A DNA stretch of 64,000 bases from Candidatus Sumerlaeia bacterium. GTDB taxonomy: Bacteria > Sumerlaeota > Sumerlaeia > SLMS01 > JAHLLQ01. The notes under the pieces are model-generated. The model saw nothing but the letters and a program-made list of their open reading frames with translations. It was not told the DNA's origin and did no database searches. A program made the position numbers and the translations under genes. The number at the start of each line of letters is the position of its first letter. Positions within the stretch are counted from its first letter, which is position 1. The stretch spans positions 26,378-90,377 of the forward strand of contig JANQSL010000171.1 of the NCBI GenBank assembly GCA_028284075.1, read 5' to 3'. This document shows positions 1 to 64,000 of the stretch, piece after piece.

Positions 1-729
1 CCCCGAATTGCCGGCAAAGACTCCCGCGGCGGCGTTCGGATCGCTGTCTGCAAACTCGAAGTCATCGATCTGGACAACCGTGCCACCGCCTCCGAGTTCC
101 TCGAATTCCAGTTTGTCGAGGAAGATGCTCTGAGCCGAGCCCATTGAGTCTCCGTCCGAGTCCTGGAAAATAATCTGGACGGCGTTCACCTGCTGGAGAA
201 TTCCGTCCACAACAGTGCTGTTGTTAAAATACGCAATGGGATGGTCGATGGTGTATGATGAACCCGCCAGAGCTGAATCCGTGAAATTGATGAACTGAAA
301 CTGATCGCCATCATTGTCAAAAATCCGCACCCAGATGTTCGTGCCACTTGCTCCAAGGCCAAAGTCGGGATGTCCCTTGATATCCAGACGGACGGCAAAG
401 TCCGCCGCCAGATCCGCGTCGGCGATGGGCGTGGTTAATATGTAGGGCGACGAGAGAAAGCGCTCGACCGTTACCGCATCGAAAGCCGTTCCGGTAAATT
501 GAATGTCGTTTCGCAGAGAAAACGAACCTTCAGACGCGTCTCCGCCGGAGCCTGATCCTGCTGCAATAGTGGCTGTGGTGCCCGCAAAAACCGTGGTGCC
601 GGTCTGTGCAGCGGTGTCATCCGTCGCAAACTCAAAATCCTCCACAACTGTCTGAGCGGAGACTCCGGCAATTGCCAGAGCAAATCCGAGTAAGCCGGTT
701 GTGGTTTTGGTCACTAAATTCGTTTTCAT
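1..729 (-). CDS. Secreted acidic beta-sandwich (CBM11-like) protein; partial, runs off the left edge
   Basis: Not in the ORF track because it has no stop in the window. AGGAGG RBS, then ATG at 729: MKTNLVTKTTTGLLGFALAIAGVSA|QTVVEDFEF...ASEGSFSL...IFLDKLEF...VVQIDDFEF. Signal peptide and repeated (V/I)(E/D)DFE motif resemble the 11880..13082 product. Confidence 0.8.
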   Translation of the reverse strand, partial: MKTNLVTKTTTGLLGFALAIAGVSAQTVVEDFEFATDDTAAQTGTTVFAGTTATIAAGSGSGGDASEGSFSLRNDIQFTGTAFDAVTVERFLSSPYILTTPIADADLAADFAVRLDIKGHPDFGLGASGTNIWVRIFDNDGDQFQFINFTDSALAGSSYTIDHPIAYFNNSTVVDGILQQVNAVQIIFQDSDGDSMGSAQSIFLDKLEFEELGGGGTVVQIDDFEFADSDPNAAAGVFAGNSG

Positions 730-784
730 GACTGCATGGCCTCCTGTGTCGGTTGTTGCCTGATGCGGTTGGAGTGGTTTGCTC

Positions 785-1450
785 TTACTGAAATCCGTTC
801 CTGCCGGCATTGCCCGGTCCGAACAGGGTGACATCCCCTGAGCTGATTGTGCCGTTTGTGGGATCGTACGGAAAGCTGGAGTTCTGAGCCCGGTCCGGGC
901 CGAGGCTGCGGAGTTCCCAGAAAACAGATTCCGTTGCGTTGACATTGAGCGCTCCGTTCGCCGTCGTGGGATCAATGCGGAGGGCATTCACGCGATAGTC
1001 CGTCACAAGCCAGCCCCATGTCAGGACGCTGTTGCCGATTCCAGGGAATCCTCCGGGCCGCGACGACGCGTAGAAGTAGTTTGGCGTATAGGGCTGAATG
1101 AATGTCCCGGACCCTCCCGATGCGGCGGTTTCAGGCGCAAAAATATCCACAGGGAGCGACGTCATGTAGGAGACGGGGCTTGTGATTCGCCGGGTTCCCG
1201 GTACCCCCACCGTGATACCGTCGCTCAGTCCGTCCCCATAGGGATAGTTGTTATAGTCGACACGGTAGCTCTCCAGAGCTGTTGCCATGCTTCGCATGTC
1301 AGCCTTCGTGCGAGAAACCTTCGAGCGTGTCTGGGCCTCCAGAAAATTCGGAACCGCGATTGCGGCCAGAATAGCGATGATGGCCACGACGATCAGCAGC
1401 TCGATGAGTGTGAAGCCCCTTGAAGGACTTCGGGAAAGGATTTGTGTCAT
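785..1450 (-). CDS. Type IV pilin / GspG-like pseudopilin with prepilin cleavage-methylation motif
   Basis: RG|FTLIELLIVVAIIAILAAIAVPNF; C-terminal SLGPDR and YDPTNGTISSGD motifs. Confidence 0.9.
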   Translation of the reverse strand: MTQILSRSPSRGFTLIELLIVVAIIAILAAIAVPNFLEAQTRSKVSRTKADMRSMATALESYRVDYNNYPYGDGLSDGITVGVPGTRRITSPVSYMTSLPVDIFAPETAASGGSGTFIQPYTPNYFYASSRPGGFPGIGNSVLTWGWLVTDYRVNALRIDPTTANGALNVNATESVFWELRSLGPDRAQNSSFPYDPTNGTISSGDVTLFGPGNAGRNGFQ

Positions 1451-2234
1451 CGGTGAATCCTTATTATTTCAACGATAAATTTAATCAACTATAACCACTC
1501 TGACCCGTCAAGGCGTTTTTTGATGCGAGACTGTCCGGGAGGAAGAGATGCATTGCAGGTGCGGGATTGTGTTCGAGAGGTCTTGATTACCCTGCGAAAG
1601 GGGAAAACTGCTGGTACGACCCAAAATGTACGCGCCACTCGGCCTCTACTGCAGCGGCCATGATAATCGGTGATTTTGCATCTCGTGTTGAGTTGGAATC
1701 GCACGAGGGAAAACACTGACATTATAAAGAATGCGTCTATTTTGAGACTCTTTGACGAACCGACTTACCAACAATATCACCATGTTTATTCGCGACACCA
1801 ACGGCATCTGCAATCTCATTGAAACGGTCGTCAGCGTCCTCTGGAAACTGGCCACTGATCGTGTTGGACGGCCGTCACCATTCAGTTCGCTCAGTGCCGG
1901 GGCGTCTTCGGAGAATCCGGGCTTGCATGAATCGAAACTGTGCATTGTTCTGGGCAGAAAGAACGAGAGGACCAGATTCCAGATGAAGCGCACCTGACAA
2001 CCAGGCTGGTGCGCCACGGCGGTTTGAGTTGTAATGGCTCGACTTCCGGGATGTTCTCAGGTGTAGGAAAAGGAGTAGTGCGTATATTTTGAGACCTTTG
2101 GCTTCGAGGGTGGAAGTGTCCCGGATTTCGACTGACAAGGAGCGAGTGCTGAAATGTGACCTAAGCGTATACTCGGCGCGTGTTGCCAATTTGCAAATCC
2201 GGCACTTATTCGAATTTCTTTTGTATGGATTGCA

Positions 2235-2263
2235 TTGAAAATCTATCTATAGATAGATAAAAT
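2235..2263 (+). promoter_or_regulatory. Sigma70-type promoter with a perfect 18-bp palindrome over its spacer (TetR operator 1)
   Basis: TTGAAA(2235-2240)-N17-TAAAAT(2258-2263). ATCTATCTATAGATAGAT at 2241-2258 is self-complementary. Confidence 0.7.
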
Positions 2264-2325
2264 ATTTTGACTTTAGTGCTCATTGTAATGTACTCTGCTT
2301 ACAGGCAAATCATTGAGGTCGTGGA

Positions 2326-2904
2326 ATGGCATCGCATGACTTAAACGATACGGCGCATAGGATTCTTGATGTTGCGGAAGGGTTGACGCAAACACAGGGA
2401 TTTAATGCTTTTAGCTATAAGGATATTCAGGCGGAGCTTGGGATCAAGACGTCCAGCATTCATTACTATTTTCCAACCAAGTCAGATTTGGCGACGGCGA
2501 TGGTGGATCGTTATATTGAGCGCTTTTTGGAGGCACTGGAGGAGATAGATCAAAAACACAAAACAGGGTTGGCAAAGCTACAGGCGATGGGGCGGATTTT
2601 CGTTGGTGTTGCGGCAGCACAGAAGCTTTGTCTCTGTGGGATGCTAACCTCTGATGTGCTCTCTCTGCCACAGGACGGGCTGAATGAACTGCGTCGTTTT
2701 TACAAGGAAACGGAGCGCTGGATTATGAAAGCGATTACGCAGGGCATAAACGATGGAGAGCTAAAGGATTCGACTTCGCTGGAGGATACGGCAGCGCATT
2801 TGTTGGCGGCGCTGGAGGGTGGAATGTTGGTGGCGCGCGTTCGGAAAGATAGCGGTTATATGCAGGCTGTGCTGGATCAGGCGCTGGATTTTCTTGGAAA
2901 ATAA
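2326..2904 (+). CDS. TetR/AcrR-family transcriptional regulator (NemR-like)
   Basis: N-terminal HTH GFNAFSYKDIQAELGIKTSSIHYYFPTK; CLCGML motif in the ligand domain. Confidence 0.92.
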   Translation: MASHDLNDTAHRILDVAEGLTQTQGFNAFSYKDIQAELGIKTSSIHYYFPTKSDLATAMVDRYIERFLEALEEIDQKHKTGLAKLQAMGRIFVGVAAAQKLCLCGMLTSDVLSLPQDGLNELRRFYKETERWIMKAITQGINDGELKDSTSLEDTAAHLLAALEGGMLVARVRKDSGYMQAVLDQALDFLGK

Positions 2905-2938
2905 TTTTTGAAAAAAGCCCTTGCGTTCGGTTCAGGCA

Positions 2939-2968
2939 CATTATCTATCTACTTATAGATAGATAATG
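2939..2968. promoter_or_regulatory. TetR operator 2: 13-bp inverted repeat upstream of the SDR gene
   Basis: CATTATCTATCTA-ctta-TAGATAGATAATG; same ATCTATCTA half-site as operator 1. Confidence 0.75.
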
Positions 2969-2989
2969 CTGAGGCGAAGGAACAAACCA

Positions 2990-3751
2990 ATGACACAAGA
3001 CACGGCACTTTTAGTGGGCGGATCGAAGGGAATGGCTCTGGACACGGCCAAAAGACTGGCCAAACGCGGGATTGGCTTGATTTTGGTCGCACGGGGCAAA
3101 GAGGGCCTCGCAAAGGCCAAGGCTGAAATTGGTGACAGTGTCCAGGTGGAAACCGTAACGCTGGATCTTTACGACCGGGATGCGGTGGCGGAGTTCTCAA
3201 AAACAATCGAAGATGATTCGCGTCACATTAAATATCTGGTCAATGCCGCGGGGTATTTTAACCCTGTGCCGTTTCTGGATCATAAACCAGAGGATTACAA
3301 AGCCTATATGGATATTAATGAGGCGATATTCTTTATCTCCCAGGCGGCTGCAAAAAATATGAAGAAAAACGGCGGCGGGTCTGTGGTGCATATCGGATCC
3401 ATGTGGGCGAAGCAGGCGATTAAAGCCACACCGTCTTCGGCATACTCCATGGCGAAAGCCGGACTTCATGCACTGACGCAACATATGGCGATGGAGCTGG
3501 CGGATGATAATATTCGCGTAAATGCGGTTTCACCCGCGGTAGTGCTCACAACTATTTACAAGGCTTTCATTGAGGAAAACCAAATTCCGAATGCCCTTGC
3601 CGGATTTAATGAATTCCACCCCATCGGCCGCATTGGCCAACCTGAAGATGTCGGAGCAGTGATCGACTTTTTGCTGTCTGATGAAGCAGGCTGGATTACT
3701 GGCACCGTGATGGATGTTGATGGTGGCGTGATGGCCGGACGCAACTCATAG
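2990..3751 (+). CDS. SDR-family NAD(P)-dependent oxidoreductase
   Basis: VGGSKGM Rossmann loop, VNAAG, YSMAK (YxxxK), IRVNAVSP, VDGG. Start moved to ATG 2990 behind an AAGGA RBS. Confidence 0.92.
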   Translation: MTQDTALLVGGSKGMALDTAKRLAKRGIGLILVARGKEGLAKAKAEIGDSVQVETVTLDLYDRDAVAEFSKTIEDDSRHIKYLVNAAGYFNPVPFLDHKPEDYKAYMDINEAIFFISQAAAKNMKKNGGGSVVHIGSMWAKQAIKATPSSAYSMAKAGLHALTQHMAMELADDNIRVNAVSPAVVLTTIYKAFIEENQIPNALAGFNEFHPIGRIGQPEDVGAVIDFLLSDEAGWITGTVMDVDGGVMAGRNS

Positions 3752-3815
3752 AGGATCCTTATCGATAAAGACAGGAAACGAAATCATGCATACAATGGAA
3801 AGAAGGAGAGATACC

Positions 3816-4766
3816 GTGAATGGATTCAAAGTCTTTCTAAGCGCATTTATAATGCTGATCGGACTTATATCACAGATACATGCGACAGATAGTTCAGGGC
3901 GTGTACGTTATGGCATCGAAAAAGTGGATGGGCTGGATATCTTCTTCCGTGAGGCGGGTGATCCGTCAAAGCAAGCCGTCGTTTTGCTGCACGGCTTCCC
4001 GACCTCATCGCATATGTATCGTGATGTTCTGGCAGAGTTGGGTGATGATCATTATCTTGTCGCGCCGGATTATCCTGGCTTTGGTGACAGTGCATTCCCG
4101 AATGTCACCGAGTATGTCTATACATTCGATAATATTGCTGAAACGATGGACAGGTTTCTCATTCAGCGCGGTCTGAGTAGCTATGTATTGATGATTCAGG
4201 ATTACGGCGCACCGATCGGTTTTCGGATCGCAACCAGGCACCCTGAAAAAGTGGATGGCTTTGTTGTTATGAACGGGAATGCGTATGAAGAGGGGCTCTC
4301 ACCGGAAGGTTGGGCACCAATCATGGAATACTGGAAAAATAAAGAAAACCCGGAGCTTGAGCGGACTCTTGCAGAACAGATCTTTAGCCTTGATGGCCTG
4401 AAATGGCAATATACGCACGGCACACGTAACCCGGACGGAATCAACCCTGATAACTGGAATCTCGATTTCATGAAATTCTCTCGCGAAGGCCAGCATCGCA
4501 TGCAGCTTGATTTGTTCTTTGACTATCAAAACAACGTGAAGTTGTATCCGCATTGGCAACAATATCTGCGAGACCACCAGCCGCCGATGCTGATTGTCTG
4601 GGGTAAAAATGATGCTTTTTTTCCCGTGCCAGGCGCCGAAGGCTATAAGCGGGATGTGAAGGATATCGATTATAATATCCTGGATACAGGACATTTTGCG
4701 TTGGAGGAAGAGGGCGAGTTCATCATCAACAAAATGCGTGTATTCCTGGAAAAGAAAGTGAAATAA
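3816..4766 (+). CDS. Secreted alpha/beta hydrolase (epoxide hydrolase/dehalogenase-like)
   Basis: HGFP oxyanion motif, QDYGA nucleophile elbow, GHFA catalytic His, signal peptide. GTG start after AGGAG (track start 3786). Confidence 0.88.
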   Translation: MNGFKVFLSAFIMLIGLISQIHATDSSGRVRYGIEKVDGLDIFFREAGDPSKQAVVLLHGFPTSSHMYRDVLAELGDDHYLVAPDYPGFGDSAFPNVTEYVYTFDNIAETMDRFLIQRGLSSYVLMIQDYGAPIGFRIATRHPEKVDGFVVMNGNAYEEGLSPEGWAPIMEYWKNKENPELERTLAEQIFSLDGLKWQYTHGTRNPDGINPDNWNLDFMKFSREGQHRMQLDLFFDYQNNVKLYPHWQQYLRDHQPPMLIVWGKNDAFFPVPGAEGYKRDVKDIDYNILDTGHFALEEEGEFIINKMRVFLEKKVK

Positions 4767-4767
4767 A

Positions 4768-5709
4768 ATGCATCGATATCATCTTTTTACACTTCTCGCG
4801 TTTCTATCTGTTTCAGCTTCAGCCCTTGCACAGGACGCGGTCTGGCCAGCACAAACCTACTACCGCACTATTGATGTTGACGGGTATGATATTTTCTATC
4901 GCGAGGCTGGAGACCCCGCCAGCCCGACCATTCTGTTCCTGCACGGATATCCTGCTTCATCACACATGTACCGAAAGCTCATTCCGCTTCTTTCCGGACG
5001 GTTTCATGTTGTTGCGCCGGACAATCTTGGCTCAGGGCATAGCGACAAGCCTGACCCGAACACGCATCCCTATACGTTCGACAGACTTGCCGATGCGATC
5101 GAAGGGTTTGTTGAGGCGAAAAAACTCGATCAGTATACTATCTATATGCAGGACTTTGGTGCACCTGTAGGGTTTCGCCTTATGATGCGCCAACCTGATA
5201 AAGTGGCGGGTTTGATCACACAAAACGGCAATGCTTATCTGGATGGATTAACACCGCCGCGTCAGGATTTTTTTAAGAAAGCACATGAAGACCGCTCGCC
5301 TGAAATGCAGCGGAAATTGTATGAATTTACCGGTCTTGTTGGCATCAAAGAGAAGCAGTATCTACGCGATGTGAAAGGCAAAGAGGAAATTATGAGTCCC
5401 GATAGCTGGACTTATGATCTGCACTTCCTGGAGACGGATGAGTTGCGTCTAATACAGATTCAATTGCTGCAGGATTATTACAACAATCTGCTCGCTTACC
5501 CACAGTGGCAGCAATACCTGCGCGATCACCAGCCACCAACGCTGATTGTCTGGGGCGGTAATGACCCCGCCTTTGTTACGGCGGGTGGAAAAGCATTCCT
5601 ACGGGATGTGCCCGACGCGGAGTTCCATTTGCTTGATGCCGGACACTTTGCAATGGAGGAAAAGCCGGTGGAAATCGCAAAACACATTACCAGTTTCATG
5701 TTGAAATGA
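4768..5709 (+). CDS. Secreted alpha/beta hydrolase, tandem paralog of the preceding gene
   Basis: HGYP, QDFGA, GHFA; ALA|Q signal peptide; shares WQQYLRDHQPP.LIVWG with 3816..4766. Confidence 0.9.
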   Translation: MHRYHLFTLLAFLSVSASALAQDAVWPAQTYYRTIDVDGYDIFYREAGDPASPTILFLHGYPASSHMYRKLIPLLSGRFHVVAPDNLGSGHSDKPDPNTHPYTFDRLADAIEGFVEAKKLDQYTIYMQDFGAPVGFRLMMRQPDKVAGLITQNGNAYLDGLTPPRQDFFKKAHEDRSPEMQRKLYEFTGLVGIKEKQYLRDVKGKEEIMSPDSWTYDLHFLETDELRLIQIQLLQDYYNNLLAYPQWQQYLRDHQPPTLIVWGGNDPAFVTAGGKAFLRDVPDAEFHLLDAGHFAMEEKPVEIAKHITSFMLK

Positions 5710-5713
5710 CGTA

Positions 5714-6238
5714 ATGGCTGGAATCCGTATTCAATATCACACAACACCGTACGCTGAGTTTATGCTTGGGTCGCATGACGGCAAGCTATGCCTGCTTGAC
5801 TATCGATACAGAAGGACACGGGACAGGGTGGATGCTCGGTTACAGCGGATCCTGCGTGCGGAGTATCTTGAGAAGGATTCGAACGTTCTACGACTTGCGA
5901 GGGTGCAAATTGATGAATATCTAGCAGGAAGGCGTCTTCAGTTTGACCTTCCATTCGTTATGGCGGGAAGCGCTTTTCAAAGGCGCGTATGGGAGGCGCT
6001 TATGAAAATACCTTATGGCAAAACTTTAACCTATCAGGCGCTTGCCGGGCGCATTGGCAATGTCAAGGCGGTGCGCGCCGTGGCAAACGCGAATGGCGCG
6101 AATGCCATGTCTTTGATGATACCATGTCATCGTATCATTGGGAGTAACGGAAGACTGACCGGTTATGCGGGCAGGCTGGAGACCAAGCAAGCTTTGCTGG
6201 ATCTGGAACGGAGGACAGTAAATGATGCCCATATATGA
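5714..6238 (+). CDS. ogt: Methylated-DNA--protein-cysteine methyltransferase
   Basis: Active-site IPCHRII; GSAFQRRVW..L..IPYG; RAVANA. Confidence 0.92.
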   Translation: MAGIRIQYHTTPYAEFMLGSHDGKLCLLDYRYRRTRDRVDARLQRILRAEYLEKDSNVLRLARVQIDEYLAGRRLQFDLPFVMAGSAFQRRVWEALMKIPYGKTLTYQALAGRIGNVKAVRAVANANGANAMSLMIPCHRIIGSNGRLTGYAGRLETKQALLDLERRTVNDAHI

Positions 6239-6310
6239 TGCTTTTGGATAATTCCTGATGTGGCGGCGTTAATCCATCAAGATAACCATTGCCATCTTGC
6301 GCGATCAAGC
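6238..6310 (-). pseudogene. Inverted degenerate ~70-bp fragment of an alpha/beta hydrolase gene
   Basis: Minus strand reads LIAQDGNGYLDGLTPPHQE, versus LITQNGNAYLDGLTPPRQD encoded at about 5212-5270 on the plus strand. Confidence 0.7.
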
Positions 6311-6843
6311 TCTGGTACGACTCAAAATACAGTCCAATATTGAATTCGTCGGTGATCATGACCTTGCGAGGAAATGTTGGGAGCCTTCCCGATCATATCG
6401 ATTTCCTATTCTTTTCAGCCAGGTTCGAAAACGGGACGAAGGAACTCCTCGGAGTGACCGCGCGTAGACGGATCGTATTCAAAGTTTCTTGTCTCCCATG
6501 AACGCTAAAGGAGCCGTGGTTGTTTGCGGAGCCAGAGTGGAAGTTGCTCCGTGAGAGGGTTTGAAACATCATTCTCCGTTTCGTTGGAGGACACATTGAA
6601 AAAGAAGCCCGCGGTGGTTCCGTCAGCAGGCTCATGGGCTGCGGCGTTCAGAGGGTGCCGCACAGCAGTCTGTGTAACTGTTGAGACGGTTTGGTGTGCA
6701 CAGTTGCCCACTCAATGCTTGACTTTCAGATCATAATGCGAAATAGTTTCTCTGAAATTTGAACAGGCCCAAGCTTTCTTGAGCAAAAACCTGTATGACA
6801 GGTTGTTGTCGGACCGCCTGAACTCTACAGGAGGAAAGTTCAG

Positions 6844-8649
6844 ATGAAAACTGTTACCAGGTGTTTTTCGTTTTTCGCGCTCGTCGCGTTGTTCAGTCTT
6901 TTTGTTTCCAATTCTTCAGCTGCCCCAGGTGATTATTATTCGGTCAAGGATTACGGAGCGGTGGCGGACGGTGTCACAGACGATACCGCCGCTTTTCAGA
7001 GCGCGATCGATGCGGCGTTTGTTGCAGGGGGTGGAGTTGTTTTCGCTCCCGTCGGGACCTACAAGCTGAATTCCCCCATTATTATGAAGGACAATGTCAC
7101 TCTGAGGGGTGGCGGAAAAACCAACACGATTCTCGACTTTAAGACAAACAGCCTGATTGGAATGGTTATCAGGCTCTATGGAGATAACATCGGCCTGGAG
7201 AATTTCAAGGCAATATCGGGAACGCCCAGTGGGGTGGCGAACTCGGGCGGGCAAGGCATCGGGTACAACACGGCTGCCTTCGACTATCCTCCGGGCCATG
7301 GTGCGGAAAACTTTCATATTACCAACGTTCGAGTGGAGGGTTTCCGTGATCTTCTGATGTTTTTCAACACCGACACGTACTTTTATGGCTGGATTACCGA
7401 TTCGGAGTTTGTGTGTACAGTTTTTACGACGGACATCGCGCTCGATCTGCATCCCAGAGACGGCTCTTTTATCTGGATGGATAACGTTTATGTTCTTGGA
7501 AAAAACGACGCGGGGATACTGTGGGAATCCACAACAGCGGGTGCGACGAACAATCTGTATTTTATTGATTCCTATATGGATGATTCGAATATCGGCTTCG
7601 GTCTGGTTCAGAGTGGAAATTCCACAGTCATAAATGTGCGAGGATCGACCTACGACGCGTGGAAAGCTGTCGGTACGATCGAGCATTTGGAATCGGGCAG
7701 TCCCACTTACACGGACCTCACAGCGTCCGAAAGAATGAGAGTGGGCAAGTTCAGCACGGATTTCAACGATGACGCATACATGGAGTTTTACGTCGATACG
7801 AATGACTACACGGCTCACATCGGGATCAACGACTCGATTGGATTTCCCGAGGATCTGCATCTGGATTTCCTGCAGGTTGTGACTCCACGTCTGCTGGTGG
7901 GAAGTGCTCCGGATACCGTCGGGTTGTCGGCTTCAGGTCTGAGGTTCGGCGGAGATGCAAATCTTACGATCGGCAAAGACAATTATATCTGGCAACCCAC
8001 AACGAACGGAACCCAGGTCGGCGTGAAGTACAATGATGGAGTGGCGACTGGAAGCGATTCACGGGTCGAGTATATAGATGGAAGCGGAAATGTCAGGATC
8101 GACTTGAACATGATTGATGGTTCGGGTCATTTCACGGGAGATCTGGATGTGGAGGGTACCGCGACTTTGGAGGGAGACACACTTTGGGCAGGTGGCGGGA
8201 CAGGGCTTCCTTACGGAGAACTGTATGCCTACAACCAGGCGGATGAGTTGACGATCTCGGGAACGGGCATGGCGAACAAGATTCAGATAACCACCTTCAG
8301 CACAAACGGCGCGGGCAACCTGATGACGCCGGAGCACATCAACGACCATATTGTCGTCAACAGATCGGGCGTTTACAAAGTTGAGATCACTCTGACTGTC
8401 GAAGGTGTGATTGCAGGAGGAGGACTGTACGCTTTCAACCTTTACAGGAACAATGGAACAACACAGTTTCAGAACATCCACGCCAGCCACCAGCTCGCGG
8501 GTGGGGAAACAGCCGCAGTTTCTCTGTCGGGCCTGGTTGATGTGAACGCGGCCGACACTCTTGAAGTTTGGCTTTGGAACGAGAACAACACAAACAACAT
8601 CATTGTGGACGACATCACAATGTCGCTGGTGATGGTGGGTGGCACCTGA
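6844..8649 (+). CDS. Secreted protein: pectate-lyase-3/GH28-type beta-helix, fibre-like linker and C1q/BclA-like C-terminal domain
   Basis: AGGAGG RBS; signal peptide; SVKDYGAVADGVTDDTAAFQSAIDAA cap motif; C-terminal SGVYKVEITL...SLSGLVDVNAADTLEVW. Confidence 0.75.
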   Translation: MKTVTRCFSFFALVALFSLFVSNSSAAPGDYYSVKDYGAVADGVTDDTAAFQSAIDAAFVAGGGVVFAPVGTYKLNSPIIMKDNVTLRGGGKTNTILDFKTNSLIGMVIRLYGDNIGLENFKAISGTPSGVANSGGQGIGYNTAAFDYPPGHGAENFHITNVRVEGFRDLLMFFNTDTYFYGWITDSEFVCTVFTTDIALDLHPRDGSFIWMDNVYVLGKNDAGILWESTTAGATNNLYFIDSYMDDSNIGFGLVQSGNSTVINVRGSTYDAWKAVGTIEHLESGSPTYTDLTASERMRVGKFSTDFNDDAYMEFYVDTNDYTAHIGINDSIGFPEDLHLDFLQVVTPRLLVGSAPDTVGLSASGLRFGGDANLTIGKDNYIWQPTTNGTQVGVKYNDGVATGSDSRVEYIDGSGNVRIDLNMIDGSGHFTGDLDVEGTATLEGDTLWAGGGTGLPYGELYAYNQADELTISGTGMANKIQITTFSTNGAGNLMTPEHINDHIVVNRSGVYKVEITLTVEGVIAGGGLYAFNLYRNNGTTQFQNIHASHQLAGGETAAVSLSGLVDVNAADTLEVWLWNENNTNNIIVDDITMSLVMVGGT

Positions 8650-8724
8650 TGATGCCAAGGTTCAAACTCATGTTTTGAGAACAGAGGTTTGGAGCTCCGG
8701 TTTCAATAAGTTCCGGAAACGTCC

Positions 8725-11685
8725 CTAGCCGTTTCCTGCGACGATCAGGCGGACGCCTTTCGGTCCGACGACCCTGCCAGGAGGTTCTTTTTCAAGAAAA
8801 AGCCGCAGTGTCGGTGTCTCCTCTTCAGTTGTAAACGTGGCTGACGCATTGCCCCACAGTGTGCGAATTCCTGAGAAGCCACATCCAATCCGGTACCACT
8901 CCATGGGAATTCCGGCTCCAACGACCAGTGAGTCGTCGAGTTCATAAACAAACATATCAGCAATCGCGTGAATGAGCCCCGATCCGATCCATGTGTGCGG
9001 CATGTCGCCGATATAGTTCGGTGATCGATAGCCCGGATGGGTAACCTCTCCCATGTGGTTCCAGCCTGCAGGCCGTACGGCATCGTCCAGAAAGTACTCC
9101 AGCAAGGCCATCGCCCGCTCCGGCTGATCGAGCCGCAGATATGCGGCAACGTTTCGAAGTTCATAGGCGGTGTATGATGAGGGCTTGTCGATACGACGCT
9201 CTTCGCAGCTCCGCCAGTATCGCTCGTACGTTCCTTTAAGGAGTTTTGGTGGAAGTGTTTCCGATTCGTGTCCAATCATCAACGCGATCGATGTGGCACT
9301 CGGATCGGGATCGCCAAGATCCGCTGTTGCAGGAAGAAAAGTCAGGTCCTTTTCCTTAGCCACCATGTTCATGGAGCGAATCATTGCCTGGCGCAGCTCC
9401 GACGCTTCTCTCCGCAGTTCCAGGGCGCGTTCAGGAAGTCCGAGGGCCCTCGCAATTGCCGCTCCGTCTTCAAGGCCGATGATCCCCCACATGTTGTCCC
9501 AGTGGCTGTGTCGCGCGGGGAAGTATCCTTCGTGGCTGTTGGACTCAGGAAGTATGCCCTCAAATTCGGTGCCTGCGTATTCAGTCGTCAAACGCTCGCG
9601 CCTCAACCGCATCATATAATCCAGGGCCCGGTCAACTTTCGGCCACACTGCACCGGCAAGGGCCCAGTCTCCCGTCGCAGCTGCATAGTAACGAACCGCG
9701 TGGGCGAGTTGGCCGAATGAATCGTGTTCTTTCCAGTCGTGGGTGTAGTCGGGCATTTCCCCCGTCGTCGGCTTAAGAATGAACGGCACAAATCCATTAT
9801 CGTGAACATTGTCGGAGAACCATTCGAGATAGTCTCGTACCGGCGTGGTCAGACCGAACCGTACCATCGATGTGCTGCTAATGGAACCGTCACGAATCCA
9901 GGCAAGTTCGTAGTTGCGGCTGCCGGGCTGGATTGCCGGACCGTCCGCGTTCAAGAGGAGATAGGCAAGATTCGAGCGAATCAGATTCTCCCAACGCCTG
10001 TCTGGAACTTCGATTTCCCAGTTTTCCGTTTCTTTTCGCCAGAACACGGTCATGAATGCCTTGGCGTCTTCAAAGAATTCCGATGGATTATCGGGTAACA
10101 GGGAGGTGTCCTTCTCCATCGGGCACGAGAGATACACTGAAGCGGATTCATCGGCCGCCAGCCGGAACTCATAAAGGTAGCCTGCACTGAGTATTCCGTT
10201 TTCAAAATCCGGAGTGTCTGCTTCAGCGTCACGCTGCAGAAGACCAAATGTCGGTATCTCACTCTGCCCCTGCAGGACGGCCTGTTCCGGGGCGGGGCTC
10301 GGAAACAAAACATCTCGATCCTCCACTCGCAGAACACCGCTTTCGTCGAGGGAAGCTGAAGCGACATGAGAAGTTCCCCCGTATTGCCAGGGTGGTGAAA
10401 TCTGCAATGACCGCGTAGCCAGCATCAGGCTGATGCTCCGGGTTTTCGGACCGGAATTAAGGATTGTATAACGCACATGGGAGTTATTGAGCGCGTCCAC
10501 AAGCAACGTTACTTCCAATTCAATATTGTCGCTTGTCCAGGTCACGGAAGGAATGGGGGCCCAGTCCTCGACAAGATGTTGCTCAGTCCGGAAGTCGAAT
10601 GCCGTTTTGAAAGTTCCGTCAATTGTCAGGGCGGGCGTTACCGTAAGGGTTTTGGGAAGCAATTCGACGTTGCCATATTCATCGATCAGAGCCTCTTCAA
10701 ACCTCTGAGGCAGTCCGGCAATTGTCCAGTAAACCTGTTCCTGTGAAAGCCAGCGCGGGAAGGCTCCATCCGGAGATTCTGCTGCCAGGCTTTCAAAGTG
10801 GCGCTGAGGATTCCAGGCAGCGTTGGCGTTGAGGAGGGTTAGTTCGGCAACCTCGGGAATACGAGTCGGATCCAGAAATCTCACAAGGATTTCCCCCACC
10901 TGCTGTGCGTCAAAAAAGATCTCATCGGGGTTGGCGGTTCCGAATGCCTGCCCCACGGAAATCCACTCATCGTTTGGCGTGGCGCGAATCGAAAGACTCC
11001 AGGAGGAACGATCTCCGTCTCCCCACAGCAACGCAACTCCTCCGCTCTCGACTGGTTCCGGCAGTGAAACGACGATTTCCGTTCCACTTGTTTTATTCTC
11101 AGGGCGCCAGAACGTTTCAGAATCGCCGTCCATCAGGTTTTCCGGAGCATGTCCGGGGGCGGAGGTCGTGGCCGAGAAATCGCGCCGATACTCCTCACCA
11201 AGCGGGACCGCTTCGTAGACGGAATATCCCCATCCCGTACCGCGCCGGACTCCCTGTAGCTTGATGTAGCGTCCCGATTTTGGACCAAAATAGATTGTCT
11301 CGGTTCCTCCGCGGCCGTCGCGGCGAATCGCGGCAGTCTGCCAGTTTTCGCCGTCACCGCTGAGCAGGATATCATAATCGCGCCCGTAGGCGGTCTCCCA
11401 GTGGATGCGCAGGCCGACCAGCTCTTCTGTCTCTCCAAGGTCCAGAGTGAGCCATTGTCTGTCGTCAAATTCGCTGGACCATCGGGTGGACATGTTTCCA
11501 TCGACTGCCATCATGGCTCCAAGGGCCTGCTCCTGGGGGTTACTGCTGGTGGCTGTAATTGTGGCAGTCAGCGCTGGTATCGGTATGAGAAGAGCACCTG
11601 ATATCGTGCCGAAGATCTTTGATATCAGCCATCCAGCAGCAATTTGTGGAAGCCTTTTCATTTCTTGATGGGAAATCGGAAGCAT
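8725..11685 (-). CDS. Discoidin (F5/8 type C, CBM32-like) domains plus (alpha/alpha)6 six-hairpin glycosidase-like domain
   Basis: AVDGNMSTRWSS...QWLTLDLG...GYSVYE; second LMDGDSETFW repeat; QPGSRNYELAWIRDG, ESNSHEGY, HWDNMW. Start may be ATG 11661. Confidence 0.8.
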   Translation of the reverse strand: MLPISHQEMKRLPQIAAGWLISKIFGTISGALLIPIPALTATITATSSNPQEQALGAMMAVDGNMSTRWSSEFDDRQWLTLDLGETEELVGLRIHWETAYGRDYDILLSGDGENWQTAAIRRDGRGGTETIYFGPKSGRYIKLQGVRRGTGWGYSVYEAVPLGEEYRRDFSATTSAPGHAPENLMDGDSETFWRPENKTSGTEIVVSLPEPVESGGVALLWGDGDRSSWSLSIRATPNDEWISVGQAFGTANPDEIFFDAQQVGEILVRFLDPTRIPEVAELTLLNANAAWNPQRHFESLAAESPDGAFPRWLSQEQVYWTIAGLPQRFEEALIDEYGNVELLPKTLTVTPALTIDGTFKTAFDFRTEQHLVEDWAPIPSVTWTSDNIELEVTLLVDALNNSHVRYTILNSGPKTRSISLMLATRSLQISPPWQYGGTSHVASASLDESGVLRVEDRDVLFPSPAPEQAVLQGQSEIPTFGLLQRDAEADTPDFENGILSAGYLYEFRLAADESASVYLSCPMEKDTSLLPDNPSEFFEDAKAFMTVFWRKETENWEIEVPDRRWENLIRSNLAYLLLNADGPAIQPGSRNYELAWIRDGSISSTSMVRFGLTTPVRDYLEWFSDNVHDNGFVPFILKPTTGEMPDYTHDWKEHDSFGQLAHAVRYYAAATGDWALAGAVWPKVDRALDYMMRLRRERLTTEYAGTEFEGILPESNSHEGYFPARHSHWDNMWGIIGLEDGAAIARALGLPERALELRREASELRQAMIRSMNMVAKEKDLTFLPATADLGDPDPSATSIALMIGHESETLPPKLLKGTYERYWRSCEERRIDKPSSYTAYELRNVAAYLRLDQPERAMALLEYFLDDAVRPAGWNHMGEVTHPGYRSPNYIGDMPHTWIGSGLIHAIADMFVYELDDSLVVGAGIPMEWYRIGCGFSGIRTLWGNASATFTTEEETPTLRLFLEKEPPGRVVGPKGVRLIVAGNG

Positions 11686-11814
11686 GTCGGAAAACCTTTG
11701 GCTTCAAAAATAAGTCAAACAACAGCAGTAATTCGTGTATTCAAAAGAGGATGGGTCAACAATAAGATTGACGAGATGGGGTGAAATGGTGAACCGCTAC
11801 AACCAGCCTTGTTA

Positions 11815-11828
11815 TGAAAGCGCTTACA
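11815..11828. promoter_or_regulatory. LacI-family operator
   Basis: TGAAAGCGCTTACA, a near-palindrome with central CG, in the divergent intergenic region of an operon that encodes a LacI. Confidence 0.75.
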
Positions 11829-11879
11829 CGGCAGGCTGAAGAGCATCTCAACTTTTCCCAAAGACCGGAGGTAATTCAG

Positions 11880-13082
11880 ATGAAGAGTTCTGTAACGGCG
11901 GGTTTCGGTTTCCTGACCCTTGCGGCCATGGCGATCACGTTGCCGCTGGAAGCCCAAACGACGATCGACAATTTTGAAAGCCATGACTGGGATTATTGGT
12001 TTGGAACCGTTGCAAATCCTCCTGCCAATGCATTCCAGCCGGCAGAGGGGTCTGCGGTGGAATACAGCACCGCCGTCTCTCAAAGTGGCCAGTCTTTGCT
12101 CATCAAGGAGACTTGGAGACGGGCCGGCGCCTGCGTGGATTGTGGAATCTCCGCGGTGAGAGCGGTCCGCAGTAACACTCTTGTTCAGATTCCCGTTGGA
12201 TCTGTTACCGGTGATGTTACTTTCGACGTTTACCTTGATGGGGCCAATTTCGGCGCCAATGATGATGGAGGAGGGATGCCGGTCTCCGTTCCGGGCATGA
12301 AGGTGGAGCTCGGCACGACAGCTGGAAATGCGTCCTCCGCCGAAGAGGCAATGACATACCAGGGTTGGAAAACCTACACTGTGGCTCAGGGTGATATTTC
12401 CGGTGACGTCAATGAGCTTCGGTTCATTTTTGTCATGGACTTTCCATTCGGATCGGCTCAGTCGGATGGCGACTGGTCAATCTACGTGGATGACATGCGA
12501 ATCAATGGTGTGTTGGTTGACGGCTTTGAACGCACACCGGTCTACGGTTCTGAAGTCGAAGCGTCGGGGGTCGGTTTTGAGCAGCCACCGGACCCCGCAC
12601 TGGCTGACCCCTTCTCAGCGACCGACAACGGAATCGGCAGTTCCATGGTTCCCACCCTCGCCGGAGGCCCGACGGCCAACGAGGGAAGTTTTGCCTATGT
12701 GTTGAACTGGAACACGGAAACCGATGGTACAGTGGGTATCACCGCGAATCATTCAAATGACGTTCGGGATGTGTCAGCGGCAGGGAGCATCAGTGTTGAT
12801 GTCTATGTTCCCTCACCGCAGAGTATTCCGACTTTCAGTCTGAATCTGGCCGACTCATCCGGTGGGACGGAGTCGTTTGCCGGCACGGCCGTCTCGTCAA
12901 CCGATGCATGGGAAACCGTCATCTTTAATCTTGCAGGGCTCAGTACTGTCGACCCGGGCGACATTCAGCTCATCAATGTCACTGCCACCAGTGCCGGAAC
13001 CGACGGAACTCTCTACTTTGACAACATGGTTGCCGCGGGAAGCGTCGTCTCAGAAGTGCGTGACTGGCAGGCCTACGAATAA
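11880..13082 (+). CDS. Secreted two-domain CBM-like protein with C-terminal SEVRDWQAYE tail
   Basis: GGAGG RBS; LEA|QTTIDNFE; two beta-sandwich repeats ending IYVDDMRI and LYFDNMVA; no catalytic motif recognised. Confidence 0.75.
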   Translation: MKSSVTAGFGFLTLAAMAITLPLEAQTTIDNFESHDWDYWFGTVANPPANAFQPAEGSAVEYSTAVSQSGQSLLIKETWRRAGACVDCGISAVRAVRSNTLVQIPVGSVTGDVTFDVYLDGANFGANDDGGGMPVSVPGMKVELGTTAGNASSAEEAMTYQGWKTYTVAQGDISGDVNELRFIFVMDFPFGSAQSDGDWSIYVDDMRINGVLVDGFERTPVYGSEVEASGVGFEQPPDPALADPFSATDNGIGSSMVPTLAGGPTANEGSFAYVLNWNTETDGTVGITANHSNDVRDVSAAGSISVDVYVPSPQSIPTFSLNLADSSGGTESFAGTAVSSTDAWETVIFNLAGLSTVDPGDIQLINVTATSAGTDGTLYFDNMVAAGSVVSEVRDWQAYE

Positions 13083-13116
13083 CTGACAAACCGACCGCGG
13101 CGGAAGAGAACAGGCA

Positions 13117-15390
13117 ATGAAGGTAACGGGTGAGTCTGAAAGGAATCGAATGATTTCCAAAGTTCGTTTATTCCTGTTTCTCACCGTTGCCTTTGTTCCC
13201 GGACTTCTTTCGGCCGAGAGTGAAGAAATCACTGTCTGGGCAATGGGGGAGGAGGGTAACCGGATTTCGGTTCTTGCTCAAGCGTTCGAAAGTGAAAACC
13301 CTGGTGTCAGAGTTGTTACTCAGGCCATTCCCTGGAACGGTGCGCATGACAGACTGCTTACTGCAGTGGCAGGAGGACTGACACCGGATGTCGTCCAACT
13401 CGGAACAACCTGGATTCCGGAGTTCGCTGAAATCGATGCATTACTGCCACTCGATTCGTTGATCGGGGAAGGCGAAATCGGTGCAGAGCGTTTCTATCCC
13501 GGATCATGGAAAACGGCCCTTTATGATGACAGGGTCGTTTCCATTCCCTGGTACGTTGACACACGTGTTTACTTCTATCGGTCTGACCTTCTGGAAGATG
13601 CCGGGATCGGAGAGTTTCCCCGCACATGGCAAGGCCTGGAAGAGCTCGGGGAGGCTCTGACACGTGATGTGGATGGAGACGGAACCTTCGACAACCATGC
13701 CTACGATCTGCTTGCCCGCGACTATGGTCTCTCAGTGGCACTGTTCCGACAGGCGGGCGCTTCGATTTTCGGGCCGGATGGAAAAAGCTCTGTTGCATCC
13801 GTCGAAGGCATTGAGAGTTTGAGTTTTTTCCGTTCACTGGTGAGTCGCGGTTATGCACCGGGACCGTCCGGAAGGCAGATTGATCCGATTCAGGACCTGC
13901 GGACGGGGTATGTGGCGAGCTGGATATCAGGTCCGTGGATGGTTGAACTTCTGCGTACCCAGGCGCCTGATCTCAATGGCAAATGGATGGTTGCCGGGAT
14001 GCCGCGGGGGAGGCATGAGTCATCGTTTCTTGGCGGTTGCAATTTGGCGGTCTTCCGAAACTCAACCCGTCCGAATCTGGCACAAAGGTTTGTCGTCTTC
14101 TGTTCCCGACCGGACATTCAGCAATTGTGGTTCTCCGCGACAGGTAATTTGCCTGCGGTGCGCGATGCGTGGAACGCTGAAGAACTTGAGAATGATCCGA
14201 TTTGGCGGGTTTTCAAGAATCAACTCGAATCAGCGGAACCTCCGCCGCCTCTTGTCTCATGGGCCGCAATGGAAAGCGCGATCGAGAATTCCGTTGAAGA
14301 TATGGTGATCAATGAACGCAACCCGGCGGAAACGGCGCGTGAACTGGCTTCAAGACTGGATTCACTTTATCCGAAAGGCCGTCGCGGCAAGGGTAACCTC
14401 TCTGGCCATGGCACGTTGGTGTTGGGAGGGTTCTTCGTCTTTTTTGCGGTGATTGTCGCTTTGTGGGTTCTTGCTCCGGCTCTGCTTGACAGAACATCGA
14501 GCTGGAGACGAGTCGGAGTTTCAGCGATGTTTCTCGCACCGGCAGCACTACACTTGATTGTGTTCATGCTGGTGCCATTGATGATCTCCCTCGCACTCAG
14601 CTTCACGAACTATGACATTTACTCCATTGGCGATTGGAGAACGACATCCTTTGTTGGTTTCGAAAACTACCAAAGGCTTGTCGGAGATGCTCGTTTCTGG
14701 ACGTCGTTTCTCAATACCGTCTATTTCCTTGCTGTGGCGGGGCCATTAACCATTATTGCGGCACTCACGGCAGCGATTATTCTCAATCGAAGGTTTTCAT
14801 CACGGGTTCGGACATTCTTTCGTTCGTCTCTTTTTCTTCCGGTGGTTACTCCTCTTGTCGCGGTGGCGGTTGTATGGAGGTGGCTTCTTGCACCGCAGAG
14901 CGGCCTGATCAATCTCGGACTGGAATGGATCGGCATCGAAGGGCGTGCGTGGCTGACGGATCCGGTTTGGGCAATGCCATCGTTGATTTTGATGGCGGTG
15001 TGGAAAAACGCCGGCTACAGTATGGTGATTTTCCTCGCCGGACTCCAGACGATTCCCCGCACCTTTTATGAGGCGGCTGAGGTCGATGGCGCCGGACCGA
15101 TGCGTCGCTTCGTCAGCATCACTATTCCGCTTTTACGCCCCACTCTCCTCTTCGTCGTTGTCGTGACAACGATAGGTTACATGCAGCTCTTCGCCGAACC
15201 GTATGTCATGACGGCGGGTGGTGGACCGAGCGACCGGACACTATCGATCGTTCTGTATCTTTATCAGGAAGGCTTCAAGTTTTTCAATCTCGGCTATGCT
15301 TCGGCCGTTGCTTACACACTCTGTCTTGTCGTGGCGGTCGTGAGCTTCCTCCAGATGATTCTCGCGGGTTCCCGCGAAGGGAGAATATAA
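13117..15390 (+). CDS. Fused sugar ABC transporter solute-binding protein and MalF-like permease
   Basis: SBP part WAMGEEG...PDVVQLGTTW...IPWYVDTR, in frame with permease FVGFENY...LAGLQTIP..YEAAEVDGA (EAA loop). Start may be 13150. Confidence 0.9.
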   Translation: MKVTGESERNRMISKVRLFLFLTVAFVPGLLSAESEEITVWAMGEEGNRISVLAQAFESENPGVRVVTQAIPWNGAHDRLLTAVAGGLTPDVVQLGTTWIPEFAEIDALLPLDSLIGEGEIGAERFYPGSWKTALYDDRVVSIPWYVDTRVYFYRSDLLEDAGIGEFPRTWQGLEELGEALTRDVDGDGTFDNHAYDLLARDYGLSVALFRQAGASIFGPDGKSSVASVEGIESLSFFRSLVSRGYAPGPSGRQIDPIQDLRTGYVASWISGPWMVELLRTQAPDLNGKWMVAGMPRGRHESSFLGGCNLAVFRNSTRPNLAQRFVVFCSRPDIQQLWFSATGNLPAVRDAWNAEELENDPIWRVFKNQLESAEPPPPLVSWAAMESAIENSVEDMVINERNPAETARELASRLDSLYPKGRRGKGNLSGHGTLVLGGFFVFFAVIVALWVLAPALLDRTSSWRRVGVSAMFLAPAALHLIVFMLVPLMISLALSFTNYDIYSIGDWRTTSFVGFENYQRLVGDARFWTSFLNTVYFLAVAGPLTIIAALTAAIILNRRFSSRVRTFFRSSLFLPVVTPLVAVAVVWRWLLAPQSGLINLGLEWIGIEGRAWLTDPVWAMPSLILMAVWKNAGYSMVIFLAGLQTIPRTFYEAAEVDGAGPMRRFVSITIPLLRPTLLFVVVVTTIGYMQLFAEPYVMTAGGGPSDRTLSIVLYLYQEGFKFFNLGYASAVAYTLCLVVAVVSFLQMILAGSREGRI

Positions 15391-15395
15391 ACGCG

Positions 15396-16301
15396 ATGGC
15401 TGGTGCAGGAATTCGTTTTTCTCCAACGGCTGAGATCGACGGCAGGAAGGGCACTTTACAACAAGTGCCGAGTGCCCGGGGCAGAGGGTTTGTCCGCTCG
15501 ATTCCTGGCCTGCTGTTTCTTCTTCTCGCGGCCGGGGCGGCACTGATCCCTTTTTTGTGGATGATCAGCACCGCTTTCAAGCGGCCGGAAGTCATCTATC
15601 AGATTCCTCCTGTTTGGATTCCAGTCGAGCCGACTCTGCGTCATTTTCAAAACCTTTTCGGACAACTGTCCTTTGCAAGGAACCTCTTCAATTCCACCGT
15701 GGTCACCTTCGGAATCACGGCACTCAGTCTTCTGTTGAACTCAATGGCAGGGTACGCATTCGCCAAACACCGGTTTCCCGGAATGGAGAGATTGTTCGGA
15801 GTCTTTCTGATCACACTGATGGTTCCCGCACAAGTTACGGCGATACCCGTGTTTCTGCTGCTCAAGAAGCTGGGTTTGCTCAATACTCTGGCGGGACTGA
15901 TTATTCCTGCAGCCTCCTCGGTTTTTGGAATTTTTCTCATGCGACAGTTCATGACTTCGATCCCCGATGCACTGATCGAGTCGGGCCGGGTCGACGGTTG
16001 CAGGGAATGGGGCATCTTCTGGTCAATTGTGCTGCCGCAATGCCGCCCCGCGCTTGCGGCACTCGGCATCTTCACATTTCTTGCCGCTTGGTCTGACTTT
16101 TTCTTTCCTTTGATCGTTCTGTTTGATCAGCGAAAGTACACCCTGCCCGTCGCTCTCGCGACACTCAATGGTCAGCACACAACAGACTGGGGAATGTTAA
16201 TGGCCGGTTCACTGGTAGTCATTACTCCCATCGTTCTGCTGTTCATCGCACTTCAACGCAAATTCGTGGAGGGCATCGCTCTCACGGGATTGAAAGGATA
16301 A
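15396..16301 (+). CDS. Carbohydrate ABC transporter permease (MalG-like)
   Basis: PFLWMISTAFK, AGYAFAK, IPDALIESGRVDG (EAA loop), LQRKFVEGI..G.KG. Confidence 0.93.
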   Translation: MAGAGIRFSPTAEIDGRKGTLQQVPSARGRGFVRSIPGLLFLLLAAGAALIPFLWMISTAFKRPEVIYQIPPVWIPVEPTLRHFQNLFGQLSFARNLFNSTVVTFGITALSLLLNSMAGYAFAKHRFPGMERLFGVFLITLMVPAQVTAIPVFLLLKKLGLLNTLAGLIIPAASSVFGIFLMRQFMTSIPDALIESGRVDGCREWGIFWSIVLPQCRPALAALGIFTFLAAWSDFFFPLIVLFDQRKYTLPVALATLNGQHTTDWGMLMAGSLVVITPIVLLFIALQRKFVEGIALTGLKG

Positions 16302-16304
16302 GCA

Positions 16305-18794
16305 ATGCACCGTCATTCTTCAAACGGAGCAAACTCACGACTTTTTGAAACAGAGTACGGTTATTTTGATGTTCGGAATGATTCTTATGTCATCAAGCGC
16401 CCTGACACTCCGCGTCCGTGGGTGAATGTCGTGGCGAACGAACGCTATGGCACGGTAATCAGTCAGGCTGGAGGAGGATTTTCCTGGATCGATCATTCAA
16501 CGCTTTCGGTTCTGACACGCTGGCGTCAGGACCTGGTGCGGGACGACTGGGGAAAGTGGCTGTACATACGCGACGATGAAAGCGGAAATCTTTGGAGTGC
16601 GGCTCCTCAGCCCGTACTTTCCCCATATGATTCCTATGAATGCCGTCACGGGCTTGGTTATAGTGTGTTGTCAGCACGGATTCATGGCATACAGAGCGAA
16701 TGGACAATTGTGGTTCCTCCCGATGCAACATTCGAACTCTGGTATCTCAGGCTCACGAATCTCGATAACAAAGTACGCAACCTGACTGCATGCTCACACT
16801 TTATGTGGAATCTCGGTGCCGCCCCCGACAATCACAGGGAGTTCCATCGGCTCTTTCTTCACAACGACTTCGATAAACAAGCTGGCATTATCCGCGCAAA
16901 CAAGGTTTTGTGGGAAGTTCCCACAGAGAAGCACGGTCATTGGAACACACACTATCCCTATGCGGCTTTCCATGCAGTCTGGAATGAGGCGGGGGAAGCA
17001 CCCGCCACACTCTTCGCATGTGGCGATCACGAGTCATTCACTGGTCGCCATGGGACATGGAAGGCGCCGAGATGGCTGAGTGAGCAAGGTGGGCGGGAAA
17101 CCACCGGATTTGGGCGACACGGCGACGCAATTGCGGCGCTGGCATCCGGCGTTACTCTCGAGCCGGGAGAAACACGGGAGTTGGCATTCGCCCTTGGGGC
17201 TGTTCTCGAGCACGAGCCGGACGTTCAGACGGCGCTCGCTCCCTATCGAACACAGGACAGTCGTCACAGGGTTCTTGAAAGTGTCAGGGTTTTCTGGCAT
17301 GATCGCCGGGAGGGGGTGCAGGTTGAAACGCCTGACGATGCATTCAATCTGCTCGTGAACACCTGGACTCCTTATCAGGCAATGGCGGGAAGGGTTTTTG
17401 GTCGCACCGGCTATTGGCAACAGTCCGGTGCCTACGGTTTCCGCGATCAACTGCAGGACAGCCATGTCTTTCTGCCCTGTGATCCGGAGAGAATGAAATC
17501 AACGCTGCTTCTTCATGCCCATCATCAGTTTGCAAACGGAACTGTCTATCATTGGTGGCACCCTCTTTCCGAAGTGGGTCTGCAAACGGAAATGACCGAC
17601 GATCTTCTGTGGCTTGCTTTCATGACGACCGCCTATCTGAAGGAGACCGGTGACTGGGCCGTTTTGGCGGAAGAAGCTCCGTTTGTTGATTGTCAGAAAC
17701 CGGCTCCGCTCTTCGAACACTGCCGACTTGCAATCACAAAGGTTCTTGAACGCTTTAGTGACCGAGGTCTTCCCCTGATTGGGGCCGGTGACTGGAACGA
17801 TGGCATGAGCGCCTGCGGTCTCTCGTGGAGAGGTGAATCAGTGTGGCTGGGCCACTTTCTCCACGCTGTGCTTGCAGACTGGGTTCGAATTGCCCGTTAC
17901 GAAAACAAGGAGTCGTTGGCGGAGGAGTGGGAGAAGCGGCGGGCGGCTTTACAAGACGCTCTGAATACCGTTGGATGGGATGGTGCCTGGTACTGGCGTG
18001 CTTCGCTGGATGATGGTTCGCTTCTGGGCAGCTCCCGGCGCCGTGAGGGTCGTATTTTTCTCAATGCGCAGACGTGGTCGGTTCTTGCGGGCGTTGCCGA
18101 TGATGATCGTTCAGCTCTTGTCATGGATGCGGTGGAGGAGTATCTCCTGCATGATTTTGGCCCCTCTCTCTTTTCTCCCGCATACCGCAGCCCGGATCCC
18201 CGGATTGGTTATCTGACCCGGTACACTCCCGGCGTGCGGGAAAACGGTGGCGTTTACAGCCATGCCGCAATGTGGGCAATCCAGGCGGCTTGCCGTGTGA
18301 AACGTCCGCAGCTTGCATGGAAAATGTTTTCACGCCTCGCTCCACCGTTTCGTGGAATGAATCCAGAACATTACTGCGTCGAACCGTACGTCATGCCGGG
18401 AAATGTCGATGGGCCGGATTCACCACATTATGGACGTGGCGGATGGTCATGGTACACAGGATCCGCTGCATGGATGCGCCGTATAAGTCTTGAAGCCATT
18501 CTTGGCGTTCAGCCCGGCTGGGATGGTTTGAAAATTGAGCCGTGTTTGCCGCCCCACTGGCCGGAAGCAAGGCTTCACCGGCGGTACCGGGGAGATCTCC
18601 TCGATATCACGATTCGGAATCCCGATCTCTGCGGGTGCGGAGCGGTGCAGATCATCGTTGATGGCGAGGAGCTTGAGCCGGGTCGAAGCATAACTTCTTC
18701 CGGCAGTGGACAAACAAGACGGATTGAAGTCTGCGTGCGTGCCACCGAAGCAACGGCGGTCGGAGCGGGCAGCAACGAAGGGAAAATGTTGTGA
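16305..18794 (+). CDS. GH94 glycoside phosphorylase
   Basis: TPRPWVN, QQSGAYGFRDQLQD, GAGDWNDG (catalytic Asp), RENGGVYSH, GRGGWSWYTGSAAW. Confidence 0.93.
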   Translation: MHRHSSNGANSRLFETEYGYFDVRNDSYVIKRPDTPRPWVNVVANERYGTVISQAGGGFSWIDHSTLSVLTRWRQDLVRDDWGKWLYIRDDESGNLWSAAPQPVLSPYDSYECRHGLGYSVLSARIHGIQSEWTIVVPPDATFELWYLRLTNLDNKVRNLTACSHFMWNLGAAPDNHREFHRLFLHNDFDKQAGIIRANKVLWEVPTEKHGHWNTHYPYAAFHAVWNEAGEAPATLFACGDHESFTGRHGTWKAPRWLSEQGGRETTGFGRHGDAIAALASGVTLEPGETRELAFALGAVLEHEPDVQTALAPYRTQDSRHRVLESVRVFWHDRREGVQVETPDDAFNLLVNTWTPYQAMAGRVFGRTGYWQQSGAYGFRDQLQDSHVFLPCDPERMKSTLLLHAHHQFANGTVYHWWHPLSEVGLQTEMTDDLLWLAFMTTAYLKETGDWAVLAEEAPFVDCQKPAPLFEHCRLAITKVLERFSDRGLPLIGAGDWNDGMSACGLSWRGESVWLGHFLHAVLADWVRIARYENKESLAEEWEKRRAALQDALNTVGWDGAWYWRASLDDGSLLGSSRRREGRIFLNAQTWSVLAGVADDDRSALVMDAVEEYLLHDFGPSLFSPAYRSPDPRIGYLTRYTPGVRENGGVYSHAAMWAIQAACRVKRPQLAWKMFSRLAPPFRGMNPEHYCVEPYVMPGNVDGPDSPHYGRGGWSWYTGSAAWMRRISLEAILGVQPGWDGLKIEPCLPPHWPEARLHRRYRGDLLDITIRNPDLCGCGAVQIIVDGEELEPGRSITSSGSGQTRRIEVCVRATEATAVGAGSNEGKML

Positions 18795-19912
18795 GTAAAA
18801 AGAAAACCACGGAAACAAACGGTCAGCCACGAGCCAAAAGCGGAGCATCAATTTTCGATGTGGCGGCCCGAGCCGGTGTCTCAATAGCAACCGTTTCTCG
18901 TGTCATCAATGGACGAAACCGCGTTGCGCCAGAGACGATACGAAAGGTCGAGGCTGCGATGCATGCACTCCAGTTTCGACCTAACCGGCAGGCTCGCGCC
19001 CTGACGTTGCGCAAGACAGACACAATCGGTCTGGTTCTTCCGGATCTTTACGGGGAGTTCTACGGTGAACTGATGCGTGGTGTCGATCAGGCGGCGCGCG
19101 AGGCGGGAGTGCACGTTCTGATCACAAGGGCTGTCAGTCCCGAGGAAGAACGTGCCACAGTGGAGGAACTCCTGCAGGGAGGCGCTGTCGATGGATTGAT
19201 TTTTCTGGTGTCGCAATTCGAGGACAACGCACTTTCGGATCTGGCACGTTTTCAGGATTCGCTTCTCATTCTGGACCGCGATGTGGGGAACATCGAACTG
19301 GATAACGTGTTGGTTGATAATCGCGATGCCGGTCGTGAGGCAACTCTCCATCTGATTCGAGATGCCGGAGCAGAGAGTCTTGCTTTCATTGGAGGGCCGG
19401 AAGGCAATGTGGACACCGACAATCGGCTCGCGGGGTTTCGGGATGCCTGCCATGAATTGGGAATCGATTCCTCTCCCGAACATATTCACTACAGTGATTA
19501 TTCGTATGAGATGGGTCTCGCCATCGGTGAGTCCTATTCTTCTCTGATTGAAGACGATGGCGGACGCTGGGGGTTCATCGCCGCGAATGACAATCTCGCC
19601 CGTGGCGTTATGGAAGCACTTGTTACCAAAGGCGCGGCCATTCCGCACGATGCCGCAATCATCGGATTCGATGATACGGAACTCGCTCGTGTCGTGCGTC
19701 CCCGGCTGACCTCAATGCGCGTGCCTCTTCAGGAGATCGGACGGACATGCGTTCGATTGCTTGTCGATCGCCTCAGAGGTCTCCGTACCGAACCCGCAAA
19801 GATGGTCTTCAAGGCGAGGCTCGCGCAGCGTGCATCGACCACCATTGACAGTGACCCTCTACAAAACACTCAGGAGAATGAAAATGCATCGTCCTCACAG
19901 GAACAGAACTGA
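18791..19912 (+). CDS. LacI-family transcriptional regulator
   Basis: SIFDVAARAGVSIATVSRVIN HTH; PNRQARAL hinge; IIGFDD; PRLTSM. GTG start overlaps the GH94 stop. Confidence 0.95.
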   Translation: MSKKKTTETNGQPRAKSGASIFDVAARAGVSIATVSRVINGRNRVAPETIRKVEAAMHALQFRPNRQARALTLRKTDTIGLVLPDLYGEFYGELMRGVDQAAREAGVHVLITRAVSPEEERATVEELLQGGAVDGLIFLVSQFEDNALSDLARFQDSLLILDRDVGNIELDNVLVDNRDAGREATLHLIRDAGAESLAFIGGPEGNVDTDNRLAGFRDACHELGIDSSPEHIHYSDYSYEMGLAIGESYSSLIEDDGGRWGFIAANDNLARGVMEALVTKGAAIPHDAAIIGFDDTELARVVRPRLTSMRVPLQEIGRTCVRLLVDRLRGLRTEPAKMVFKARLAQRASTTIDSDPLQNTQENENASSSQEQN

Positions 19913-20540
19913 AGAACGCGCTTTTACACTCATCGAATTGTTGATCGTTGTTGCAATCATAGCAATTCTTGCGGCGATAGCCGTTCCGAATTTCCTCGAG
20001 GCGCAGACACGCAGTAAAGTCAGCCGCGTCAAGGCGGACATGCGCTCTATTGCAACAGCGGTTGAAGCCTACTCCATCGACAATAACAGCTATCCTCTTT
20101 CACAGGAGCTTCTGTCGACCTATCCGAACAGCCCATTTAATACTGCCTTTTTCGGATTTGGATTCATGGCGTATGCCGGCCGCCTTTCAACACCGATTTC
20201 CTATATCACGCAAGTTCCTCGCGACATCTTCAACGAGGGAAACGCTCCCAATCGTCCGGACGGTTTTTCCTTCTTTGAGTATTGGTCCGAGGAAGACAAT
20301 CTCATATTCGGGATCAACGATATTAATGGCTACCGCCGGGAGTTCCTTCCGGACTCGACTCGTTATCTCCTCTGGTCCTGGGGACCCGATCGAGTCGCAT
20401 TCGACCCCACTTTACCGGTAGGGCTTCTACAGGACCAGGTGACAATCTACAATTACTACGATCCAACCAATGGCACCGTCAGTTATGGTAACATCCTTCG
20501 CCCTGGCCCCGGCGGTGGACTCAAGCAGGGGTCAACCTGA
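19884..20540 (+). CDS. Type IV pilin / GspG-like pseudopilin, paralog of 785..1450
   Basis: RA|FTLIELLIVVAIIAILAAIAVPNF; SWGPDR; YDPTNGTVSYGN. AGGAG RBS at 19872; overlaps the LacI end and the next start (TGATG). Confidence 0.9.
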   Translation: MHRPHRNRTEERAFTLIELLIVVAIIAILAAIAVPNFLEAQTRSKVSRVKADMRSIATAVEAYSIDNNSYPLSQELLSTYPNSPFNTAFFGFGFMAYAGRLSTPISYITQVPRDIFNEGNAPNRPDGFSFFEYWSEEDNLIFGINDINGYRREFLPDSTRYLLWSWGPDRVAFDPTLPVGLLQDQVTIYNYYDPTNGTVSYGNILRPGPGGGLKQGST

Positions 20541-21931
20541 TGAGACTTCTGCTTTGTGGACTGATTGTCTCTTCGGCAGCAACAGGCTGGAGCCAGGAAC
20601 TTCAAACGTCTGTCACGAGAGATCATCCTGTTTCCCATCAGGAAATCTCTCCCCAGGACGATGAGCTTCTTGAGGAGATCTCGTATGCCAGCTTTCGGTT
20701 TTTCGTGGATGAGGCAAATCCCTCCACAGCCCTGGTGCCCGATAATGTGCAAAATCCCAACATCAGCAGCATTGCGGCTCAGGGTTATGCATTTTCGGCC
20801 TGGGTTATTGGTGCTGAACGCGGATGGATCGCCCACGGTGAGGCTGAAGCGCTGTCGCTGAAGGCTCTCGGCACACTTGAGAGTACCGATGCCACGCGCT
20901 ATGGGATGTTCGCCCATTTCCTTGATACGCGAACCGGTCAGATTTCCGAGGAGGGATACGAGAGTGGAGCGTCGACAATCGACAGCGCACTCCTTGCTGC
21001 CGGAATGCTGACGGCCGGCGAGTACTTCGGTGGTGAAGTCAAAGCGCGGGCGGACCAGTTGTTTGCTGATATGGACTGGGCGGCGTTCCGCGATCCCGAC
21101 AAGAACAACCAGGTGAGGATGCTTTGGAATCCGGCGGATCCTCACGACTTTTCCGCAGGCGGAGAGTTCGCACAGCCAACGTGGGACTGGTATACTGATG
21201 AAACGCTTCTGATTGTGCTGCTGGGAATATCAGCCCCTGATCCTGGCAAACGGCTCGATCCCGGAGAAGCCATGACCAACTGGAATCGGCCTGTTGGTTC
21301 GTATGGGCAGCACAGTTACATTTACTCCTGGCCGGGTACTCTTTTCACGTACACCTTTGCGCAGTGCTATTTTGACTTCCGCATTCTCGGTGAAGACGTT
21401 CTCGGAGTAAACTGGTGGGAAAACACGTTGTCCGCCGTCAGGGCAAATCGCGACTGGTGCAGGGACAACGCAGGCAGCTATACAACCTACGGACCGAACA
21501 GGTGGGGGGTTACCGCCTGCAGTGGTCCGCAGTTTACTTACGTGGTTCCAGGTCATCAGCCCCGCGGACCGCAGGGCGATGATCCTGCGGGGGGAACCCT
21601 CGCGCCCTATGGTGCCGGTATGGCGGTGCTTTGGGAACCCGCGGATGCGATCGCGGCACTTCGACACATGAAATCCTTCGTTGTTGGAGGGGCTGATGTC
21701 TGGGTATCGGTCGATAGCGGCGGCTATGGTTTCAGAGACGCCTTCAATATCGATGAGAACTGGGCCTCTCCCGATATACTCGGTATCGCTCAGGGGCCTA
21801 TGCTGCTTTGTATTGAAAACCTTCGGAGTGAGCTCCTTTTCAGGACGCTTATCCGGAACCAGCACATTCGCCACGGATTGAAATCCGCCGGCTTTGATGT
21901 TCCCTGTCTCGACAGCTGGCGTATTGAGTAA
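20540..21931 (+). CDS. Secreted 'glycoamylase' / GH144-like (endo-beta-1,2-glucanase family) protein
   Basis: SSIAAQG, STIDSALL, YTDE, LFTYTF, WGVTAC.GP, YGFRDAFN, LGIAQGPMLL.IEN; signal peptide. Confidence 0.82.
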   Translation: MRLLLCGLIVSSAATGWSQELQTSVTRDHPVSHQEISPQDDELLEEISYASFRFFVDEANPSTALVPDNVQNPNISSIAAQGYAFSAWVIGAERGWIAHGEAEALSLKALGTLESTDATRYGMFAHFLDTRTGQISEEGYESGASTIDSALLAAGMLTAGEYFGGEVKARADQLFADMDWAAFRDPDKNNQVRMLWNPADPHDFSAGGEFAQPTWDWYTDETLLIVLLGISAPDPGKRLDPGEAMTNWNRPVGSYGQHSYIYSWPGTLFTYTFAQCYFDFRILGEDVLGVNWWENTLSAVRANRDWCRDNAGSYTTYGPNRWGVTACSGPQFTYVVPGHQPRGPQGDDPAGGTLAPYGAGMAVLWEPADAIAALRHMKSFVVGGADVWVSVDSGGYGFRDAFNIDENWASPDILGIAQGPMLLCIENLRSELLFRTLIRNQHIRHGLKSAGFDVPCLDSWRIE

Positions 21932-21952
21932 ACCTTCAGGAGATCCCAATCG

Positions 21953-23302
21953 ATGCTCAAATATCGCTTTCCGGACGGCTTTACATGGGGAGTTTCTTCT
22001 TCCAGCTATCAAATCGAAGGAGCGGCGTCCCAGGATGGGCGTGGGCCTTCCATATGGGATTCGTTTTGTCGCGAGCCGAATCGGATTGCACGAGACGAGA
22101 ACGGAAGTGTCGCCTGTGATCACTACAATCGCATGGAAAGCGACATCGAGCTGATTGCGAAAACGATCAATGCGAATGCCTATCGATTCTCCATTGCCTG
22201 GCCGCGCGTCCTCCCCGAAGGGGAGGGACACGTCAACCCCGCCGGTATCGGCTTCTATGATCGTCTTGTGGACAAATTGCTGGAACAGGGAATCAAACCC
22301 GTTTGCACCTGCTATCACTGGGATCTGCCGCTGGCGCTTCAGAAAAAACACGGTGGATGGCAGTCGAGGCGAGTGGCGGAGCTTTTTGCAGAGTACTGTG
22401 AAATACTGGGAACACACCTTGGCGACAGAGTTGACACATGGTGTACTCTTAATGAACCGGAAGTTGTACTGACGGCTGGATATCGAACCGGCGTTCATGC
22501 ACCCGGACTCATGCTTGATGAAAAGGGGGTTCGGCAGGTTACACATCATCTGCTGCTTGCCCACGGGCTTGGCACACAGGCGTTGCGAAAATCCATTACC
22601 AGACAGGGTGCACGAATCGGACTCGTTCACAACAGCACCAGTTATTCGCCACTGACCGAGTCTGCAGAGGACATCTCGGCAACCCGCGAGGTTTTTCATT
22701 GCGAAAACAGCTGGTTGCTAAGTCCGGTGTCTCATGGTGTTTACCCTGCGGAGCTATGGCGAGAGCTCGATAAGAATGTTCCCGAGACTGAAGACGGAGA
22801 TCTCGCGGTCATTGCCACCTCGACCGACTACCTGGGTATTAATACATACTTCTCCACGGCCATGGTGTCGGGAGAAAGAGGCGAGATCCCGTTCGAGAAG
22901 CATTATCCCCGAACCCTTATGAACTGGCCTGTGACACCGGATACGCTCTATTGGACAACACGGTTTGTTCACGAGCTCTACGGAGGGAAGAAACCGTTGA
23001 TGATTACGGAGAGTGGTTCGGCCTGGCCCGACAAGCCGCAGAGCGACAATGGAACCTCCGTCGTCAACGATCTCGCGAGAATCGTATACCTGCGAGAGCA
23101 CCTTAAGGGAATCCACCGCGCAATCGAGGAAGGCCTTCCTTTGGAAGGATACTTTGTCTGGTCGATTATGGATAATTTCGAATGGAGTGCCGGGTACGAG
23201 AAGCGGTTTGGTTTGATTTACATCGACTACGAAAATCAGAAACGAATCCCTAAAGCGAGTGCGGAATGGTACCGCAACGTTATCAAATGGAATGGATTCT
23301 GA
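21953..23302 (+). CDS. GH1 beta-glucosidase
   Basis: FPDGFTWG..SSSYQIEG, YRFSIAWPR, TLNEP (acid/base), ITESG (nucleophile), DNFEW..GY.KRFGL. Confidence 0.95.
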   Translation: MLKYRFPDGFTWGVSSSSYQIEGAASQDGRGPSIWDSFCREPNRIARDENGSVACDHYNRMESDIELIAKTINANAYRFSIAWPRVLPEGEGHVNPAGIGFYDRLVDKLLEQGIKPVCTCYHWDLPLALQKKHGGWQSRRVAELFAEYCEILGTHLGDRVDTWCTLNEPEVVLTAGYRTGVHAPGLMLDEKGVRQVTHHLLLAHGLGTQALRKSITRQGARIGLVHNSTSYSPLTESAEDISATREVFHCENSWLLSPVSHGVYPAELWRELDKNVPETEDGDLAVIATSTDYLGINTYFSTAMVSGERGEIPFEKHYPRTLMNWPVTPDTLYWTTRFVHELYGGKKPLMITESGSAWPDKPQSDNGTSVVNDLARIVYLREHLKGIHRAIEEGLPLEGYFVWSIMDNFEWSAGYEKRFGLIYIDYENQKRIPKASAEWYRNVIKWNGF

Positions 23303-23465
23303 GAATAGCGTGGCGTAACGACGTGCTTCCCCGCATGGAATCGGCCGAACGTGTTCATTGGGGCCAGGAAAAAGGCGCCAAATATGAATTATGTGGCCAG
23401 TGCACTCCCGACGTGTGCTGAGCGTGTACTGCCGATTTGCAAGTCCGGTTTTTCAGTAAAATTTT

Positions 23466-23506
23466 TCTGCTTTGGGAGCAGAGGGTCGTCGGTTCGATCC
23501 CGACCA
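23466..23506 (+). pseudogene. 3' half of tRNA-Pro(TGG); probable att-site duplication
   Basis: Anticodon arm TCTGC-TTTGGGA-GCAGA, variable loop GGGTC, T arm GTCGG-TTCGATC-CCGAC. No D arm or matching acceptor stem; no CCA. Confidence 0.8.
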
Positions 23507-23600
23507 GTGCTCATCAACAAACAAGAATCCGCTGGCAACCGTTAGAGTCAGCCGATCACTCAGCTGCGCCAATAGCCATAACCCTGTTTTGCGATACACT

Positions 23601-24659
23601 TCACCCCATGAATTGTCGAAAACGATCTTTGTCGAGGGATTTCATGTACGCTTCCTCAGCGGTAATGATGCCTTCCTGCAGATAAACCTGGATGACATCG
23701 TCCATGAGTTGCATACCCATGTTACGTCCGGAAAGAATGACCTGTTGGAGCTGATTGGTTCTGCCTTCACGAATATAGTTTGATGCCGCACGGGTTTGTA
23801 CAAGGATTTCGTTCGCGGCGCGCCGACCTTTGCCGTCGGCAGTCTTGAGTAGAATTTGGGCACAAACCGACCTCAGGGACACTGCAAGAGTTGCGCGAAT
23901 GGCCGTCTGTTGGTCCGTCGGGAACACGTCAATAATACGGTCCACGGTCTTGATGGCACTGTTCGTGTGGAGTGTGCCGAATACCAAAGTTCCCATTTCC
24001 GCCGCCGTGACCGCGAGACTGATCGTTTCCAGGTCGCGCATTTCCCCCACAAGAACAACGTCGGCGTCCTGGCGGCTTGCGGACTTCAAGCCCTCTGAGA
24101 AGGAAGGACAATCGACATGGACTTCACGTTGAACGATTGTCGATTTCTTCATCTGGTGAACGAACTCGATGGGTTCTTCGATTGTTAGGATATACTTTGC
24201 AAAGTTCTCGTTGATGTGGTTGATAATAGCGGCAAGAGTCGTGGATTTGCCACTGCCAGTTGGCCCCGTGACCAACACCATTCCGGACGAATATTCAGCG
24301 AAGGATGCCAGCACTCTCGGCAGCTTGAGTTCCCCCAGCGTCTGAATGATCGAAGGAATTGTGCGGAAAACCGCGCCATAACCTGCGTTCTGGCGGTTCA
24401 AGTTGCATCGAAAGCGAGCTTTGTCACCGAACGCATAGGCCAGGTCCATGTCTCCCGAGGCATCGAACTCTCTCCAGCGCTCGCTGTCGCAAATCTCCTG
24501 TAACATCGTGGAAAGCTGTTCGCCATCCAGTGCGGGCCAGCCATCCACCGGGACGACGCGGCCATGCAGCCGCAGCCGGGGCGGGTTGCCTTCCGCCAGA
24601 TGCAGATCAGAGGCACCGGTTTCCAGCATGTAGTCGAATAGAGGGTCGAGCCGCGCCAT
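23601..24659 (-). CDS. pilT: Type IV pilus retraction ATPase
   Basis: GASDLHL, GPTGSGKST, TIEEPIE, VGEMRD, GTLHTNSA, AASNYIRE, GMQLMD. Confidence 0.93.
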   Translation of the reverse strand: MARLDPLFDYMLETGASDLHLAEGNPPRLRLHGRVVPVDGWPALDGEQLSTMLQEICDSERWREFDASGDMDLAYAFGDKARFRCNLNRQNAGYGAVFRTIPSIIQTLGELKLPRVLASFAEYSSGMVLVTGPTGSGKSTTLAAIINHINENFAKYILTIEEPIEFVHQMKKSTIVQREVHVDCPSFSEGLKSASRQDADVVLVGEMRDLETISLAVTAAEMGTLVFGTLHTNSAIKTVDRIIDVFPTDQQTAIRATLAVSLRSVCAQILLKTADGKGRRAANEILVQTRAASNYIREGRTNQLQQVILSGRNMGMQLMDDVIQVYLQEGIITAEEAYMKSLDKDRFRQFMG

Positions 24660-26194
24660 CAGTGAGATCCTCCCTGACTGCGAAGCGCCTCGAACGCCGA
24701 TTTGTTTTCCGCGTTTCTCCAGGCGTCCTCACCGGAAACCACACCGCTACGGGCCAGTTCCATCAAGGCATCGTCCATCGTCTGCATACCCTGGCGTTTG
24801 CCTGCCTGCATTGCGTTCACAAGCTGGTGCAGTTTGCCTTCCTTGATGAGCGAGGAAACACCGGAGGTCGTTACCAGGAGTTCCGCGGCAAGGACCATTC
24901 CCTCACCATCCGCCCGCGGCAGAAGACGCTGACTGACAATGCCGCGGATGGACTCGCTGATCATCAAAGTGATCTGTTCCTGCTGCTTGATGGGGAAGAC
25001 GTCGAGAACACGGCTGATAGTGCGTGCCGCACTCCCCGTGTGAAGGGTGCCGAACACAAGGTGACCGGTTTCCGCTGCTGAAATCGCAATGGACATCGTG
25101 TCCATGTCACGAAGTTCACCCACGAGAATAATATCCGGGTCCTCACGGAGCGCGGCTCGCAGCGCCTTGCTGAAAGATTCTGTATGAGGACCAACCTCGC
25201 GTTGTGTAACCTGACACGCGATAGGTTCGTGAACGTATTCAATCGGATCTTCGATCGTGACAATATGATCTTCACGAGAGCGATTCACCAGATCCACCAT
25301 CGAGGCGACGGTTGTTGTCTTTCCGGATCGTGTCGGGCCGGTGACCAGGACCAGACCCTGATAATACTCTGTCAGGTTCTTGACGGTGGCGGGAAGTCCC
25401 AGTTGCTCAAGGGAGGGGATTTCCTGGCTAATGACACGATACACACCATCCCAACCCAGTCTCTGGCGGAAGATGTTGCAACGAAACCGGCCGCTCTTTC
25501 CGAGATCGAGACCGAAATCGAGATTCTGATCTTTGAGCAATTGTGTGGTCTGTGAACCCGAAAGAAGGGAGAAGTTCAGCAGTTCCGACTCTTCCGCCGA
25601 CAGTGGCGCCATTTCCATGTAGCGCAGTCGGCCGTGCATGCGAACGAAAGGCGGCTGTCCGACTGAAAGATGCAGATCGGAAGCACCCCAATGACGTGCA
25701 AGTCGCAGGAAATCCTTGAGCCGCGTGGGTCCGCCCGCTTCCGGCTCTTCCGAAGCTCCAACGCGACCCATTGCTGTTTGCTTAGCCGCACCATAGGAGA
25801 CGCTGGACTGTTGCGGTGTTTTTTTCTCGAGCTTCGCTGTGGGAGCGGTTGGAGGGTCGACAGCAACGGGAGCCGTTGCCGGAACCGGATCAGGCGCCGG
25901 CGCCATTGGAGGCGGCACCACGGGCGGCGGAGCGATTGAGGGAGCAGGATCTGTTGGCATCTCAGTTTGCGGGGGAGGCGGCGATTCGGGTTCGGCCACA
26001 TCATCCGCCATCGCGCCGACGGCCTCGGCGAGCTGCTCTGCCTGCTCCGCCGTGAGGAAGTGTTTGCGGACCAGCAACTCACGAGGGTCCTGGCCGGGGA
26101 ACGCTTCCAGTTCTTCGCAGACGTGTTTGTACTGCTTCTTGGTGATGAGTCGATTCTCGAGCGCTATGTCGAGGAAGGGGCTGTTGGAAGTCAC
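24659..26194 (-). CDS. pilT: PilT/PilU-family ATPase with extra N-terminal helical domain and Pro-rich linker
   Basis: GPTRSGKTT, TIEDPIE, ALREDPDIILVGELRD, GTLHT, GMQTMD; about 155-aa N-terminal extension. Confidence 0.88.
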   Translation of the reverse strand: MTSNSPFLDIALENRLITKKQYKHVCEELEAFPGQDPRELLVRKHFLTAEQAEQLAEAVGAMADDVAEPESPPPPQTEMPTDPAPSIAPPPVVPPPMAPAPDPVPATAPVAVDPPTAPTAKLEKKTPQQSSVSYGAAKQTAMGRVGASEEPEAGGPTRLKDFLRLARHWGASDLHLSVGQPPFVRMHGRLRYMEMAPLSAEESELLNFSLLSGSQTTQLLKDQNLDFGLDLGKSGRFRCNIFRQRLGWDGVYRVISQEIPSLEQLGLPATVKNLTEYYQGLVLVTGPTRSGKTTTVASMVDLVNRSREDHIVTIEDPIEYVHEPIACQVTQREVGPHTESFSKALRAALREDPDIILVGELRDMDTMSIAISAAETGHLVFGTLHTGSAARTISRVLDVFPIKQQEQITLMISESIRGIVSQRLLPRADGEGMVLAAELLVTTSGVSSLIKEGKLHQLVNAMQAGKRQGMQTMDDALMELARSGVVSGEDAWRNAENKSAFEALRSQGGSH

Positions 26195-26270
26195 ACGCTC
26201 ACCCGGTCAGATTGATCGGTCTGTAGTATCGTGTAAATTCTGCTTCCGAGAGCACAGGCGGACCGCTCTC

Positions 26271-27719
26271 TCAGGAAACGGCGCTTTGTTTTCTGCGGTG
26301 CTGATCCACCGCCACGCAAAACGCCTTGTAGAATTCCTTGATTGCTTTCATTTCCCAGTCCGCAAGAAGGCCTGCGTCGTAACTTTTGCGTACGTCCGTG
26401 AACATACTCACAAGTTGCTGACGCATCTTCTCAAGCTGGTCCGGCGTGAGTTCCTTCATGTCGCTCAGACACAACTCCACACGACGGTCTTCCGGCGATA
26501 TTTCACCGGATTCGTTCTGTTTGTCGTCAGCCGCTTCCGGAGCCAGAGGCTGATCCGTCATCCCGGCGATCAGGTTCTTTGCATCCGGCGACTGTGGGCC
26601 CAGTGCCTCGACAAGGTCCGCGGCGGACACACCCTGGGTGGGAAGATCGGCAAAGCCCTCTCCCAGTCGCTCGTCAGCTTCGGAAAGCCACGATTCGAAG
26701 TCGTCCACTCCATCGACTTCGTCATCGGTTCCCTGGACGGGGTTTTCATCTTCGTCAAGGCTCTCGCCAAGCTCCTCGGCGAGTTTGTGGAGGGCTCCCT
26801 GGAGGACTTTCAACTTGGGGCTGTTGGGCATGCAGTTCAGGGCCCCGTCGACAGCCAGCTGAGCGCGGTGTGGTTCGCGCGCCTCCAGAAGCAGCTCGGC
26901 GGCGCGTTCATAAGACTGGCTTGCCGGACCCTTCTTGGCCTGCGACATCAGCAACTCGCCCTGGAGGTAGTGGGTCATGCCGTTCTGATCGTCCAGCTCC
27001 AGCATTGACGTGACGGTTTCCTGGGCGCCCCGCACCTGACCATACTGCATGTAGAAGTCGACGACCCATTTGAGCTGTTCCGCGGCTGCATCGGGCCGTC
27101 CCATGCGCGAGAACAGATAAGCAAGTTCCTTCCGGGCCTTAACCGCACCGGGCTGAAGAATAATCAGAATGTTATAGATAGAAAGAGTCTTTTCAAGCTC
27201 TCCGCGAACGGCATAGGATTCGGCTGCGAGCATGTACTCGCGGAAGGCGTCATCCTTCCGGTTCAGTTCGAGATAAAGCGCGGCCAGTTTTGACCGGGTG
27301 ATCTCATCCCGGGGATCGAGTTGAACCGCCTGCTCCAGGTAGGGAAGGGCGTCTTCATGCATTCCCTTGTTGATGTACATCTCACCGCGGAACAGCAGGT
27401 CGTTGGACTTGTCGTCCTCACCGAAGAGGTTCTTGGTCACCTCGTCGAGACCGCAGTCGTAATACATCGCAACGAGCTCGATCAGTAACCCGCCTTCGTA
27501 GGCGTCACACTGTGAATACTGGCACTTGAAGGTACGCTCCGATGTGTCGATAATCATCGACTTGCGAACCAGGTCTTTATGAACCGGGCAGTGGATTCGG
27601 ACGATACTGCCCTCTTGGTAGATGGAAGACTCTGTAAACCCCATCCGCTTGAGAACGACAAACGGGTCCAGAGACGCGTTGAAGGAATAATCCGAGTCTT
27701 TGAGTTCGAATCGAGCCAT
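26271..27719 (-). CDS. CHC2 (primase-type) zinc finger plus TPR-repeat protein
   Basis: Start re-called at MARFELKD. IHCPVHKD...FKCQYSQC...GGLLIELVA; TPR helices (ALPYLEQAVQLDPRD); acidic linker and helical tail. Confidence 0.72.
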   Translation of the reverse strand: MARFELKDSDYSFNASLDPFVVLKRMGFTESSIYQEGSIVRIHCPVHKDLVRKSMIIDTSERTFKCQYSQCDAYEGGLLIELVAMYYDCGLDEVTKNLFGEDDKSNDLLFRGEMYINKGMHEDALPYLEQAVQLDPRDEITRSKLAALYLELNRKDDAFREYMLAAESYAVRGELEKTLSIYNILIILQPGAVKARKELAYLFSRMGRPDAAAEQLKWVVDFYMQYGQVRGAQETVTSMLELDDQNGMTHYLQGELLMSQAKKGPASQSYERAAELLLEAREPHRAQLAVDGALNCMPNSPKLKVLQGALHKLAEELGESLDEDENPVQGTDDEVDGVDDFESWLSEADERLGEGFADLPTQGVSAADLVEALGPQSPDAKNLIAGMTDQPLAPEAADDKQNESGEISPEDRRVELCLSDMKELTPDQLEKMRQQLVSMFTDVRKSYDAGLLADWEMKAIKEFYKAFCVAVDQHRRKQSAVS

Positions 27720-27949
27720 ACGGAAATGGCAGCCCCGATCGCCAACAGGCCGATATCGTCCCGCCGATAATGTCACAGCAGGCTTACTACCGAGCCTTGG
27801 CGACGTCTTGAGGCAGCGGCAAGCCTTTTCACCCGCTGCCGAAGCACCGAATCCTGCCGTTTCTGCACTTGCGCTGGCCCCCGGCATGGCTGCCAGGCAC
27901 GGTTTCCGCAAATTACGGGATTCAATCGCCCTGCCTGAGGCAATGCACC

Positions 27950-29755
27950 ATGACATGCCCCGACCTTCGCTCTTTTCTGGATCACCTTCGCCATCGAGGC
28001 GAGCTTGTGGAGATTACGGCTCCTGTCGACGCTGATCAGGAGATTGCGGAGATTCACCGTCGAGTCATTTCAGCCCGAGGACCGGCGCTGCTTTTCACGA
28101 ATGTGAAAGGAGCTCGGTTTCCGGTGGTCACCAATCTGTTTGGCTCGACAGAGCGGACCTTCGCAGCCTTCGGAGAGAGACCGGGTAATTTTGTCCGAGA
28201 CGCCGCGGACTTTGCGGTTCACTCGATGCCGCCAACTCCGGGCAAACTGTGGGATGCCCGGGACCTCATTCGGCAGGGGCTTTCCATCGGAATGCGCCGC
28301 ATGGCGGAGGCTCCCATTGCAGATGTGATGGAGGAACCTCGCCTCAACAACGTTCCAATGCTCAAGCTCTGGCCGGAAGATGGTGGTCATTTCATGACCC
28401 TGCCGCTGGTGCTCACGGAAAGCCCGGAAGACGGGCGTCCCAATCTCGGGATGTATCGCATTCAGCGTTACGACAACCGTCGTACCGGTATTCACTGGCA
28501 GATTCACAAGGGTGGCGGTTATCATTATTCGGAAGCGGAAGCGCGGAATGAGCCATTGCCCGTGACCATTCTTGCAGGCGGCCCCCCTGCTTTGATGCTT
28601 GGGGCAATCGCTCCGTTGCCGGAAGGCGTACCTGAGTTGCTGCTGTCATCGCTGTTGCTTGGAAAGCGCCTTCCGGTTCTGCGCAGGAAGTCATGGCCTC
28701 ATCCTATTCCCGCCGACTGCGAATTTGCCTTTCTCGGCCATGTTCCTCCACATAAACGCCGTGACGAAGGCCCCTTTGGCGATCACTACGGGTACTACAG
28801 CCTGAAACATCCTTACCCCGTGTTTCATTGCCGGCGCGTCATGCGCCGCCGCGATGCCATCTGGCCCGCGACGGTTGTCGGAAAACCCCGGCAGGAGGAT
28901 TTCTTCATCGGCGACTATCTTCAGGACCTTTTGAGTCCGCTTTTCCCGCTGGTGATGCCTTCCGTGCGTGCATTGTGGTCCTATGGCGAAACAGGCTTTC
29001 ATTCGCTGGCGGCAGCCGTTGTTCATGATCGTTACCCCCGCGAGGCCATGGCTTCCGCCTTCCGCATTCTGGGGGAGGGGCAGCTGTCTCTGACGAAGTT
29101 TTTGCTGGTTCTCGACAAACCCTTGAATTTGCAAGACTTTCCAGGTGTGCTTCAGCATGTCCTTGAGCGTGTGAATTGGGAGACGGATCTTTTTATTTTC
29201 TCCAACATCGCCATGGATACACTCGATTACGCGGGACCGGAGGTGAACAAGGGCAGCAAGGGAGTCATCCTCGCTCTTGGCGAGTCCGTTCGCGAGTTAT
29301 CCGGGGAATTCAGAGGCAGTGCGCCTTCTGGTGTGGAGAACGTTCGTGTCTTTTGTCCTGGCTGTTTGGTTGTGGACGGTCCGAGTTACGAGGTGGACGC
29401 GGAGTTTCCAAAGAAACTTGCTCAGTCCGGTTCGCTCAAGAACTGGCCGTTGATCGTCCTTTGTGACCGCCCGTCGCAGGCGGCGGCCAGTACCATTAAC
29501 TTTCTCTGGACGACCTTCACCCGTTTCAATCCCGCAACGGACCTGTATGGTTCGGAGGAGCGTATCGTTCAGGGTCATATTGCCTACAGCGGTCCGGTAG
29601 TCCTGGATGCACGCGTCAAGCCCTGGTATCCGAAGGAAGTGTTCGCGGCACCGGACGTGGCGAACCTGGTGAGCCGCCGTTGGAACGAATACTTTCCCGG
29701 CGGCAACGTGGAGATGGGTTCCAGCGATTTGGGAGATTTGACGCCGGACAGTTAG
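27950..29755 (+). CDS. UbiD-family (prFMN-dependent) decarboxylase
   Basis: GPALLFTNVKG, NLGMYRIQ, EGPFGDHYGYY, VVGKPRQED, DTLDY. Start re-called at MTCPDLRSF. Confidence 0.92.
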   Translation: MTCPDLRSFLDHLRHRGELVEITAPVDADQEIAEIHRRVISARGPALLFTNVKGARFPVVTNLFGSTERTFAAFGERPGNFVRDAADFAVHSMPPTPGKLWDARDLIRQGLSIGMRRMAEAPIADVMEEPRLNNVPMLKLWPEDGGHFMTLPLVLTESPEDGRPNLGMYRIQRYDNRRTGIHWQIHKGGGYHYSEAEARNEPLPVTILAGGPPALMLGAIAPLPEGVPELLLSSLLLGKRLPVLRRKSWPHPIPADCEFAFLGHVPPHKRRDEGPFGDHYGYYSLKHPYPVFHCRRVMRRRDAIWPATVVGKPRQEDFFIGDYLQDLLSPLFPLVMPSVRALWSYGETGFHSLAAAVVHDRYPREAMASAFRILGEGQLSLTKFLLVLDKPLNLQDFPGVLQHVLERVNWETDLFIFSNIAMDTLDYAGPEVNKGSKGVILALGESVRELSGEFRGSAPSGVENVRVFCPGCLVVDGPSYEVDAEFPKKLAQSGSLKNWPLIVLCDRPSQAAASTINFLWTTFTRFNPATDLYGSEERIVQGHIAYSGPVVLDARVKPWYPKEVFAAPDVANLVSRRWNEYFPGGNVEMGSSDLGDLTPDS

Positions 29756-29878
29756 AAGTAACGCGGTTTGTCTGGAGTCTTCTCGTAAAGTCGGACGGCA
29801 ATTGACAGAGTGTGGAAAAACAGGCGGCTTCTTGCGAAGCCGCCCGAATTGCAATCCGTATCGGACTTGCGAGAGTTT

Positions 29879-30583
29879 CTATTCGGAATCCTTGCGCGTT
29901 TGTTCCCCGCCAATATCTTTGGTCGTGTCTTCCAGCTTCTGTGTATCCGCGTGCTCGACAACTTTCTTCGAGGTGGAATGAGCAAAGAGTCCATTGCCAT
30001 TCCCATTGCGTGCTTTCGCTCTCCAGTCGGATTCGAGCGCCTCTTCCAGTTTTGGAAAGAAACGAACCACGAGCACGTTGGAGCAGTTGATAATTGTCCA
30101 GCCGCCCTCTTCGTTCTCGGCATAAATCGGACGGCCTGCGAAGAGCAGTTTTTGTGCGTGTGGCTTGTCGGGCGGCGCTCCGATGATTTCAGTGTATCGC
30201 AGATAAACGATTTCGCCGCTCTTGAGCCAGAGTTTCGCGAATCCCGGACACCAGTCGCCACGCTTTGTGTCCATGCGCTGCTCCGCCAGCCCCGGTCCTT
30301 CATCGCGAATGCGGGACTTCCAGTCCGACTCGCTCATGACGCGCATTTCTTTGGTGCCTGCGGGCGGTTTCCACCTCGGAACACTGCCGTTGATGAAATC
30401 CATGCGCTCGACGCTTGCCGCAGGGATCGTAAAGGTTGAGTCCTCCGCGTTAATTGTCAGCCTCGATCCGGAGCTGAGACGCGTCGGGCCGGCGACTTCG
30501 ACGACTTCCTTCGCTTCCTCATCCGTGCAGGTGAACTTGAGTTCCGTGCCGCTGACCAGCCGCACCTTGATATCGAGAGCCAT
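29879..30583 (-). CDS. Hypothetical protein with two similar small beta domains
   Basis: GAGG RBS. IKVRLVSGTELKF / AKLWLKSGEIVYL and TIPAASVERMDF / IINCSNVLVVRF internal repeat. Confidence 0.65.
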   Translation of the reverse strand: MALDIKVRLVSGTELKFTCTDEEAKEVVEVAGPTRLSSGSRLTINAEDSTFTIPAASVERMDFINGSVPRWKPPAGTKEMRVMSESDWKSRIRDEGPGLAEQRMDTKRGDWCPGFAKLWLKSGEIVYLRYTEIIGAPPDKPHAQKLLFAGRPIYAENEEGGWTIINCSNVLVVRFFPKLEEALESDWRAKARNGNGNGLFAHSTSKKVVEHADTQKLEDTTKDIGGEQTRKDSE

Positions 30584-30660
30584 CGGCGTACCTCGTGGCG
30601 ATGAAGGGGTGACGATTCCTGCAGATCATCCTACAGCATTTTCCCGTCCGCGAGCGAAAA

Positions 30661-32046
30661 TCACGAGGCTCGCACATAGCGGGCGATGAAGAATCCGTCA
30701 GTTTGATGTACGGACGGAAGGAGTGTTACCGTGTGCTTTGGGGAGAGCGTTCCGGGGAAAAGAGACGCTTGGTTGAGACGGAAGGGTCTAAACCCCATTT
30801 TTTCAATGATTTGGAGTTGGTCAAAGGTTTCTTCCGGCTCAAAGCTGCAAACAGCGTAGACAAGCGCTCCGCCTTTCTTGACGAGCGGAGCGTAAGTCTC
30901 GATGCACTCACGCTGGAGCGCTGCTGTTTCCTTCAAACGGTCTGCGAGGGAGCCTCGCAGCATCAATTCCGGTGATCGGCGCAGTGTTCCGAAACCAAGA
31001 CAGGGTGCATCGATCAGAACGCTATCGTAAGGGCTTTTGTCTCTCGATGTGCCTGGTTTTTGGAGCCGAATGCAGGATGTTCCCGCTCGGCCAAGGCGTT
31101 TGCGCAGGCCTTCAAGACGTTCCTCCGACGCATCATGAGCGAAGACTTCGCCCTGGTTGTGCATCAGTGTGGCCATGTGCAGCGATTTGCCGCCACCGCC
31201 CGCGCACGCATCGAGAACCCGCCAGCCGGGCTGCGGGGAGAGGGCGAGGGAAACGAGCTGACTACCCTCATCCTGTACCTCAAACCAGCCGTCGTTGTAC
31301 GACGCAAGCGGACGCAGGTTTGCTTTTTTGAGAACTCGCACTCCGTCCCGCGACCATTTCGATGCCTCACATGGAATCTGGTTCTCGTTAAAGGCACCGA
31401 CGACATGACGTCGTTTCGTTTTCAGGCGATTGACACGGACGTCCAGGGGTGCTGGTCGACCCATGCTCTCAAACAGCGCGGTTGCTTTGTCAGGGCCGAA
31501 TCGTTGAGCCCATCGTTCCACGAGATCGCGTGCAATGGACCATCTGGCGGATTCCCGCACGACTCCCGGCGCCATTGTGAGATCCGGATCCCGGCTGAGG
31601 CGAATGGCAAACTCCTGCAGGTCGGCGGCATCTTCATGGTTCTCACCACCGCTCGCACGCAGCGCTGCAATAACGAGCCGCACGGCATCGTCCGGTTTGG
31701 CACCGCAGTCTTCCATAAGCCAGCGGATCATCGCGAAGAGTGCCTCACGTTCCGATGGTATTGCTTCGGGGACGGCCTGGGCTTCTTCCCATTCAAAGGC
31801 CGGAACTTTGCGATCTGCCCACTGAAGAAGCGTCAGCAGTCGGATCCGAGCCCGCAGCATTGCGGATGCGGAAGCTGCCAGGAACCGTCCGGGGCTTCCC
31901 GATATCCTGGCCTGCGTCCGCAGGAATCTGCCGATGACATCCATTGGCGGGTAAGGTTGAACGATGAGTTCCCTATACAACTGGGAGAGCCAGCCTCGAA
32001 GCTGATCATGGCGCGGGGATTCTGGAATCAGACGGTGGGCGTCCAT
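30661..32046 (-). CDS. RsmB/NOP (Sun/Fmu) family RNA m5C methyltransferase
   Basis: VRVNRLK, EVQDEGSQL, LDACAGGGGKS, DAPCLGFGTLRRSP, YAVCS, TDGFFIA. Start uncertain (track 32214). Confidence 0.9.
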   Translation of the reverse strand: MDAHRLIPESPRHDQLRGWLSQLYRELIVQPYPPMDVIGRFLRTQARISGSPGRFLAASASAMLRARIRLLTLLQWADRKVPAFEWEEAQAVPEAIPSEREALFAMIRWLMEDCGAKPDDAVRLVIAALRASGGENHEDAADLQEFAIRLSRDPDLTMAPGVVRESARWSIARDLVERWAQRFGPDKATALFESMGRPAPLDVRVNRLKTKRRHVVGAFNENQIPCEASKWSRDGVRVLKKANLRPLASYNDGWFEVQDEGSQLVSLALSPQPGWRVLDACAGGGGKSLHMATLMHNQGEVFAHDASEERLEGLRKRLGRAGTSCIRLQKPGTSRDKSPYDSVLIDAPCLGFGTLRRSPELMLRGSLADRLKETAALQRECIETYAPLVKKGGALVYAVCSFEPEETFDQLQIIEKMGFRPFRLNQASLFPGTLSPKHTVTLLPSVHQTDGFFIARYVRAS

Positions 32047-32314
32047 TCGTCGGGCGGTTTGACCTGTTCGATGTCGTGTCGGAACGATTTCGGAAACCAT
32101 TGGAAGGACCAGAGTCGGGACACTATCGAAGAATCTCGTTAACTTCCCGGACGCGTCATTTGTACCACATGGAGTTGGGGGCTTTCCGGTGGCTTGATCA
32201 CGTTTAATCAACAAACCTCTGAGAACACCCGGGTTGAGCTTGCTTTCGTAAAAGTGGCCTCGCTATTGGTCCCGCCGCTCGGCGGTTCCGATGCCGGGTT
32301 ACCGGAGTCTCGCC

Positions 32315-33190
32315 ATGTCCGACCAGATTATCTATCTCGACGGCCGGTACGTTACCCGCGCTGAGGCGAAAATCAGTGTTTTCGATCATGCGGTTCTCTA
32401 TGGGGACGGTGTTTTTGAGGGTATCCGGCTTTACGGCGGCAACGTCTTCCGCCTGGAGGAGCACCTCGAGCGGCTCTGGGATTCGGCCCATGCCATCATG
32501 CTGGACATTCCCATGTCTCGTCAGGAGATGGCTGAGGCGGTTTGTGAGACATGCCGGCGCAATGAATTGAAGGACGGTTACGTTCGCCTTGTTGTCACGC
32601 GGGGCGAAGGTGACCTCGGACTTTCACCGAATCTTTGTCCGAAAGCGGGGGTTTTTATTATCGCCGCGAAAATCCGTCTCTATCCCGAGGAGTATTACGA
32701 GAACGGTCTGCCAATCATCACCGCTCCGACCAGGCGGCTTCCGCCGGACGCGTTTTCTCCCAGAATCAAGAGCTTGAATTACCTCAACAACATCGTTGCC
32801 AAGATCAATGCAATCAACGGCAAGGTGCTCGAAGCACTGATGCTCAATCAGGACGGGTTCGTTGTGGAGGCCACCGGCGACAATGTTTTCCTGGTGAAGA
32901 AGGGTGAGCTCATCACGCCACCAACATGGCTTGGTCCGTTGAAGGGGGTTACCCGGGACGCGGTTATGGAGCTGGCGGCAGATGAGGGAATCATGGTTCG
33001 CGAAGAGCCGTTTACGCTCTATGAGGTTTATACCGCAGATGAGGCGTTTCTCACGGGAACCGCTGCGGAAGTTATCGCGGTTTCTTCCGTCGACGGACGC
33101 CGCATCGGTGATGGCAAGCCAGGAGCCATTACACGTCGACTGCTGACCAGGTTCCGGGAGATCGTGACGGAACAGGGTGTAAGAATTTAG
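32315..33190 (+). CDS. ilvE: Branched-chain amino acid aminotransferase
   Basis: YGDGVFEGIR, IKSLNYLN (PLP Lys), EATGDNVF, LKGVTR, EAFLTGTAAEV. Confidence 0.95.
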   Translation: MSDQIIYLDGRYVTRAEAKISVFDHAVLYGDGVFEGIRLYGGNVFRLEEHLERLWDSAHAIMLDIPMSRQEMAEAVCETCRRNELKDGYVRLVVTRGEGDLGLSPNLCPKAGVFIIAAKIRLYPEEYYENGLPIITAPTRRLPPDAFSPRIKSLNYLNNIVAKINAINGKVLEALMLNQDGFVVEATGDNVFLVKKGELITPPTWLGPLKGVTRDAVMELAADEGIMVREEPFTLYEVYTADEAFLTGTAAEVIAVSSVDGRRIGDGKPGAITRRLLTRFREIVTEQGVRI

Positions 33191-33879
33191 GAACCCGGAG
33201 TCGGAGCGGGGTTCGCCGGGCGAAGAGAGCGCATCTCCGTCAGGACTTCCGAGTATTGTTCAAGGTCGGCCAGGTTGGTCCATTCCTGCGAATCCTCCAG
33301 GCGATCATAAAGCTCCTCACCACCATTTTCATAGCTGATGTAAGACCATTCTTTCGTGCACACACTGTGCGAATTCCGCGCACGGCTCGTGACAGCAATG
33401 TTTTCCCACTCCGCCTCAGGGTTCTCCAGCAACCCGACGAGACTTCTGCTGTCGGTTTTTGTTTCAGGCAGCCCACAGAGGTCGAGGATCGTTGCATGAA
33501 GATCCGTAAGGCTCATCACCGCATCCGCCTGCGATCGATAGTTTGCCAGACCTCCCTTGCATAAACTCCTGTCGTGGTCGGGAGAAGGTCCGTCAGGAGC
33601 GATTGCCGTGACGGGCCGCAGAGTGGCGACGGACAGTGGGCATTTGTGAAGAGCACGCCACGTTGAGCGAGACGATCAATGTTCGGTGTTTTGACGTCAG
33701 GGTGTCCGTCCATGCAGCCGGCCCAGGTGTTCAGGTCGTCCGCAATAATCACGAGAGTGTTCCAGTGCTTCGTGAGGGGCGACACCTTGCGCAAAGGTGG
33801 AAGCTCCGGTATTTGGAGAGGAGCAACCGGTCACGGCAGCCAGTGCAAGACCCGCGATGAGCTGGCGTTTCCGGGTCAT
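33187..33879 (-). pseudogene. Frameshifted, internally deleted sulfatase (choline/iduronate sulfatase-like) lipoprotein
   Basis: Three pieces in different frames: lipobox LAAVTGC; IIADDL...TPNIDRLA...LCGPSR (CxPxR); SLTDLHATILDLCGL...EELYD..D.QEWTNLA. The central region is missing. Confidence 0.82.
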
Positions 33880-36800
33880 TGTTCCTGTGCCATCGCGATT
33901 GATTTGACCTGACGAAGATCGACTTTGCCTGTTCCCAGAAGAGGGATTTTTTCCACATGAACAAAATCCTTTGTCCGGGGTAGCCAGAGATTCGGGATTG
34001 AACCGTCCGATGCAACCTGCCCGGCGGCTTTCCTCGCATCTTCCTCGGAAACGGTATGGAGAACCACGAGTCGCTCGCCTTTTTTATCGTCCGGAACACC
34101 TGTCACCGCGAAGACCTGCTCCGATGCATCGATGGCGGTTTGCAAAGCCTCCTCCACTCGAATGTGAGGAACCATTTCGCCGCCGATTTTGCTGAATCGT
34201 GACAGGCGGTCCGTGATTTCGATGAAGCCGCCCGCATCAATGCGCGCGATATCGCCTGTCGTGTACCATCCTTTGCGGAGGACCTCGCCCGTTTTTTCCG
34301 GCATTCCAAGATAGCCCTGCATGACATTGGGGCCGCGTACCAGCAGCAGGCCCTCCTTTTCGGGTTCCAGATCCCGGTGAGTCTCAGGGTCGACGATTCG
34401 AAGTGTGATGCCCGGCAGTGGCTGGCCTATCGTGCCTGGCTTTTGTCCTCGCTGGTAAATGCCCGGAGCACGGAAATCAGGCACGTTGAGGGAAACGATA
34501 GGCGAGCATTCCGTCGCTCCGTAGCCTTCCATGGGCTTGACGCCAAACTTTTCCTCGAAGGCACGGGCGATGGCCGGCCTGAGCTTTTCGGCGCCTGTCA
34601 ATACAGCCTGCAGGGATCCAAACTGGCGGGCTTCCACGCGGCGTGTGTAAGTTTGCAGAAAGGTTGGCGTCGCGACGAGGAACGTCACGCGGTTGCTTTC
34701 GACAACCTGGCCGATGCCCGCCGGGTCGACAGGGTTCGGCCAGTAGGCGACACGGATTCCGGCGGCGTGGGGCAGAAACAGTGTCGCGGTTGTTCCGAAG
34801 GAATGGAAGAAGGGAAGAATGCCGAGAATGCAGTCTCCGCGGTTGAGCGCGAACACTTCAGAGACGCCTCGCATGTTCGAGGAAATATTCCAGTGGGAGA
34901 GCATGACACCTTTTGGGACGCCGGTGCTTCCGCTGGAGAAGATGATGGTTGCCAGATCGTCAACGCTTCGCCCTGCGGGCGCGCCCATCATGTGTTCCAG
35001 ATAGGGGAGAGGAATGAAGAGAGCTCTTACCGCTCCCATAAACTTCTCGAAACCGGTGAGGCTTTCAAACAGATCTTCAACGAACAGGGGGTCACCCGGG
35101 ATTTCCACCTTCAATTTGTCGAGAAATTGTCGGGAGGTAATGACCCTTTTGATCCCGCACTGATCCATGATTGTTCTCATAACGTCGGAAGACGCCGTGT
35201 AGTTGAGATTCACCGGCGGTTTTCCACACGACAAAGCGGCATGATTCACAACAGCTCCGGCAATGGACGGCGGGAGACAGATTCCGGCCATCTGCTCGTT
35301 GGCGAGCGTTTCCCGCAGCCGTATGCCGAGTGCAGTGACCGCACCCACAAACTCCAGGCGTTTGATTCCCTCCGGCTTGAGTGCATCGCTCATGCATTTC
35401 TCGAAAGGCCTTCTTCGAGCTGACAGGAATGCTTCGTGATGCAGGGGCCGCGCCGCCGACTTGCGATGCGACCAGGCCTCCGATACAAGCCGTGCAACGG
35501 CTTTCCTGACGTCCGGAGCCTGGCTTTTCCGCGGGAGCGGTTTGCCAAAAGAGATTGTGACATGCTCCGGGATGCGCGCCGGCAGCTTCTGCAGCCAGCG
35601 GTCAGGCCGATAGCTCAGAAGTGTTCCGCGGACACGATCAAGACACATGGGAATGATCGGAGCTTCACCCGCATCTCTCATGATGCGCTCAAGCCCTTTG
35701 CGAAAAGGAAGTAACTGGCCCGTGCGTGAAATCTGACCTTCCGCAAAAATCAAAACCAGGTCACCGTGTGCAATCGCCTCCGATGCCTCTTTCATCGCGC
35801 GAATGACCTCCCTCGGAGGCATACGATCGGAGATGGGTATGGCATGGGAAAGCTTTGCAAAGGGCTTGATCAGGGGCTTGTTGTAGATGCCTTCGAACAT
35901 GATGGGCCGTACGGGCCGGTCCATCGCGGCAATGACGAGCAAGCCGTCCATATAGCTCATATGGTTGCAGACAATCAGCCCGCCTCCCTGTTCCGGCACA
36001 TGTTCGCGGCCGGTGACGCGCAGCCGGTAAACCGTATGAGTTGCGATGAAGAGAATCAGTCGAAGTGATGCGCCAGGGAGTGTCCATAGAGCAAAGAGGC
36101 CCATCACCAGGGTGAAAAGTCCCAGAGACAGAAACATTTGTTGGGCGGTGAAACCAAGAACACTGGTCAGAAGAAAGTAAACGGGGCCGCCGGAGATGAA
36201 GATTCCCGAGTACATCAGAAAATTCACGGTCCCGAGAACGCCGCCACGCGTCTCAGGTCTGGCTTTGTGCTGCACGAATGCTTTCAACGGAATAACGAAG
36301 AAACCCGAGAACAGACCGACCAGACTGACGTTGAGTCCCATCCAGAGCTCTGATGCCGGCATAAGATAGACCAGCATCGACAAACTGCCCATGAAGAAGG
36401 CCCCCAGCGGCACAAGACCCAACTCGATCTTGTCACCGGAGAGCTTCCCCGCGAGCCAGCTCCCCAACCCCACACCAACTCCGACATAGATAAAGAAACG
36501 GCTTGTTCCGAAACCGGAGAGGCCGAGTGTGTCTTCGGCAAGTTTCATGGCCGTTTGCAGTGCCAGCGCCGCCAGCGCCCACCAGAGAACGATACCAACG
36601 ACGGCTTGTAACATCCCCCGCGTTGCGAGAATTTCTGCGACGTTACGACGTGAATCCCGCACAGGGAACGGCGTGATTCGACGCTCCGGGCTTGCGGCGG
36701 GAACCTTGTTGATTCCGAAGCTCACAACAAGGCCCGCGATTCCGATAACCAGCAGAATTGCCAGAGGGACTCGAATGCCGAGGCCGTTTGCCTCGATCGC

Positions 36801-37313
36801 CGCCCCCCCCGCACTGGTTCCTATGATGGCGCCAAGAAAAGTGAGTCCGTCGATCCAGCCATTCGCCCAGGAAAGACGGCGTTCCGGCATGAGTTCCGGG
36901 ATAAGTCCATAAGTCGCCGGGCCGAAAAGGGCCATCCGGCAACCAAGGCACGTTAGAATTCCCAACGCCACGTACCAGGGATTGATAACAAGGGAAAGCA
37001 GCAGTCCGCCACCGATGACTGCGACTTCCGCGACCTTGGTTCCGACAACGACCGACCGTTTTGAGAATCGGTCCGCCAGCTGTCCCGCCATCAGCGACAG
37101 GAAAATCCAGGGTGCGGTGTAGAAGACCGCGACCAACGACCGATAATCATCGGGCGCCGCCCCCGCGGCAAGGGCCGCCTGGCTGGCGAGTAGCCACGCG
37201 ACCAGACGGAAAGCATTGTCGGCGAAGGTACCTTGCAGGACAACGCCCGCGAGTGCGCGGAAGGACAGGTCATCCGGTTTTGCGGGTTCAATGGAGGGTG
37301 AGATCTGACCCAT
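33876..37313 (-). CDS. aas: MFS (LplT-like) - acyltransferase - acyl-ACP synthetase fusion
   Basis: GQLADRFSKR MFS motif; NHMSYMD (HxxxxD) and FAEG; FSSGSTGVPKG, EGYGATE, TGDIA, DRLSRFSKIGGE. Confidence 0.92.
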   Translation of the reverse strand: MGQISPSIEPAKPDDLSFRALAGVVLQGTFADNAFRLVAWLLASQAALAAGAAPDDYRSLVAVFYTAPWIFLSLMAGQLADRFSKRSVVVGTKVAEVAVIGGGLLLSLVINPWYVALGILTCLGCRMALFGPATYGLIPELMPERRLSWANGWIDGLTFLGAIIGTSAGGAAIEANGLGIRVPLAILLVIGIAGLVVSFGINKVPAASPERRITPFPVRDSRRNVAEILATRGMLQAVVGIVLWWALAALALQTAMKLAEDTLGLSGFGTSRFFIYVGVGVGLGSWLAGKLSGDKIELGLVPLGAFFMGSLSMLVYLMPASELWMGLNVSLVGLFSGFFVIPLKAFVQHKARPETRGGVLGTVNFLMYSGIFISGGPVYFLLTSVLGFTAQQMFLSLGLFTLVMGLFALWTLPGASLRLILFIATHTVYRLRVTGREHVPEQGGGLIVCNHMSYMDGLLVIAAMDRPVRPIMFEGIYNKPLIKPFAKLSHAIPISDRMPPREVIRAMKEASEAIAHGDLVLIFAEGQISRTGQLLPFRKGLERIMRDAGEAPIIPMCLDRVRGTLLSYRPDRWLQKLPARIPEHVTISFGKPLPRKSQAPDVRKAVARLVSEAWSHRKSAARPLHHEAFLSARRRPFEKCMSDALKPEGIKRLEFVGAVTALGIRLRETLANEQMAGICLPPSIAGAVVNHAALSCGKPPVNLNYTASSDVMRTIMDQCGIKRVITSRQFLDKLKVEIPGDPLFVEDLFESLTGFEKFMGAVRALFIPLPYLEHMMGAPAGRSVDDLATIIFSSGSTGVPKGVMLSHWNISSNMRGVSEVFALNRGDCILGILPFFHSFGTTATLFLPHAAGIRVAYWPNPVDPAGIGQVVESNRVTFLVATPTFLQTYTRRVEARQFGSLQAVLTGAEKLRPAIARAFEEKFGVKPMEGYGATECSPIVSLNVPDFRAPGIYQRGQKPGTIGQPLPGITLRIVDPETHRDLEPEKEGLLLVRGPNVMQGYLGMPEKTGEVLRKGWYTTGDIARIDAGGFIEITDRLSRFSKIGGEMVPHIRVEEALQTAIDASEQVFAVTGVPDDKKGERLVVLHTVSEEDARKAAGQVASDGSIPNLWLPRTKDFVHVEKIPLLGTGKVDLRQVKSIAMAQEQ

Positions 37314-37538
37314 TTGGTTACCAGCTGATTCCTTATGATAGCAGTGGGGTGAGCGAATTTCACTCTTCGCGAGCGAGTTTCCATTTTGAGACGAGCAGTT
37401 CGTCAACGGTTGTTTATTATTTTTTGGCAAAAATCCGTCACTTCAACATCAAGCCGGCTGATTTGGGACAGGGCTGATGCCGTCATCCTTGACGTCAGGC
37501 AGTCTCTGATTCTTAGTGGTCGATACGGTCACGAACTT

Positions 37539-37904
37539 ATGTCTGAACTCGATCCCTACAGCCCCTACGAAGCTAACAGCGTGATTAGCACGGCGGAAGA
37601 GATGTTTCTGCTGATGTCCCGTTCGCCTGAATTCGCCCCCTTTTTGGGGCGTAGTGCGGGATTGTCGGACGAGGAACTGCGTTCCATCTTTGGTTTGGCG
37701 GTTGCCGCCATTCGGCGGGCGGGTCTGGGAGCGGAACCTGAATTTCAGGCGGTGCGCCAGCCGGTGGACAGCACGGCCGGGCTGAGCCGGGCCGCGCTGG
37801 AGACGCAAATCCGGGAAATGACGGAGGCGCTCGCGCGGCGGGAGGATCAGATTCGGGAACTTCGAAGCCGTCTCGAAAAGGCCGAAGCCCGGCGGCGGCC
37901 CTGA
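37539..37904 (+). CDS. Small hypothetical protein with C-terminal coiled coil
   Basis: MSELDPY...LETQIREMTEALARREDQIRELRSRLE heptads; lies just upstream of the mgl operon. Confidence 0.6.
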   Translation: MSELDPYSPYEANSVISTAEEMFLLMSRSPEFAPFLGRSAGLSDEELRSIFGLAVAAIRRAGLGAEPEFQAVRQPVDSTAGLSRAALETQIREMTEALARREDQIRELRSRLEKAEARRRP

Positions 37905-38091
37905 AGAATATTCGATTCCATAGACTTGGGGGCCGCAGGCGCTTTTCCCATGAACTCCCGCTTGCGTCCATGACGGTGTTTCTCGTTCCTGAATCCGTTG
38001 AACGGAGACGCCTGTCCGCACAGCGGATGAGACAAAGCGAATCCCGGCTCGCAAGCGGAGGGACCACTCCGATGAAGGCGGCCGAAAGCCC

Positions 38092-38946
38092 ATGACATCC
38101 ATGGCGATTCAAAGCCCTGTTATTAGTCGTCTTCGTGCCGATGTTCGCTCCGGTCGGAATCCCCGTGCGTGGATCCCACTGAGCCAGGAGCTGCGCCGAA
38201 ACAACCTCCATCTTGAGGCTCTGACAGTTTGCCGGGACGGACTGGCGGCCGACTCGGCGTCCGTTGCCGGAGTAACGGAAATGGTTCGTGTTCTGGCGGA
38301 TCTGGGGCGCTATGGGGACGCACTTGGGGAAATTGAGCGAATTGAGCGGCGTCAGCTCGGTTCGGCTGCGCGTGCTCACGGTCTTCTGAGACAGAAGCTT
38401 TGGTGCCAGATTCGGCTGCTTCGTGCTGAGGAGGCGGCAGAGTCTCTGAGCGATCTCGAGAAGGTGAATCCCTTCGATCCTTCGCTCAACACCCTTCGGA
38501 CGGAGGTGCGTCGTTTAGCCGGTCTTCGCCCGCCGAAGGCGGCTCGTTCCCCGGACGATTCGGGCGGAATGGTGTCATCGGAATTTGTCAAGGTCCTGCG
38601 TTCACAGGTTCAGCCCCATGGAAAAGTCCTTGCCGTTGCCTTGGTTGACCGGGAAAATAAGCAGTCTGTTGTCGAAGGTGACGAAGATATCGCCGATGTC
38701 GCGGCGCGGCTTGAGTATGAAGTGGCCGAAGCATGTAGTGATCTGGGGCATGGAACGCCAGCCTACCAGCTCATAGAGATGACCGAGATTCTCGTTGTTT
38801 TGGTGCGAAAAGGTGAGAAAACCCTCGTCCTTGCGACCGATCCAGGCATTAATTTTGGGCGTTTGCACCACACTGTTGCTCGAATGACACAGCAGTATCT
38901 GTCGGCCGGAGCCAATGACCCCGGCACTGAAACGGCGGAGGAGTGA
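38092..38946 (+). CDS. TPR plus C-terminal roadblock/LC7-like domain protein
   Basis: LSQELRR...EALTVCRDGL, LADLGRYGDA TPR helices; tail VLAVALVD...YQLIEM...LVL...NFGRL has the roadblock pattern. Confidence 0.7.
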   Translation: MTSMAIQSPVISRLRADVRSGRNPRAWIPLSQELRRNNLHLEALTVCRDGLAADSASVAGVTEMVRVLADLGRYGDALGEIERIERRQLGSAARAHGLLRQKLWCQIRLLRAEEAAESLSDLEKVNPFDPSLNTLRTEVRRLAGLRPPKAARSPDDSGGMVSSEFVKVLRSQVQPHGKVLAVALVDRENKQSVVEGDEDIADVAARLEYEVAEACSDLGHGTPAYQLIEMTEILVVLVRKGEKTLVLATDPGINFGRLHHTVARMTQQYLSAGANDPGTETAEE

Positions 38947-38982
38947 AGTGAACCGATATTGGAACTTGAAAAGGATTAACGG

Positions 38983-39876
38983 ATGATCCCCGTTTCCAGA
39001 TTCGCGGTGCTCCTGATCGTCTGCTCACTCGCCATCATTGGAATTCCCATGGCGCTGGGCGGAGCGTCTCCCTTTGAGGAGCCCAATACGGTATGGCCGA
39101 TCGTGATTGCGGCCGAGTTTATTGTCTATTTTTTGTTCACGTTTTTTTCCAGTCCCCGCATGACGCTCGGGTCCATTGGGCTCATGTCTGTTGCCATGAT
39201 TGTGACACGCTGTGTGGCAAGCTTTCTTGCCGGCCTGCTTCACTCTCTTTTGCTGCATGATGTGGCGACTCCCGATGCTTTCGGTCTCTGGGTTGGCAAC
39301 CCTGTCTCCATTCTGGTTCAAATGGTGGCGCTGATGGTGACGGTTCCTCATATTCTGGAGACCTTCATGCCGAACGTTTTGGGCCGTGGGAATGCCGGAC
39401 CTCAGGAGCGCCGTGGCGATGTCGAATCTTCTCCAGCGGGCGGGTTCGTTCAGGCTTTTTCTTTTGACGATCTCTCGGGTGTGATCCGAAAGACGCCAGG
39501 TCTTGAAGGGTTCCTGATCTTCAGCCAGGAAGGTCTTGTGGTTTGGAAGGACCTTCCGCTCCGCCTTGAAACCGATGAGGTCACAGCGCGTTTGATGCAG
39601 ACAACTTCAAATATCGGCCAGGTGTCAGAGGGCGGAGGGCTTGCACGGCTTCGACGCGTATTCGTACAGACCCGTGAACACTTGCTTTGCATCGTGGAGC
39701 TTAATGCGAACTTCGGAATGATTCTGGTTTACAACGGCCGGACCAAGCTGGCCGAGTGTGAACCGAGAGTGGACATTTTGGGAAAGACCGCTCGAGAGTT
39801 CCTTCAGTGGAAGTACCCCGGCTTGTCGATGAGTACGACGTCGATGAGTCGTGCCGCGGTCCCGGTCGGACTGTAA
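38983..39876 (+). CDS. Membrane protein (about 4 TM) fused to a roadblock/LC7 domain
   Basis: Hydrophobic N-half; KTPGLEGFLIFSQEGLVV...RRVFVQTRE roadblock motif. Confidence 0.75.
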   Translation: MIPVSRFAVLLIVCSLAIIGIPMALGGASPFEEPNTVWPIVIAAEFIVYFLFTFFSSPRMTLGSIGLMSVAMIVTRCVASFLAGLLHSLLLHDVATPDAFGLWVGNPVSILVQMVALMVTVPHILETFMPNVLGRGNAGPQERRGDVESSPAGGFVQAFSFDDLSGVIRKTPGLEGFLIFSQEGLVVWKDLPLRLETDEVTARLMQTTSNIGQVSEGGGLARLRRVFVQTREHLLCIVELNANFGMILVYNGRTKLAECEPRVDILGKTAREFLQWKYPGLSMSTTSMSRAAVPVGL

Positions 39877-39916
39877 TTCAAATACCGAAACCGAAAGTCA
39901 TTCGGAGAAGTGCCAT

Positions 39917-40267
39917 ATGGAACGAACACTTGCGGAGTTGAACAAGACACCCGGAGTCATCGGCTCGTTCGTTGTCGCGGCTGACGGTATTATTGTCGCT
40001 TCCGACTTCACCACGGAGCTTAACGACGAGATGATGGGGGCACTGACGAGCTCCATTATCAACTCCACGGAGAAGGCGACCCGCAAGATGGAACAGGGCG
40101 AACTGGTATCTTTCATCGTTGAAACAGACCGGAACAAGCTCTTCTTCAATACGACCCGCTCCGGCTTTCTCGTGTGTGTGGGTTCGCCGGATGCAAATCT
40201 GGGCTTAATACGAGTGGAAATGCGCGCCGCGTCAGAACGACTTAACAACGTCGGCATAGGAGTCTGA
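39917..40267 (+). CDS. Stand-alone roadblock/LC7 protein (MglB/MglC-like)
   Basis: [25 protein letters not shown]...[10 protein letters not shown]. Confidence 0.88.
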
Positions 40268-40316
40268 CCGGCAAACTTTCCCGGCAGGACGTTCCACCAA
40301 GGATCACGGACTTCTC

Positions 40317-41489
40317 ATGGCCACACTGAATTACGCATTCAAGGAAATCTCCTGCAAGATCGTCTACTACGGTTGCGGTCTTTGTGGCAAGACGACGAAC
40401 TTGATTCACGTTCACAAGACGGTCCCGGGCAAGTTTCGCGGCGAACTCGTATCGCTGGCGACGGAGCAGGATCGTACTCTGTTCTTCGATTTCCTTCCGC
40501 TCGATTTGGGCGAAGTGAAGGGTTTCAAGACCAAGTTCCAGCTCTATACCGTTCCTGGTCAGGTCTACTACAATGCAACAAGAAAGCTGGTGCTCCGCGG
40601 TGTGGACGGCCTTGTCTTTGTCGTCGACAGTCAGAAGGACCGCCTTCAGGAAAACCTCGAATCATTTGAGAACCTGAGACAAAACCTTGCCGAATACGGG
40701 TATAAGCTTCAGGAATCAAAAGATGATGATGAAGGAATTCCGTGGGTGTTGCAGCTCAACAAGCGCGACATGCCGCAGATCAGTACTGATGCGGAGGTGA
40801 TCGAAGCCCTCAAGCTTCCGGGCGGAGCCAACGTCGTGGAAGCAGTGGCGGTTAACGGCACCGGAGTGAAGGAAACCCTCAAGTCCATCAGCTCTCTGGT
40901 TATTCAGAAGCTCAACAAAGGTGGCGGTGCTCTCGCCGGAACGGGTCGGCCTTCCAGCGACTCCTCCGCACCCAAGGCAGCGGCTCCTGGTCCGGTTGCT
41001 GCCGCTCCCGCAGCCGCTCCACCGGCAGCGCAGCCGACGCCCGCACCCGCAGCGCAGCCGGCCCGGCCTGCAGCAGTGGCGGCAGCGCCCGCACCGGCAG
41101 CGGCGCCTCCACCGGCCGCGGCTGCTCCGGCGGCAATCGAAGTGACACAGAAGTGTGGCGCTGTTTGGCGGGGGATGAAAACGGGCGGCGGAGAGCTTAA
41201 GCTTATTCAGATAGGAATGACGGACGAGTACCAGTTGACGGGGGTTCTTTCCTTCGTCGGCGTTTCAAAGAGGTCGTTCAGCAAAAAGCTTGTGCGACGT
41301 GGTTTGGATGCTCGTACGTACGAGGGGCAGGAAGTCGAGTTCCTTGTGTTTGAGTCGGCGGGGGATCAGGATGGTCCGCCTCTGAGCGTGTTGGTGCAGA
41401 ACGGTGAAGGAAACGCGATGTACTTCTCCTACAGCAGTTTCTGGGGAGAGGTTTCAGTGCTGCCGGAAGGCAGGAAGGTGATGCCCTGA
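40317..41489 (+). CDS. mglA: MglA small GTPase with Pro/Ala linker and extra C-terminal beta domain
   Basis: [45 protein letters not shown]. Confidence 0.93.
40921..41135 (+). repeat. Low-complexity Pro/Ala-rich coding linker in mglA
   Basis: [55 protein letters not shown]; GCA/GCG/CCG-rich DNA. Confidence 0.8.
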
Positions 41490-41548
41490 CCAATCCCCTC
41501 AACTCCTGGAAATCACGCGGCGGGTTGCAAGAAGAAAGGATCCATCAG

Positions 41549-42031
41549 ATGGCAAAAGCTCCTCTGATCCTGACGAAGACCGAGATTACGCAAATCCACA
41601 GGACCTTGCTTCAGATGCTGAAGCAATCGGAGGCGAAGTGCGCCATCCTTGTGGATGCGGATGGCAAGTGTCTCGCCAAGAAGGGCTTTACCCAGAACAT
41701 CGACACAGATGCTCTGGCGGCTCTCATAGCCGGTTCTTTTGCTTCGACTCGCGCGATGGCCGCACTGGTGGGTGAATCGGATTTCTCCGTTCTGTTCCAT
41801 CAGGGCGAGAAGGACCACATTCATAATGTTCTCGTCGATAATGACACGATCCTGACTGTGATTTTCGATGATCGCACGACTATTGGCATGGTCCGCCTTT
41901 ATTCGAAGGAAGGCACCAAGGCACTTCGTGACGTGCTTGACAAGGCGCGCAACAAGCGAATGCCCGTCGGGAAGAAGATCGACATTGAACAGGACGTCGA
42001 GCAGCGTCTGGACGATCTGTTCAGTTCCTGA
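41549..42031 (+). CDS. mglB: MglB GTPase-activating roadblock protein
   Basis: LVDADG, ALAALIAGSFAST..MA.LVGE..FSVLFHQGE, IFDDRTTIGMVRL, C-terminal DDLFS helix as in myxobacterial MglB. Confidence 0.9.
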   Translation: MAKAPLILTKTEITQIHRTLLQMLKQSEAKCAILVDADGKCLAKKGFTQNIDTDALAALIAGSFASTRAMAALVGESDFSVLFHQGEKDHIHNVLVDNDTILTVIFDDRTTIGMVRLYSKEGTKALRDVLDKARNKRMPVGKKIDIEQDVEQRLDDLFSS

Positions 42032-42068
42032 CCTGCAGCGCTGACACACCTTCCCGGGACGATACTCC

Positions 42069-43367
42069 ATGCAAGGCAATCTGCAGCAGGTTCCCCTGCC
42101 CGAAGTCCTGCAATTCATCAGCATGGGGAAATCCACAGGTATCCTGCAGCTTCGCAGGGGCGGCCTTGAAATCTCCCTCTCCATCCATAACGGGAAAATC
42201 ATCAATTCGTCCGCTCTGGAGCGTCGGCGGCGTCTGGGCGATCTGCTGGTCAATCGCGGCCTGTTGAAGCGGAGCGAGCTTTCCCGTCTGCTTAATCTTC
42301 AGAAGACTGTGGAATCGGACAAGCGCCTTGGCGAGATCCTGATCGAGCGCGAGATTGTCGATGCGGAAACGATTCGCGAGACGCTTCGTCTGCAGTTGGA
42401 AGAGGAAATCTGGAACCTGTTTGCCTGGGATGAGGGCGACTTTCGTTTTGAAGCCGTGCCAGCCTCGCAGCTTGGCGCTCCCATTGTACAGATTGATATC
42501 GAACCCATGATCCTGGAAGGCACTCGGCGCAACGACGAGTGGACCAAGATTGAACAGTATGTGCCAAGTGACCGTGTGGTTCTGGAAACGACCCTTGGTG
42601 AGCAGCCGGATTCCTTTGAACGCGACATCGATCTCAAGCCACACGAATGGGAAGTGCTTTCTCAGATCAACGGACGGTTTACGGTGCAGGCGGTTGTCAC
42701 TCGTTCAAACATGGGGCGATTCGAAGTTTACTCCATCCTGACGCAGTTCATCAAGTCAGGTCTGGTTACCATGCGGGAGGCGGATCCCATGTCGCTTCCT
42801 CCGCTTGAAAACGGCCGACACGTGTCTCAGGACGGTTTTGCGAACGACGAGGACAAACAAGGGAAGGGAAGCGGGCTTCTCGGAGTGCTGGGACGGAAGC
42901 AAAAGGATCGCACCGAAAGCAGCGCGGTTTTTCTTTCACCGATTGGCGCACTGGCCGCGTACCACAACCAGCTTGTCCAACGTGTTTGCGCTCTCAAGGA
43001 ATACAAGGCGGAATCCGAGGATGAAGTGGTTGTATCCAAGCTCTGGACGGGTCTTGTTCAGGTTTTCTCGCGCGCCGACCTTATTCGTGTGAGCGGAAAC
43101 AGGATTGATGTTACTCTTGTGGAGCGCTTTTTCGAGCTTTGCGGTTACGAAGAGCTGATCGATGAGTGTTACGAAGATGTTCTTGAGGCTTTAACGAGTG
43201 TTCTAAGACTGGTTTATGTACATTTTTGCCGGAGAGCGGGGGAGAAGCCCGTTGCGCGCGTCGCACGGGAGTTGCTGGATGAAATGTCACCTCGTTTTTC
43301 GGTGAAGTATCGTGAGCCGTTTCCTTTTGCGGAGCGGATTCAGAATGTGTTGAGAATCGCGGGATAG
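42069..43367 (+). CDS. DUF4388 (PATAN-like) protein with tandem MshEN-like motifs and a winged-helix-like region
   Basis: MQGNLQQVPLPEVLQFI...TGILQL; RLGDLLVNRGLL...LNLQ and RLGEILIEREIV...LRLQ; LFAWDEGDFRF. Confidence 0.85.
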   Translation: MQGNLQQVPLPEVLQFISMGKSTGILQLRRGGLEISLSIHNGKIINSSALERRRRLGDLLVNRGLLKRSELSRLLNLQKTVESDKRLGEILIEREIVDAETIRETLRLQLEEEIWNLFAWDEGDFRFEAVPASQLGAPIVQIDIEPMILEGTRRNDEWTKIEQYVPSDRVVLETTLGEQPDSFERDIDLKPHEWEVLSQINGRFTVQAVVTRSNMGRFEVYSILTQFIKSGLVTMREADPMSLPPLENGRHVSQDGFANDEDKQGKGSGLLGVLGRKQKDRTESSAVFLSPIGALAAYHNQLVQRVCALKEYKAESEDEVVVSKLWTGLVQVFSRADLIRVSGNRIDVTLVERFFELCGYEELIDECYEDVLEALTSVLRLVYVHFCRRAGEKPVARVARELLDEMSPRFSVKYREPFPFAERIQNVLRIAG

Positions 43368-43389
43368 GTCCCGAACCAGGAGCCGTAAC

Positions 43390-44613
43390 ATGCCCGGAGA
43401 ACGGGTCATCGTTATCGACAACTCAGCCACTGTCCAGGAGCTGTGCAAGGCGATCCTGGAAGACCATGGCTATCGCGTTTCCGTTGCCGGCAACGGTCTT
43501 GCCGCACTGACGCACCCCGAGATCGAGTCGTTCGACCTGATTATGGTGGATAGTTCACTCGAGGGTATCTCAGGTCTGGAAACGACACGTCAGGTCAAAA
43601 CCGATCGGGACACATATAAGATTCCGGTTCTTCTCATGATCCCGGAAGACAGCGTGGATCTGCTGGAGAATGTCCCTCTCAAGGGTGCCACCGGCTGGAT
43701 CTCAAAGCCGTTTTCGCCTCCGAAGGTCGTCGCCAAGGTGCGGGAAGTCCTGGAAGAACAGCGCATTCGTGCGATGTCGGAGGAGTATCTTCGTGAAGCC
43801 GCCGAGAGTCACATGCAGTCTCTCGCCGAGCAGAAGATACAGCGCGCCGTGGAAAAGAAGATCCAGATCATTGTCGAGCGCGCGATCCAGTCGATTGTGT
43901 CGATCATTGATCAGCGTGCCCGTAAGGAAGTGGAGGCGCGTGTTACTGCTCTGACAGCCGAAAAGGAGCAGGAGCTCGTCAAAATGACCGTGCAGGAAGT
44001 GGCGCGGTCGATGGTGGAGAAGCTCGCCGACCGGAAAGTTTCGGAAGCGTTAAATGCAACGCTCGTTGAAACAACGGAGAAAACCGTCAAGCGTGCAGCC
44101 GACGGGATGTTGCCTAGTCTCGTTCGCGATCGCATCAAAGAGCAGATTGAGAATATGCTCCCGCGGGAAGTCGAAACACGGGTCAACAAGGCTTCTGAAG
44201 AGCGCGCGGCAGAGGTTGGCGAGCAGCTTGTTTCGATCATTCAGCAGCAGTCACAAAAGCTGGTTCCCGTGATTGCCCGCGAGAGCCTTCCGGAGCTTGC
44301 CGAGCGGCAGATGATGCAGGTTGCGGTAAACAAACTTCCGAAGTTGATTTCCGGGTCCGCCCACACGGAAATGACCACGGAGATGAATCAGACGGTTCGC
44401 CCTTTTGTAGACGCTGAAATGGCGCGCCTTCGAAAACGAGCGAACAATGTGATTATTGTCTGTTCCCTCTTTTCGCTCCTGATAGCAGTCGTGCTCTTTA
44501 TCGTCGCACTCGTGGTTCTTTTCGGCGCGGATCAGAAGGTCCGGTCCGGTGGTTCCGAGGAAGCGGCTTACCTGCCTCAGCCGGCACCCATTGTCCTTTC
44601 CATGGCGGAATGA
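43390..44613 (+). CDS. Receiver domain, long helical region and C-terminal TM anchor
   Basis: VIVIDNS, DLIMVD, ISGLE, WISKPF receiver; E/K/R-rich helical repeats; VIIVCSLFSLLIAVVLFIVALVVLFG TM. Confidence 0.85.
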   Translation: MPGERVIVIDNSATVQELCKAILEDHGYRVSVAGNGLAALTHPEIESFDLIMVDSSLEGISGLETTRQVKTDRDTYKIPVLLMIPEDSVDLLENVPLKGATGWISKPFSPPKVVAKVREVLEEQRIRAMSEEYLREAAESHMQSLAEQKIQRAVEKKIQIIVERAIQSIVSIIDQRARKEVEARVTALTAEKEQELVKMTVQEVARSMVEKLADRKVSEALNATLVETTEKTVKRAADGMLPSLVRDRIKEQIENMLPREVETRVNKASEERAAEVGEQLVSIIQQQSQKLVPVIARESLPELAERQMMQVAVNKLPKLISGSAHTEMTTEMNQTVRPFVDAEMARLRKRANNVIIVCSLFSLLIAVVLFIVALVVLFGADQKVRSGGSEEAAYLPQPAPIVLSMAE

Positions 44614-44820
44614 CGGGTCTGATCGTACCTTCCATGCGATCAACGTACGGATAACAGTTCCAAAGCGTACGGCCCCAGTCGCTGATACTCCGGTCTTTCC
44701 TTTCAAAGTACTGAAAACGCCGGGTTTGCCGCAAGCAAGCCGGACGGCACGTTCTTCTCTCCTCTGATTCGCGACTCGGACAGGGTTCGAGTACTCACAA
44801 TCAGTTCAGGAGTTTATACA

Positions 44821-45651
44821 ATGACCCGTAAATCACTCACTTCCCTTCTTTCAATCGCAGCGGCACTCAGCCTGGGGGCAGCCACCGTTTTTGCCGGACC
44901 ACTTCTTGGAAAGGGTGGCGGCAAGGGCGAGTCTCTCGCATCCACCGGCGATCCCGCCGGAGAATTCTCTCCTCCGTCTCGTCGTGGCCAGGGTGGTTTT
45001 GGCGGACGCGGCGGCGGTCACCATGGACCCGCCGGAATGCTCGGCCAGCTCCGGGATCAGGGCCGCTTCTGGGACAAGCCGGAACTGGCAGAAGCCATTG
45101 AGTTGACGGAGGACCAGATAGAGGCACTGGAGGCGAGCTACACCGAGGCGCAGCTTTCTTTCGAAGCCATTGAGGGCTCTGTTCGCGACGGCTATAAAAC
45201 TCTGCGTGAGACAATCGAGACGGATGAGCCGGATATTGTGGAGGTGAACGAGGCCATCGACGCGGCAACCGATGCGCAAAACGAGGCCATGAAGATTCTG
45301 CTCGGACACCGTGTCGTGGTGAAGAATGTCCTGACAGCGGACCAGGAGGAGGCACTTCGGGAGTATCGCCGGGACAACTTCCGTGAGCGTTTTCAGGAGA
45401 TTCGTGAACGCATGGGCGAGTTCCGCGGTGTTCTTCGAGATCTGCTGGAGGACGGTACCCTGAGCTCTGAGGACTGGGAGCAGATCGATGCGATGCTGGA
45501 GAACGTTGAGCCGGAGCGGGCCGACCGTATTCGCGAGCACATCGAACGAGTTGAGGAGCATGGTATTGGCGCTCCGCCTCCGCCGCGAGGACCTGGAGGA
45601 GAGGGCTCCGGTCCTTCAGAGAAGCCGTCCCGCCGAGCCCGTAAAGGATAG
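44821..45651 (+). CDS. Periplasmic Spy/CpxP/ZraP-like protein
   Basis: AGGAG RBS; signal peptide; Gly-rich segment; two LTxxQ motifs (LTEDQ, LTADQ). Confidence 0.8.
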   Translation: MTRKSLTSLLSIAAALSLGAATVFAGPLLGKGGGKGESLASTGDPAGEFSPPSRRGQGGFGGRGGGHHGPAGMLGQLRDQGRFWDKPELAEAIELTEDQIEALEASYTEAQLSFEAIEGSVRDGYKTLRETIETDEPDIVEVNEAIDAATDAQNEAMKILLGHRVVVKNVLTADQEEALREYRRDNFRERFQEIRERMGEFRGVLRDLLEDGTLSSEDWEQIDAMLENVEPERADRIREHIERVEEHGIGAPPPPRGPGGEGSGPSEKPSRRARKG

Positions 45652-45684
45652 CTTTGTACAGACTCCGTCTTATCCTCCCTCCTC

Positions 45685-45728
45685 AAGCGCCCGGCAGTTC
45701 AGCGTCCACTGCCGGGCGCTTTCCTTTT
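45685..45728 (+). terminator. Intrinsic terminator
   Basis: AAGCGCCCGGCAGT-N9-ACTGCCGGGCGCTT perfect 14-bp stem followed by TCCTTTT. Confidence 0.8.
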
Positions 45729-45798
45729 CATCGAGGAAACCTCTCGCGCACTGCAGAGAGTTCTTCAACTCTCACGCAAACATATCGAGAGTGGACCC

Positions 45799-46764
45799 AT
45801 GGCCAAACGCCGCAAGCCTGCCAATCTCAAGGACGTTCGTACTGTTTCCATTTCCAGCCGTGCGAGCAAAGTCCGCCCCGAACTGATTGCTCGCGTTCCG
45901 TCGCCGGGAGTGTCGGTAGCGGGTTTCCTGGAGACGTTGCCTGAAATTCTAAAGGCCTCAGACTTTATGGCGGTTGTGGAAGCTCTGACGGTGGCGGTTG
46001 AGGGAGGACGTGGCGTTGTATGGATGATGGGCGCACATCCCATCAAGTGCGGTCTGTCTCCACTGATCACGGAGATGATTCGCCGCGGCTGGATTACCAC
46101 GCTTTGTCTCAATGGTGCGGGAGCGATTCACGACTACGAACTCGCCCTTTTCGGTCACACGAGCGAGGATGTCGAGGCGGGGCTCGCCGACGGATCCTTC
46201 GGGATGGTGGCGGAAACCGGAGAAGGTCTCTTCAGGGCAATGAGCGAGGGCATGGACTCGCACATCGGGGCGGGAGAGGCAATCGGGCGTGCGATTTTCT
46301 GTTCGCAAGCGGAGCACAAGGAGCTTTCACTCCTGGCGACGTGCGCGGAGCACGATGTCCCTGTTACCGTCCATATTGCTGTCGGAACGGATATCATCCA
46401 TCAACAACCCGCTGCTGACGGCGCTTTGATGGGTGAGATGTCCATGCGTGACTTCAAGCTGCTGGCCGGTCAAGTTCCGGATCTGGACAACGGCGGAGTG
46501 GTTGTGAACCTCGGTTCTGCGGTTCTGCTTCCCGAGGTGTTCCTGAAAGTCCTGACAGTTGCCCGGAACCTTGGACATTCCGTGGAGAATTTTACCGCTG
46601 TCAATTTCGACATGATTCAACACTATCGAGCCAACACGAACGTCGTGCAGCGTCCCACGCGCACCGGTGGAGGGCGCGGGTATTCAATCACCGGTCACCA
46701 CGAAATCATGATACCGCTGTTGTTTGCCGCGCTTCAGGAACGTTTGGGGTCAGGGAGATCCTAG
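45799..46764 (+). CDS. Conserved hypothetical protein (deoxyhypusine-synthase-like fold)
   Basis: MGAHPIKCGL, NGAGAIHDYE, GSFGM..ET, TVHIAVGTDIIH, GSAVLLPEVFLK, GHHEIM. Confidence 0.7.
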   Translation: MAKRRKPANLKDVRTVSISSRASKVRPELIARVPSPGVSVAGFLETLPEILKASDFMAVVEALTVAVEGGRGVVWMMGAHPIKCGLSPLITEMIRRGWITTLCLNGAGAIHDYELALFGHTSEDVEAGLADGSFGMVAETGEGLFRAMSEGMDSHIGAGEAIGRAIFCSQAEHKELSLLATCAEHDVPVTVHIAVGTDIIHQQPAADGALMGEMSMRDFKLLAGQVPDLDNGGVVVNLGSAVLLPEVFLKVLTVARNLGHSVENFTAVNFDMIQHYRANTNVVQRPTRTGGGRGYSITGHHEIMIPLLFAALQERLGSGRS

Positions 46765-47381
46765 CGGTCGCGGAGCGGCAAGGTCTGGCGGATTCGAGCC
46801 TTTTCCGCCGGCTTTTTGTTGCTGTAGTCCGGCTCGCTTTCGTCCTGTAGATCCTGCACGGTGGCAATTTCCTCGCCGAATGCATCTGTTGCGTCGCCGG
46901 CATCATCCAGAGCGAAGGGCACAGTGCCGTCAGGATTAGTGCGCACGGGACTGGTCCCGTAGAGTTCAGGATCATGCACGACGCGGTCGCTGGAAGGCTC
47001 TGTCTCTTCAGAAATCTGCTGTGGAGCCTCCTCATCCTCCTCGTCGAGAGATTCGTCCAGAGACTCGTTCTCAAGAACCTTCCTCATGGACTCTCGAGCG
47101 ATCTGATCCACATCCGTTTGAGTGGAAAGGCGCAGCATCGTGCGCAACTGACCGAGGACAACAAGTGCATCCTTGTATTTGAGAGTCCGTGCGTTCATTT
47201 CCGTGAACTTCACGACTCCCACGCAGCCGGGGCAGCTCAGTCGTACTTCCGAAAGAAGACTGTTAAACATCCGCACGGTGTCATCATCCACGACCTGTGT
47301 AGGGCTTTGCTCCGTGATGAACTTGATATCCTCATACATCTGCTCGGCAAGGCCGAGGAGAATTGCGTTAATACCCGCCAT
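46761..47381 (-). CDS. Hypothetical protein: helical N-terminus, acidic disordered tail
   Basis: Follows hom closely with a GAGG RBS; convergent overlap with the preceding gene. Confidence 0.7.
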   Translation of the reverse strand: MAGINAILLGLAEQMYEDIKFITEQSPTQVVDDDTVRMFNSLLSEVRLSCPGCVGVVKFTEMNARTLKYKDALVVLGQLRTMLRLSTQTDVDQIARESMRKVLENESLDESLDEEDEEAPQQISEETEPSSDRVVHDPELYGTSPVRTNPDGTVPFALDDAGDATDAFGEEIATVQDLQDESEPDYSNKKPAEKARIRQTLPLRDR

Positions 47382-47399
47382 AGGAAAACCTCTGAAGCC

Positions 47400-48683
47400 T
47401 CAATCCTTTGGTATCGACTGGTCCGGTTGAAGCGCGTACCGTATCTCGCAAACGTTTGTGTCTCCTACGCCCAGAGAAGCCAGCTTGCCAAGGAGTTCCT
47501 GACGTTCCGTATTGCTGTGGGCTGGAGCTGTCAGTGCCACAGCATCGTTCCACCGACCGGCAAGTGGCAACTCAACCTGTCGTGCAATTGTGTCCGGATC
47601 GTCACAAATGATTCGCAGGTAGCGCTCCGGATGCAGAATCCCTGTTCGTGCTCCCGCTTTGCCCGAAGGGCGGAAGCTCAATGGATTCAAATGTTTCAAT
47701 GAGTTTCTATCGCAGGCCTGGGCAATCAACATGACATCACTCAGGACCCCGCTGGAGGTTGAGCCCTGACCTGCTCCGGGCCCGGAGTACATGGTTGGTC
47801 CAATCGGGTCGCCTTCGACCCAGACTGTGTTGATGACACCGCGAACACGGCCCACGGGATGGTTTTCCGGTATGAAGGTGGGCCAGACGGAAAGCCCTGG
47901 CGCTCCAGAAGTATCTCGCACAGCAGTTGCCAGCAGCTTGATGGTTTGTCCTGTCCGCCTGGCGTGATCGAAGTCGACGGGCCGGATGCGGGTGATACCC
48001 TGGAGGACGACATCAGAGTCGCGAAGGTCCGTTTCATAGATTAATGACCCCAGAATGGCCAGCTTGTGTGCAGTGTCGTTTCCTTCAATATCGAGGGTTG
48101 GATCGGGTTCGGCATAGCCGAGACGCATGGCCTCTTTCAACACGGCTTCAAACTCAACGCCGGGTTGGTCCTCCATGGTGGAGAGTATGTAGTTGCAGGT
48201 TCCGTTGAGAATTCCATGCAGGGAGGTGATGGTGTTTGGTTGAAGGCCCGTTTGAAGAGAGCGAATGATGGGAATTCCGGCTCCGACACTTGCCTCGAAG
48301 AGAAGAAATGCCCCTCCCTTTTCCGCGATTTCAAACAGTTCCGCTCCGTATGTCGCGATCAGTGCCTTGTTTGCGGTAACGACATGCTTGCCGGCTTCGA
48401 GAGCGGCTCGGACGATCGTATTGGCGATCGTTGTTCCACCCACCAGTTCAATGACGACTTCCACCTCCGGATCGTTGACGATGCTGTTGTAATCACTGGT
48501 GAGTTCAATGCCTTCTGTCGAGACGTCACGGCCGCTCTCGAGATCCGTGTCACAAATGGTCTTCAGGACAATGGGACGAGGCAGTCGATCATTAATGATG
48601 GTGGCATATTCAGCAAGATGTCGAACAACACCTGTGCCGATGTTGCCAAAACCAATGAGGGCGATTTTCAGTGGTTTGCTCAT
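47400..48683 (-). CDS. hom: Homoserine dehydrogenase
   Basis: GFGNIG, ELVGG, VVTANKA, FEASVGAGIP, GILNGTCNYIL, GYAEPDP, GPGAG. Confidence 0.95.
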   Translation of the reverse strand: MSKPLKIALIGFGNIGTGVVRHLAEYATIINDRLPRPIVLKTICDTDLESGRDVSTEGIELTSDYNSIVNDPEVEVVIELVGGTTIANTIVRAALEAGKHVVTANKALIATYGAELFEIAEKGGAFLLFEASVGAGIPIIRSLQTGLQPNTITSLHGILNGTCNYILSTMEDQPGVEFEAVLKEAMRLGYAEPDPTLDIEGNDTAHKLAILGSLIYETDLRDSDVVLQGITRIRPVDFDHARRTGQTIKLLATAVRDTSGAPGLSVWPTFIPENHPVGRVRGVINTVWVEGDPIGPTMYSGPGAGQGSTSSGVLSDVMLIAQACDRNSLKHLNPLSFRPSGKAGARTGILHPERYLRIICDDPDTIARQVELPLAGRWNDAVALTAPAHSNTERQELLGKLASLGVGDTNVCEIRYALQPDQSIPKD

Positions 48684-48700
48684 GTTGTCCTCCGTATCCG

Positions 48701-49651
48701 TCAGGCGACCGGCGCGATGTGGGGTATGAATGTTGCCGGATCAAGGGATGGTATTGTCATCATGGCCTGAAGTTGTTTGATACGATCTTCGATCTCCACG
48801 GCCTGGAGACTGATGGTGCGTTTCAGGCTGAAGTCTTCCACGACGAAACTCGCCATGATGCTGCCGATGACTACCGCACGACGGATGTTTTCGTCGGTTG
48901 CAGTGCCCAGACGTGCAGCGTATCCCACCATACTTCCGGCGAAGGTGTCGCCTGCGCCAGTCGGGTCCTTGACATTGGAGACCGGAAAGGCGGGGATGGA
49001 GAGGTAGTGATCCTTCTGGAAGATCAGAGCTCCATGCTCGCCCTTCTTGATGACAACAGTGCGCGGGCCGAGTTGCAGAAGGGCGCGCCCCGCTTCGATC
49101 AGATTCGGTGTCTCACAAAACTGGCGCGCTTCATCTTCGTTCATCAGGAGCAGGGTGACCTGCCGAATGGCTTCCGTCAGTTCTTTTTTTGTGACTTCGA
49201 TCCAGAGATTCATCGTGTCGAGTGCGACAAGCTGCGGATTATCAAGCTGCTTGACTGCATGACACTGCAGGTCAGGATGAATGTTTGCAAGAAAGACGAA
49301 AGGCTTGCGGCGCTGCTCGGACGTCAGATCGGGGCGGAAGTGCTCGAAGACATTCAGCTCCGTTGTGTTCGTGTGTGCCATGGCCATGGTGCGTTCGTAG
49401 TATCCGGACCAGCGGAAGGTCTTTCCGTCCACCTCCTGGAGTCCGCTGGCGTCAATTCCCCGCTCCACGATTTGCGTGCGGTACTCCGGAGGGAAATCCC
49501 GGCCAACCACTGCGACGAGAGCCGTGGGCACGAAGTAGGACGCTGCGACGGAGCCGTAACACGCTGAGCCGCCCAGCGTTCCTTCGACGCGGCCATGGGG
49601 AGTCTCGACATCGTCGAGTGCGACAGAACCAATAACAAGAGCTTCAGACAC
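48701..49651 (-). CDS. PfkB-family carbohydrate/nucleoside kinase
   Basis: GSVALDDVETP, LGGSA, DTMNLWI, KKGEHG, DPTGAGDTFAG. GTG start after AAGGA. Confidence 0.92.
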   Translation of the reverse strand: MSEALVIGSVALDDVETPHGRVEGTLGGSACYGSVAASYFVPTALVAVVGRDFPPEYRTQIVERGIDASGLQEVDGKTFRWSGYYERTMAMAHTNTTELNVFEHFRPDLTSEQRRKPFVFLANIHPDLQCHAVKQLDNPQLVALDTMNLWIEVTKKELTEAIRQVTLLLMNEDEARQFCETPNLIEAGRALLQLGPRTVVIKKGEHGALIFQKDHYLSIPAFPVSNVKDPTGAGDTFAGSMVGYAARLGTATDENIRRAVVIGSIMASFVVEDFSLKRTISLQAVEIEDRIKQLQAMMTIPSLDPATFIPHIAPVA

Positions 49652-49871
49652 GGGGGAGTCCTTCAAGGGGAGTGTGGCGAATGTGCGCGGAAAACCCAGC
49701 GACCGGCCTGAGCTCGGCGCAACCCCGGAGTTCAGGAGGGAACGAAGCCTGTGCACAGAATCTCCACGGCAGGCGTCTACCACTTGAGGACACACCTGCG
49801 CCGCCAAACCCGCCTTTCGGATTCATGGTCAAATGGGTGCATACGCATTGAGTAACCGGAGGTACGAATGA

Positions 49872-51620
49872 ATGACCGACACACAGGAAGCCGGAGGTCC
49901 CCCGTCCGGTCGCATCGCACGGCTTAAGAGTCGCCCCTTTCTTGCCGCTCTCATCGAGAGCAACGTTCTTTACGTCGTTAGTGCTCTGCTCGTCATGTCT
50001 GGATGCCGAATGCTGATGCACTCGGATAGCATTGTCGGCAGTGAGTTTCAAAAAACCCTCAAGGCACTTCTGATTTTGCAGGGCTATGAAGTGCTTCTGC
50101 TGGGCACGGCTCTGCTGATTGTCCGGCGGCTCCGCATTGTCAGTGATGCCGGCAAGCTCTTCACCATTGGATTCATTTTACTGCTCGATCCGACGTTCTT
50201 CAGCAACTCTTTTCATACTCTCTACCTGCTGGACGGGGGAGTCGTCGAAAGCCTTGGTGTGAATCTGGTCTGCTTCGCCCTGGCCCCCGTGAAGCTTCTT
50301 ATCGCAATCAGCATTCTCAACATCCATCTCTCACCGCGCATGTGGTTTGCTTTTTGTGTCGCATGCGCCATCGTCTATCTTGCGGAGTTTCCCATCGCCC
50401 GTGAGGCACCGGGGCGTTTTCTGGAAGAGGCTTACTACATATTTGCATGGACCCCTTTCGTTCTCGCCTGTGCCATGCCGGGACTCCATCGTGCGGGGCG
50501 GTTTACCGGCCCACGAGGCTATGCGACGGATCTTCAGCGTCGTCGTCTTCCGCGGATTCTTGTACTCACTCCTCTGGCGTTTGCTGTTCTGCACTACTTC
50601 GAAACAGCCATTGTGCATGAAGTGAACTTCGCGGCCTTCAATCTGGCGCCAATTGTTCTCTTGATTGTTCCTGTTGTTATCGCGAATACGTTCTTGGAAG
50701 ATATTCGGTCCACGCGTTTGCGGGGAATTGACGTTGTTGTTGCCGGATGTCTTCTGCTGTCCAGTCCATGGTTCGTTCCTGACTGGGGGCGCGATTCCAT
50801 GACCTTTCCAGGTCAGATCGTTCCCGTTACTGTTGTCGCAGCCATTGCCGTTCTTTTGTATGGTGTCTGGTGGATCAAGTTTGGCGATCATCGTGTTGTC
50901 TGGAGAATCAGCCTCATTGGAGCGGTCGGGTTCGGATATTTCGCAATACGATCAGGCGCAATTGCATGGATTCTCGAAAACATTCTCATCGTTTTCGAGT
51001 TCGGGCTTCATCATCTGACATTCCACAGTCTGTACTTCATCGCCATACTCTGGCTCACCGCAATCGGACTGGCGTGGTGGAAGAAGCATCCAGTCACATG
51101 GATTGGTGCCGGTGTTATGACGGCTGTCTTTGTCATCGACCGACTTGGTCAACCTCTTGCCACGCTGGTTCCAGAGCTTGCTCAGGCATCATTGCTGTTT
51201 ACCGCCATTCTTGCTTTGCGTTTCGGTGACCATCGCCGTCTTGCCTTAAGAGTGGTCACGGTTGCCTGTATTGTCGGACTGGTGCGATATGGCTACACTG
51301 CCGAGGCAATACACTTCGCCGTCTTTGCCTTTGAAATCCTATTCACCACACTTCTCGCCGTCGTGTTACGAGACCGGCGCTTTGCCATTGTCGCGGTAGC
51401 GGGATCGCTTGCTTTCGGTGTATGGATACAGCGGAACAACATCGGTGCCATTAGCTGGCAGGTCACGGTGCTTCTCGCGGGTTTGCTTGCATTCGCGGGA
51501 GCGGTCTGGGTCACCTTCGCCAAGGATCGGTTGCTGCTACGTGTTGGATATCCAGACTCAGCCGCATCCTCGCATATTGACGTGTCGGGTGTTTCTCCGC
51601 CTCAGGATTCAATCACCTGA
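49872..51620 (+). CDS. Polytopic integral membrane protein of unknown function
   Basis: GGAGG RBS; many hydrophobic helices; N-terminal LYVVSALLV...YEVLL...LLLD motif. Confidence 0.75.
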   Translation: MTDTQEAGGPPSGRIARLKSRPFLAALIESNVLYVVSALLVMSGCRMLMHSDSIVGSEFQKTLKALLILQGYEVLLLGTALLIVRRLRIVSDAGKLFTIGFILLLDPTFFSNSFHTLYLLDGGVVESLGVNLVCFALAPVKLLIAISILNIHLSPRMWFAFCVACAIVYLAEFPIAREAPGRFLEEAYYIFAWTPFVLACAMPGLHRAGRFTGPRGYATDLQRRRLPRILVLTPLAFAVLHYFETAIVHEVNFAAFNLAPIVLLIVPVVIANTFLEDIRSTRLRGIDVVVAGCLLLSSPWFVPDWGRDSMTFPGQIVPVTVVAAIAVLLYGVWWIKFGDHRVVWRISLIGAVGFGYFAIRSGAIAWILENILIVFEFGLHHLTFHSLYFIAILWLTAIGLAWWKKHPVTWIGAGVMTAVFVIDRLGQPLATLVPELAQASLLFTAILALRFGDHRRLALRVVTVACIVGLVRYGYTAEAIHFAVFAFEILFTTLLAVVLRDRRFAIVAVAGSLAFGVWIQRNNIGAISWQVTVLLAGLLAFAGAVWVTFAKDRLLLRVGYPDSAASSHIDVSGVSPPQDSIT

Positions 51621-51765
51621 CCAGTAGAAAACAACTCGAGAGGGGAGGCTGTAACCAGTCTCTCTTCTTCCTGTTTCAGGAAGTAACTCGTATCTTGACG
51701 TTGTTGCCGTGCGAGCGGCAGCGGTTAATTCCACAATCGAGTCCGACGGATGGAAGAGATCGCGC

Positions 51766-53970
51766 ATGTTTCAGCAAACAGTTTCGACGTTACTTCTGAC
51801 ATTCTTGAGTGGAGCGGCAATGGCTTCACCTCTTCAGCTGAAGGAGTCGGGATTCACTTATCTGGTTGATCCGGAGACCCTTGCTCTCGAGCGGGTCACT
51901 GAAGCTGAAACCATCAGCCTTTCCTCGTCTCAGGTACTGCGCAAAGTGGATAATCTGGAAGTGGAGGAGGGGCAGGCATCGTGGGATTTCCCGGAGGAAG
52001 GACTCGCGATTGAGTGCCGCATTCTCGCATCCGGTGCCTTTGAGCTGACGGCGCGTGGCGAGCCCGGCTCGCGCTTTCACTGGCCCGCGGGAGAGGTGGA
52101 GAAGAGCGCACGGATTATCCTCGCACGGAATTCGGGACTTCTGGTTTCGCCGGATGATCCGTTTTGGAGAGACATTCTTCTGGCGACAGAGTGGGATACT
52201 CTTGAGAAAATGTCGATGCCGGTCTTCGGTTTTCTTGATGGGAAGCATGGTGTTTCCTGGATGACGTCTTCCGTCTTTCGCAATGAGCTGGATTTTGAGG
52301 AGAGTGGATCCTCCTCCAGCCTGAGTTTCACCTTTAGTCACCATTTTCATCCCAAGTCGTCCGAAAACGAAATCACTTTCAGAGTCATCGTGGATGAGAA
52401 CGCCTCTCCCATTAGTCCGGCTCTTTACTACCGAGAGTGGCTTGATGAGACGGGCCGCGTAACAACGCTGAAACAGAAGATGGAGACGGTCCCGCAGGTG
52501 GAGCGTCTTCCCGGCGCACCTCATGTTTATCTCTGGGGAGGATCCGCTGTTTCCTGGCTGGATATTCAACCCCGTGCATTGAAGGAATTTTGCACCAGTC
52601 TTATTTCAGAGATGGGTGATCCCGAGTCGGTGGCGGCGCGCCTCCGCGCACACTTCAGTGGTGAGCAATGGAAACAGGTTGAGCAGTGCGTGCAGGAGGA
52701 ATGGCCCCACAAGTATATGAAACAGCAGATCGCCGCGGGTATCTCTGCCGCCCTCGAGTCGACGGAGTTTGGAAGTGATTCGCCGGACCCCGCGAATCGC
52801 CTTCAGGAAAACGCCGCGATCCTGGTGGAAGCCTTTCCGAATGCCTTCCTGCCGCCGGAAGTGTGGGGTAACGGCGATTCCATCAAGATGCTGAAGGGTC
52901 TGGCGGACCTCGGCTTTGCGAATCTCAAGCTGTGTTTTCCCGGTTGGGAAAGTGTCGAGCAACGACCCTGGGTGGCCACAGACGCCGACAACAGGGGTTG
53001 GTTGATTGGTACTTACGATTCATATCACAGCATTCACAATCCGGCCAGTGCCGGGACGGATAACACCTGGACGACAGCTCAGATGACTTCGGAGCTTTGG
53101 GAAAACGGTGGGGTCATGCAAGAGGACGGCACATTTCTAAGGGGATTTAAGGGGATCGGGAGAAAACTGAATCCTCTTGCAGGCCGGGTGTTCTATGAAG
53201 AGCGCACCAGTGCTATTCTAAAGTCCGTTCCTTTCAATTATTACTTCATCGATTGCGATGCGTATGGCGAAGTATATGATGACTATCACCCGGAACATCC
53301 GAACTCGATGGAGGAAGACGCGGAGGAACGAACGCGTCGGCTTGGCTGGCTGGCCAGCGAGAAGAATGTCGTTGTGGGTTCGGAGGGAGGGAATATTTAT
53401 GCCCTCGAGGGAGTTCATGTTCTCGAGGGCGTGTTCGGTCCGTACTTCGGTTGGGGAGATGAGGATCTGATGAATCCGGATTCCGATTTCTTCCGAGGTA
53501 AATACTACCCTCCCGACCAACCCGGGATCAACTTCAAGCCCGTTCCCATGAAGGAGAAATACCGGAAGCTCCACTACGATCCAGCCGTTCGCATTCCTCT
53601 GTTTCAGGCTGCCTTTCACGATGCGGTTATAACGACACATCACTGGTCGAACGACCGGTTCAAGTATCCCGAGATGACAAAAACTGTCGAGTTGTTTGAG
53701 CTGCTCTGGATGTGCCCACCGATGGTTCACCTCAATCTTCAAACTCTCAAAGAGCGCGGAACCAGTCTCAAACGGCACTGCGAAATTTGGTCACCCTTGC
53801 ATCGCAAACTCGGATTTGCCCGCATGACAGGTTTCCGTTATCTGACAGACGACCACCTGGTCCAGGAGACAACCTGGGAAGATGGAACGCGAATCGTCGT
53901 CAATTTTGGAGAGAGCGGCTATGAAGACAAAGGCGTTGTTGTCGAGAGCGGTAAAGCGCTGGTGCAGTAA
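51766..53970 (+). CDS. Secreted GH129-like glycoside hydrolase
   Basis: Signal peptide AMA|S; L.GAPHVYLWG, GTYDSYH, FIDCDAYGE.YDDY, GSEGG, PLFQAAFHD..ITTHHW. Confidence 0.72.
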   Translation: MFQQTVSTLLLTFLSGAAMASPLQLKESGFTYLVDPETLALERVTEAETISLSSSQVLRKVDNLEVEEGQASWDFPEEGLAIECRILASGAFELTARGEPGSRFHWPAGEVEKSARIILARNSGLLVSPDDPFWRDILLATEWDTLEKMSMPVFGFLDGKHGVSWMTSSVFRNELDFEESGSSSSLSFTFSHHFHPKSSENEITFRVIVDENASPISPALYYREWLDETGRVTTLKQKMETVPQVERLPGAPHVYLWGGSAVSWLDIQPRALKEFCTSLISEMGDPESVAARLRAHFSGEQWKQVEQCVQEEWPHKYMKQQIAAGISAALESTEFGSDSPDPANRLQENAAILVEAFPNAFLPPEVWGNGDSIKMLKGLADLGFANLKLCFPGWESVEQRPWVATDADNRGWLIGTYDSYHSIHNPASAGTDNTWTTAQMTSELWENGGVMQEDGTFLRGFKGIGRKLNPLAGRVFYEERTSAILKSVPFNYYFIDCDAYGEVYDDYHPEHPNSMEEDAEERTRRLGWLASEKNVVVGSEGGNIYALEGVHVLEGVFGPYFGWGDEDLMNPDSDFFRGKYYPPDQPGINFKPVPMKEKYRKLHYDPAVRIPLFQAAFHDAVITTHHWSNDRFKYPEMTKTVELFELLWMCPPMVHLNLQTLKERGTSLKRHCEIWSPLHRKLGFARMTGFRYLTDDHLVQETTWEDGTRIVVNFGESGYEDKGVVVESGKALVQ

Positions 53971-54004
53971 CCATTCCCATGAACAGCGATCGTCGAAATA
54001 ACAG

Positions 54005-54625
54005 TCACCCCATTTTGAAAACTTTTCCCAGCTCTCCGTAGGACCCGGCACCGAGCCTTGCCAGAGGGTTAAGCTTCTCGGGATTGACGCGCTCATTTTC
54101 CATAACGGACTCGTTCGCATGGATCTTCAGCACTTCACCCAGGATCAATGTACTGCGAAACCGCCCGAGCTGAAGAGATTCATAAAGCCGGCATTCAAAA
54201 TGCACTGGTGAAATCGCGAGGCGTGGCGGGCGCACGGCTTCGCTTGGGATTGTTTCCAGATCGAGGGCCTTCACTTCGCTGACGTCCGGAGGCATATCCT
54301 CGCCTGACCGGTTCACGGTCTCCGCCATTGGCACGGTGCATACATTGACAACGAACTCTCCCGTCTCGACGATGTTTCTCGCGGTATCCTTGAGCACCAT
54401 GCCACGTTCCCCGGGACGGGCGCCGATACCCAAGATGATCAGCGGCGGCTCGGAGCACACTGCATTGAAGTAGGAAAAAGGTGCCGCATTCAATACTTCA
54501 CCCTCCGGATCGAGGGAGGTGACAAACGCGATGGGGCGCGGCACGACACACGCTGTCATGAGAAAGTAGCGTTGCTTCACACTCAGATCGGACATGTTTT
54601 TTGTGACCCAGTTTTCGGCAGACAT
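54005..54625 (-). CDS. Flavin reductase-like (DIM6/NTAB) protein
   Basis: VVPRPIAFVTS, NAAPFSYFN, KDTARNI..TGEFVVN, PLARLG..Y. Confidence 0.9.
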   Translation of the reverse strand: MSAENWVTKNMSDLSVKQRYFLMTACVVPRPIAFVTSLDPEGEVLNAAPFSYFNAVCSEPPLIILGIGARPGERGMVLKDTARNIVETGEFVVNVCTVPMAETVNRSGEDMPPDVSEVKALDLETIPSEAVRPPRLAISPVHFECRLYESLQLGRFRSTLILGEVLKIHANESVMENERVNPEKLNPLARLGAGSYGELGKVFKMG

Positions 54626-55889
54626 TGGCAGGTTCCTCCAGTATTTTGAGGTTTTCCCTGGCATCCCTCGCAGGGGGTGGTCAATCAGGTGCGTTCTGTC
54701 ACTGGCGCTGCTGTCGCTATTTTCCGCGTCAGTCCTGCACGCTCAATACCTTGACTGCGACATCTGCCGACGGCCCATCAGTGGCCGCTACAACGTTTGG
54801 ACTGATGGCAATGGTCGGAAGCATGACATTTGCCAATCCTGCGAGGCCCATGCACCGAGATGTGACCTGTGCGACATGCCGACGAAGAACCGTGCTGTCA
54901 GCAACGGCGATCACCTCTGCGACACTTGCAGCCGTGTTGCGGTTGGATGCTTTGTTTGCCGCGAGTTGATCCGTGGTGGCTATACAGAGTACAGGCTTGA
55001 AAACGGGGCTCGTCACCGTGTCTGCGGCGATTGCCGCAAGACAGCATCGAAGTGCGTGGCCTGCGAAACGCCCTTTGCCCCGCGGGAACTCAGCAAGGTG
55101 CGCGGTGAAGAGGAACTCTGGTGCAGGCACTGTCTTGCCGGCGCGACTCACTGTGAGCTTTGTCTGGATCCCGTTCATGGTACGGCCTATCGTCTTCAGT
55201 TTACTGACGGCGTGTGGTGCTCACAATGTTTCGAATCAACCGAGAAATGCTATTATTGTCAGCGGCCGATGCGAGAACGGGCCCGTGCCGCCCATGCGGG
55301 ATACGGAATGTGCCGCAATTGTGCCGAAAGGGCTCTTTTCGGGAGCGAAACCTTTGTCGTCATCTCGCGGCAGATAAGGCCGTTTTTGGAGAATCTGCTT
55401 TCCCGTCCGTTAGAGATGCCGTCCGTGGAGGCTGTCACTCTCGGCCAGCTCAAGCAGGCCATGGCTTTGGCAAGCGAGGATGAGTCCCACGGTTTTCTGA
55501 GCCCGATCGTTCCAGAGGTAGCCCACGAACTGGGCCTTTTTATCGCGAGTGGTTCATCACGCCGCGTTTTGATTCTCGATGGACTGCCGACAGACAGTGC
55601 GTGGGAGACCATTGCCCACGAACTTGCTCATGCCTGGCAGTTTCAGCATTATCCGCAGGCGACCGATCCTCTCATCGTCGAGGGTTTTGCACAGTGGGTT
55701 GCCGCGGAGATTTGCCGTCAAACGGACAAGCGCTCCGGTCTGGAGCGGCTCTATCGCCGAGGAGACGACTACGGCTTTGGGCTACGTCTGATCGACCGGG
55801 TCGAGGCGGAACTGGGCCGTGGCGCTGTTCTTAAAGTGTTGAACGACAATGCTTTTCCGCCCGGTTTCGGGCCTGCACGGGCTCCCTGA
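54594..55889 (+). CDS. Multi-CxxC (LIM-like) zinc-finger protein with DA1-type metalloprotease domain
   Basis: 12 CxxC motifs; IAHELAHAW (HExxH) and EGFAQW; possible signal peptide LHA|Q. Start uncertain. Confidence 0.8.
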   Translation: MFFVTQFSADIGRFLQYFEVFPGIPRRGWSIRCVLSLALLSLFSASVLHAQYLDCDICRRPISGRYNVWTDGNGRKHDICQSCEAHAPRCDLCDMPTKNRAVSNGDHLCDTCSRVAVGCFVCRELIRGGYTEYRLENGARHRVCGDCRKTASKCVACETPFAPRELSKVRGEEELWCRHCLAGATHCELCLDPVHGTAYRLQFTDGVWCSQCFESTEKCYYCQRPMRERARAAHAGYGMCRNCAERALFGSETFVVISRQIRPFLENLLSRPLEMPSVEAVTLGQLKQAMALASEDESHGFLSPIVPEVAHELGLFIASGSSRRVLILDGLPTDSAWETIAHELAHAWQFQHYPQATDPLIVEGFAQWVAAEICRQTDKRSGLERLYRRGDDYGFGLRLIDRVEAELGRGAVLKVLNDNAFPPGFGPARAP

Positions 55890-55995
55890 TAAAGGGCCTT
55901 CTGATTCGCATCGAAAAAGTGAATTTCGGGTTTGCATTCGAGGGGCGTTCTGAGTAGCCACTACCGCGTCTTTCGCAGCCGATCAGGCTGCCAGT

Positions 55996-56071
55996 GCCTC
56001 CTTAGCTCAATTGGTAGAGCAGCGGACTCTTAATCCGTTGGTTCTAGGTTCGAGTCCTAGAGGGGGTACCA
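55996..56071 (+). tRNA. tRNA-Lys(CTT)
   Basis: Full cloverleaf: GCCTCCT/AGGGGGT, GCTC-AATTGGTA-GAGC, GCGGA-CTCTTAA-TCCGT, CTAGG-TTCGAGT-CCTAG, encoded CCA. Confidence 0.97.
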
Positions 56072-56077
56072 CTCATT

Positions 56078-56737
56078 TCAAACAACTTGCGCAATTCGCC
56101 GTTCAGGCTCCGATTGCCGAGGTTGCAAAAAGTTGTAAATTGCATCCTCCAACGGCCGGATCACCAACTGGCGAAACAGTGCAATTTGCTTCTCCAGTGC
56201 GCGTTCTTCGCCTGAGGTGTTCGAGGCTAGGCGCGGAACGTAGTGTCGATCTGTTACGCTCTTTGGAGCATGGCCAATATACTGCTCCCAGACGGTTCCC
56301 TGAATTCCCTCAGCCGTGGCGAATGAGGGAAGACAGTTCCGGAGATCCTTCGGTGCCCAAGAGCAGGTCGGATTCCACGCGCGAAGCGCCTTACGCATCC
56401 GTGTGCTGTAGGATGTGAAGTCCGCGTATGGAAAGCCGCGTTCACCCACAACCACGACGTCGGTCTCCTTTGCAGCACCTTCCTCTGCCCGGGATTTCGC
56501 ACACAGCAATGCATCCTGCACCTTTTTGCAGATCGGTATGACCCGATTGCGGTACTCGTTTTTGACCTCGCCCGAGATCTCGACAAGACCGCGCTCCAGA
56601 TCAACCCTGTCCCAGGTCAGGCGCAAAGCCTCCAGAAGCTGGAGACCGGCAGGCCCCCTTTCCTCAAACCTGTACGACCCCGCCTCCTTGACCGGCTCGG
56701 GAAGAACACTCCAGACAATATAAGATAGTGGCTTCAA
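56078..56737 (-). pseudogene. N-terminally truncated tyrosine recombinase/integrase
   Basis: AGLQLLEALRLTWDRVDL, VKNEYRNRVIP, PKDLRN, YIGHA...TDRHY. No core-binding domain; abuts the tRNA 3' end. Confidence 0.8.
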
Positions 56738-58005
56738 TCTACGGGAGAATCGAAATCAATCGTGGCAAACTAGAACACTTGATCCGTAAGCTTGAAATTG
56801 GGGTCGAAGAGTGAAACACCGGTTCATCATCACTGCGGCAATCCTCACGGCCTTGATTCGAGGGAGGGTCACTGCCCCGGGGCGTTGAATCATGATCGAT
56901 CTCTCCGATCATCAGGGCTGGGTTGAAATCAGGGAAAATGGGATCATCACGAGTGAATGGCGGCCCAGTGACGGAGAAGCCTTTCAGATTTTGACTGACC
57001 TTCTGGGAATCATTGGAACAGATTCCCTCAAATACACGAGACTGATCACCTGACTTATGGCGAAGAGATGTTCATGGAAAACGTTCAGAGAGAAGTGGCT
57101 GCCCTGTTCTCATTCCTGTCGATGAAGGTGAGCACCTGAGTCACGCCGTCCGGACCCGGAAGCGGATCATGGTTTCCGGCCACGGTAAAAGTACTTTCGC
57201 ATTGGCGTAGGGGTCATCTAGCTATGATACAGCCCTGATGTTGCCACTACCCTTGGAATGTTAGTTTTCCATATTCCTGGCCTTCCGGGGAACGTTTCCA
57301 ATCGGCCGATTTCTGAGGGCGCCCTGTTGCCTAGGGAGCAGGCCGACGGATGGGTCATCCGCAGGCTTGCGAGTTCGATTATGGAGCAGGAGGATATCTG
57401 CTTGATTGCAAAAACGAGTGCCATTGTTCGCGAAGGGTGTTGCATTGAGCAAAGTCTTCGGGATGCGGATTGTAAACCGAAATACAAATGCGATGGCATC
57501 GCATCACCCATGTATTTCTCCTTGACCATTCCATCAGAATCACAAGACTAGCCTTCAATCCGTCTACACTCGAAAACATGTCGGATGGAGGGAGTTGTTC
57601 AGGAGACGCAGGTATTGCCTGATGCTGCTCCTATATATAGGGCTTCATGAGCCGATGCCTTAAGCTGGTTTCGGCTCACAATCGGTACATTTTTTTGGCG
57701 ACAACGTCATGAGGAGGGCACCGTGTTCCATCCCGAGGGTATTCCTTTGTCCAGAGCTCTCGTTCTTTCTTTTGGGAAAACTCCAGGTTTTGTCCTGCTG
57801 ACTGCTCTTCCTGATAGTGGCCCATCCGGGTCACATCACGAAGTGCAGACCCGGTGCTTCAAGAGCGAAGGTTTGAGTAAGCGGACGGCGGTATGTTGAG
57901 GTGCGTGAACTCTCCGTGGAGCGGTTTGTTTTACTGGGAATCATCAGCCGGCAACCGAATTTGAATATGTCACCGTTTTCGACCGCATTTGAAGGGATCA
58001 GGGTA

Positions 58006-61000
58006 ATGAGATCATGTATTGTTTTCATTGGAAGGCATTTGGTGTCGGGACTGTTTTTCATCATGGCCGCCTCCGTGGCCATGGCAGGAGGAGCGGGCGA
58101 TCCAGGGGTGTTTCAGTTCAGCGCGACGGAGTACTTTGCCTACGAATCCGCCGGTTCGGTAACCGTTACCGTGGAGCGCGTAGATGGCTTCGCGGAGGAA
58201 GTTGACATCGACTACGCGACGACTGATGGCACCGCCACGGCGGGCTCCGACTACACAGCGCAATCCGGAACGCTCTTCTTTCCGGAGATCATCGAGGATC
58301 CAATTCCAATCACAATTCCCATCACGAACGACACGACCGCGGAGCCGGTCGAGACATTCACGATTTCCATTTCGAATCCGACCAGTGGTGCAACGCTTGG
58401 AAGCCCCGCAACGGCAACGGTTCATATCGTTTCGCCGGGGAGATACCTGACAGTCGAAAATAGGGAGAAGTACGCATATATCCTCAATGAGGACCTGGGG
58501 GCTACGGAATCTCCTCAGATCCACGACCTTGTCGCACTCAAATCTCCTGACTGTGCAGATCCGGCATCCTGTGACGACGAATGGTTCGCTGTCGTTGGAC
58601 GCAAAGATGATGGTCCTTTCTTTGGGATCTATCGTGATACCGAAGTCGCGGCCAGCTTTGAGATCTATACTGATGGATTTGCAGGGCTCGTTGACGACAG
58701 TGATCCAGCGGTTGCCTATTCACAGTTCGCACCCAAGACAATTTCCTACGTCGGGGATGGTCGCTTTGTTATCGCCGGAGCGTCGGAGCGATCCACCGCA
58801 CCGACATCCCGGGTGATCGCCGTATCCTATCGCTACTCTTCGTCAGTTGTGACACGTGTTTCGACGATCGATTTGCTCGGTGTGAGCGTAACGGATCCAA
58901 TCAGCGATTCTGTTGCCTTTGTGGCCGACCAGTCTTGGTTTGGTGACAATGTTTATGTCTCACATGGGACCCATGCCGGGTCCGCTTCCGCGCCCACTTC
59001 ATCCACTTCGGGCTGGGCAAACAATATCAGCAAATTGACCGTCAGCGCAACGGATGGAACTCTCACGCTGTCCAATACTCTGCTCGGAAACACGGACCAT
59101 GAAATTATCGATCTCGTGGCAAGCGTCGATCGGCTTTACCTGCTGACGGATCTCGTGGAGCCCGACAGCGTTACAACCCCCGATACAAACATCTTCCTCG
59201 ATCGCTATCAGGCGAGCAACCTGTCCTTTCTGACTCGTTCGCCCATTACGGATCGATCCATCTCCGGCGACAGACGACTGATCTCGACGGATACGGACAT
59301 CGCAGATCGTGATGACGCGTCCATCACGCTGGACGGTGATTCACCCTTCGTCGCGTTTGCCGTACCTGTCGGAGTGGTTGCAGGCGATGACCTTTTGACA
59401 GTAACAGCTTCAGCGGACTGTGACCCTGATGGTGTATCAAGCGGTACCATTCCACTCAACGTCGATCCTGAATTCTACAGTACCTCCACTGACGAGGAAT
59501 ATCGAATCGTCGCTCTGAAACTTTGTCCTGACGATGGAAAAGCAGTTACAGGAAAGGGCATCCATCATCTGGTGTCTGACAAGTCGACAGCTCCACACCT
59601 GGTCGATGGCAGCATTCGCTTGGATTTGTTACCTTGGATCGATCCTGGCCTTTCAATGTTTGGGCTGATTCTTCAGAATGGAAGCGATCACCCCCGACTC
59701 ATCAACGTCGACTCCAGTGGTCTCGTCTTCGCCGAACGCACGCTCTATGGTTTCAAGACCTATGGCGACGGAGCAGAGGGTGATCACGGAACGGTCAATC
59801 TTGCTCGAATACCGGGCTCAAAGACGATGTGGATTTCCGGCCTTGTGAATGGCACAGACACCGATGATCCGGATGGAAGAGTTGCGACCGGGGAGAATGA
59901 TTATTCACTCGGCAGCATGTTCTTTTCCGCAATCAACGATCTGCAGGATGGTGAGACGGACGCCCCAGTGGGCGCGTCATTGCCCGACACTTATGGTCTG
60001 ATCACCGTCCGTCCGTTGAACCTTCAATCCCCAAAGGTTTTGGAAAGACTTCCCGACGGATCGGAGCAGGAGATCTTCATGTTGGGATCATACTGGGCTC
60101 GTTTTGATGCTTATTCAGACGTCCCTACGAATTTTGACGACCCCTGGATCGATCCGGACGACGGTTTTTTCTACGAAGGCGGGCACTACCTTAACCTCCA
60201 GCGCGAGTTTCTGACCCGGCCTGAGTACGTGCAGTTGGCCAGTCCGGGTGACCTGATCGGCAGGGTGGCGGACGGTTCCTGTGATGACCTGGACGGTGAT
60301 GGATTCTGCGACGACGCCGAACCATGCGTGGATAACGATGGCGACGGATTCTGTGATGAGGACGGTGCAGGGAACGGAATTCACGTCTCCGATACACTGG
60401 ATGCGATGCTCGACGCCATGGAAGAACATGAGATGCGCGCAGTATACATCTTCTTCTCCATGATTGATCTCATCGACCGTGGCAATAATGATCTTAACCA
60501 GACCTACATGGAAGACATTTATGACTTTCTGCGGGAGCTTCAGGACCGGGCAAATTCAGAACCGGAGAAAGGAATTTACCTCTACGCCACGTTTGACCCG
60601 CTTGGACTTCCGTTCAAGGTCAACCCTGGAGGAGCGGCGGACTGGATTGTGACGGACCCCGGCGGCTGGAAGACAATTGACCGGGGTCTCTGGCGTTCTG
60701 CGCCGTGGATGAGTGAGGATGCTGTCAATACATTCACAAAAGGATATTCCGCTCCACTGGGAGGTTTCCCAAACCTTCTAACCCTGCAGAATTTTATCTG
60801 GATGTCAATAAACGATCAGATTGAGGTGAGCGAAGGCGGAACGGTCTCGGCGACGCTGGATCTTAGTGAAGGTATGGACACAACCACATTGGATTTTCTC
60901 ACTGAAGCGACACTAAACAGCCTCTACTGTACTGAGTTCATAGCATGCAGAGATGATCCCGGCTGTGATCCCTCCACCGTGGCTGTTCCAACGCTAAGCC

Positions 61001-64000
61001 CTGGTTTGAGAAGTGAAGCCGATCAGATTGTTCTAGGTGGTATGGAGCAACAGATTGAGCTATGGGAACTCTTCCTGGATGAACTGGGGTCCATCGCCCT
61101 TCAAAACGGTCGCCCGGAAGTTCTTGATCGGTTGATTCTCTCCGTGGGAAGTGAACCACATTTTCAGGCGTACTTCACACCGTTCGCGTGTTATCCCTTC
61201 GGTCATATTACCGGGGAGTTGGTGGACAGCTGTGGCTCGACTGCCAACGATGACGTCATCATTGATTACGGAGAATCTGTCCAGACGACCTTGCGGCTTA
61301 CGGATAATCCTGCCGATACATTAAACGTTACGATAGGAGGAGACTCTCACGGGTCCCTCTCTGACCTTGTCAACAGGCAGATGCTGGCTGATGCGATAAC
61401 CGTGCGCTGTATGAATGCAATTGGCGATGCAATCCACGCTTTTCAGTTCGAGGACCTGAACACCGGACTTCAATATCCCAATGAGCTCCTCGTGGGAACT
61501 TCCCTGATTACACCCACTCGACAGCTTCAGCTAATGAGTCTGTCTCGGACTTTGCCTGATCCTGCATCCCAGTATGATTTCCCCTTTGTATTGAGTTCGA
61601 GAATTGCAGATGGTACACTGCTTGTCGATAGTTTGAATGCACCCATGTACTCCCATTCACTTAATCGAACGAGTCTGGATTTCATCGGGCACAATCACAA
61701 TACTCTGAGAAACCCGGGAAGAGGCGATAGTGGAGGGGTTCCGTTCGAATCTCTGGGTGTTCAGACGGCGCCTCCCCGTTTCGATAGTGCGGGAAACTCA
61801 CGAGGTCTGAATGTGGCGGTTACAACAATTCCACCGGGCGGATACTTTATCAGTCATGATCACCTCATTGATGGAGTACGCGACAATCAACTCGCGTCCT
61901 CCGGCGCCCTGGCGGCGCTGGGAGAAAAGCCCTTCTTCTCGGCTGAAATTGCAGTCTTTCCTCAACTCGCGGATCGCTTGATAGAGGAGGCACGAGCTCG
62001 CTCCACCGTTCTGAGTGAGCTGAATTGGGTCGTCGCCGATTATAGCGATCTGGATGATGGTACATATGCAGCGGAGGACTTCAGTCATCTTCAGTCCAGC
62101 CTGTTCGATACATTGGGTTATTCCTACTTCACACGATGGGCATGGGACTTCGGCATGCACGCGAAAACTGAAGAGCGAAGAACATTGGAGTATGTTAAGG
62201 ATAATCCAGGGAGCACCTTTGCATACGAGTTCATTTCCTCAATGCTTACAACCTCACAAGGGGCGGTCTCCCCAGCTCTTCAGACGATGTCCATTGCGAA
62301 TCGTGCAGGTGCCGGAGACGATGGCGCCGGAATTCTGGTATCTTCATGGCTCACGAAGGCCGACAATTTCCTGCACATCCTTGAGGATCACGATGATTGC
62401 GATCCGACCACAACGGACCCCGACCCCTCGCCGTTTACAGCCGACACTCCCATCACAATTCACTTCTACCTGGCGACGGATCTGTTGACCGCGGGATCAA
62501 ACGAATATGCAGCTCCTGTCTTTACCCTTGATGGAGTCATCATTGCAAACGACCCCTGGGTTCAGGTCACAGGCAATGAATGGGGAATCGCTGCATCCAA
62601 ATTCATGCTCGGGGACAACCTGTCAGATAGTCTGACAGAATACGGAATCACGGCTGACATCACCGACTTCGCGTTGCGGGTGGACCTTGGAACTCAAAAG
62701 GCGATTGTCCGGGCCTATCCGGTTCGAGACGAATCGAGTTTGCCGAACGCCGTCATGGGTTCCATCGAGCCTCAGACAGTTTATACCGGATTGACCGTTG
62801 CTTCGGCGAACGACGAGATCCGGATCTTGAATACCAATCCGCGCGGTGCCGGAGCGGCACGAATCCGGATTTCAGTTCAGGGTGGCGGCGAGAATGTCGC
62901 AACAGTCCGGGTTCCTCCCAAGACTGTTTTTCGATCTACAGTGGCAGCGCTGCTCCCAAGTATAACGGGTGCTGCAACGCTGGATCTGGAGTCTTACCGT
63001 GTTCTCCCCGAGTTGGTCAGCAATCAACCCGTCGCGGTCGATCAAAGTGGAGCCGCAATCAGCAGTTGGCTGGTTGGTGATGAGTTGACCTATTTCCAGA
63101 ACAATTATCCCATCAATCTGGAAGCGGTTCCAGTTACTGTCGATGTATTCTCCACCCCAAACGTTGACGAACTTCCAGGATCCAGGCCGGTGAATGCGAC
63201 ATTTGCAGAGAATGGGCAGACCTTCGGAGGAAGTATTGTGAGTGGCAGTGCCGTACTTGGTTTCGCAGACGATCTGGCGGATATTTCCGATGATACGGTT
63301 CAGGGCGAGGCTCCACCAGAGTGTCAGTTTGCCCCAAAGGAGGTCAGGTATTTTGCTACTCACTTGGACCTTGGAGAAGCTGTTGTCTTTAGCGCAGTAT
63401 CCGATCAATCGCTGTGCGTCTCGCTTGCCAAAAAGAACGGATTGGAATACAATTACCTCTTGGGAACACATGTCTATGGTACAGCAGTAGCAGAAGATGT
63501 TACGACCACCTGGATTGCGGACTCAGACAACACCGAGGTGGTCTGCATTCTTCAAACCAATTCCTTGGACACAACATGGCAAGCCGAAGCAGTGGTGGTC
63601 AGGGTAGCGGACTTCTCCAATTCTCGTGTTTACCAGGGCTCACTCACAAGTCTCCATATCTCCTCATCGAATTCAACATCGCTCGGTGGCTGGAGAACGG
63701 AGGGATACCCCAAGACGCGAGAATGGTTGTGGGGAGGACGCAGCGACTACTATACTGGCTCGGTTCTCATAACGGGAGTGCAGGAATCTGTGGAGCTGAA
63801 TATGGCAGGATCCGTCTATGGCTCCAATCTTGGTCTTCAATGGAGGGACGAAGCCGGGCTGGGTGGTGAGTGGCGCAATTCGACCTATGGGGATCCTAAT
63901 GCATCCAACTTGACCAATTTGGTTTTTGCTGAACACCCAATGAGTCAGAATGATCAGTTTCTTCTCACCCTGAACTGGACTCCGCAAGCTACATCCAGCG
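58006..64000 (+). CDS. Giant secreted multidomain protein (>1998 aa, runs off the window): Calx-beta, Ca-binding Asp/Cys repeats, putative clan GH-A barrel
   Basis: Hand translation of frame +1 from ATG 58006 found no stop up to 64000. MRSCIVFIGRHLVSGLFFIMAASVAMA|GG; FQFSATEYFAYESAGSVTVTVER...TDGTATAGSDY (Calx-beta). Confidence 0.88.
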   Translation, partial: MRSCIVFIGRHLVSGLFFIMAASVAMAGGAGDPGVFQFSATEYFAYESAGSVTVTVERVDGFAEEVDIDYATTDGTATAGSDYTAQSGTLFFPEIIEDPIPITIPITNDTTAEPVETFTISISNPTSGATLGSPATATVHIVSPGRYLTVENREKYAYILNEDLGATESPQIHDLVALKSPDCADPASCDDEWFAVVGRKDDGPFFGIYRDTEVAASFEIYTDGFAGLVDDSDPAVAYSQFAPKTISYVGDGRFVIAGASERSTAPTSRVIAVSYRYSSSVVTRVSTIDLLGVSVTDPISDSVAFVADQSWFGDNVYVSHGTHAGSASAPTSSTSGWANNISKLTVSATDGTLTLSNTLLGNTDHEIIDLVASVDRLYLLTDLVEPDSVTTPDTNIFLDRYQASNLSFLTRSPITDRSISGDRRLISTDTDIADRDDASITLDGDSPFVAFAVPVGVVAGDDLLTVTASADCDPDGVSSGTIPLNVDPEFYSTSTDEEYRIVALKLCPDDGKAVTGKGIHHLVSDKSTAPHLVDGSIRLDLLPWIDPGLSMFGLILQNGSDHPRLINVDSSGLVFAERTLYGFKTYGDGAEGDHGTVNLARIPGSKTMWISGLVNGTDTDDPDGRVATGENDYSLGSMFFSAINDLQDGETDAPVGASLPDTYGLITVRPLNLQSPKVLERLPDGSEQEIFMLGSYWARFDAYSDVPTNFDDPWIDPDDGFFYEGGHYLNLQREFLTRPEYVQLASPGDLIGRVADGSCDDLDGDGFCDDAEPCVDNDGDGFCDEDGAGNGIHVSDTLDAMLDAMEEHEMRAVYIFFSMIDLIDRGNNDLNQTYMEDIYDFLRELQDRANSEPEKGIYLYATFDPLGLPFKVNPGGAADWIVTDPGGWKTIDRGLWRSAPWMSEDAVNTFTKGYSAPLGGFPNLLTLQNFIWMSINDQIEVSEGGTVSATLDLSEGMDTTTLDFLTEATLNSLYCTEFIACRDDPGCDPSTVAVPTLSPGLRSEADQIVLGGMEQQIELWELFLDELGSIALQNGRPEVLDRLILSVGSEPHFQAYFTPFACYPFGHITGELVDSCGSTANDDVIIDYGESVQTTLRLTDNPADTLNVTIGGDSHGSLSDLVNRQMLADAITVRCMNAIGDAIHAFQFEDLNTGLQYPNELLVGTSLITPTRQLQLMSLSRTLPDPASQYDFPFVLSSRIADGTLLVDSLNAPMYSHSLNRTSLDFIGHNHNTLRNPGRGDSGGVPFESLGVQTAPPRFDSAGNSRGLNVAVTTIPPGGYFISHDHLIDGVRDNQLASSGALAALGEKPFFSAEIAVFPQLADRLIEEARARSTVLSELNWVVADYSDLDDGTYAAEDFSHLQSSLFDTLGYSYFTRWAWDFGMHAKTEERRTLEYVKDNPGSTFAYEFISSMLTTSQGAVSPALQTMSIANRAGAGDDGAGILVSSWLTKADNFLHILEDHDDCDPTTTDPDPSPFTADTPITIHFYLATDLLTAGSNEYAAPVFTLDGVIIANDPWVQVTGNEWGIAASKFMLGDNLSDSLTEYGITADITDFALRVDLGTQKAIVRAYPVRDESSLPNAVMGSIEPQTVYTGLTVASANDEIRILNTNPRGAGAARIRISVQGGGENVATVRVPPKTVFRSTVAALLPSITGAATLDLESYRVLPELVSNQPVAVDQSGAAISSWLVGDELTYFQNNYPINLEAVPVTVDVFSTPNVDELPGSRPVNATFAENGQTFGGSIVSGSAVLGFADDLADISDDTVQGEAPPECQFAPKEVRYFATHLDLGEAVVFSAVSDQSLCVSLAKKNGLEYNYLLGTHVYGTAVAEDVTTTWIADSDNTEVVCILQTNSLDTTWQAEAVVVRVADFSNSRVYQGSLTSLHISSSNSTSLGGWRTEGYPKTREWLWGGRSDYYTGSVLITGVQESVELNMAGSVYGSNLGLQWRDEAGLGGEWRNSTYGDPNASNLTNLVFAEHPMSQNDQFLLTLNWTPQATSS

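Follow-up and report, generated by a model that had tools for sequence, protein, structure and literature searches.

The standard layout of a type IV pilin is a conserved N-terminal helix joined to a head with variable edges. GspG, the family of EpsG and PulG, has a calcium-binding loop near its C-terminus, while the type IVb minor pilins CofB and TcpB each have a cognate secreted protein, CofJ and TcpF, respectively; the archaeal bindosome is a further case of this kind. A preprint describes CbPilA of Caldicellulosiruptor (C.) bescii as a pilin that is induced by xylan and that binds both xylan and cellulose (bioRxiv 10.1101/614800), and PilA of M. xanthus is reported to bind EPS glucosamine through Trp146 (PMC12691611). 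Planctopirus limnophila has 68 DUF1559 prepilin-like paralogs, members of a family of unknown function (PMC10632474).

The window analysed here, a stretch of 64,000 nucleotides from a Candidatus Sumerlaeia bacterium, encodes two prepilins of one family, P0001 and P0002. ORF calls and translations find both genes intact, and an RBS-like (Shine-Dalgarno-like) AAGGA/AGGAGA sequence precedes each ATG. The features of the two genes are as follows.

785..1450, minus strand: P0001, a GspG-like family prepilin of 221 aa (paralog 1), from ORF and translation, Pfam, AlphaFold and fold match
1241..1414, minus strand: constant N-terminal helix of P0001 (residues 13-70; helix 15-66 in the model), starting at the predicted G12/F13 cleavage site and identical to P0002 at 48 of 55 residues
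833..868, minus strand: conserved C-terminal loop of P0001, YDPTNGTISSGD (residues 195-206), from residue invariance among homologs
19884..20540, plus strand: P0002, a prepilin of the same family as P0001, of 218 aa (paralog 2), from ORF, Pfam and AlphaFold
19923..20096, plus strand: constant N-terminal helix of P0002 (residues 14-71; helix 16-67 in the model), following the predicted A13/F14 cleavage site
20457..20492, plus strand: conserved loop of P0002, YDPTNGTVSYGN (residues 192-203), from residue invariance among homologs

The preliminary description of this DNA had read the two ORFs as pilins with a constant part and paralog-specific parts, and Pfam, predicted fold and alignment agree with that reading. 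P0001 and P0002 are 40% identical overall (BLASTP, E 2e-28), and cleavage is predicted at SPSRG/FTLIELL in P0001 and TEERA/FTLIELL in P0002. Counted from these sites, identical residues number 39 over the first 40 mature positions, 48 over 55 and 50 over 60, so the earlier wording, 'nearly identical over the first ~55 mature residues', is fair. The three blocks that it named are present as it spelled them: RITSPVSYMTSLPVDIF in P0001 and RLSTPISYITQVPRDIF in P0002, then SLGPDR and SWGPDR, and finally YDPTNGTISSGDVTLFGPG and YDPTNGTVSYGNILRPGPG. Between the blocks the sequences are unrelated, again as described, with 3/17 identities in the first variable segment (V1), 15/72 in V2 and 0/8 in V3. 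Within the conserved loop, Y195, D196, N199, G200, T201, S203 and G205 of P0001 are invariant among 112 homologs, as are Y192, N196, G197, S200 and G202 of P0002 among 100.

Both proteins carry the hallmarks of type IV pilins: a short basic leader, G or A at position -1, F at +1, E at +5 and about 20 hydrophobic residues. The N-terminal profiles PF07963 (N_methyl; 38.4 bits with E 7e-10 for P0001 and 31.9 bits for P0002, cut-off 21.2) and TIGR02532 (35.2 and 30.8 bits, cut-off 16.3) are matched well above threshold. PF08334 (T2SSG) also passes its cut-off of 21, with scores of 24.3 and 24.7 that cover only profile positions 2-44 and 2-52 of 108. The GspG equivalog TIGR01710 reaches 59.2 and 55.7 bits, below its cut-off of 88.85, and the PilA equivalog NF041775, whose cut-off is 400 bits, scores 64.7 and 62.2 and matches the N-terminal helix part only. 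Neither translation contains Cys, and hence neither has the disulfide-bonded C-terminal D-region of type IVa pilins; the DUF1559 and H-X9-DG models of Pfam and NCBIfam gave no match to either protein at E <= 0.1, and by their neighbouring genes both loci lie outside gsp or pil operons.

AlphaFold models of P0001 and P0002 had mean pLDDT values of 84.6 (112 homologs) and 82.6 (100 homologs). By structural alignment the best match of both models is V. cholerae EpsG (4lw9_A; Z 8.1, rmsd 2.5 and 102 of 119 residues aligned for P0001; Z 6.8, rmsd 3.4 and 100 residues aligned for P0002), Z values of 6.8-8.1 being middling on the alignment tool's own scale. PulG (5wda_A) came second for both (Z 6.8 and 6.5), and the top 20 rows were nearly all pilins in either case. 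Foldseek against the PDB returned no match for either model at E <= 0.001, all E values being 0.1 or above. In a profile search of PDB sequences the helix alone was matched, best by Geobacter and Myxococcus T4a pilins, and the C-terminal 56 residues found no pilin chain there. On the strength of the Pfam and NCBIfam profiles, the structural matches and the helix-only match to PDB sequences, P0001 and P0002 are type IV-filament subunits with a predicted GspG-type head enlarged by insertions, non-equivalog to GspG. They belong to the T2SS-pseudopilus / type IV pilus class of filament machines.

Within its genome the pair is unremarkable. With P0001 as query, tblastn gave 72 matches in the genome that contains the window (4.9 Mb in 275 contigs, 90% complete), and a motif scan for the NFLEAQ-type N-terminus counted 47 family genes, three of them cut by contig ends; P0001 and P0002 are simply two of these 47. 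Every genome of the phylum that was searched (75 of 75) has family matches, from 13 to at least 40 each, the upper counts being lower bounds since up to 40 candidates were scored per genome. More than 7,000 database proteins match; the closest are named Sumerlaeia or Candidatus Sumerlaeota, farther relatives are titled Candidatus Omnitrophota in their records, and the Atlas clusters nearest to the family come mostly from Candidatus Sumerlaeota, a single one being from Planctomycetota. All members have three parts in common: the class III signal peptide together with a polymerisation helix of near-invariant sequence (FTLIELLIVVAIIAILAAIAVPNFLEAQ...), a GspG-like sheet recognisable by the motifs TTP.AY..S.P.D.F and S.GPD, and the closing YDPTNGT.S.G loop. 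Paralog-specific insertions after the helix and between strands make lineage-specific heads. Position -1 is Ala instead of Gly in 30 of the 47 members.

The constant helix is kept by purifying selection at the protein level. Of the 46 family genes whose 5' end is intact, 34 encode an identical 28-residue core, yet across this core the mean nucleotide identity of those 34 genes is 0.795 and the mean third-position identity 0.42, which argues for selection on the protein and against recent duplication or gene conversion. Cassettes of the pilE/pilS kind, considered as a source of the identical 5' parts, are ruled out by the same third-position identity and by the conservation of heads in orthologs. 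The genome holds filament machinery in quantity: 19 T2SSE matches, nine secretin matches over cut-off and five GspF/PilC-type genes. On C124, away from P0001 and P0002, there is a T2SS-like cluster that includes a 145-aa pilin of its own, and PilT-like ATPase genes follow the glucan operon described below within the window. Prepilin peptidase (Peptidase_A24) had no match in this 90.4%-complete assembly and is present in all 24 other genomes of the order.

Outside the helix, the heads had been called 'hypervariable' and 'antibody-like', a view that comparison with orthologs contradicts. V2 of P0001 is identical to that of its best ortholog, P0003 (72% identity), at 40 of 72 positions without gaps, compared with 15 of 72 for the paralog P0002, and P0002 shares 18/28, 30/44 and 16/22 positions of V1, V2 and V3 with its ortholog P0122 (76%). 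In a FastTree tree of 91 sequences, drawn without support values, every ortholog group sampled from other genera clusters tightly with a single gene of the window's genome. The paralogs within that genome are far apart on long branches, and P0001 belongs to a different deep clade from P0002. The long paralog branches, together with a clade of its own for each ortholog group, mark the paralog heads as the product of old subfunctionalisation and not of ongoing diversification.

The variable segments had also been described as rich in aromatic residues. This is correct for P0002, where F, W and Y make up 18 of 94 residues (19%, against 8.1% in the called proteins of the genome), but P0001 has only 11 of 97 (11%). 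In the 44 full-length paralogs (of the 47 rows, two genes truncated at contig ends were left out and the divergent gene C129 was removed by hand), F+W+Y amounts to 11.2% of variable columns and 11.2% of scaffold columns, which rules out a family-wide aromatic enrichment of the loops. In the same 44 proteins, N, P and G are plentiful in the variable columns and Y and F moderately so, and K, R, E and L are scarce there.

P0002 is embedded in an operon with the following members.

13150..16301, plus strand: sugar ABC importer, consisting of a solute-binding protein-permease fusion (13150-15390) and a second permease (15465-16301), from Pfam SBP_bac_1 and BPD_transp_1
16305..18794, plus strand: GH94 phosphorylase (Pfam Glyco_hydro_94, E 2.5e-112)
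18791..19912, plus strand: LacI-family regulator whose 3' end overlaps the start of P0002 by 29 nt (Pfam LacI and Peripla_BP_3)
20540..21931, plus strand: secreted GH144-like endo-beta-1,2-glucanase homolog whose ATG overlaps the P0002 stop by 1 nt (PF10091, E 4e-44; PDB 5gzh)
21953..23302, plus strand: GH1 beta-glucosidase (Pfam Glyco_hydro_1, E 1e-146)

Residues 39-457 of the GH144-like protein match the endo-beta-1,2-glucanase of PDB entry 5gzh (E 8e-31), and because of this PF10091 protein the operon looks like a beta-1,2-glucan / sophoro-oligosaccharide system. The context is kept in three of the four genomes examined: the best matches of P0002 in G051 (60%), G036 (59%) and G032 (53%) all sit within a GH94/LacI/PF10091/GH1 (+ABC) cluster, and the match in G044 (62%) lies outside a glucan cluster. 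The solute-binding protein-permease fusion recurs in G051 and G036.

Next to P0001 lie a TetR gene and, downstream, a gene of another kind.

1..810, minus strand: 5' part of a 693-aa secreted protein, from gene call and sequence, the gene running past the start of the window

This protein has two repeats of about 190 residues, each opening with VV.DFEF; it starts with a signal-peptide-like MKTNLV... 55 nt past the P0001 stop, its longest ORF overlapping P0001 by 26 nt. It had no Pfam or PDB sequence match, and the same searches with it and with a 713-aa downstream protein yielded a weak fn3 match at most. The sole close P0001 ortholog among 75 genomes (72%, in G040) precedes a homolog of the 693-aa protein, with 57% identity; beside three P0001 matches of 49-53% identity such a homolog is absent. 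We also queried 160 loci of more distant relatives by tblastn with five partner proteins, the GH144 protein, the 713-aa neighbour and a partial partner. One locus had the 693-aa protein, which was absent from the other 159, two had the X25 protein (see below), and the other queries (the remaining partner proteins, GH144, the 713-aa neighbour and the partial partner) had no match in these 160 loci.

Further paralogs show comparable neighbourhoods. The C157 paralog sits between a GH13 amylase and a secreted protein with an X25 domain and has a single match in each of 26 other genomes; of the 20 loci retrieved for this group, 15 have an X25 homolog directly downstream in the same orientation, and contig ends truncate three of the five that do not. 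In the C121 group, a homolog of a 517-aa secreted protein is adjacent in 11 of 15 loci and a FecCD-type ABC importer is also present in five of the 15; these loci were fetched with the C155 gene as query, and the matches are orthologs of its sister paralog C121. The sister paralogs C24 and C121 are followed by homologous secreted proteins (38% identity, E 3e-50). Homology between the 517-aa partner and the 693-aa partner of P0001 was considered and rejected, since only an N-terminal VV.DF.F..DD motif is common to them (BLASTP E 0.07). A scan for DF[DE]F[EAD] returned ten proteins, of which the only ones near a paralog were the 517-aa and 693-aa proteins and an unrelated SpoIIE protein 1.6 kb away.

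Across the genome, 11 of 23 uptake markers (LacI, SBP_bac_1, FUR and FecCD) lie within 4 kb of a paralog, compared with 1.6 expected and a count reached in none of 10,000 permutations, an enrichment that is post hoc because the marker classes were chosen after the neighbourhoods had been seen. By class, this distance takes in four of seven LacI genes, three of the 12 SBP_bac_1 genes, the two FUR genes and the two strong FecCD permeases, the last two classes even lying within 3 kb. The association concerns 11 of the 47 paralogs, the other 36 having no such marker within 4 kb, and Pfam annotation of 210 neighbours gave a mixed picture in which many paralogs sit beside housekeeping genes such as TyrRS, AspRS, GAPDH and ScpAB. 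A co-directional gene follows 26 of the 47 paralogs, within 200 bp in 22 cases, and 11 of those 22 downstream genes encode an N-terminal hydrophobic segment, compared with a genome background of 33% by the same crude test. The expectation that head type tracks gene neighbourhood is borne out, since ortholog groups keep their own neighbours across genera (three of four loci for P0002, 15 of 20 for C157 and 11 of 15 for C121). Judged from gene order, particular paralog lineages show a stable pairing with particular nutrient-acquisition genes.

How might such pairs work? Our preferred reading, to which we give a probability of about one half, is that the head is a putative adaptor coupling a common fibre machine to secretion, display or capture specific to its locus. 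From the near-invariance of the helix we infer a need for every paralog to suit one and the same peptidase, platform and fibre core: one prepilin peptidase would process them all via the shared helix, which would then admit any paralog to a common fibre or assembly platform. Each head would be co-produced with its operon, as P0002 would be under the LacI-type regulator of the beta-1,2-glucan operon, and would bind either the exported protein encoded next to it, which is the GH144 glucanase in the case of P0002 and the 693-aa repeat protein in that of P0001, or the substrate of that protein. The result would be a general fibre machine linked to a locus-specific task.

The heads might instead be glycan adhesins in their own right, with variable loops binding polysaccharide and the induced paralog letting the pilus attach the cell to, or collect, the substrate of the operon. 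The aromatic-rich segments of P0002, at 19% against 8.1% for the genome, would suit this, as would the family-wide enrichment of variable columns in N, P, G, Y and F and their depletion in K, R, E and L, the presence of a paralog within 4 kb of four of the seven LacI genes, and the precedent of the polysaccharide-binding pilins CbPilA and M. xanthus PilA (bioRxiv 10.1101/614800; PMC12691611). The equal aromatic content of scaffold and variable columns and the mere 11% in the loops of P0001 speak against it, however, and some conserved contexts are not about carbohydrate at all (a FecCD importer, both FUR genes, heme oxygenase). Moreover, several conserved partners are themselves of a non-catalytic binding type (the X25 domain, beta-sandwich-like repeats), which makes a second binder on the pilin less necessary, and we consider direct adhesion rather unlikely. 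Still less probable, in our judgement, are retractable import receptors, in which pilins with or without a secreted partner would capture nutrients and retraction through secretin channels would replace TonB-dependent transport. The genome has only one TonB-dependent receptor, and 36 of the 44 phylum genomes that are at least 90% complete have no Plug domain; its nine secretins and many PilT-like ATPases, including the genes that follow the glucan operon, could supply the machinery, and the position of the two FUR genes and the two strong FecCD permeases, each within 3 kb of a paralog, fits import. Yet the case is circumstantial throughout, the diderm envelope is deduced from the secretins alone, and the association is limited to 11 of the 47 paralogs. 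In its full form, to which we give the same low credence, Sumerlaeota, nearly devoid of TonB-dependent receptors, would use dozens of substrate-specific pilins, each with a secreted binder or enzyme under a matching regulator (LacI, Fur), to pull oligosaccharides, heme and metal chelates across the outer membrane on retractable type IV-filament machines. If true, such pilin uptake would be a functional counterpart of SusC/D-type and TonB-dependent uptake.

That the paralogs are interchangeable major subunits, which vary the fibre surface for evasion of phages or grazers or for its surface chemistry and whose neighbourhoods are largely incidental, we regard as highly improbable. The 36 of 47 paralogs scattered beside unrelated genes are what it would predict, and an identical helix would permit free mixing of subunits, but the heads are conserved between genera and the ortholog groups are single-copy and syntenic, which fits fixed functions and not arms-race turnover. 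Silent cassettes are absent as well, and a third-position identity of 0.42 gives no sign of gene conversion.

Very large families of pilin-like genes, both in uncultured phyla (the Sumerlaeota family and, by record titles, its Omnitrophota relatives) and in Planctomycetes (DUF1559), rank with the largest protein families to which no role has been assigned. At the P0002 locus and three others, old paralog lineages with heads of their own are tied to a beta-1,2-glucan operon, a starch-binding-type protein and a FecCD importer, and this turns 'unknown pilin-like paralogs' into head-neighbour or head-substrate pairs that can be tested. Such an arrangement may point to pilus-type fibres devoted to capturing food. 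Should the heads tether or import cargo, they would represent a new coupling of type IV-filament machines to feeding and would help to explain life without TonB-dependent transporters in Sumerlaeota. A literature search covering sources other than subscription journals returned nothing on Sumerlaeota pilins or locus-specific pilin-partner pairs, and nothing on pseudopilin expansion in Planctomycetes. Large pilin-like families as such are already known from DUF1559; what is new, as far as this search reached, is the Sumerlaeota family and its locus-specific pilin-partner pairs.

Set against the known systems, P0001 and P0002 resemble GspG (EpsG, PulG) in their class III signal peptide, N-terminal helix and lack of a disulfide-bonded D-region, in having GspG as the best match of their predicted fold, and in the Pfam T2SSG match over the first 42-51 profile positions. 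They are longer, since three paralog-specific insertions bring them to about 205 mature residues where the matched GspG chains have 119-134, and they differ further in belonging to a family of 47 members per genome, in scoring below the TIGR01710 cut-off and in lying outside a gsp operon; the conserved YDPTNGT.S.G loop of the family, moreover, has no sequence match to any solved chain. With CbPilA and M. xanthus PilA they share a link between pilin and glycan use, and by profile the Sumerlaeota helix is nearest to Geobacter/Myxococcus T4a pilins. Those two, however, are single major pilins in pilus loci, whereas the Sumerlaeota have dozens of paralogs, putative binders at most, across substrate-specific operons. 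The planctomycete DUF1559 proteins are likewise a very large lineage-specific pilin-like family, but their conserved C-terminal motif is a different one and neither DUF1559 nor H-X9-DG is matched here at E <= 0.1. In CofB-CofJ, TcpB-TcpF and the archaeal bindosome, a pilin-class subunit is encoded beside a specific secreted or binding protein and works with it, as the Sumerlaeota pilins may do with theirs; CofB-CofJ and TcpB-TcpF form one pair per pilus operon, whereas Sumerlaeota have many independent pairs, presumably served by one helix and one machine.

The sister pilin paralogs C24_3861 and C121_857, two of the 47 in the genome that carries the window, are each followed by a gene for a secreted protein. 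These two products are homologous, with 38% identity over 298 aa and D(R)W(H/Y)YPFN in both. Since each sister paralog precedes one of two homologous secreted proteins, the sequences suggest that pilin and secreted partner were duplicated together. Secreted proteins and genes beside the pilins lie as follows, on extracted stretches of the same genome (L002, L015 and L026) numbered separately.

L002 4485-5402, plus strand: secreted protein 3' of C24_3861
L015 1-836, minus strand: secreted protein 3' of C121_857
L015 10375-11928, minus strand: 517-aa secreted neighbour of the pilin on contig C121
L026 2445-4526, minus strand: 693-aa secreted neighbour of P0001, the 221-aa prepilin at window 785..1450
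L026 174-2315 (C161:22835-24976), minus strand: 713-aa protein, 3' of the 693-aa protein gene

The 517-aa and 693-aa proteins share VV.DF(D/E)F..DD directly behind the signal peptide as well as strands like YVDDFKIV or LYLDDVSV, beyond which their similarity is not significant (E 0.07). For the 713-aa protein, Pfam gave only a weak fn3 match and a PDB sequence search returned no match. On the other side of P0001, the 875 bp upstream (window 1451-2325) contain short overlapping ORFs only, without a convincing gene call, and a simple scan of the minus strand of this interval found no promoter-like site.

The paralog P0002 (window 19884..20540, 218 aa) belongs to an apparent beta-1,2-glucan operon, and the window holds the following further genes.

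13150-15390, plus strand: 746-aa fusion of SBP_bac_1 and ABC permease (Pfam domains), with a CUT1-type solute-binding domain
23601-27719, minus strand: genes for a 352-aa PilT-like ATPase and a 511-aa ATPase, both of the T2SSE family, and for a TPR protein
33876-37313, minus strand: 1,145-aa protein in which an MFS transporter, an acyltransferase and an AMP-binding enzyme are fused
39917-44613, plus strand: gene cluster for a 390-aa Arf-like small GTPase together with two Roadblock/LC7 proteins, one DUF4388 protein and one response regulator
58042-64000, plus strand: very large ORF of at least 2,269 aa with a Calx-beta domain, extending past the window end

A solute-binding/permease fusion also heads the orthologous clusters of two other genomes of the phylum, G051 (821 aa) and G036 (745 aa). 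The ATPase pair and the TPR protein gene lie immediately past the glucan operon; one TGA falls within the T2SSE match at C161:51030-51911. The cluster at 39917-44613 is an MglA/MglB-like module.

Elsewhere in this genome (C118:61995, C180:38122, C121:12860 and C159:19466), its two FUR-family genes and its two strong FecCD permease genes are each located 0.5-2.8 kb from a pilin paralog, and further paralogs adjoin a Peripla_BP_2 gene, heme oxygenase and ExbB/ExbD. The genome has nine secretin matches alongside a single TonB-dependent receptor (C107:27287-29740), and of the 44 genomes in the phylum with a completeness of 90% or more, 36 have no Plug domain.

Gly is usually required before the prepilin cleavage site; at the predicted site of this family, the preceding residue is Ala in 30 and Gly in 17 of the 47 genes.

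Follow-up and report, generated by a model that had tools for sequence, protein, structure and literature searches.

The window analysed here, a stretch of 64,000 nucleotides from a Sumerlaeota bacterium, contains at positions 11880 to 23302 a single tight operon with a LacI-type operator at 11815, ahead of the first gene (Table 1). Judging from the gene families, the region is predicted to be a LacI-repressed operon for the utilisation of beta-1,2-glucan (sophoro-oligosaccharides). The gene content and order described in an earlier, sequence-only reading of this DNA were borne out by the family matches, as was its observation that the pilin gene overlaps both the LacI and the GH144 genes, by 35 nt and 1 nt, respectively. 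In a base-by-base check, the pilin was found to start at an ATG (19878) preceded by AGGAG, 35 nt ahead of the LacI stop codon (19910-19912), and one base is common to the pilin TGA (20538-20540) and the GH144 ATG (20540-20542). The remaining intergenic gaps range from -4 to 34 nt, and neither promoter-like sites (8 versus 6.5 expected) nor terminator-like sites (10 versus 12.9 expected) are in excess inside the operon.

Table 1. Features of the beta-1,2-glucan region and its surroundings (positions within the window).
Feature	Position	Strand	Family evidence or remark
752-aa secreted protein after second pilin, 5' part only in window	1..987	-	no Pfam or NCBIfam family
Second pilin paralog, same family as operon pilin	785..1450	-	N_methyl 38.4 bits, T2SSG 24.3 bits; in the 44-paralog set
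Divergent 986-aa secreted protein, CBM32/discoidin domains and weak six-hairpin glycosidase-like region	8725..11685	-	F5_F8_type_C 5e-30
LacI-type operator (predicted) TGAAAGCGCTTACA	11815..11828	.	divergent region between 986-aa gene and operon
Secreted protein, candidate surface glycan-binding	11880..13082	+	no Pfam or NCBIfam match
SBP_bac_1 and BPD_transp_1 fusion, ABC importer, 757 aa	13117..15390	+	SBP_bac_1 2e-33, BPD_transp_1 1.5e-18
Second ABC permease	15396..16301	+	BPD_transp_1 2.3e-16
GH94 glycoside phosphorylase, cytoplasmic	16305..18794	+	Glyco_hydro_94 376 bits
LacI-family repressor	18791..19912	+	LacI HTH and Peripla_BP_3
Prepilin, GspG-like type IV filament subunit, 220 aa	19878..20540	+	N_methyl 31.6 bits, T2SSG 24.2 bits
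GH144-type endo-beta-1,2-glucanase candidate, secreted	20540..21931	+	PF10091 151 bits
GH1 beta-glucosidase, cytoplasmic	21953..23302	+	TIGR03356 529 bits, cut-off 478.5
PilT gene pair	23601-26194	opposite to operon	convergent with operon

Family matches were found for all genes of the inferred glucan pathway. The GH94 protein (829 aa) contains the supersandwich and catalytic (alpha/alpha)6 domains (PF06165, 223 bits; PF17167, 376 bits) and ranks closer to the GH94 domain of Cgs (489 bits) than to cellobiose phosphorylase (399 bits); its substrates are probably beta-1,2-gluco-oligosaccharides. The protein encoded directly after the pilin, which has a signal peptide visible in its translation, matched PF10091 far above the cut-off of 27 bits, and its solved relatives include the endo-beta-1,2-glucanase 5gzh (8e-31, residues 39-457), 5z06 and 8xul. 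With this family match and these characterised relatives, it is a candidate member of the GH144 endo-beta-1,2-glucanases. The SBP-permease fusion, whose orthologs in the relatives G011, G002 and G006 are 47-51% identical, starts with a Sec-type signal (...LFLFLTVAFVPGLLSA before the cleavage point, ES after it) and not with a class III signal; because it is fused to the permease, the binding domain cannot diffuse. The divergently encoded 986-aa protein has CBM32-like solved relatives, and its ortholog in G006 (44% identity), which lies between the SBP-permease and unk422-like/GH144 genes on contig C13, gave a weak match to Bac_rhamnosid6H. Taken together, the secreted GH144 endo-glucanase would cut the polymer outside the cytoplasmic membrane and the secreted CBM-fold protein would bind it, oligosaccharides would enter via the ABC importer with its permease-fused binding domain, and phosphorolysis by GH94 would be followed by GH1, completing the breakdown. 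GH1 enzymes have already been linked to beta-1,2-glucan (PMC12369401).

The sequence TGAAAGCGCTTACA fits a LacI/CcpA-type palindrome and, given a LacI-family repressor gene in the operon and its position at the promoter, is the predicted operator; the repressor is one among 7 LacI genes in the assembly. The equivalent promoter regions of orthologous loci carry two copies of TGAAAACGTTTTCA in G002 and TAAAACCGATTTTA / TAAAACCGTTTTCT in G011. The 986-aa divergent protein probably belongs to the same regulon as the operon. Within the 4.9-Mb assembly, TGAAAGCGCTTACA is the sole exact copy, and the 15 further matches with two or fewer mismatches all lie inside ORFs; at this level of mismatch, the co-regulated TonB-dependent receptor (TBDR) elsewhere with the same operator, which the sequence-only reading had named as evidence against its proposal, was not found.

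The pilin of the operon carries a prepilin leader, MKMHRPHRNRTEERA, followed by FTLIELL..., with ...TEERA before and FTLIELLIVVAIIAILAAIAVPNF after the cleavage point. The class III signal peptide was recognized by N_methyl (cut-off, 21.2 bits) and by TIGR02532 (30.5 bits; cut-off, 16.3). The protein contains no cysteine and has a C-terminal YDPTNGTVSYGNI motif, the conserved C-terminal motif of the family being YDPTNGTxSxGDI. Its AF2 model (pLDDT 77) consists of a helix (residues 18-69) and strands at residues 134-137, 163-167 and 205-209 in a loop-rich head; this predicted combination of a long N-terminal helix with a globular, beta-containing head is that of a type IV filament subunit. Foldseek searches with the model returned pilins and GspG only, all of them weak matches (best E value, 0.05). 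The protein is not a true GspG, as it scored 55 bits against the GspG equivalog TIGR01710 (cut-off, 88.85) and adjoins LacI and GH144 rather than gsp genes. Neither of the two window pilins matched PF07596 (DUF1559) or TIGR04294 (the H-X9-DG domain) at an E value of 0.01 or below. Cysteine is absent from 36 of 54 aligned pilin heads, so that most lack a disulphide.

A pilin ortholog with 53-62% identity occupies the same beta-1,2-glucan locus in all three relatives that could be judged (G002, G011 and G006), despite rearrangement of the locus. Its position differs, being either after LacI or first in a GH94 operon directly behind operator-like palindromes, and in G011 the pilin and GH144 genes are not adjacent. 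In a quick tree these orthologs form a clade (SH-aLRT 91), and the translational overlap with neighbouring genes occurs in two genera. A further relative, G023, in which LacI adjoins GH144 with no pilin between them, was left out of this count, since its contig stops inside GH94 and the presence of an upstream pilin is not judgeable. Searches with both the pilin and GH144 covered 20 relatives: a pilin scoring more than 150 bits turned up in 3 of the 3 with GH144 and in 1 of the 17 without it. G020 (85% complete) keeps the closest pilin homolog, as one of three pilin genes in tandem next to a Ser/Thr kinase, and has no detectable GH144. Overall, the sequence comparisons argue that the pilin is a real, co-inherited and probably co-regulated part of the glucan locus, and the co-regulation expected by the earlier reading is supported in the three relatives, with LacI-type operators upstream. 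A search of sequencing runs for positions 18791-21931 returned no RNA run, and a DNA run that it returned may stem from the source sample.

The assembly encodes about 45 GspG-like paralogs, the operon pilin among them, that have nearly the same N-terminal helix and differ in their heads, and all 21 genomes searched within the order contain 29 to 59 pilin matches. Some 35 of these 45 paralogs are found away from sugar loci, beside tRNA synthetases, RuvX, MutL, efflux pumps and other genes; since most adjoin unrelated genes, the family is not glycan specific and has a wider or different role. Nevertheless, paralogs are enriched beside regulators and transporters of sugar use. A paralog is found no more than 2 kb from 3 of 7 LacI genes in the assembly (null, 0.28; p=0.002) and from 6 of 28 in five relatives (0.87 expected; p=2e-4). 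With the limit set at 10 kb, the assembly has a paralog near 9 of 19 LacI and SBP_bac_1 genes taken together (null, 2.2). The enrichment beside LacI and sugar-SBP genes was thus found here as the earlier reading had expected, its LacI part being found again in the relatives. Signal-peptide-like neighbours were marginally more frequent by a crude heuristic (28 of 44 versus 22.2 expected; p=0.05). The proposal of substrate-specific pilins stood in part: four sugar loci keep their own orthogroup, and besides the beta-1,2-glucan locus, the pilin of an alpha-glucan locus has the same amylase or X25 protein flanks in 9 of 11 relatives, and the neighbours are conserved for that of a ROK/ABC locus in 4 of 6 relatives and for that of a GH5/ABC locus in 2 of 2; the large majority of paralogs beside unrelated genes speaks against it as a rule for the family. 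Overall, these results suggest that the lineage ties pilus-like filaments to sugar use.

The same distribution might be read as that of a dispersed paralog set without any specific glycan role (serving, for example, adhesion, phage evasion or motility), in which copies are retained by chance insertion and slow rearrangement. The many paralogs beside unrelated genes, the star-like tree of old paralogs (a quick tree) and the different context of the closest homolog in G020 would fit such a set. However, the pilin remains in the locus even where genera and families differ in gene order, its reading frame overlaps those of adjacent genes in two genera, the LacI enrichment recurs in five relatives, and each of four sugar loci retains an orthogroup of its own, which makes this explanation improbable. 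Of 12 SBP_bac_1 genes, 5 also have a paralog at a distance of up to 10 kb (null, 1.5; p=0.009), a binding domain fused to its permease is immobile, and the Sulfolobus bindosome (PMC3047682) ties type IV-like assembly to sugar-binding proteins; short pseudopili of locus-specific subunits could, accordingly, organise the membrane-tethered SBP domain or give access to it. We consider such a helper of the ABC importer very improbable, given that the signal peptide of the binding domain is of the ordinary Sec type and not class III, that the pilin orthologs adjoin secreted enzymes or regulators and not the SBP gene in 3 of 4 locus versions, and that many paralogs have no nearby transporter. By the same Sec-type start of its SBP-permease, the operon is not an archaeal-type bindosome: what the two have in common is an association of ABC sugar uptake with an assembly of the type IV filament kind, whereas the sugar-binding proteins of the Sulfolobus system themselves carry class III signal peptides, and here a Sec signal and permease fusion stand beside a separate pilin.

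The first protein of the operon has a Sec signal peptide in its translation, and its C-terminal end is the tag SEVRDWQAYE, which is conserved in its orthologs. Only 2 relatives of this protein were found among 5.8e9 proteins. Its AF2 model is weak (pLDDT 51; 75-88 in the C-terminal domain), and the top structural matches of this weak model are CBMs with Z scores of 9-11.4 (1wky, 11.4; CBM28, 10.8; a laminarin-binding CBM, 10.4). The G006 relative matches SGBP_B_XBD (7.9e-11) and Dockerin_1. As modelled, the protein is a candidate for non-catalytic surface glycan binding with two beta-sandwich (CBM-fold) domains. The 752-aa protein after the second pilin ends, beyond the window, in the tag SSVTDWQLLEY. 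Therefore, of the claim that a pilin and a similar secreted protein recur at 1..1450, the pairing and the same C-terminal tag were confirmed, but not the sequence similarity, the BLASTP match between the two secreted proteins (E=0.033) being not significant. At least 3 other sugar loci also combine a pilin with a secreted CBM-like protein that is non-catalytic.

Secreted pilin neighbours, the CBM-like protein included, have the common C-terminal tag ...SVxDWxxFE-COOH. In the assembly, 37 proteins end in the tag, against 2.75 expected by shuffling. A pilin paralog is found no more than 500 bp away for 7 of them (null, 0.76) and no more than 3 kb away for 11 (null, 2.1), the wider tag expression having been adjusted after three pilin neighbours had been seen. 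The tagged set includes the CBM-like proteins of three sugar loci. In G002, the association of tag and pilin is a trend (5 of 222 genes in pilin-centred versus 2 of 282 in background loci). Among known C-terminal sorting domains, NCBIfam searches with 9 tag-bearing proteins returned only choice_anch_X, on the X25 protein.

We found no TBDR in the locus and a single one in the whole assembly, on contig C107. The locus is not a Bacteroidota-type PUL, having no SusC (TBDR)/SusD pair. The reliance of PULs on SusC/D or TBDRs is the norm for Bacteroidota and some Proteobacteria only, and across the order we counted 0-1 TBDR per genome, with one present in 5 of 25 genomes. The absence of a TBDR noted by the sequence-only reading is thus correct but is a lineage-wide trait and not a property of the locus; as TBDRs are nearly absent from the whole order, it says little about the operon itself. 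The filament machinery of the assembly comprises 9 secretins, 5 platform proteins, about 6 assembly ATPases and about 10 PilT-like ATPases. Prepilin peptidase (Peptidase_A24) was detected in 20 of 20 relatives but not in the present assembly, whose completeness is 90%. The adjacent PilT pair had been suggested as a possible source of power for the pilin; this suggestion was not supported, as the pair is convergent with the operon and not syntenic in relatives. In tblastn searches, neither PilT protein had a match in the orthologous loci L039-L041, the only match being in L045, a distant locus, and the pair, representing only some of the PilT-like genes, was rejected as a part of the system.

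A TBDR-poor order with so many pilins could nonetheless have glycan-capture pili, the main idea of the sequence-only reading. In this scheme, the variable pilin head, alone or with the docked tagged CBM-fold protein, would bind beta-1,2-glucan, the subunit would be part of a retractile type IV pilus, and PilT retraction would pull the polymer towards the surface of the cell or across a secretin, replacing TBDR/SusCD capture. The co-inheritance, co-regulation and enrichment data apply equally to it, and the abundance of pilin matches over TBDRs in each genome, the PilT-like ATPases and the tagged non-catalytic CBM-like proteins of four pilin-bearing sugar loci would all agree with capture. There are also published precedents: labelled dextran binds to the pili-like fibres of Planctomycetes (PMC5394234), and in Caldicellulosiruptor bescii pilus expression is regulated in response to xylan (bioRxiv 10.1101/614800). 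On the other hand, the head model matched only pilins and pseudopilins and no lectin or CBM fold, sugar-locus heads are not richer in aromatics than the others (0.121 versus 0.121), and sugar-locus pilins form no clade (7 changes versus 8.5 for shuffled labels in the quick tree). Furthermore, most paralogs lie outside glycan loci, the neighbouring PilT pair is not syntenic, and most heads are without the disulphide typical of type IVa pilins. We regard capture by the pilus as a tentative and rather unlikely explanation. A three-way co-fold of GH144, the CBM-like protein and the pilin head (residues 20-463, 27-400 and 45-220, respectively), run without controls, gave scores of 0.27 and 0.03 against a mark of 0.32 and weighs neither for nor against an interaction.

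The reading that we prefer, with a probability of about 0.45, is that the pilin becomes part of a filament, T2SS-like or pilus-like, whose role is the export and/or display of the extracytoplasmic proteins of its own locus. On induction, the locus-specific subunit would join a filament passing a secretin, and this filament would export GH144 and the tagged CBM-like protein and/or display them at the surface. As the paralogs have a near-invariant assembly helix in common, they presumably feed the same shared machines. The scheme resembles the maltose-induced pullulanase secreton, with the subunit gene alone placed in the sugar operon. We know of no use of alternative major pseudopilins in classical T2SS cargo recognition, which counts against export. 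A more far-reaching version, which we consider unlikely, would combine the locus-own filament subunit and the tagged glycan-binding protein into pilus-coupled PULs of Sumerlaeota, the tag being an undescribed sorting or docking signal. The subunit would then plug into shared secretin/ATPase machines via its invariant N-terminal helix, and the conserved C-terminal tag, which has no membrane anchor after it, would dock or sort its protein to the filament system, giving a diderm lineage with hardly any TBDRs substrate-specific surface capture and/or export as a functional alternative to SusC/D. If pilin and tag do form such a secretion or display system, it would represent a new TBDR-free way of polymer handling in diderm bacteria and would change how glycan loci are recognized in such genomes.

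A literature search on Sumerlaeota and pili returned nothing on pilins, supplements with possible gene tables lying outside the search. Term searches of one Sumerlaeota/BRC1 paper (PMC8092238) gave only "type IV pilus-dependent twitching," and those of another (PMC10866078) gave no match.

The operon shares with known beta-1,2-glucan loci (PMC12102758, PMC5309861 and PMC12369401) the GH144, GH94, beta-glucosidase and ABC importer families and the logic of extracellular endo-glucanase, ABC import and cytoplasmic phosphorolysis and hydrolysis. It differs in that its GH94 is nearest to the Cgs GH94 domain, not the long SOGP type, and in the added SBP-permease fusion, tagged CBM-fold protein and pilin. 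Planctomycetes and C. bescii likewise link pilus-like filaments to polysaccharide binding or induction, but those cases concern a single pilus system or fibres whose composition is not known, whereas here each catabolic operon has a separate subunit gene.

The Klebsiella pullulanase secreton is maltose regulated, and GspG/PulG is the major pseudopilin of the T2SS. As in that secreton, a filament subunit and a secreted glycan-degrading enzyme are here placed under a common sugar regulator; in contrast, the subunit gene stands alone in the sugar operon, with no machine and no gspC-M neighbours. The likeness to GspG/PulG includes the prepilin leader, F+1/E+5, the long hydrophobic helix, the T2SSG match over the first 50 post-helix positions and the lack of a disulphide in most heads, while the differences are the presence of about 45 paralogs per genome and a head of about 175 aa, compared to about 100 in GspG.

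The DUF1559/H-X9-DG families of the PVC group are similar in having dozens of paralogs with a near-identical prepilin N terminus and variable C-terminal parts, in lineages that are TBDR poor, polysaccharide degrading and rich in uncultured members. The partial texts retrieved from the DUF1559 literature contained no statement tying orthogroups to LacI-regulated sugar operons. The family described here differs from the DUF1559/H-X9-DG families in its conserved C-terminal motif and in that individual orthogroups are fixed parts of LacI-regulated sugar operons, being tied to beta-1,2-glucan, alpha-glucan, GH5/ABC and ROK/ABC operons with a known type of regulator and a predicted substrate. This tie to defined catabolic operons turns the role of the large prepilin-like paralog families of uncultured and PVC-type polysaccharide degraders into a directly testable question.

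The eight genes between 11880 and 23302 share one strand, with intergenic gaps of -35 to +34 nt, and the tight operon proposed from the sequence alone was borne out. The source assembly comprises 4.9 Mb in 275 contigs and is 90% complete; the window corresponds to its contig C161:26378-90377. The pilin start codon, with AGGAG 5' of it, lies 35 nt ahead of the LacI stop codon, and one base is common to the pilin TGA and the GH144 ATG, so that the pilin overlaps both neighbors. Promoter-like and terminator-like sites were no more frequent in the operon interior than in shuffled sequence. Since TGAAAGCGCTTACA, a single-copy sequence of the LacI/CcpA operator type, sits just upstream, the first gene truly starts at the ATG that the sequence-only reading had assumed.

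Coordinates of the pilin-bearing operon and of other features discussed in the text (window positions unless a contig or locus is named)
Feature	Position	Strand	Remarks
Second pilin	785-1450	-	
601-aa protein	6844-8649	+	Pect-lyase_RHGA_epim (pectate-lyase-like) domain; between the two pilin-bearing regions
986-aa secreted protein	8725-11685	-	CBM32/discoidin domains, weak six-hairpin glycosidase signal; divergent from operator
TGAAAGCGCTTACA	11815		LacI/CcpA operator type; single copy in assembly
Gene 1, secreted protein	11880-13082	+	No Pfam or NCBIfam family
C-terminal tag	13050-13082	+	Tail of gene 1
Gene 2, solute-binding domain fused to ABC permease	13117-15390	+	
Gene 3, second permease		+	
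Gene 4, GH94		+	
Gene 5, LacI-family regulator		+	
Gene 6, prepilin	ATG at 19878	+	
Gene 7, PF10091 (GH144-type) protein		+	Signal peptide
Gene 8, GH1 beta-glucosidase		+	
Open frame of >2,033 aa	57901-63999	+	Runs past window end
Further binding protein-permease fusion, assembly	G000:C153:1688-2569		785-aa frame
Further binding protein-permease fusion, relative	L042 8947-10993		
Tandem pilin triplet, assembly	G000:C66:20227-22674		
Tandem pilin triplet, relative G020	L038 1491-3542		
945-aa relative of gene 1 product	G006:C13 (L056 6532-9366)		

The predicted substrate is beta-1,2-glucan. Over its full length, the PF10091 protein aligned with 5gzh, an endo-beta-1,2-glucanase, and with further beta-1,2-glucanases, and the leading match of the GH94 protein was the GH94 domain of Cgs (489 bits), with cellobiose phosphorylases behind it at 399 bits. 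Together with the GH1 enzyme and the ABC importer alongside, these predicted activities match the logic described in the literature for beta-1,2-glucan and sophoro-oligosaccharide loci. The 986-aa secreted protein upstream, whose ortholog sits within the locus of the relative G006, is possibly an enzyme active on beta-1,2-glucan that has yet to be classified. The single-polypeptide fusion of binding protein and permease was found again in the assembly and in relatives; such a fusion is unusual for diderms, whose binding proteins as a rule move freely through the periplasm.

The pilin is really part of this locus. Its four best relatives, in G020, G011, G002, and G006, showed 53 to 62% identity. 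In G011, the permease and SBP-permease genes are transcribed away from a pilin-GH94-LacI-GH144-GH1 series; G002 has the order SBP-permease, permease, GH94, LacI, pilin, GH2_C-type TIM-barrel lipoprotein, and GH144 fusion, keeps the LacI-pilin overlap seen in the window, and carries a divergent homolog of the first gene (29% identity). The G006 contig ends after pilin, GH144, and GH1. Operator-like palindromes occupy equivalent promoters of the orthologous loci, in G011 immediately 5' of the pilin. GH144 orthologs are confined to 5 of the order's 25 genomes. Both queries were run against 20 relatives: a pilin match above 150 bits came from 3/3 with GH144 versus 1/17 without it, the sole exception being G020. 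The G023 contig breaks off within GH94, which leaves that genome uninformative on the pilin. On a quick tree, the pilins of the beta-1,2-glucan loci form one clade (SH-aLRT, 91). That the pilin merely hitch-hikes in the locus is improbable, as it has been retained through rearrangement.

A motif search of the assembly returned 44 pilin paralogs, which share an N-terminal FTLIELLIVVAIIAILAAIAVPNFLEAQ and have YDPTNGT(V)SxGDI close to the C terminus; with a profile built from them, one further strong member was recovered, along with 23 weaker ORFs of pilin-like type. The family gave 29 to 59 matches per genome in all 21 searched genomes of the order, and the nearest ESM-Atlas clusters, one with 2,984 members, are mostly from Sumerlaeota. 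Its members match N_methyl and the beginning of T2SSG, with no DUF1559 or H-X9-DG domain match in Pfam or NCBIfam. The AF2 model of the pilin (pLDDT, 77) consists of a long helix and a head rich in loops, and its structural likeness, itself weak, is to pilins and major pseudopilins only. Tandem triplets of paralogs were seen in the assembly and in G020, unlike the copies embedded singly.

Pfam annotation of 205 neighbors of the 44 paralogs (up to three genes per side) placed about eight in sugar contexts. Besides the beta-1,2-glucan locus in the window, these are an alpha-glucan locus (amylase plus CBM48, pilin, X25 protein, amylase), a ROK/galactokinase-like/ABC locus, a GH5/Mann_GBD/ABC locus, a pilin followed by GH38, a pilin adjoining a GHL10 protein, and two adjoining LacI genes. 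The association of the paralogs with sugar regulators is strong: of the seven LacI genes of the assembly, three have a paralog within 2 kb and a fourth within 8 kb (0.28 and 0.73 under the null; P = 0.002), and a paralog lies no farther than 10 kb from 5/12 SBP_bac_1 genes (1.5 under the null; P = 0.009). Five more contiguous relatives gave 6/28 LacI genes within 2 kb (0.87 expected) and 9/28 within 5 kb (2.0 expected), counts that include some orthologous and hence nonindependent loci. The remaining paralogs, which are the majority, adjoin unrelated genes, including those for AspRS, TyrRS, RuvX, MutL, GAPDH/TIM, catalase, an RND pump, BlaR1/BlaI, two-component systems, and peptidases. Neighbors were kept in 9/11 relatives for the alpha-glucan-locus pilin, in 4/6 for the ROK/ABC-locus pilin, and in 2/2 for the GH5/ABC-locus pilin. 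The sugar-locus pilins did not cluster on the quick tree; therefore, distinct old orthogroups have become fixed, each in a separate locus.

Among 5.8 billion proteins, the product of the first gene has just two relatives. The model of this product, a weak one (pLDDT, 51), shows two beta-sandwiches, the best structural matches being carbohydrate-binding modules (Z, 9 to 11.4). In the G006 relative, which is doubled, a type I dockerin stands at the C terminus in place of the tag described below (SGBP_B_XBD, the SGBP-B glycan-binding domain, 7.9e-11; Dockerin_1, 1.7e-5). The secreted protein beside the second pilin had been considered similar to the first gene product, a resemblance that did not reach significance at the sequence level.

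All orthologs of the first gene product end in (A/S)V-x-D-W-x-x-(F/Y/I)-(E/D). A narrow form of this pattern occurs in 21 proteins of the assembly (4.1 expected by shuffling), and a wider one, [AS][AS]V-x-[DNE]-W-x-x-[FYLIMV]-[EDQRN]-COOH, in 37 (2.75 expected; maximum, 7). Nearly all bearers have a signal peptide, the motif is never followed by a membrane anchor, and the ending matched no NCBIfam sorting domain. The tag occurs, for example, on the 752-aa protein adjoining the second pilin, on the Mann_GBD protein from the GH5 locus, and on the alpha-glucan-locus X25 protein, which in addition matches a "choice-of-anchor" domain. A paralog lies within 500 bp of 7/37 wider-pattern bearers (null, 0.76) and within 3 kb of 11/37 (null, 2.1; P < 2e-4), this pattern having been fixed only after three pilin neighbors had been seen; with the narrow pattern, 4/21 have one within 3 kb. 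In G002, tags were found in 5/222 genes of 33 pilin-centered loci versus 2/282 in 20 background stretches, a trend only, and two tagged genes lie 56 to 80 bp from a pilin. The tag, possibly a novel signal for sorting or docking, is a lead and not a result.

The assembly encodes nine secretins over the cutoff, five platform proteins, about six assembly (PilB/GspE-like) ATPases, and about ten PilT-like ATPases. This type IV filament inventory is very large for a 4.9-Mb genome, with 23 pilin-like ORFs beyond the main family. The prepilin peptidase (PF01478), with one to three matches in each of 20/20 relatives, was not found in the 90%-complete assembly, probably owing to an assembly gap. Two elements of the sequence-only reading were dropped: the lack of a TBDR is no trait of the locus, as the assembly has one and 20/25 genomes of the order have none, and the adjacent PilT pair consists of convergent genes, two of about ten PilT-like, that are missing from the orthologous loci.

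Induction of the locus would bring the pilin subunit along, its invariant helix would let it enter a shared machine, and its head would serve the extracytoplasmic proteins of the locus. We tentatively favor a role in export or display (probability about 0.45); that a retractile pilus captures glycans directly is less likely. This preference rests on the GspG-like nature of the subunit, its translational coupling with a secreted enzyme, and a head in which no lectin-like fold was seen. The data do not tell these two readings apart. A bindosome-like role, in which the pilin would act with a sugar-binding domain, is very improbable, as the binding domain carries a Sec-type signal.

The pilin-bearing sugar operon is a real feature. 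Sugar-regulated secretons and large families of prepilin-like paralogs are already known. In the literature searched, no pilin orthogroup was found described as a fixed, LacI-regulated member of a catabolic operon in Sumerlaeota, nor was any report of the C-terminal tag found. Polysaccharide-linked pili (PMC5394234; 10.1101/614800) and the archaeal bindosome (PMC3047682) have been described. The operon also lends itself to a reading that can be tested and may prove more novel.

Follow-up and report, generated by a model that had tools for sequence, protein, structure and literature searches.

A Sumerlaeota version of a widespread extended-MglA/multi-roadblock gene module and its likely link to type IV pili

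Introduction

An operon of Candidatus Sumerlaeia bacterium, located in the 64,000-nucleotide stretch of contig JANQSL010000171.1 analyzed here (the window), encodes a long MglA-family GTPase among four roadblock proteins, and raises the question of what such a gene set controls and whether it is peculiar to this phylum. Several of its components have counterparts in better known systems. MglA-GTP is described as binding the TPR proteins SgmX (PMC7519303) and Bd2492 (PMC3983030), roadblock dimers are reported to stack in RomR/MglC/MglB, for which an analogy between MglB/MglC and Ragulator is already in print (PMC10329633), and the PATAN domain is reported to bind the N-domains of PilB1 and PilC in yeast two-hybrid assays (bioRxiv 10.1101/2021.06.11.447907). 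A bacterial precedent for a membrane-associated small-GTPase system is the conservon, in which CvnA is described as a membrane-spanning histidine kinase (PMC4316618). Type IV pilus genes have been reported in all studied Sumerlaeota MAGs (PMC8092238). A published survey of prokaryotic small GTPases excluded proteins >240 aa, and our literature searches found no description of an extended-MglA/multi-roadblock module.

We propose, with moderate confidence, that the window contains the form taken in Sumerlaeota by a widespread "extended MglA/multi-roadblock" module. Such a module would be a Ras-like GTPase switch associated with the membrane, whose most likely role is to position or license the motor of the type IV pilus. 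The module is probably a conserved, little-studied controller of type IV pili, because its core gene set adjoins pilus motor genes in other phyla.

Results

Organization of the Locus

All eight open reading frames (g1–g8) are present on the + strand (Table 1). Seven of them, g2–g8 (38092–44613), are tightly packed, with spacing of 22–49 nt or overlap, and encode in turn a TPR-roadblock, a 4-TM-roadblock, a free roadblock, a 390-aa group-1 MglA, MglB, a PATAN/DUF4388 protein and a tail-anchored receiver. This is the gene set listed in an earlier note on this DNA, every domain call of which was upheld. The note had also counted g1 in the operon; the ORF exists, but its membership is doubtful, as it lies 187 nt upstream of g2 and, like g8, has no counterpart in the loci from other phyla. 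It belongs to no family, with weak coiled-coil Pfam matches in its last ~35 residues only (E 0.003–0.05, all below cut-off), and shows no relationship to the small membrane protein that occupies this place in other phyla (hhalign probability 0.1). Its codon log-odds of 0.123 falls inside the range of sure genes (0.08–0.21), a weak test given that another antisense ORF scores 0.142; the ORFs that overlap g1 in antisense score −0.03 and −0.06.

Table 1. Features of the extended-MglA locus (positions are those of the window; aa, amino acids).
Feature	Position	Strand	Description
g1	37539..37904	+	121-aa hypothetical protein; short C-terminal coiled-coil-like stretch; operon membership uncertain
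g2	38092..38946	+	284 aa; TPR helices, residues 9–144; linker; roadblock domain ~159–269
g3	38983..39876	+	297 aa; ~4 TM helices, residues 1–128; roadblock domain ~165–250; conserved REFLQWKYPGL tail
g4	39851..40267	+	Free single-domain roadblock; likely start ATG 39914, giving 117 aa
g5	40317..41489	+	390-aa group-1 MglA; G domain 1–200; linker ~201–271; all-beta C-domain 272–390
Tandem repeat in linker-coding part of g5	41020..41102	+	TRF: imperfect, period 24 nt, 3.5 copies, 68% matches
g6	41525..42031	+	MglB, predicted roadblock GAP of MglA; Robl_LC7 46.7 bits
g7	42069..43367	+	PATAN (DUF4388); MshEN-like helical insert; ~270-aa C-terminal region of no assigned family
MshEN-like insert of g7	42231..42395	+	Residues 55–109; MshE-related c-di-GMP motif
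g8	43390..44613	+	REC, residues 1–120; long charged helical region; one TM ~350–385
TM segment of g8	44437..44544	+	Residues ~350–385

Four Roadblock Proteins

Each of the four roadblock assignments was confirmed, by Pfam, by comparing profiles with each other or with the PDB, or by a Foldseek search with an AlphaFold2 model. The TPR protein g2, on whose roadblock fold the earlier interpretation depended, gave no Robl_LC7 match as a single sequence in Pfam and a TPR_19 score of 21.3 bits (cut-off 25). Its AlphaFold2 model (mean pLDDT 80.8) consists of eight helices, a linker and an alpha-beta-beta-alpha-beta-beta-beta-alpha domain, and its top Foldseek matches in the PDB are MglB, LAMTOR2 and Asgard roadblocks. 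Aligned over its full length, g2 matches the TPR-Rbl family of other phyla (hhalign probability 96.5, E 8e-10), the C-domain of which matches the free-Rbl family (98.9, E 1.2e-17); all 40 PDB matches of the family profile are roadblock proteins (best E 9.4e-12).

In g3, ~4 hydrophobic segments precede a domain that scores 21.2 bits against Robl_LC7 at residues 168–243, under the cut-off of 23, which is reached by 15 of the 23 sequences of the TM-Rbl family (g3 included in the family). This domain aligns with the Rbl family at an hhalign probability of 95.2, and g3 aligns with the TM-Rbl family of other phyla over 282 columns (98.0); the roadblock domain of the TM protein was thereby supported by Pfam and hhalign, although a PDB search with the profile of the TM-Rbl family gave no solved roadblock. 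The free roadblock g4 (Robl_LC7 44.8 bits) has the Asgard roadblocks 7yh1 and 7f8m as its best solved relatives (E 3e-12), no chain named MglC being among the matches of this search, and corresponds to the Rbl whose gene immediately precedes mglA in other phyla (hhalign probability 99.8). Residues 13–167 of g6 match M. xanthus MglB (6h5b/6izw, E 1.8e-26), and by this homology g6 is the MglB-type GAP of g5. In a tree of 63 roadblock domains each class forms one group (supports: MglB 99, free Rbl 95, TPR-Rbl 78, TM-Rbl 77), with g4 inside the free-Rbl group and g6 inside the MglB group. The extra roadblocks may serve as GAPs or adaptors.

An Extended Group-1 MglA

Residues 1–205 of g5 match M. 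xanthus MglA (E 1.5e-68), and R53, T54 and T78-V79-P80-G81-Q82 are invariant in 90 g5 homologues; homology thus identifies g5 as a group-1 MglA in which R53 is the intrinsic Arg finger and the Gln of TVPGQ is catalytic. The G domain is followed by an Ala/Pro-rich, disordered linker (pLDDT 41–57 in the AlphaFold2 model) and a confidently modeled C-domain of eight strands (residues 276–383, pLDDT 91–96). An HMM of this C-domain matches 117 of the best 120 g5 homologues, and no Pfam family fits it in any of 90 members; its net charge is −1 in g5 versus a family median of +4. Extended MglAs separate in a tree from 29 short classic MglAs (supports 82 and 92). Where g5 has its beta domain, the MglAs of the full-module loci from other phyla end in a polybasic-hydrophobic tail, found in 12 of 12 tail-type sequences. 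The helical hydrophobic moment of the tail exceeds that of shuffled sequences in only 3 of the 12, and an amphipathic helix is therefore not established.

PATAN and Receiver Proteins

The PATAN protein g7 (DUF4388, 103 bits) carries an MshE-related c-di-GMP motif just above cut-off (NF053729, 39.7 bits versus 38). Residues 55–78 of the insert contain a strict MshEN motif, and a second copy (residues 86–109) has Glu at the position of the conserved Gly; the spacer has 7 residues instead of 5. The insert matches the N-domains of PilF, MshE and PilB in the PDB; none of 10 PATAN orthologues from other phyla matches the c-di-GMP motif. The receiver of g8 (Response_reg 70.2 bits; CheY 4h60, E 4.5e-15) retains D10, D53 and K106, with N11 in place of the second acidic residue and I84 in place of the conserved Thr, and hydropathy shows a single hydrophobic segment in the protein.

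Conservation and Gene Neighborhood in Other Phyla

Of 80 fetched loci, 11 (Ignavibacteriota, Zixibacteria and others; Pfam check made on two loci) have an identical order of genes on one strand, PATAN, TPR-Rbl, TM-Rbl, Rbl, extended MglA, MglB, PilB, with PilT following in 9 and PilC in 8 of the 11. The module also occurs in loci labeled Acidobacteriota, and reduced versions are present in Planctomycetota (PATAN, TPR-Rbl, extended MglA, MglB), Armatimonadota (TM-Rbl, Rbl, MglA, PATAN) and Fibrobacterota. The core gene order is therefore kept across phyla, and the proposal of the earlier note that this is a distinct system of one poorly studied phylum was contradicted by this distribution. L007, the sole Sumerlaeota locus among the 80, carries an orphan paralogue. 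An extended-MglA homologue probably lies on the same contig as 8 of 22 non-self TM-Rbl homologues and as the one g2 homologue, judging by exactly matching "longest contig" lengths.

Relative to the Ignavibacteriota/Zixibacteria module (loci L001–L050), the window has orthologous TPR-Rbl, TM-Rbl, free Rbl, extended MglA, MglB and PATAN, with five core genes in the same order. In contrast, those loci have PATAN upstream, adjoining a small 3-TM protein, pilB-pilT-pilC-pilS directly after the module, the MglA tail described above, a PATAN insert without the canonical c-di-GMP motif, and neither g1 nor g8.

Discussion

The locus is best read as an MglA/MglB polarity switch that is associated with the membrane, includes a scaffold of several roadblocks and controls type IV pili. 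The roadblock domains of g2, g3 and g4 together with MglB would be four-way paralogues, each class kept across phyla, that assemble as stacked roadblock dimers; the conserved 4-TM domain of g3 would anchor the stack in the inner membrane, and g2 would contribute a TPR arm for additional partners. By analogy with MglC/MglB/RomR in Myxococcus, the scaffold could recruit or regulate MglA as a GEF, co-GAP or docking site. MglA itself would be held near the membrane by its C-terminal extension, which in sister lineages would consist of a flexible linker and the polybasic-hydrophobic tail, the latter presumably replaced in g5 by the beta-rich domain. The PATAN protein g7 would provide the output to PilB/PilC, as in cyanobacteria, and may additionally sense c-di-GMP via its MshEN-like insert, and g8 would feed in a phosphorylation signal from a kinase.

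Control of pili had been suggested from a pilus system in the window. In the window that system amounts to no more than two PilT-family ATPase paralogues and a TPR protein, encoded on the opposite strand at a distance of 12 kb, and a pilin-like gene, with neither pilB nor pilC; the link itself is stronger than a single window could reveal, since all 11 full-module loci of other phyla have pilB immediately after mglB. An unlikely alternative is that the same GTPase/roadblock module has a non-pilus role in Sumerlaeota (in DNA uptake, gliding, cell division or some other process of the pole or envelope) and that pilus adjacency elsewhere is lineage-specific. The operon's flanks in the window, an Aas-type acyltransferase and genes of unknown or GSU2086-family function rather than pilus genes, are consistent with such a role. 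ComEC, just upstream in 9 of the 11 loci, would fit DNA uptake, but DNA uptake via ComEC itself depends on type IV pili. Myxococcus MglA is reported to control gliding too (PMC9481161); the invariable position of pilB and the two-hybrid binding of PATAN to PilB/PilC nevertheless favor the pilus.

Somewhat less probable again is conservon-like transmembrane signaling, with the 4-TM roadblock as sensor, the receiver and the remaining roadblocks as relays, MglA as output switch and a readout other than polarity. The membrane part of g3 has invariant polar residues (E45, Y49, R76, Q113), shared with its other-phyla orthologues, beyond the needs of a passive anchor; CvnB5 is among the solved relatives of the g2 family (E 8e-6, profile versus PDB); and conservons, described as coupling the histidine kinase CvnA, roadblock CvnB and small GTPase CvnD (PMC4316618; PMC13343842), likewise have a single operon for a membrane protein, a roadblock and a GTPase of the MglA family. 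The Sumerlaeota operon, however, has no homologue of kinase-like CvnA or DUF742 CvnC, g5 belongs, with its Arg finger, to group 1 of the MglAs and not to the group-2 GTPases of conservons, and pilus gene adjacency favors motility or positioning. That the neighbors share no common machine, the extra roadblocks being independent regulators or decaying MglB paralogues, is very improbable: g2 does evolve fast, with one homologue besides itself in a word-seeded search of 5.8 billion proteins, but the same order in 11 loci of several phyla, the single group formed by each roadblock class, the tight spacing and the confident AlphaFold2 domains of g2 all argue otherwise.

The polarity module of M. xanthus (MglA, MglB, MglC, RomR/RomX, RomY) is one of the closest known systems. 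Both have a group-1 MglA that carries the TVPGQ motif and its own Arg finger, an MglB from one and the same family encoded beside it, at least one further roadblock protein and a protein with a receiver domain; stacked roadblock dimers and, through a TPR effector (SgmX in M. xanthus), control of type IV pili would be further points of likeness. The Sumerlaeota module differs in its 390-aa MglA with linker and beta domain, in three extra roadblock proteins (one 4-TM, one TPR-fused), in the order Rbl-mglA-mglB instead of the mglB-mglA of classic loci, and in a tail-anchored receiver without RomR architecture. The Bdellovibrio hub (MglA-Bd2492-RomR-CdgA) similarly places MglA at the piliated pole with a TPR protein, a c-di-GMP receptor and a receiver protein, but lacks MglB; its description gives the TPR protein no roadblock domain and does not call the c-di-GMP receptor a PATAN protein (PMC3983030). 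Cyanobacterial PATAN (PatA-type) regulators share the DUF4388 domain and the link to the type IV pilus motor, but are PATAN-REC fusions fed by chemosensory systems, whereas PATAN and REC are separate genes here and g7 ends in a different region of ~270 aa.

In eukaryotic Rag-Ragulator, too, a small GTPase is served by a membrane anchor and multiple roadblock domains, but the anchor is the lipidated LAMTOR1 rather than a roadblock-fused TM domain, and g5 has no roadblock domain of its own. Among solved structures, LAMTOR2 ranks with the best matches to the roadblock domain of g2 (sequence profile E about 7e-7, Foldseek E 4.1e-5).

Conservation of the Module

The module is real and conserved, and it belongs with the MglA/MglB systems as a variant, not as a separate kind. 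The eight ORFs encode a hypothetical protein (g1), a TPR-roadblock protein (g2), a transmembrane (TM) roadblock protein (g3), a free roadblock protein (g4), an extended MglA (g5), MglB (g6), a PATAN/DUF4388 protein (g7), and a tail-anchored receiver protein (g8). The tight spacing of g2 to g8 fits a single transcript, since the intergenic gaps are 22–49 nt or the genes overlap; 187 nt separate g1 from g2. Consensus scans for promoter-like sites (2 against 2.7 expected) and terminator-like sites (16 against 10.9 ± 2.8) were uninformative, and no Rfam RNA family was matched in window positions 37000–45000.

Features of the module, its flanks, and the remainder of the window
Feature	Window position	Strand	Description
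Module, g1–g8	37539–44613	+	Eight ORFs
g3 membrane part	38983–39366	+	Hydrophobic region with invariant polar residues
g3 motif	39796–39825	+	REFLQWKYP(G/A)L after the roadblock domain, invariant in the Sumerlaeota-type g3 family
Imperfect tandem repeat	41020–41102	+	24-nt unit, 3.5 copies; codes for part of the g5 Ala/Pro linker
g7 MshEN-like region	42231–42395	+	Holds the canonical first MshEN motif
Aas-type acyl-ACP-phospholipid acyltransferase	upstream of operon	divergent	1179 bits, cut-off 1221
Signal-peptide protein, then GSU2086-family protein	downstream of operon		After a 208-nt gap
Two adjacent PilT/PilU-family ATPases and TPR protein	23601–27956	−	410 and 436 bits (ATPases)
Solute-binding protein domain fused to ABC permease domain	13117–15390		One 757-aa ORF
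Phage-integrase-family match	56078–56737	−	Weak, 27.6 bits
Short ORFs only	57000–64000		After the weak integrase-like match

The earlier note had staked its reading on gene order being conserved across relatives, and for the core genes this holds across phyla. A locus scan of species-representative genomes, taken as the best 80 of 599 stretches and mostly from other phyla, yielded 11 loci with the whole core gene set (L001, L002, L003, L005, L006, L008, L011, L012, L015, L024, and L050), which belong, where labelled, to Ignavibacteriota, Zixibacteria, or Terriglobales. Seven genes stand in identical order on one strand in these loci: PATAN, TPR-roadblock, TM-roadblock, free roadblock, extended MglA, MglB, and PilB (each 11/11; gene identities checked with Pfam in L003 and L015). 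PilT (9/11) and PilC (8/11) follow downstream, the misses falling at contig ends or in L015. The DNA-uptake channel gene comEC is directly upstream of the module, on the PATAN side, in 9/11 (L002, L003, L005, L006, L011, L012, L015, L024, and L050), which hints that the module and competence pili are connected. In L003, the sole locus where that ORF was scanned, murJ precedes comEC.

Versions with fewer of these genes are present in Planctomycetota (PATAN, TPR-roadblock, extended MglA, MglB) and in one Armatimonadota locus (TM-roadblock, roadblock, short MglA, PATAN), and most of the remaining loci among the best 80 of 599 hold classic short mglB-mglA pairs. Within the lineage of the window, the best 120 homologues of g5 are full-length and, where the phylum is named (four rows), come from Candidatus Sumerlaeota or Sumerlaeia; indirect evidence of linkage is that 8 of the 22 g3 homologues other than g3 itself, and the one g2 homologue, come from contigs of exactly the same length as that of a g5 homologue.

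Compared with the full module of other phyla, the module of the window has its PATAN gene moved behind mglB, lacks a small 3-TM protein, has gained g1 and g8 (which have no counterpart in those loci), has no adjacent pilB, and encodes an MglA with a different ending. Equating g1 with the ~125-aa small membrane protein found at the equivalent position in other phyla was rejected (hhalign probability 0.1, no relation).

MglA and Its Predicted GAP

Homology identifies g5 and g6 as a predicted group-1 MglA switch with its MglB GAP. Residues 1–205 of g5 match Myxococcus xanthus MglA (5ymx) with an E value of 1.5e-68 in a PDB sequence search. Group-1 MglAs are defined by an intrinsic arginine finger and a TVPGQ G3 motif (PMC4316618), and g5 has both, with the catalytic Gln at Q82 and the arginine finger R53 beside the G2 threonine T54; R53, T54, T78, V79, P80, G81, and Q82 show no variation in alignments of 14 and of 90 full-length homologues. 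The mglB gene, g6, starts 35 nt downstream of g5, and its product aligns along its whole length (residues 13–167) with residues 5–159 of M. xanthus MglB (6h5b; E 1.8e-26) and scores 46.7 bits for Robl_LC7. Against the NCBIfam equivalog for Thermus-type MglB (NF052242) it reaches 84.7 bits, below the cut-off of 200.

An AlphaFold2 model of g5 (90-row alignment; mean pLDDT 82.6, pTM 0.56) has three parts: a confident G domain, with 14 MglA chains among its Foldseek matches (TM 0.89–0.94 normalised by target length); a disordered stretch at residues 206–270 (pLDDT 41–57); and a confident C-domain of eight consecutive strands at residues 276–383 (pLDDT 91–96). The linker is Ala/Pro-rich, with 31 Ala and 18 Pro among 71 residues, and linker length ranges from 27 to 138 aa across 117 g5 homologues. 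Linker and C-domain together bring g5 to 390 aa, outside the single-domain, <240-aa inclusion rule of the survey of prokaryotic small GTPases.

A quick IQ-TREE analysis of 65 G domains (SH-aLRT supports) places 29 short classic MglAs on one side of a branch (92) and 32 mostly extended MglAs together (82). The Sumerlaeota type, ending in the C-domain (94), and the tail type of other phyla (99) form one group each, and jointly occupy one side of a branch (79).

Two Endings of the Extended MglA

In the tail type (the 11 full-module loci and the homologue P0097), the G domain is followed by a 130–280-aa low-complexity linker and then a conserved polybasic-hydrophobic tail, whose last 25 residues (n = 12) include 7–12 K+R, 0–2 D+E, and 6–8 F/L/I/W/M/V. 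This composition appears typical of membrane-binding tails, and the ending is reminiscent of the Ras hypervariable region with its membrane anchor. An amphipathic helix in the tails is not supported: 9/12 fail a hydrophobic-moment shuffle test, and 3/12 have a shuffle fraction ≤ 0.06.

The Sumerlaeota type has the beta domain in place of the tail. An HMM of this C-domain, built from 90 sequences, matches 117 of the 120 best g5 homologues, including 27/30 outside the building set; the three others are two truncated proteins and one with a polybasic tail. Among the best 80 of 599 loci it matches only L007, from Sumerlaeaceae, and a phmmer search of 1.84 billion representatives gave 9 matches at E ≤ 0.001, among them the extended MglA P0014 and short, probably partial proteins. 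A relationship between the C-domain and the MglA extensions of other phyla was considered and discarded after comparison. No match to the C-domain was found in the PDB by sequence, and none of its 90 members matches a Pfam family, PilZ included. Foldseek with the whole g5 model returned GTPases only, a search that did not reach the C-domain; structural look-alikes of the homologue P0008 in the ESM Atlas are assorted beta proteins (TM 0.48–0.63) and serve as leads only. The net charge of the C-domain has a family median of +4 and is −1 in g5. We hypothesize that both endings, tail and beta domain, have the same task of keeping MglA bound to the membrane or to one of its proteins.

The L007 match (6582–7655) is an orphan paralogue of 357 aa, flanked by genes for BshC, an AAA ATPase, and an MFS transporter, with no roadblock, PATAN, or MglB gene as neighbour.

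Four Classes of Roadblock Protein

The earlier note saw roadblock domains in the TPR and TM proteins as well as in g4 and g6. Free roadblock g4 is the simplest case: it scores 44.8 bits for Robl_LC7, reaching the gathering score, and the Asgard roadblock 7yh1 is among its closest relatives of solved structure; none of its 17 PDB matches is a chain named MglC.

For g2, Pfam alone finds TPR_19, weakly, and no roadblock domain, and single-sequence PDB searches with the C-domains of g2 and g3 returned no roadblocks. Four lines of evidence beyond Pfam nevertheless place the fold in g2, and the objection that it is missing therefore clearly fails. First, g2 aligns with the TPR-roadblock family of other phyla over 248 columns (hhalign probability 96.5). 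Second, the C-domain of this family, g2 included, aligns with free roadblocks (probability 98.9, E 1.2e-17). Third, the C-domain profile matches 40 PDB sequences at E ≤ 1, all 40 of them roadblock proteins, including Asgard 7yh1 (9.4e-12), LAMTOR2 (~7e-7), CvnB5 (8e-6), dynein LC7, and MglB. Fourth, an AlphaFold2 model (12-row alignment, mean pLDDT 80.8) has eight helices, a floppy linker, and then an alpha-beta-beta-alpha-beta-beta-beta-alpha domain at residues 159–269. Foldseek with this model gives 65 matches at E ≤ 0.001, of which, among the matches listed, 31/31 are roadblock or Rag/Gtr proteins; the best from the PDB are MglB (E 2.6e-5), LAMTOR2 (4.1e-5), and Asgard roadblocks (TM 0.64–0.73 by target length).

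The same claim for g3 stands at the level of the family but is weaker for the protein itself. Of the 23 sequences in its family (g3 included), 15 reach the Robl_LC7 cut-off and 21 have E ≤ 0.01, and the family C-domain aligns with the free-roadblock family (hhalign probability 95.2); however, g3 scores 21.2 bits, just below the cut-off of 23, and the family profile matched no solved roadblock in the PDB. Residues 1–128 of g3 comprise about four hydrophobic helices by hydropathy, with invariant polar residues (Glu45, Tyr49, Arg76, and Gln113) inside them. Because of these residues, and because TM-roadblock orthologues of other phyla have a matching Glu and Arg, the sequences suggest that the membrane domain may do more than anchor.

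A tree of 63 roadblock domains, which carries long-branch warnings, has one group per class (MglB 99, free 95, TPR-linked 78, TM-linked 77), and each of the four domains of the window falls inside its own class. Four separate classes argue that the four genes are, as far as sequence can tell, old and non-redundant paralogues.

PATAN and Receiver Proteins

DUF4388 (PF14332) is matched by g7 at 103.2 bits (gathering score 25), and the MshE-related c-di-GMP motif model NF053729 at 39.7 bits (cut-off 38). The MshEN domain carries two copies of a 24-residue motif, RLGxx(L/V/I)(L/V/I)xxG(L/V/I)(L/V/I)xxxxLxxxLxxQ, with a 5-residue spacer (PMC5013675). In g7 the first motif (residues 55–78) is exact; the second (residues 86–109) has Glu at the position of a conserved Gly, and 7 residues separate the two copies. 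The MshEN-like region matches the N-domains of PilF, MshE, and PilB in the PDB. Compared with 10 PATAN orthologues of other phyla, only the protein of the window has the canonical first motif: the first Arg is replaced in 10/10 orthologues, and no version of the motif matches them.

The receiver domain of g8 scores 70.2 bits and, relative to CheY (4h60), keeps the phospho-acceptor D53, D10, and K106, while the second acidic residue of the pocket is N11 and the conserved Thr is I84. It is followed by a long charged helical region and, by hydropathy, a single C-terminal TM segment. Assignment of the module to a defence system was rejected, as PADLOC matched 0/7 proteins, the g8 receiver domain aside.

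Relation to Known Systems

To our knowledge, nearly all that is understood about polarity control by MglA and MglB comes from Myxococcus, whose polarity proteins are soluble. The response regulator RomR has Pro-rich and Glu-rich regions; g8 has a receiver but not that architecture. In the Rag-Ragulator system, GTPases with their own C-terminal roadblock meet roadblock heterodimers on a lipidated anchor, whereas none of four roadblock HMMs matches g5, whose C-domain is all-beta. The operon of the actinobacterial conservon includes the kinase-like membrane protein CvnA and CvnC (DUF742), and no Pfam or NCBIfam match to either kind was found in g1–g8.

Elements of the module have precedents. Stacked roadblock dimers (RomR/MglC/MglB) have been likened to Rag-Ragulator (PMC10329633). 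The TPR proteins SgmX (PMC7519303) and Bd2492 (PMC3983030) are bound by MglA-GTP to promote pili, and PATAN domains have the N-domains of PilB and PilC as binding partners (bioRxiv 10.1101/2021.06.11.447907). The small-GTPase survey reports some group-1 and group-5 mglA genes near PATAN genes and a few group-1 MglAs coupled to two MglBs, and states that sequences >240 aa were excluded (Wuichet and Sogaard-Andersen, 2014; PMC4316618). Searches of mostly open-access full texts yielded no description of an extended MglA, of a TM- or TPR-fused roadblock beside mglA, or of this gene order, and no paper that treats Sumerlaeota and MglA together; a genomics paper on Sumerlaeota reports pilus genes in all MAGs and does not contain the word GTPase (PMC8092238).

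Proposed Mechanism and Significance

Beyond the GTPase-GAP pair, we infer a mechanism in which the roadblock proteins g2, g3, and g4 would together form a platform at the membrane that serves MglA and MglB. This platform would be connected to the pilus motor by the TPR arm (g2) and the PATAN protein (g7), and inputs would arrive as c-di-GMP through g7 and as phosphorylation through g8.

A tentative and, in our judgement, rather unlikely joint reading goes further and sees in the module an ancient bacterial version of a eukaryotic principle, in which a small GTPase anchored in the membrane sits on a scaffold of roadblock proteins. A flexible linker of the hypervariable type would tether MglA to the membrane; its terminus would be a polybasic-hydrophobic tail or, as in g5, a beta domain that may bind lipid or a partner. 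Roadblock dimers, stacked on an integral membrane roadblock protein whose conserved 4-TM domain possibly senses signals, would be the docking site of MglA. This ancient arrangement would be present in Sumerlaeota, Ignavibacteriota, and Zixibacteria, with a reduced form in Planctomycetota, Fibrobacterota, and Armatimonadota, and the 2014 survey would have missed it because GTPases >240 aa were left out.

The module appears to be a second, widespread design of MglA/MglB control: the GTPase has a long linker and a membrane-directed ending, three more roadblock proteins are encoded beside it, one of them integral to the membrane, and in several phyla the pilus motor genes are direct neighbours. 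It makes testable whether extra roadblocks serve a bacterial Ras-like switch as GEF, as co-GAP, or as scaffold, how PATAN proteins join MglA to PilB/PilC, and whether bacteria have an equivalent of Rag-Ragulator roadblock stacking on a membrane anchor. It also shows where the reference survey of small GTPases in prokaryotes is incomplete, all MglA relatives >240 aa having been dropped from it.

Flanks and Remainder of the Window

The genes that flank the operon are unrelated to the module, and neither pilB nor pilC was found within the 64-kb window. The second of the two PilT/PilU-family ATPases has a 155-aa N-terminal extension that matches no known family, and the adjacent TPR protein (561 aa) has weak SgmX/PilW-like matches. 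The operon around the solute-binding protein–permease fusion also encodes a second permease, a GH94 phosphorylase, and a LacI-type regulator.

Follow-up and report, generated by a model that had tools for sequence, protein, structure and literature searches.

The window, meaning the whole 64,000-nucleotide stretch of DNA that was analysed, ends within a giant open reading frame (ORF) that lies behind a tRNA-Lys gene and a short integrase-family ORF. The features of the locus and of the encoded protein are given below, where b1 to b8 are the eight barrel strands proposed in an earlier sequence-only reading of this DNA.

55996..56071, + strand: tRNA-Lys (CTT), just upstream of the giant ORF; possible island integration site
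56078..56737, − strand: short integrase-family ORF of 219 aa, abutting the tRNA-Lys (Pfam Phage_integrase model: 27.6 bits, cut-off 27.1, E 2.9e-6)
57901..64000, + strand: giant ORF, encoding 2,316 aa when counted from the first GTG in frame, continuing 851 nt beyond the end of the window to contig position 91228
58006..58086, + strand: probable Sec signal peptide, residues 36-62 (MRSCIVFIGRHLVSGLFFIMAASVAMA), read off the sequence by eye
58099..58431, + strand: Calx-beta domain, residues 67-177 (Pfam PF03160, E 3.5e-23)
58432..60000, + strand: residues 178-700, possible beta-propeller, a lead from language-model protein-atlas neighbours
60076..62145, + strand: orphan region, residues 726-1415, delimited by the positions of the strings read as b1 to b8; family searches empty
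60271..60372, + strand: residues 791-824, an acidic segment with Cys in which DGDGFCD occurs twice, resembling thrombospondin type-3 calcium-binding repeats by eye
60385..60591, + strand: helix-strand-helix-strand unit, residues 829-897 (b2 and b3), present in both AlphaFold2 models

A shorter version of the protein, database copy P0003 (2,294 aa), starts 22 codons downstream of the GTG, and an AAGGGA-like stretch was located ∼10 nt upstream of the candidate start M36 (58006). The signal peptide indicates that the 2,316-aa protein is probably secreted. From the N to the C terminus it consists of the signal peptide, the Calx-beta domain, the possible beta-propeller, an orphan region of ∼800 aa, ∼550 more orphan residues and two tandem repeats of ∼125 aa each with 43% identity. 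The composition is acidic, lysine-poor and Ser/Thr-rich. The Calx-beta domain scored 82.3 bits against a gathering cut-off of 27; it lies outside the region of the proposed barrel and is the sole curated family match anywhere in the protein. Residues 178-700 gave no Pfam match, and their protein-atlas neighbours, at 0.91-0.92, were unnamed clusters together with clusters in which some members carry SBBP (46%) or PQQ_2 (20%).

Residues 700-1500 were searched against Pfam as four overlapping sub-segments at E ≤ 10, returning TSP3_bac only (E 1.7, far under its cut-off). Nothing relevant was obtained from NCBIfam, the best phmmer matches among PDB sequences had E values of 1.2 and 1.5, and the only PHROGs match was phrog_102 (E 0.052, with no stretch passing alone). 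An exhaustive phmmer search of 1,835,955,588 representatives returned one match, the protein itself, and word-index searches (lengths 440-1402 and 1273-4053 aa) found nothing beyond it. Across 40 related genomes no match was better than E 0.0099; of the 10 weak matches the best 7 were discarded as noise, falling in MacB/FtsX, FAD-binding or unannotated ORFs. No paralogues of the giant protein were found in its own genome. By these sequence comparisons the giant protein is a singleton orphan in the collections searched. As there are no homologues to align, alignment-based structure prediction cannot settle the fold.

The sequence-only reading had taken this region for a highly divergent (beta/alpha)8 barrel of clan GH-A stretched by insertions. 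Formulated fully, residues ∼726-1440 would be a retaining glycosidase with E1085 as acid/base and E1349 as nucleophile; most loops would carry insertions, including the acidic calcium-binding loop after strand 1 and inserts of ∼150-180 aa after strands 3 and 4. All nine strings that it listed are present where it placed them, in one frame of one ORF: FMLGSYW (b1, residues 726-732, 60076-60096), LDAMEEHEMRAVYIFF (b2, 837-852), DFLRELQDRA and GIYLYATF (b3, 875-884 and 891-898), ILSVGSEP (b4, 1079-1086), LLVGT (b5, 1196-1200), LDFIGHNH (b6, 1259-1266), GEKPFFSAEIA (b7, 1341-1351) and GYSYFTRWAW (b8, 1406-1415, 62116-62145). Their order is that expected of such a barrel and argues for it. Both proposed catalytic residues are encoded by GAA and are 264 residues apart. 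No homologue in which the pair could be compared was found in the collections searched, and this counts against the barrel.

61153..61155, + strand: E1085 in SEP, proposed acid/base, preceded by Ser and not Asn (read from the sequence)
61945..61947, + strand: E1349 in KPFFSAEIA, proposed nucleophile (read from the sequence; GH2_C block PVLVCEY placed on PFFSAEI at 9.8 bits)

Barrels of GH5 and GH2 show NEP, D..S.H.Y, KP....E.G and W.W, with the catalytic Glu residues on b4 and b7. Agreement with these hallmarks was looser than had been claimed: the K/P/E spacing and W.W held, whereas the Asn of NEP, the His-x-Tyr and the Gly after the nucleophile are missing. At the acid/base position Ser1084-Glu1085-Pro1086 replaces the Asn-Glu pair (LLNEP and SLGNE in our own GH5 and GH2_C consensus). 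Strand 6 has GHNH (His-Asn-His), with no Tyr, and LDFIGHNH reads D..GH.H, one position off register. Both substitutions weigh against the barrel. In KPFFSAEIA the K, P and E are correctly spaced, as in the GH5 and GH2_C consensus sequences KPLYLGEFG and KPVLVCEYA, with Ala where Gly is expected. The strand-8 Trp agrees at string level only: RWAW fits W.W, and RWAWDF (residues 1412-1417) is similar to the AYWDF and IWDWVD found around strand 8 of GH5/GH2.

The KP....E spacing occurred in just 2.4% of 5000 shuffles of the lysine-poor segment, which favours the barrel. The ordered triple [NS]EP...KP....E...W.W occurred in 0 of 5000 shuffles, the pattern having been composed after the sequence was viewed. 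With the triple relaxed to [KR]P, three of the genome's 2394 ORFs of at least 300 aa matched, the giant ORF included. The other two encode a glucose-6-phosphate dehydrogenase and a PMT-family glycosyltransferase, and the GH-A proteins that Pfam recognises in this genome all failed to match, a distribution that counts against the barrel.

Pfam GH2_C and GH5 models, run on the genome at E ≤ 10, each picked out five other places and never this region. Custom HMMs were built from 15 GH2_C and 9 GH5 sequences and run with filters off. Each scored −2.2 bits on the orphan region, a value reached by 8.1% (GH2_C) and 13.8% (GH5) of 1000 shuffles and equalled by control regions of the giant protein. Alignment to the custom profiles with hmmalign placed a single residue. 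Insertion-tolerant chains of ordered blocks gave z values of 0.31, −0.15, −0.51 and 0.29 with whole profiles and 1.78, 1.58, −1.53 and 0.23 with hallmark blocks. The GH5 hallmark chain was marginal: shuffles equalled or beat it in 4.3% of 2000 cases, natural windows in 8.3% of 492. No chain test set the NEP block on ILSVGSEP, the GH5 nucleophile block PLYLGEFGL preferred ELFLDELGS at residue 1056 (11.7 bits), and the GH5 block VLSLHMYAP was put at residue 892 and not 1259. In favour of the barrel, the GH5 strand-8 block (T)AYWDF was placed on RWAWDF (10.9-11.4 bits), so that this block and the GH2_C nucleophile block fall on the proposed sites. GH-A domains in other large proteins of the genome were detected at 26-36 bits, so divergent GH-A domains are generally visible in it. 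An excess of the motif set over chance was not demonstrated, and the profile-based tests stood at shuffle level.

The language-model neighbours of residues 700-1500 all belonged to clan GH-A (GH2_C, GH72, Cellulase-like, GH42) at 0.76-0.77, the ten best family-bearing neighbours sharing this one clan. Residues 178-700, of similar composition, gave beta-propeller-type neighbours and none from GH-A, so the GH-A lead is not an effect of composition. These neighbours speak for the barrel, but a score of 0.77 is at noise level, a third of shuffled proteins scoring higher, and the recognition value of 2101 is below the 2300 reached by 91 of 100 known-family proteins. Single-sequence AlphaFold2 models had a mean pLDDT of 34.5 (residues 700-1500) and 38.0 (residues 826-1200). 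The sole part alike in both was the helix-strand-helix-strand unit at 829-897 (pLDDT ∼50 in the first and 53-74 in the second), which spans b2 and b3 and looks as barrel strands 2-3 would. Against the barrel, both models drew b4 (ILSVGSEP, pLDDT 31-38, which deserves little weight) and b8 as helical, again at low confidence. Foldseek found no match at E ≤ 0.001 for the residues 700-1500 model with its mean pLDDT of 34.5.

The explanation that we prefer, tentatively and at slightly less than an even chance, is that residues 726-1415 are a run of lineage-specific extracellular modules and not one insertion-stretched GH-A barrel. The modules would comprise the beta/alpha unit at 829-897, the acidic loops of calcium-binding type at 791-824, some helical stretches and short beta hairpins, and the GH-A-like strings would be chance resemblances. 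Such a protein, stabilised by calcium, could act extracellularly in binding or as a scaffold, in the manner of an adhesin; that it is exported, takes up calcium and has a binding role is suggested by its composition together with the signal peptide and the Calx-beta domain. Giant Calx-beta-bearing exoproteins and adhesins occur in bacteria. The protein resembles them in its signal peptide, N-terminal Calx-beta domain, very large size, acidic, lysine-poor and Ser/Thr-rich composition and terminal repeat modules, but differs in that nearly all of it (residues 178-2316) matched no known repeat or adhesin family. For method, the lesson is that ordered GH-A-like strings convincing to the eye stayed within chance in calibrated tests.

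The stretched barrel itself is unlikely. The strings and their order stood, but every sequence-level test of it was negative or at chance, and no HMM signal emerged when filters were switched off and scores calibrated on shuffles. Compared with GH5 and GH2 of clan GH-A, the region shares the motif order, the KP....E and RWAWDF resemblances and the language-model neighbours; it differs in having no significant profile match, in Ser-Glu, in the absence of His-x-Tyr and in length, its putative fold occupying ∼690 aa against ∼270-300 profile positions. Carbohydrate enzymes abound in the genome, and other GH-A domains occur in it inside proteins of 959-1,708 aa; both points favour the barrel. A precedent for a GH-A barrel split by a large insertion is provided by EngU of family GH148. 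EngU is a metagenome beta-glucanase whose GH-A-type module was unassigned by database models and was recognised by manual inspection of the stretches around the catalytic residues; two weakly GH-A-like halves are separated by a CBM4 inserted between strand 4 and helix 4, and the essential glutamates E239 and E581 are 342 residues apart (PMC5725463). It showed weak detectable similarity to GH42 and has homologues, proven activity and proven Glu mutants (PMC5725463). Set beside that description, and compared by description only, the orphan region has its proposed Glu pair 264 residues apart and is without GH42 similarity, homologues or an identifiable CBM4, its activity and Glu roles being only proposed. 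That residues ∼726-1440 should be the founder, and as yet the only representative, of a new glycosidase family resembling clan GH-A, with insertions in most loops, among them an acidic loop that binds calcium, and SEP for NEP, carried by an island-borne exoprotein of an uncultivated bacterium, is decidedly doubtful. In such a family Ser-Glu-Pro would hint at a substrate without the normal 2-hydroxyl contact. Were the barrel real, it would represent a glycoside hydrolase family missed by all profile libraries, with an unusual acid/base motif, from a carbohydrate-degrading uncultivated lineage, and would be relevant to enzyme discovery and to the tolerance of TIM barrels for insertions.

It is rather improbable that the region is a catalytic domain of a non-GH-A fold, for example an alpha/beta hydrolytic or cell-wall-lytic module, which would make the protein a secreted enzyme. 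The mixed helix and strand content of the models, with their beta/alpha unit, is consistent with this, as are the weak match to the PHROGs endolysin family phrog_102 (residues 863-961), the SPOR peptidoglycan-binding domains in two downstream neighbours and the presence of VanY or M23 peptidases beside glycosidase cores in the genome's other large secreted proteins. The phrog_102 match is at noise level, however, no other enzyme family matched, and the neighbourhood alone is weak evidence. The endolysin lead was dropped, a genome-wide search with the family not having picked this region. One of the downstream neighbours, a SPOR-TPR protein, had no close relatives in the contig collection searched.

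Among the long ORFs of the genome, the giant ORF ranks between the 5th and the 8th percentile in codon use, GC and GC3, low but within range. In Logan contigs from one run, probably the source sample, positions 57000-62683 were found on one contig with zero differences. Known occurrence of the ORF is confined to a single contig of a single sample; one DNA run (a coral metagenome, possibly the source) and none of RNA was listed as containing the stretch. The giant ORF is a real gene, as its 2,316 open codons, in-range codon use and the agreement of a second assembly attest. That it is non-functional, either created by misassembly or decaying within an island, is very improbable: its restriction to one contig of one sample, the absence of homologues and the low-tail GC and codon use would fit, but a 2,316-codon open frame is unexpected by chance in 53% GC DNA, the frame encodes a genuine Calx-beta domain as well as two internal repeats of 43% identity, and a second assembler reproduced 57000-62683 without differences.

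With a tRNA-Lys and the remnant of an integrase just ahead of the giant gene, the locus is a possible island site. No repeat of the tRNA-Lys of at least 12 nt was found downstream on the contig, whose end falls inside an RHS gene. Carbohydrate enzymes, including GH94, GH1 and GH129, are abundant in the genome and in the window. A homoserine dehydrogenase encoded in the window has relatives in many phyla, at identities of just 25-48%.

The region read earlier as a clan GH-A barrel (residues 726-1415; 60076-62145) lies within one ORF, which begins at window position 57901 and continues beyond the window; on the contig it comprises 2,316 codons and ends 851 nt past the window end. All nine strings quoted in the sequence-only reading were located in this frame at the coordinates assigned to them, so the string list is correct. 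E1085 and E1349, the glutamates proposed as catalytic on strands 4 and 7, are encoded at 61153 and 61945. The fit to GH-A hallmarks was looser than had been implied. RWAW fits W.W, and KPFFSAEIA keeps the Lys, Pro and Glu of its hallmark without the Gly; SEP occupies the place of NEP, and LDFIGHNH reads D..GH.H for D..S.H.Y, one position out of register and without the Tyr. An ordered regular expression written post hoc ([NS]EP...KP....E...W.W) had 0 occurrences in 5000 shuffles. Relaxed to [KR]P, it picked out 3 of 2394 natural ORFs, the other two being a glucose-6-phosphate dehydrogenase and a PMT-family glycosyltransferase, and missed every recognisable GH-A protein of the genome. As a marker of GH-A in this genome, the motif set thus lacks both sensitivity and specificity. 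The strings themselves are present; their significance above chance is in doubt.

We tentatively favour, at somewhat under an even chance, a series of extracellular modules specific to the lineage, within a giant calcium-binding exoprotein, with GH-A likeness arising by chance. Features of the giant gene and its neighbourhood were as follows, L002 being the stretch that carries the 3' end of the giant gene and the genes downstream of it past the window end.

55996-56071: tRNA-Lys(CTT)
56078-56737, opposite strand to tRNA-Lys and immediately after it: integrase-family ORF, 219 aa
Giant protein, residues 67-177: Calx-beta domain (Pfam, E 3.5e-23), the sole Pfam match in the protein
Within L002:7240-15334, downstream of the giant gene: SPOR+TPR protein, 448 aa
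Within L002:7240-15334, other strand: SPOR protein, 444 aa
Within L002:7240-15334: weakly YbgF/TPR-like protein, 433 aa
Within L002:7240-15334, reaching the contig end: RHS-repeat/DUF6531 protein, at least 1,294 aa

An NCBIfam search of the giant protein returned nothing beyond the Pfam Calx-beta domain. Residues 36-62 look like a Sec signal peptide, judged from sequence, and an AAGGGA-like stretch lies upstream of M36. The protein is acidic and lysine-poor (Asp 96th, Ser+Thr 95th and Lys 11th percentile among genome ORFs of at least 300 aa). An acidic stretch at 60271-60372, which contains four Cys and the motif DGDGFCD twice, is reminiscent of thrombospondin type-3 calcium-binding repeats; it gave the only Pfam match (TSP3_bac, E 1.7) when residues 700-1500 and three sub-segments were searched at E<=10. 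The last 260 residues (∼2054-2316; L002:6438-7226) form two tandem repeats of ∼125 aa each (43% identity over 126 aa, E 8e-32). Pfam made no call on these repeats, which we take, by eye, to resemble pre-peptidase C-terminal domains.

Relatives were sought by exhaustive phmmer of residues 700-1500 against 1,835,955,588 representative proteins (E<=0.001), which returned the self-match only. Word-index searches over lengths of 1273-4053 aa (residues 700-1500 and 178-2316) and 440-1402 aa returned nothing else, and no paralogues were found in the giant protein's own genome. The best match in 40 related genomes (one of the same genus, 80% complete) reached only E 0.0099 and 14.7 bits; the 7 best of 10 weak matches there were MacB/FtsX permeases, an FAD-binding protein or unannotated ORFs. 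With no relatives, there was no alignment from which to predict a structure or to judge whether the two glutamates are conserved.

A very divergent barrel of GH-A type, bearing insertions, is a less likely alternative, and another catalytic fold a slightly less likely one. In a protein-atlas search with residues 700-1500, every family returned belonged to clan GH-A (GH2_C, GH72, Cellulase-like, GH42), and the ten best family-bearing matches were all of this clan (scores 0.76-0.77, recognition 2101), on a tool with which one third of shuffled proteins reach 0.8 and one third give ten concordant matches. A control with residues 178-700 gave quite different, beta-propeller-type neighbours, so composition does not explain the lead. 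The lead is in line with the sequence-only reading, and both may be responding to the same local strings. Scores of 0.91-0.92 linked the control segment itself (58432-60000) to clusters without a name and to others that partly carry SBBP or PQQ_2 beta-propeller families; it is a possible propeller domain missed by Pfam.

A precedent for such a barrel is GH148 EngU, described (PMC5725463) as a GH-A-type glucanase without family assignment. Its two weakly GH-A-like halves are separated by an inserted CBM4, which sits between strand 4 and helix 4, and 342 residues lie between its essential glutamates, E239 and E581. A long distance between catalytic residues is therefore no objection in itself. 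Unlike the giant protein, EngU had, in that account, detectable GH42 similarity, homologues and measured activity.

Searches of residues 700-1500 gave E 1.2 and 1.5 against PDB sequences, and phrog_102 (endolysin) at E 0.052 in PHROGs, with no stretch passing alone; a genome-wide search for that endolysin family skipped this place. HMMER filters hide weak matches, so directed tests were run. Run over the genome at E<=10, the Pfam models for GH2_C and GH5 each hit five places, this one not among them. Custom HMMs were built from 15 GH2_C and 9 GH5 regions taken from this bacterial class; with every filter disabled, each scored the segment at -2.2 bits. Scores as high or higher came from 8.1% and 13.8% of shuffles (n=1000), control regions elsewhere in the protein were equal, and hmmalign aligned one residue. 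Other GH-A domains in this genome's large proteins are detected at 26-36 bits; if the segment is GH-A, its divergence is far greater.

HMM alignments may fail across long insertions, so the segment was also scored with ungapped profile blocks chained in order, any gap length being allowed between them. Whole-profile chains gave z values of 0.31, -0.15, -0.51 and 0.29 (500 shuffles each), and 67%-82% of 246 natural 801-aa genome windows scored at least as high as the segment. Chains of the most informative GH5 blocks gave z values of 1.78 and 1.58, reached in 4.3% and 7.3% of 2000 shuffles and in 8.3% and 11.6% of 492 natural windows; those of GH2_C gave -1.53 and 0.23. In the optimal informative-block chains, just two blocks fell on the proposed sites: that of strand 8 on RWAWDF (10.9-11.4 bits) and, in a single variant, the nucleophile block of GH2_C on PFFSAEI (9.8 bits). 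ILSVGSEP never received the NEP block, and the nucleophile block of GH5 scored better at residue 1056. The chain tests had some power: training proteins ranked first, and untrained GH2-type proteins from two other contigs (C56, C15) were in the top six in several variants.

Single-sequence AlphaFold2 gave a mean pLDDT of 34.5 for residues 700-1500 and 38.0 for residues 826-1200 (pTM 0.26 in both). Foldseek with the longer model found no match at E<=0.001, only short beta-alpha-beta fragments. The sole feature common to both runs was a helix-strand-helix-strand block at 829-897, over proposed strands 2 and 3 (pLDDT ∼50, then 53-74). ILSVGSEP was drawn as helix in both, but with a pLDDT of 31-38 this counts for little.

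That the ORF is non-functional is highly improbable. The assembly comprises 4.9 Mb in 275 contigs (90.4% complete), the window being G000:C161:26378-90377, and 57000-62683 was reproduced with zero differences on a single Logan contig from one coral-metagenome run, probably the source sample; the region is therefore not a binning-assembly artefact.

A 1.1-kb gap separates the integrase-family ORF from the giant gene, and GC falls from 0.58 to 0.50-0.55; GC, GC3 and codon use of the giant gene lie at the 5th-8th percentile of genome ORFs of at least 300 aa. The stretch at 55996-56737 is probably the edge of a tRNA-linked genomic island that would include the giant gene, the SPOR/TPR genes and the RHS gene. 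No tRNA repeat marking the other end was found downstream before the contig end, and a search of genome_contigs returned nothing closely related to the SPOR+TPR protein.

Elsewhere in the window carbohydrate enzymes are plentiful, including GH129, GH94, GH1, glucoamylase-like and pectate-lyase-like proteins. A housekeeping gene of the window, for homoserine dehydrogenase, reached no more than 25-48% identity to relatives, which came from many phyla. The GH129-family protein (51709-53970; 753 aa, E 2.4e-94) lies 4 kb upstream of tRNA-Lys; after it come a flavin reductase-like gene and a 431-aa protein with weak metallopeptidase-like matches. A 757-aa ORF at 13117-15390, SBP_bac_1 fused to BPD_transp_1 (an extracellular solute-binding protein with its own ABC permease), adjoins GH94, LacI, glucoamylase-like and GH1 genes. 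On other contigs are a 1,708-aa secreted protein with VanY, two PPC, Glyco_hydro_cc and Golvesin_C domains (G000:C150:42116-47239) and a 1,098-aa secreted protein with GH5, CBM9 and Peptidase_M23 (G000:C12:20627-23920); this joining of peptidoglycan peptidases to GH-A cores hints at a bacteriolytic capacity.
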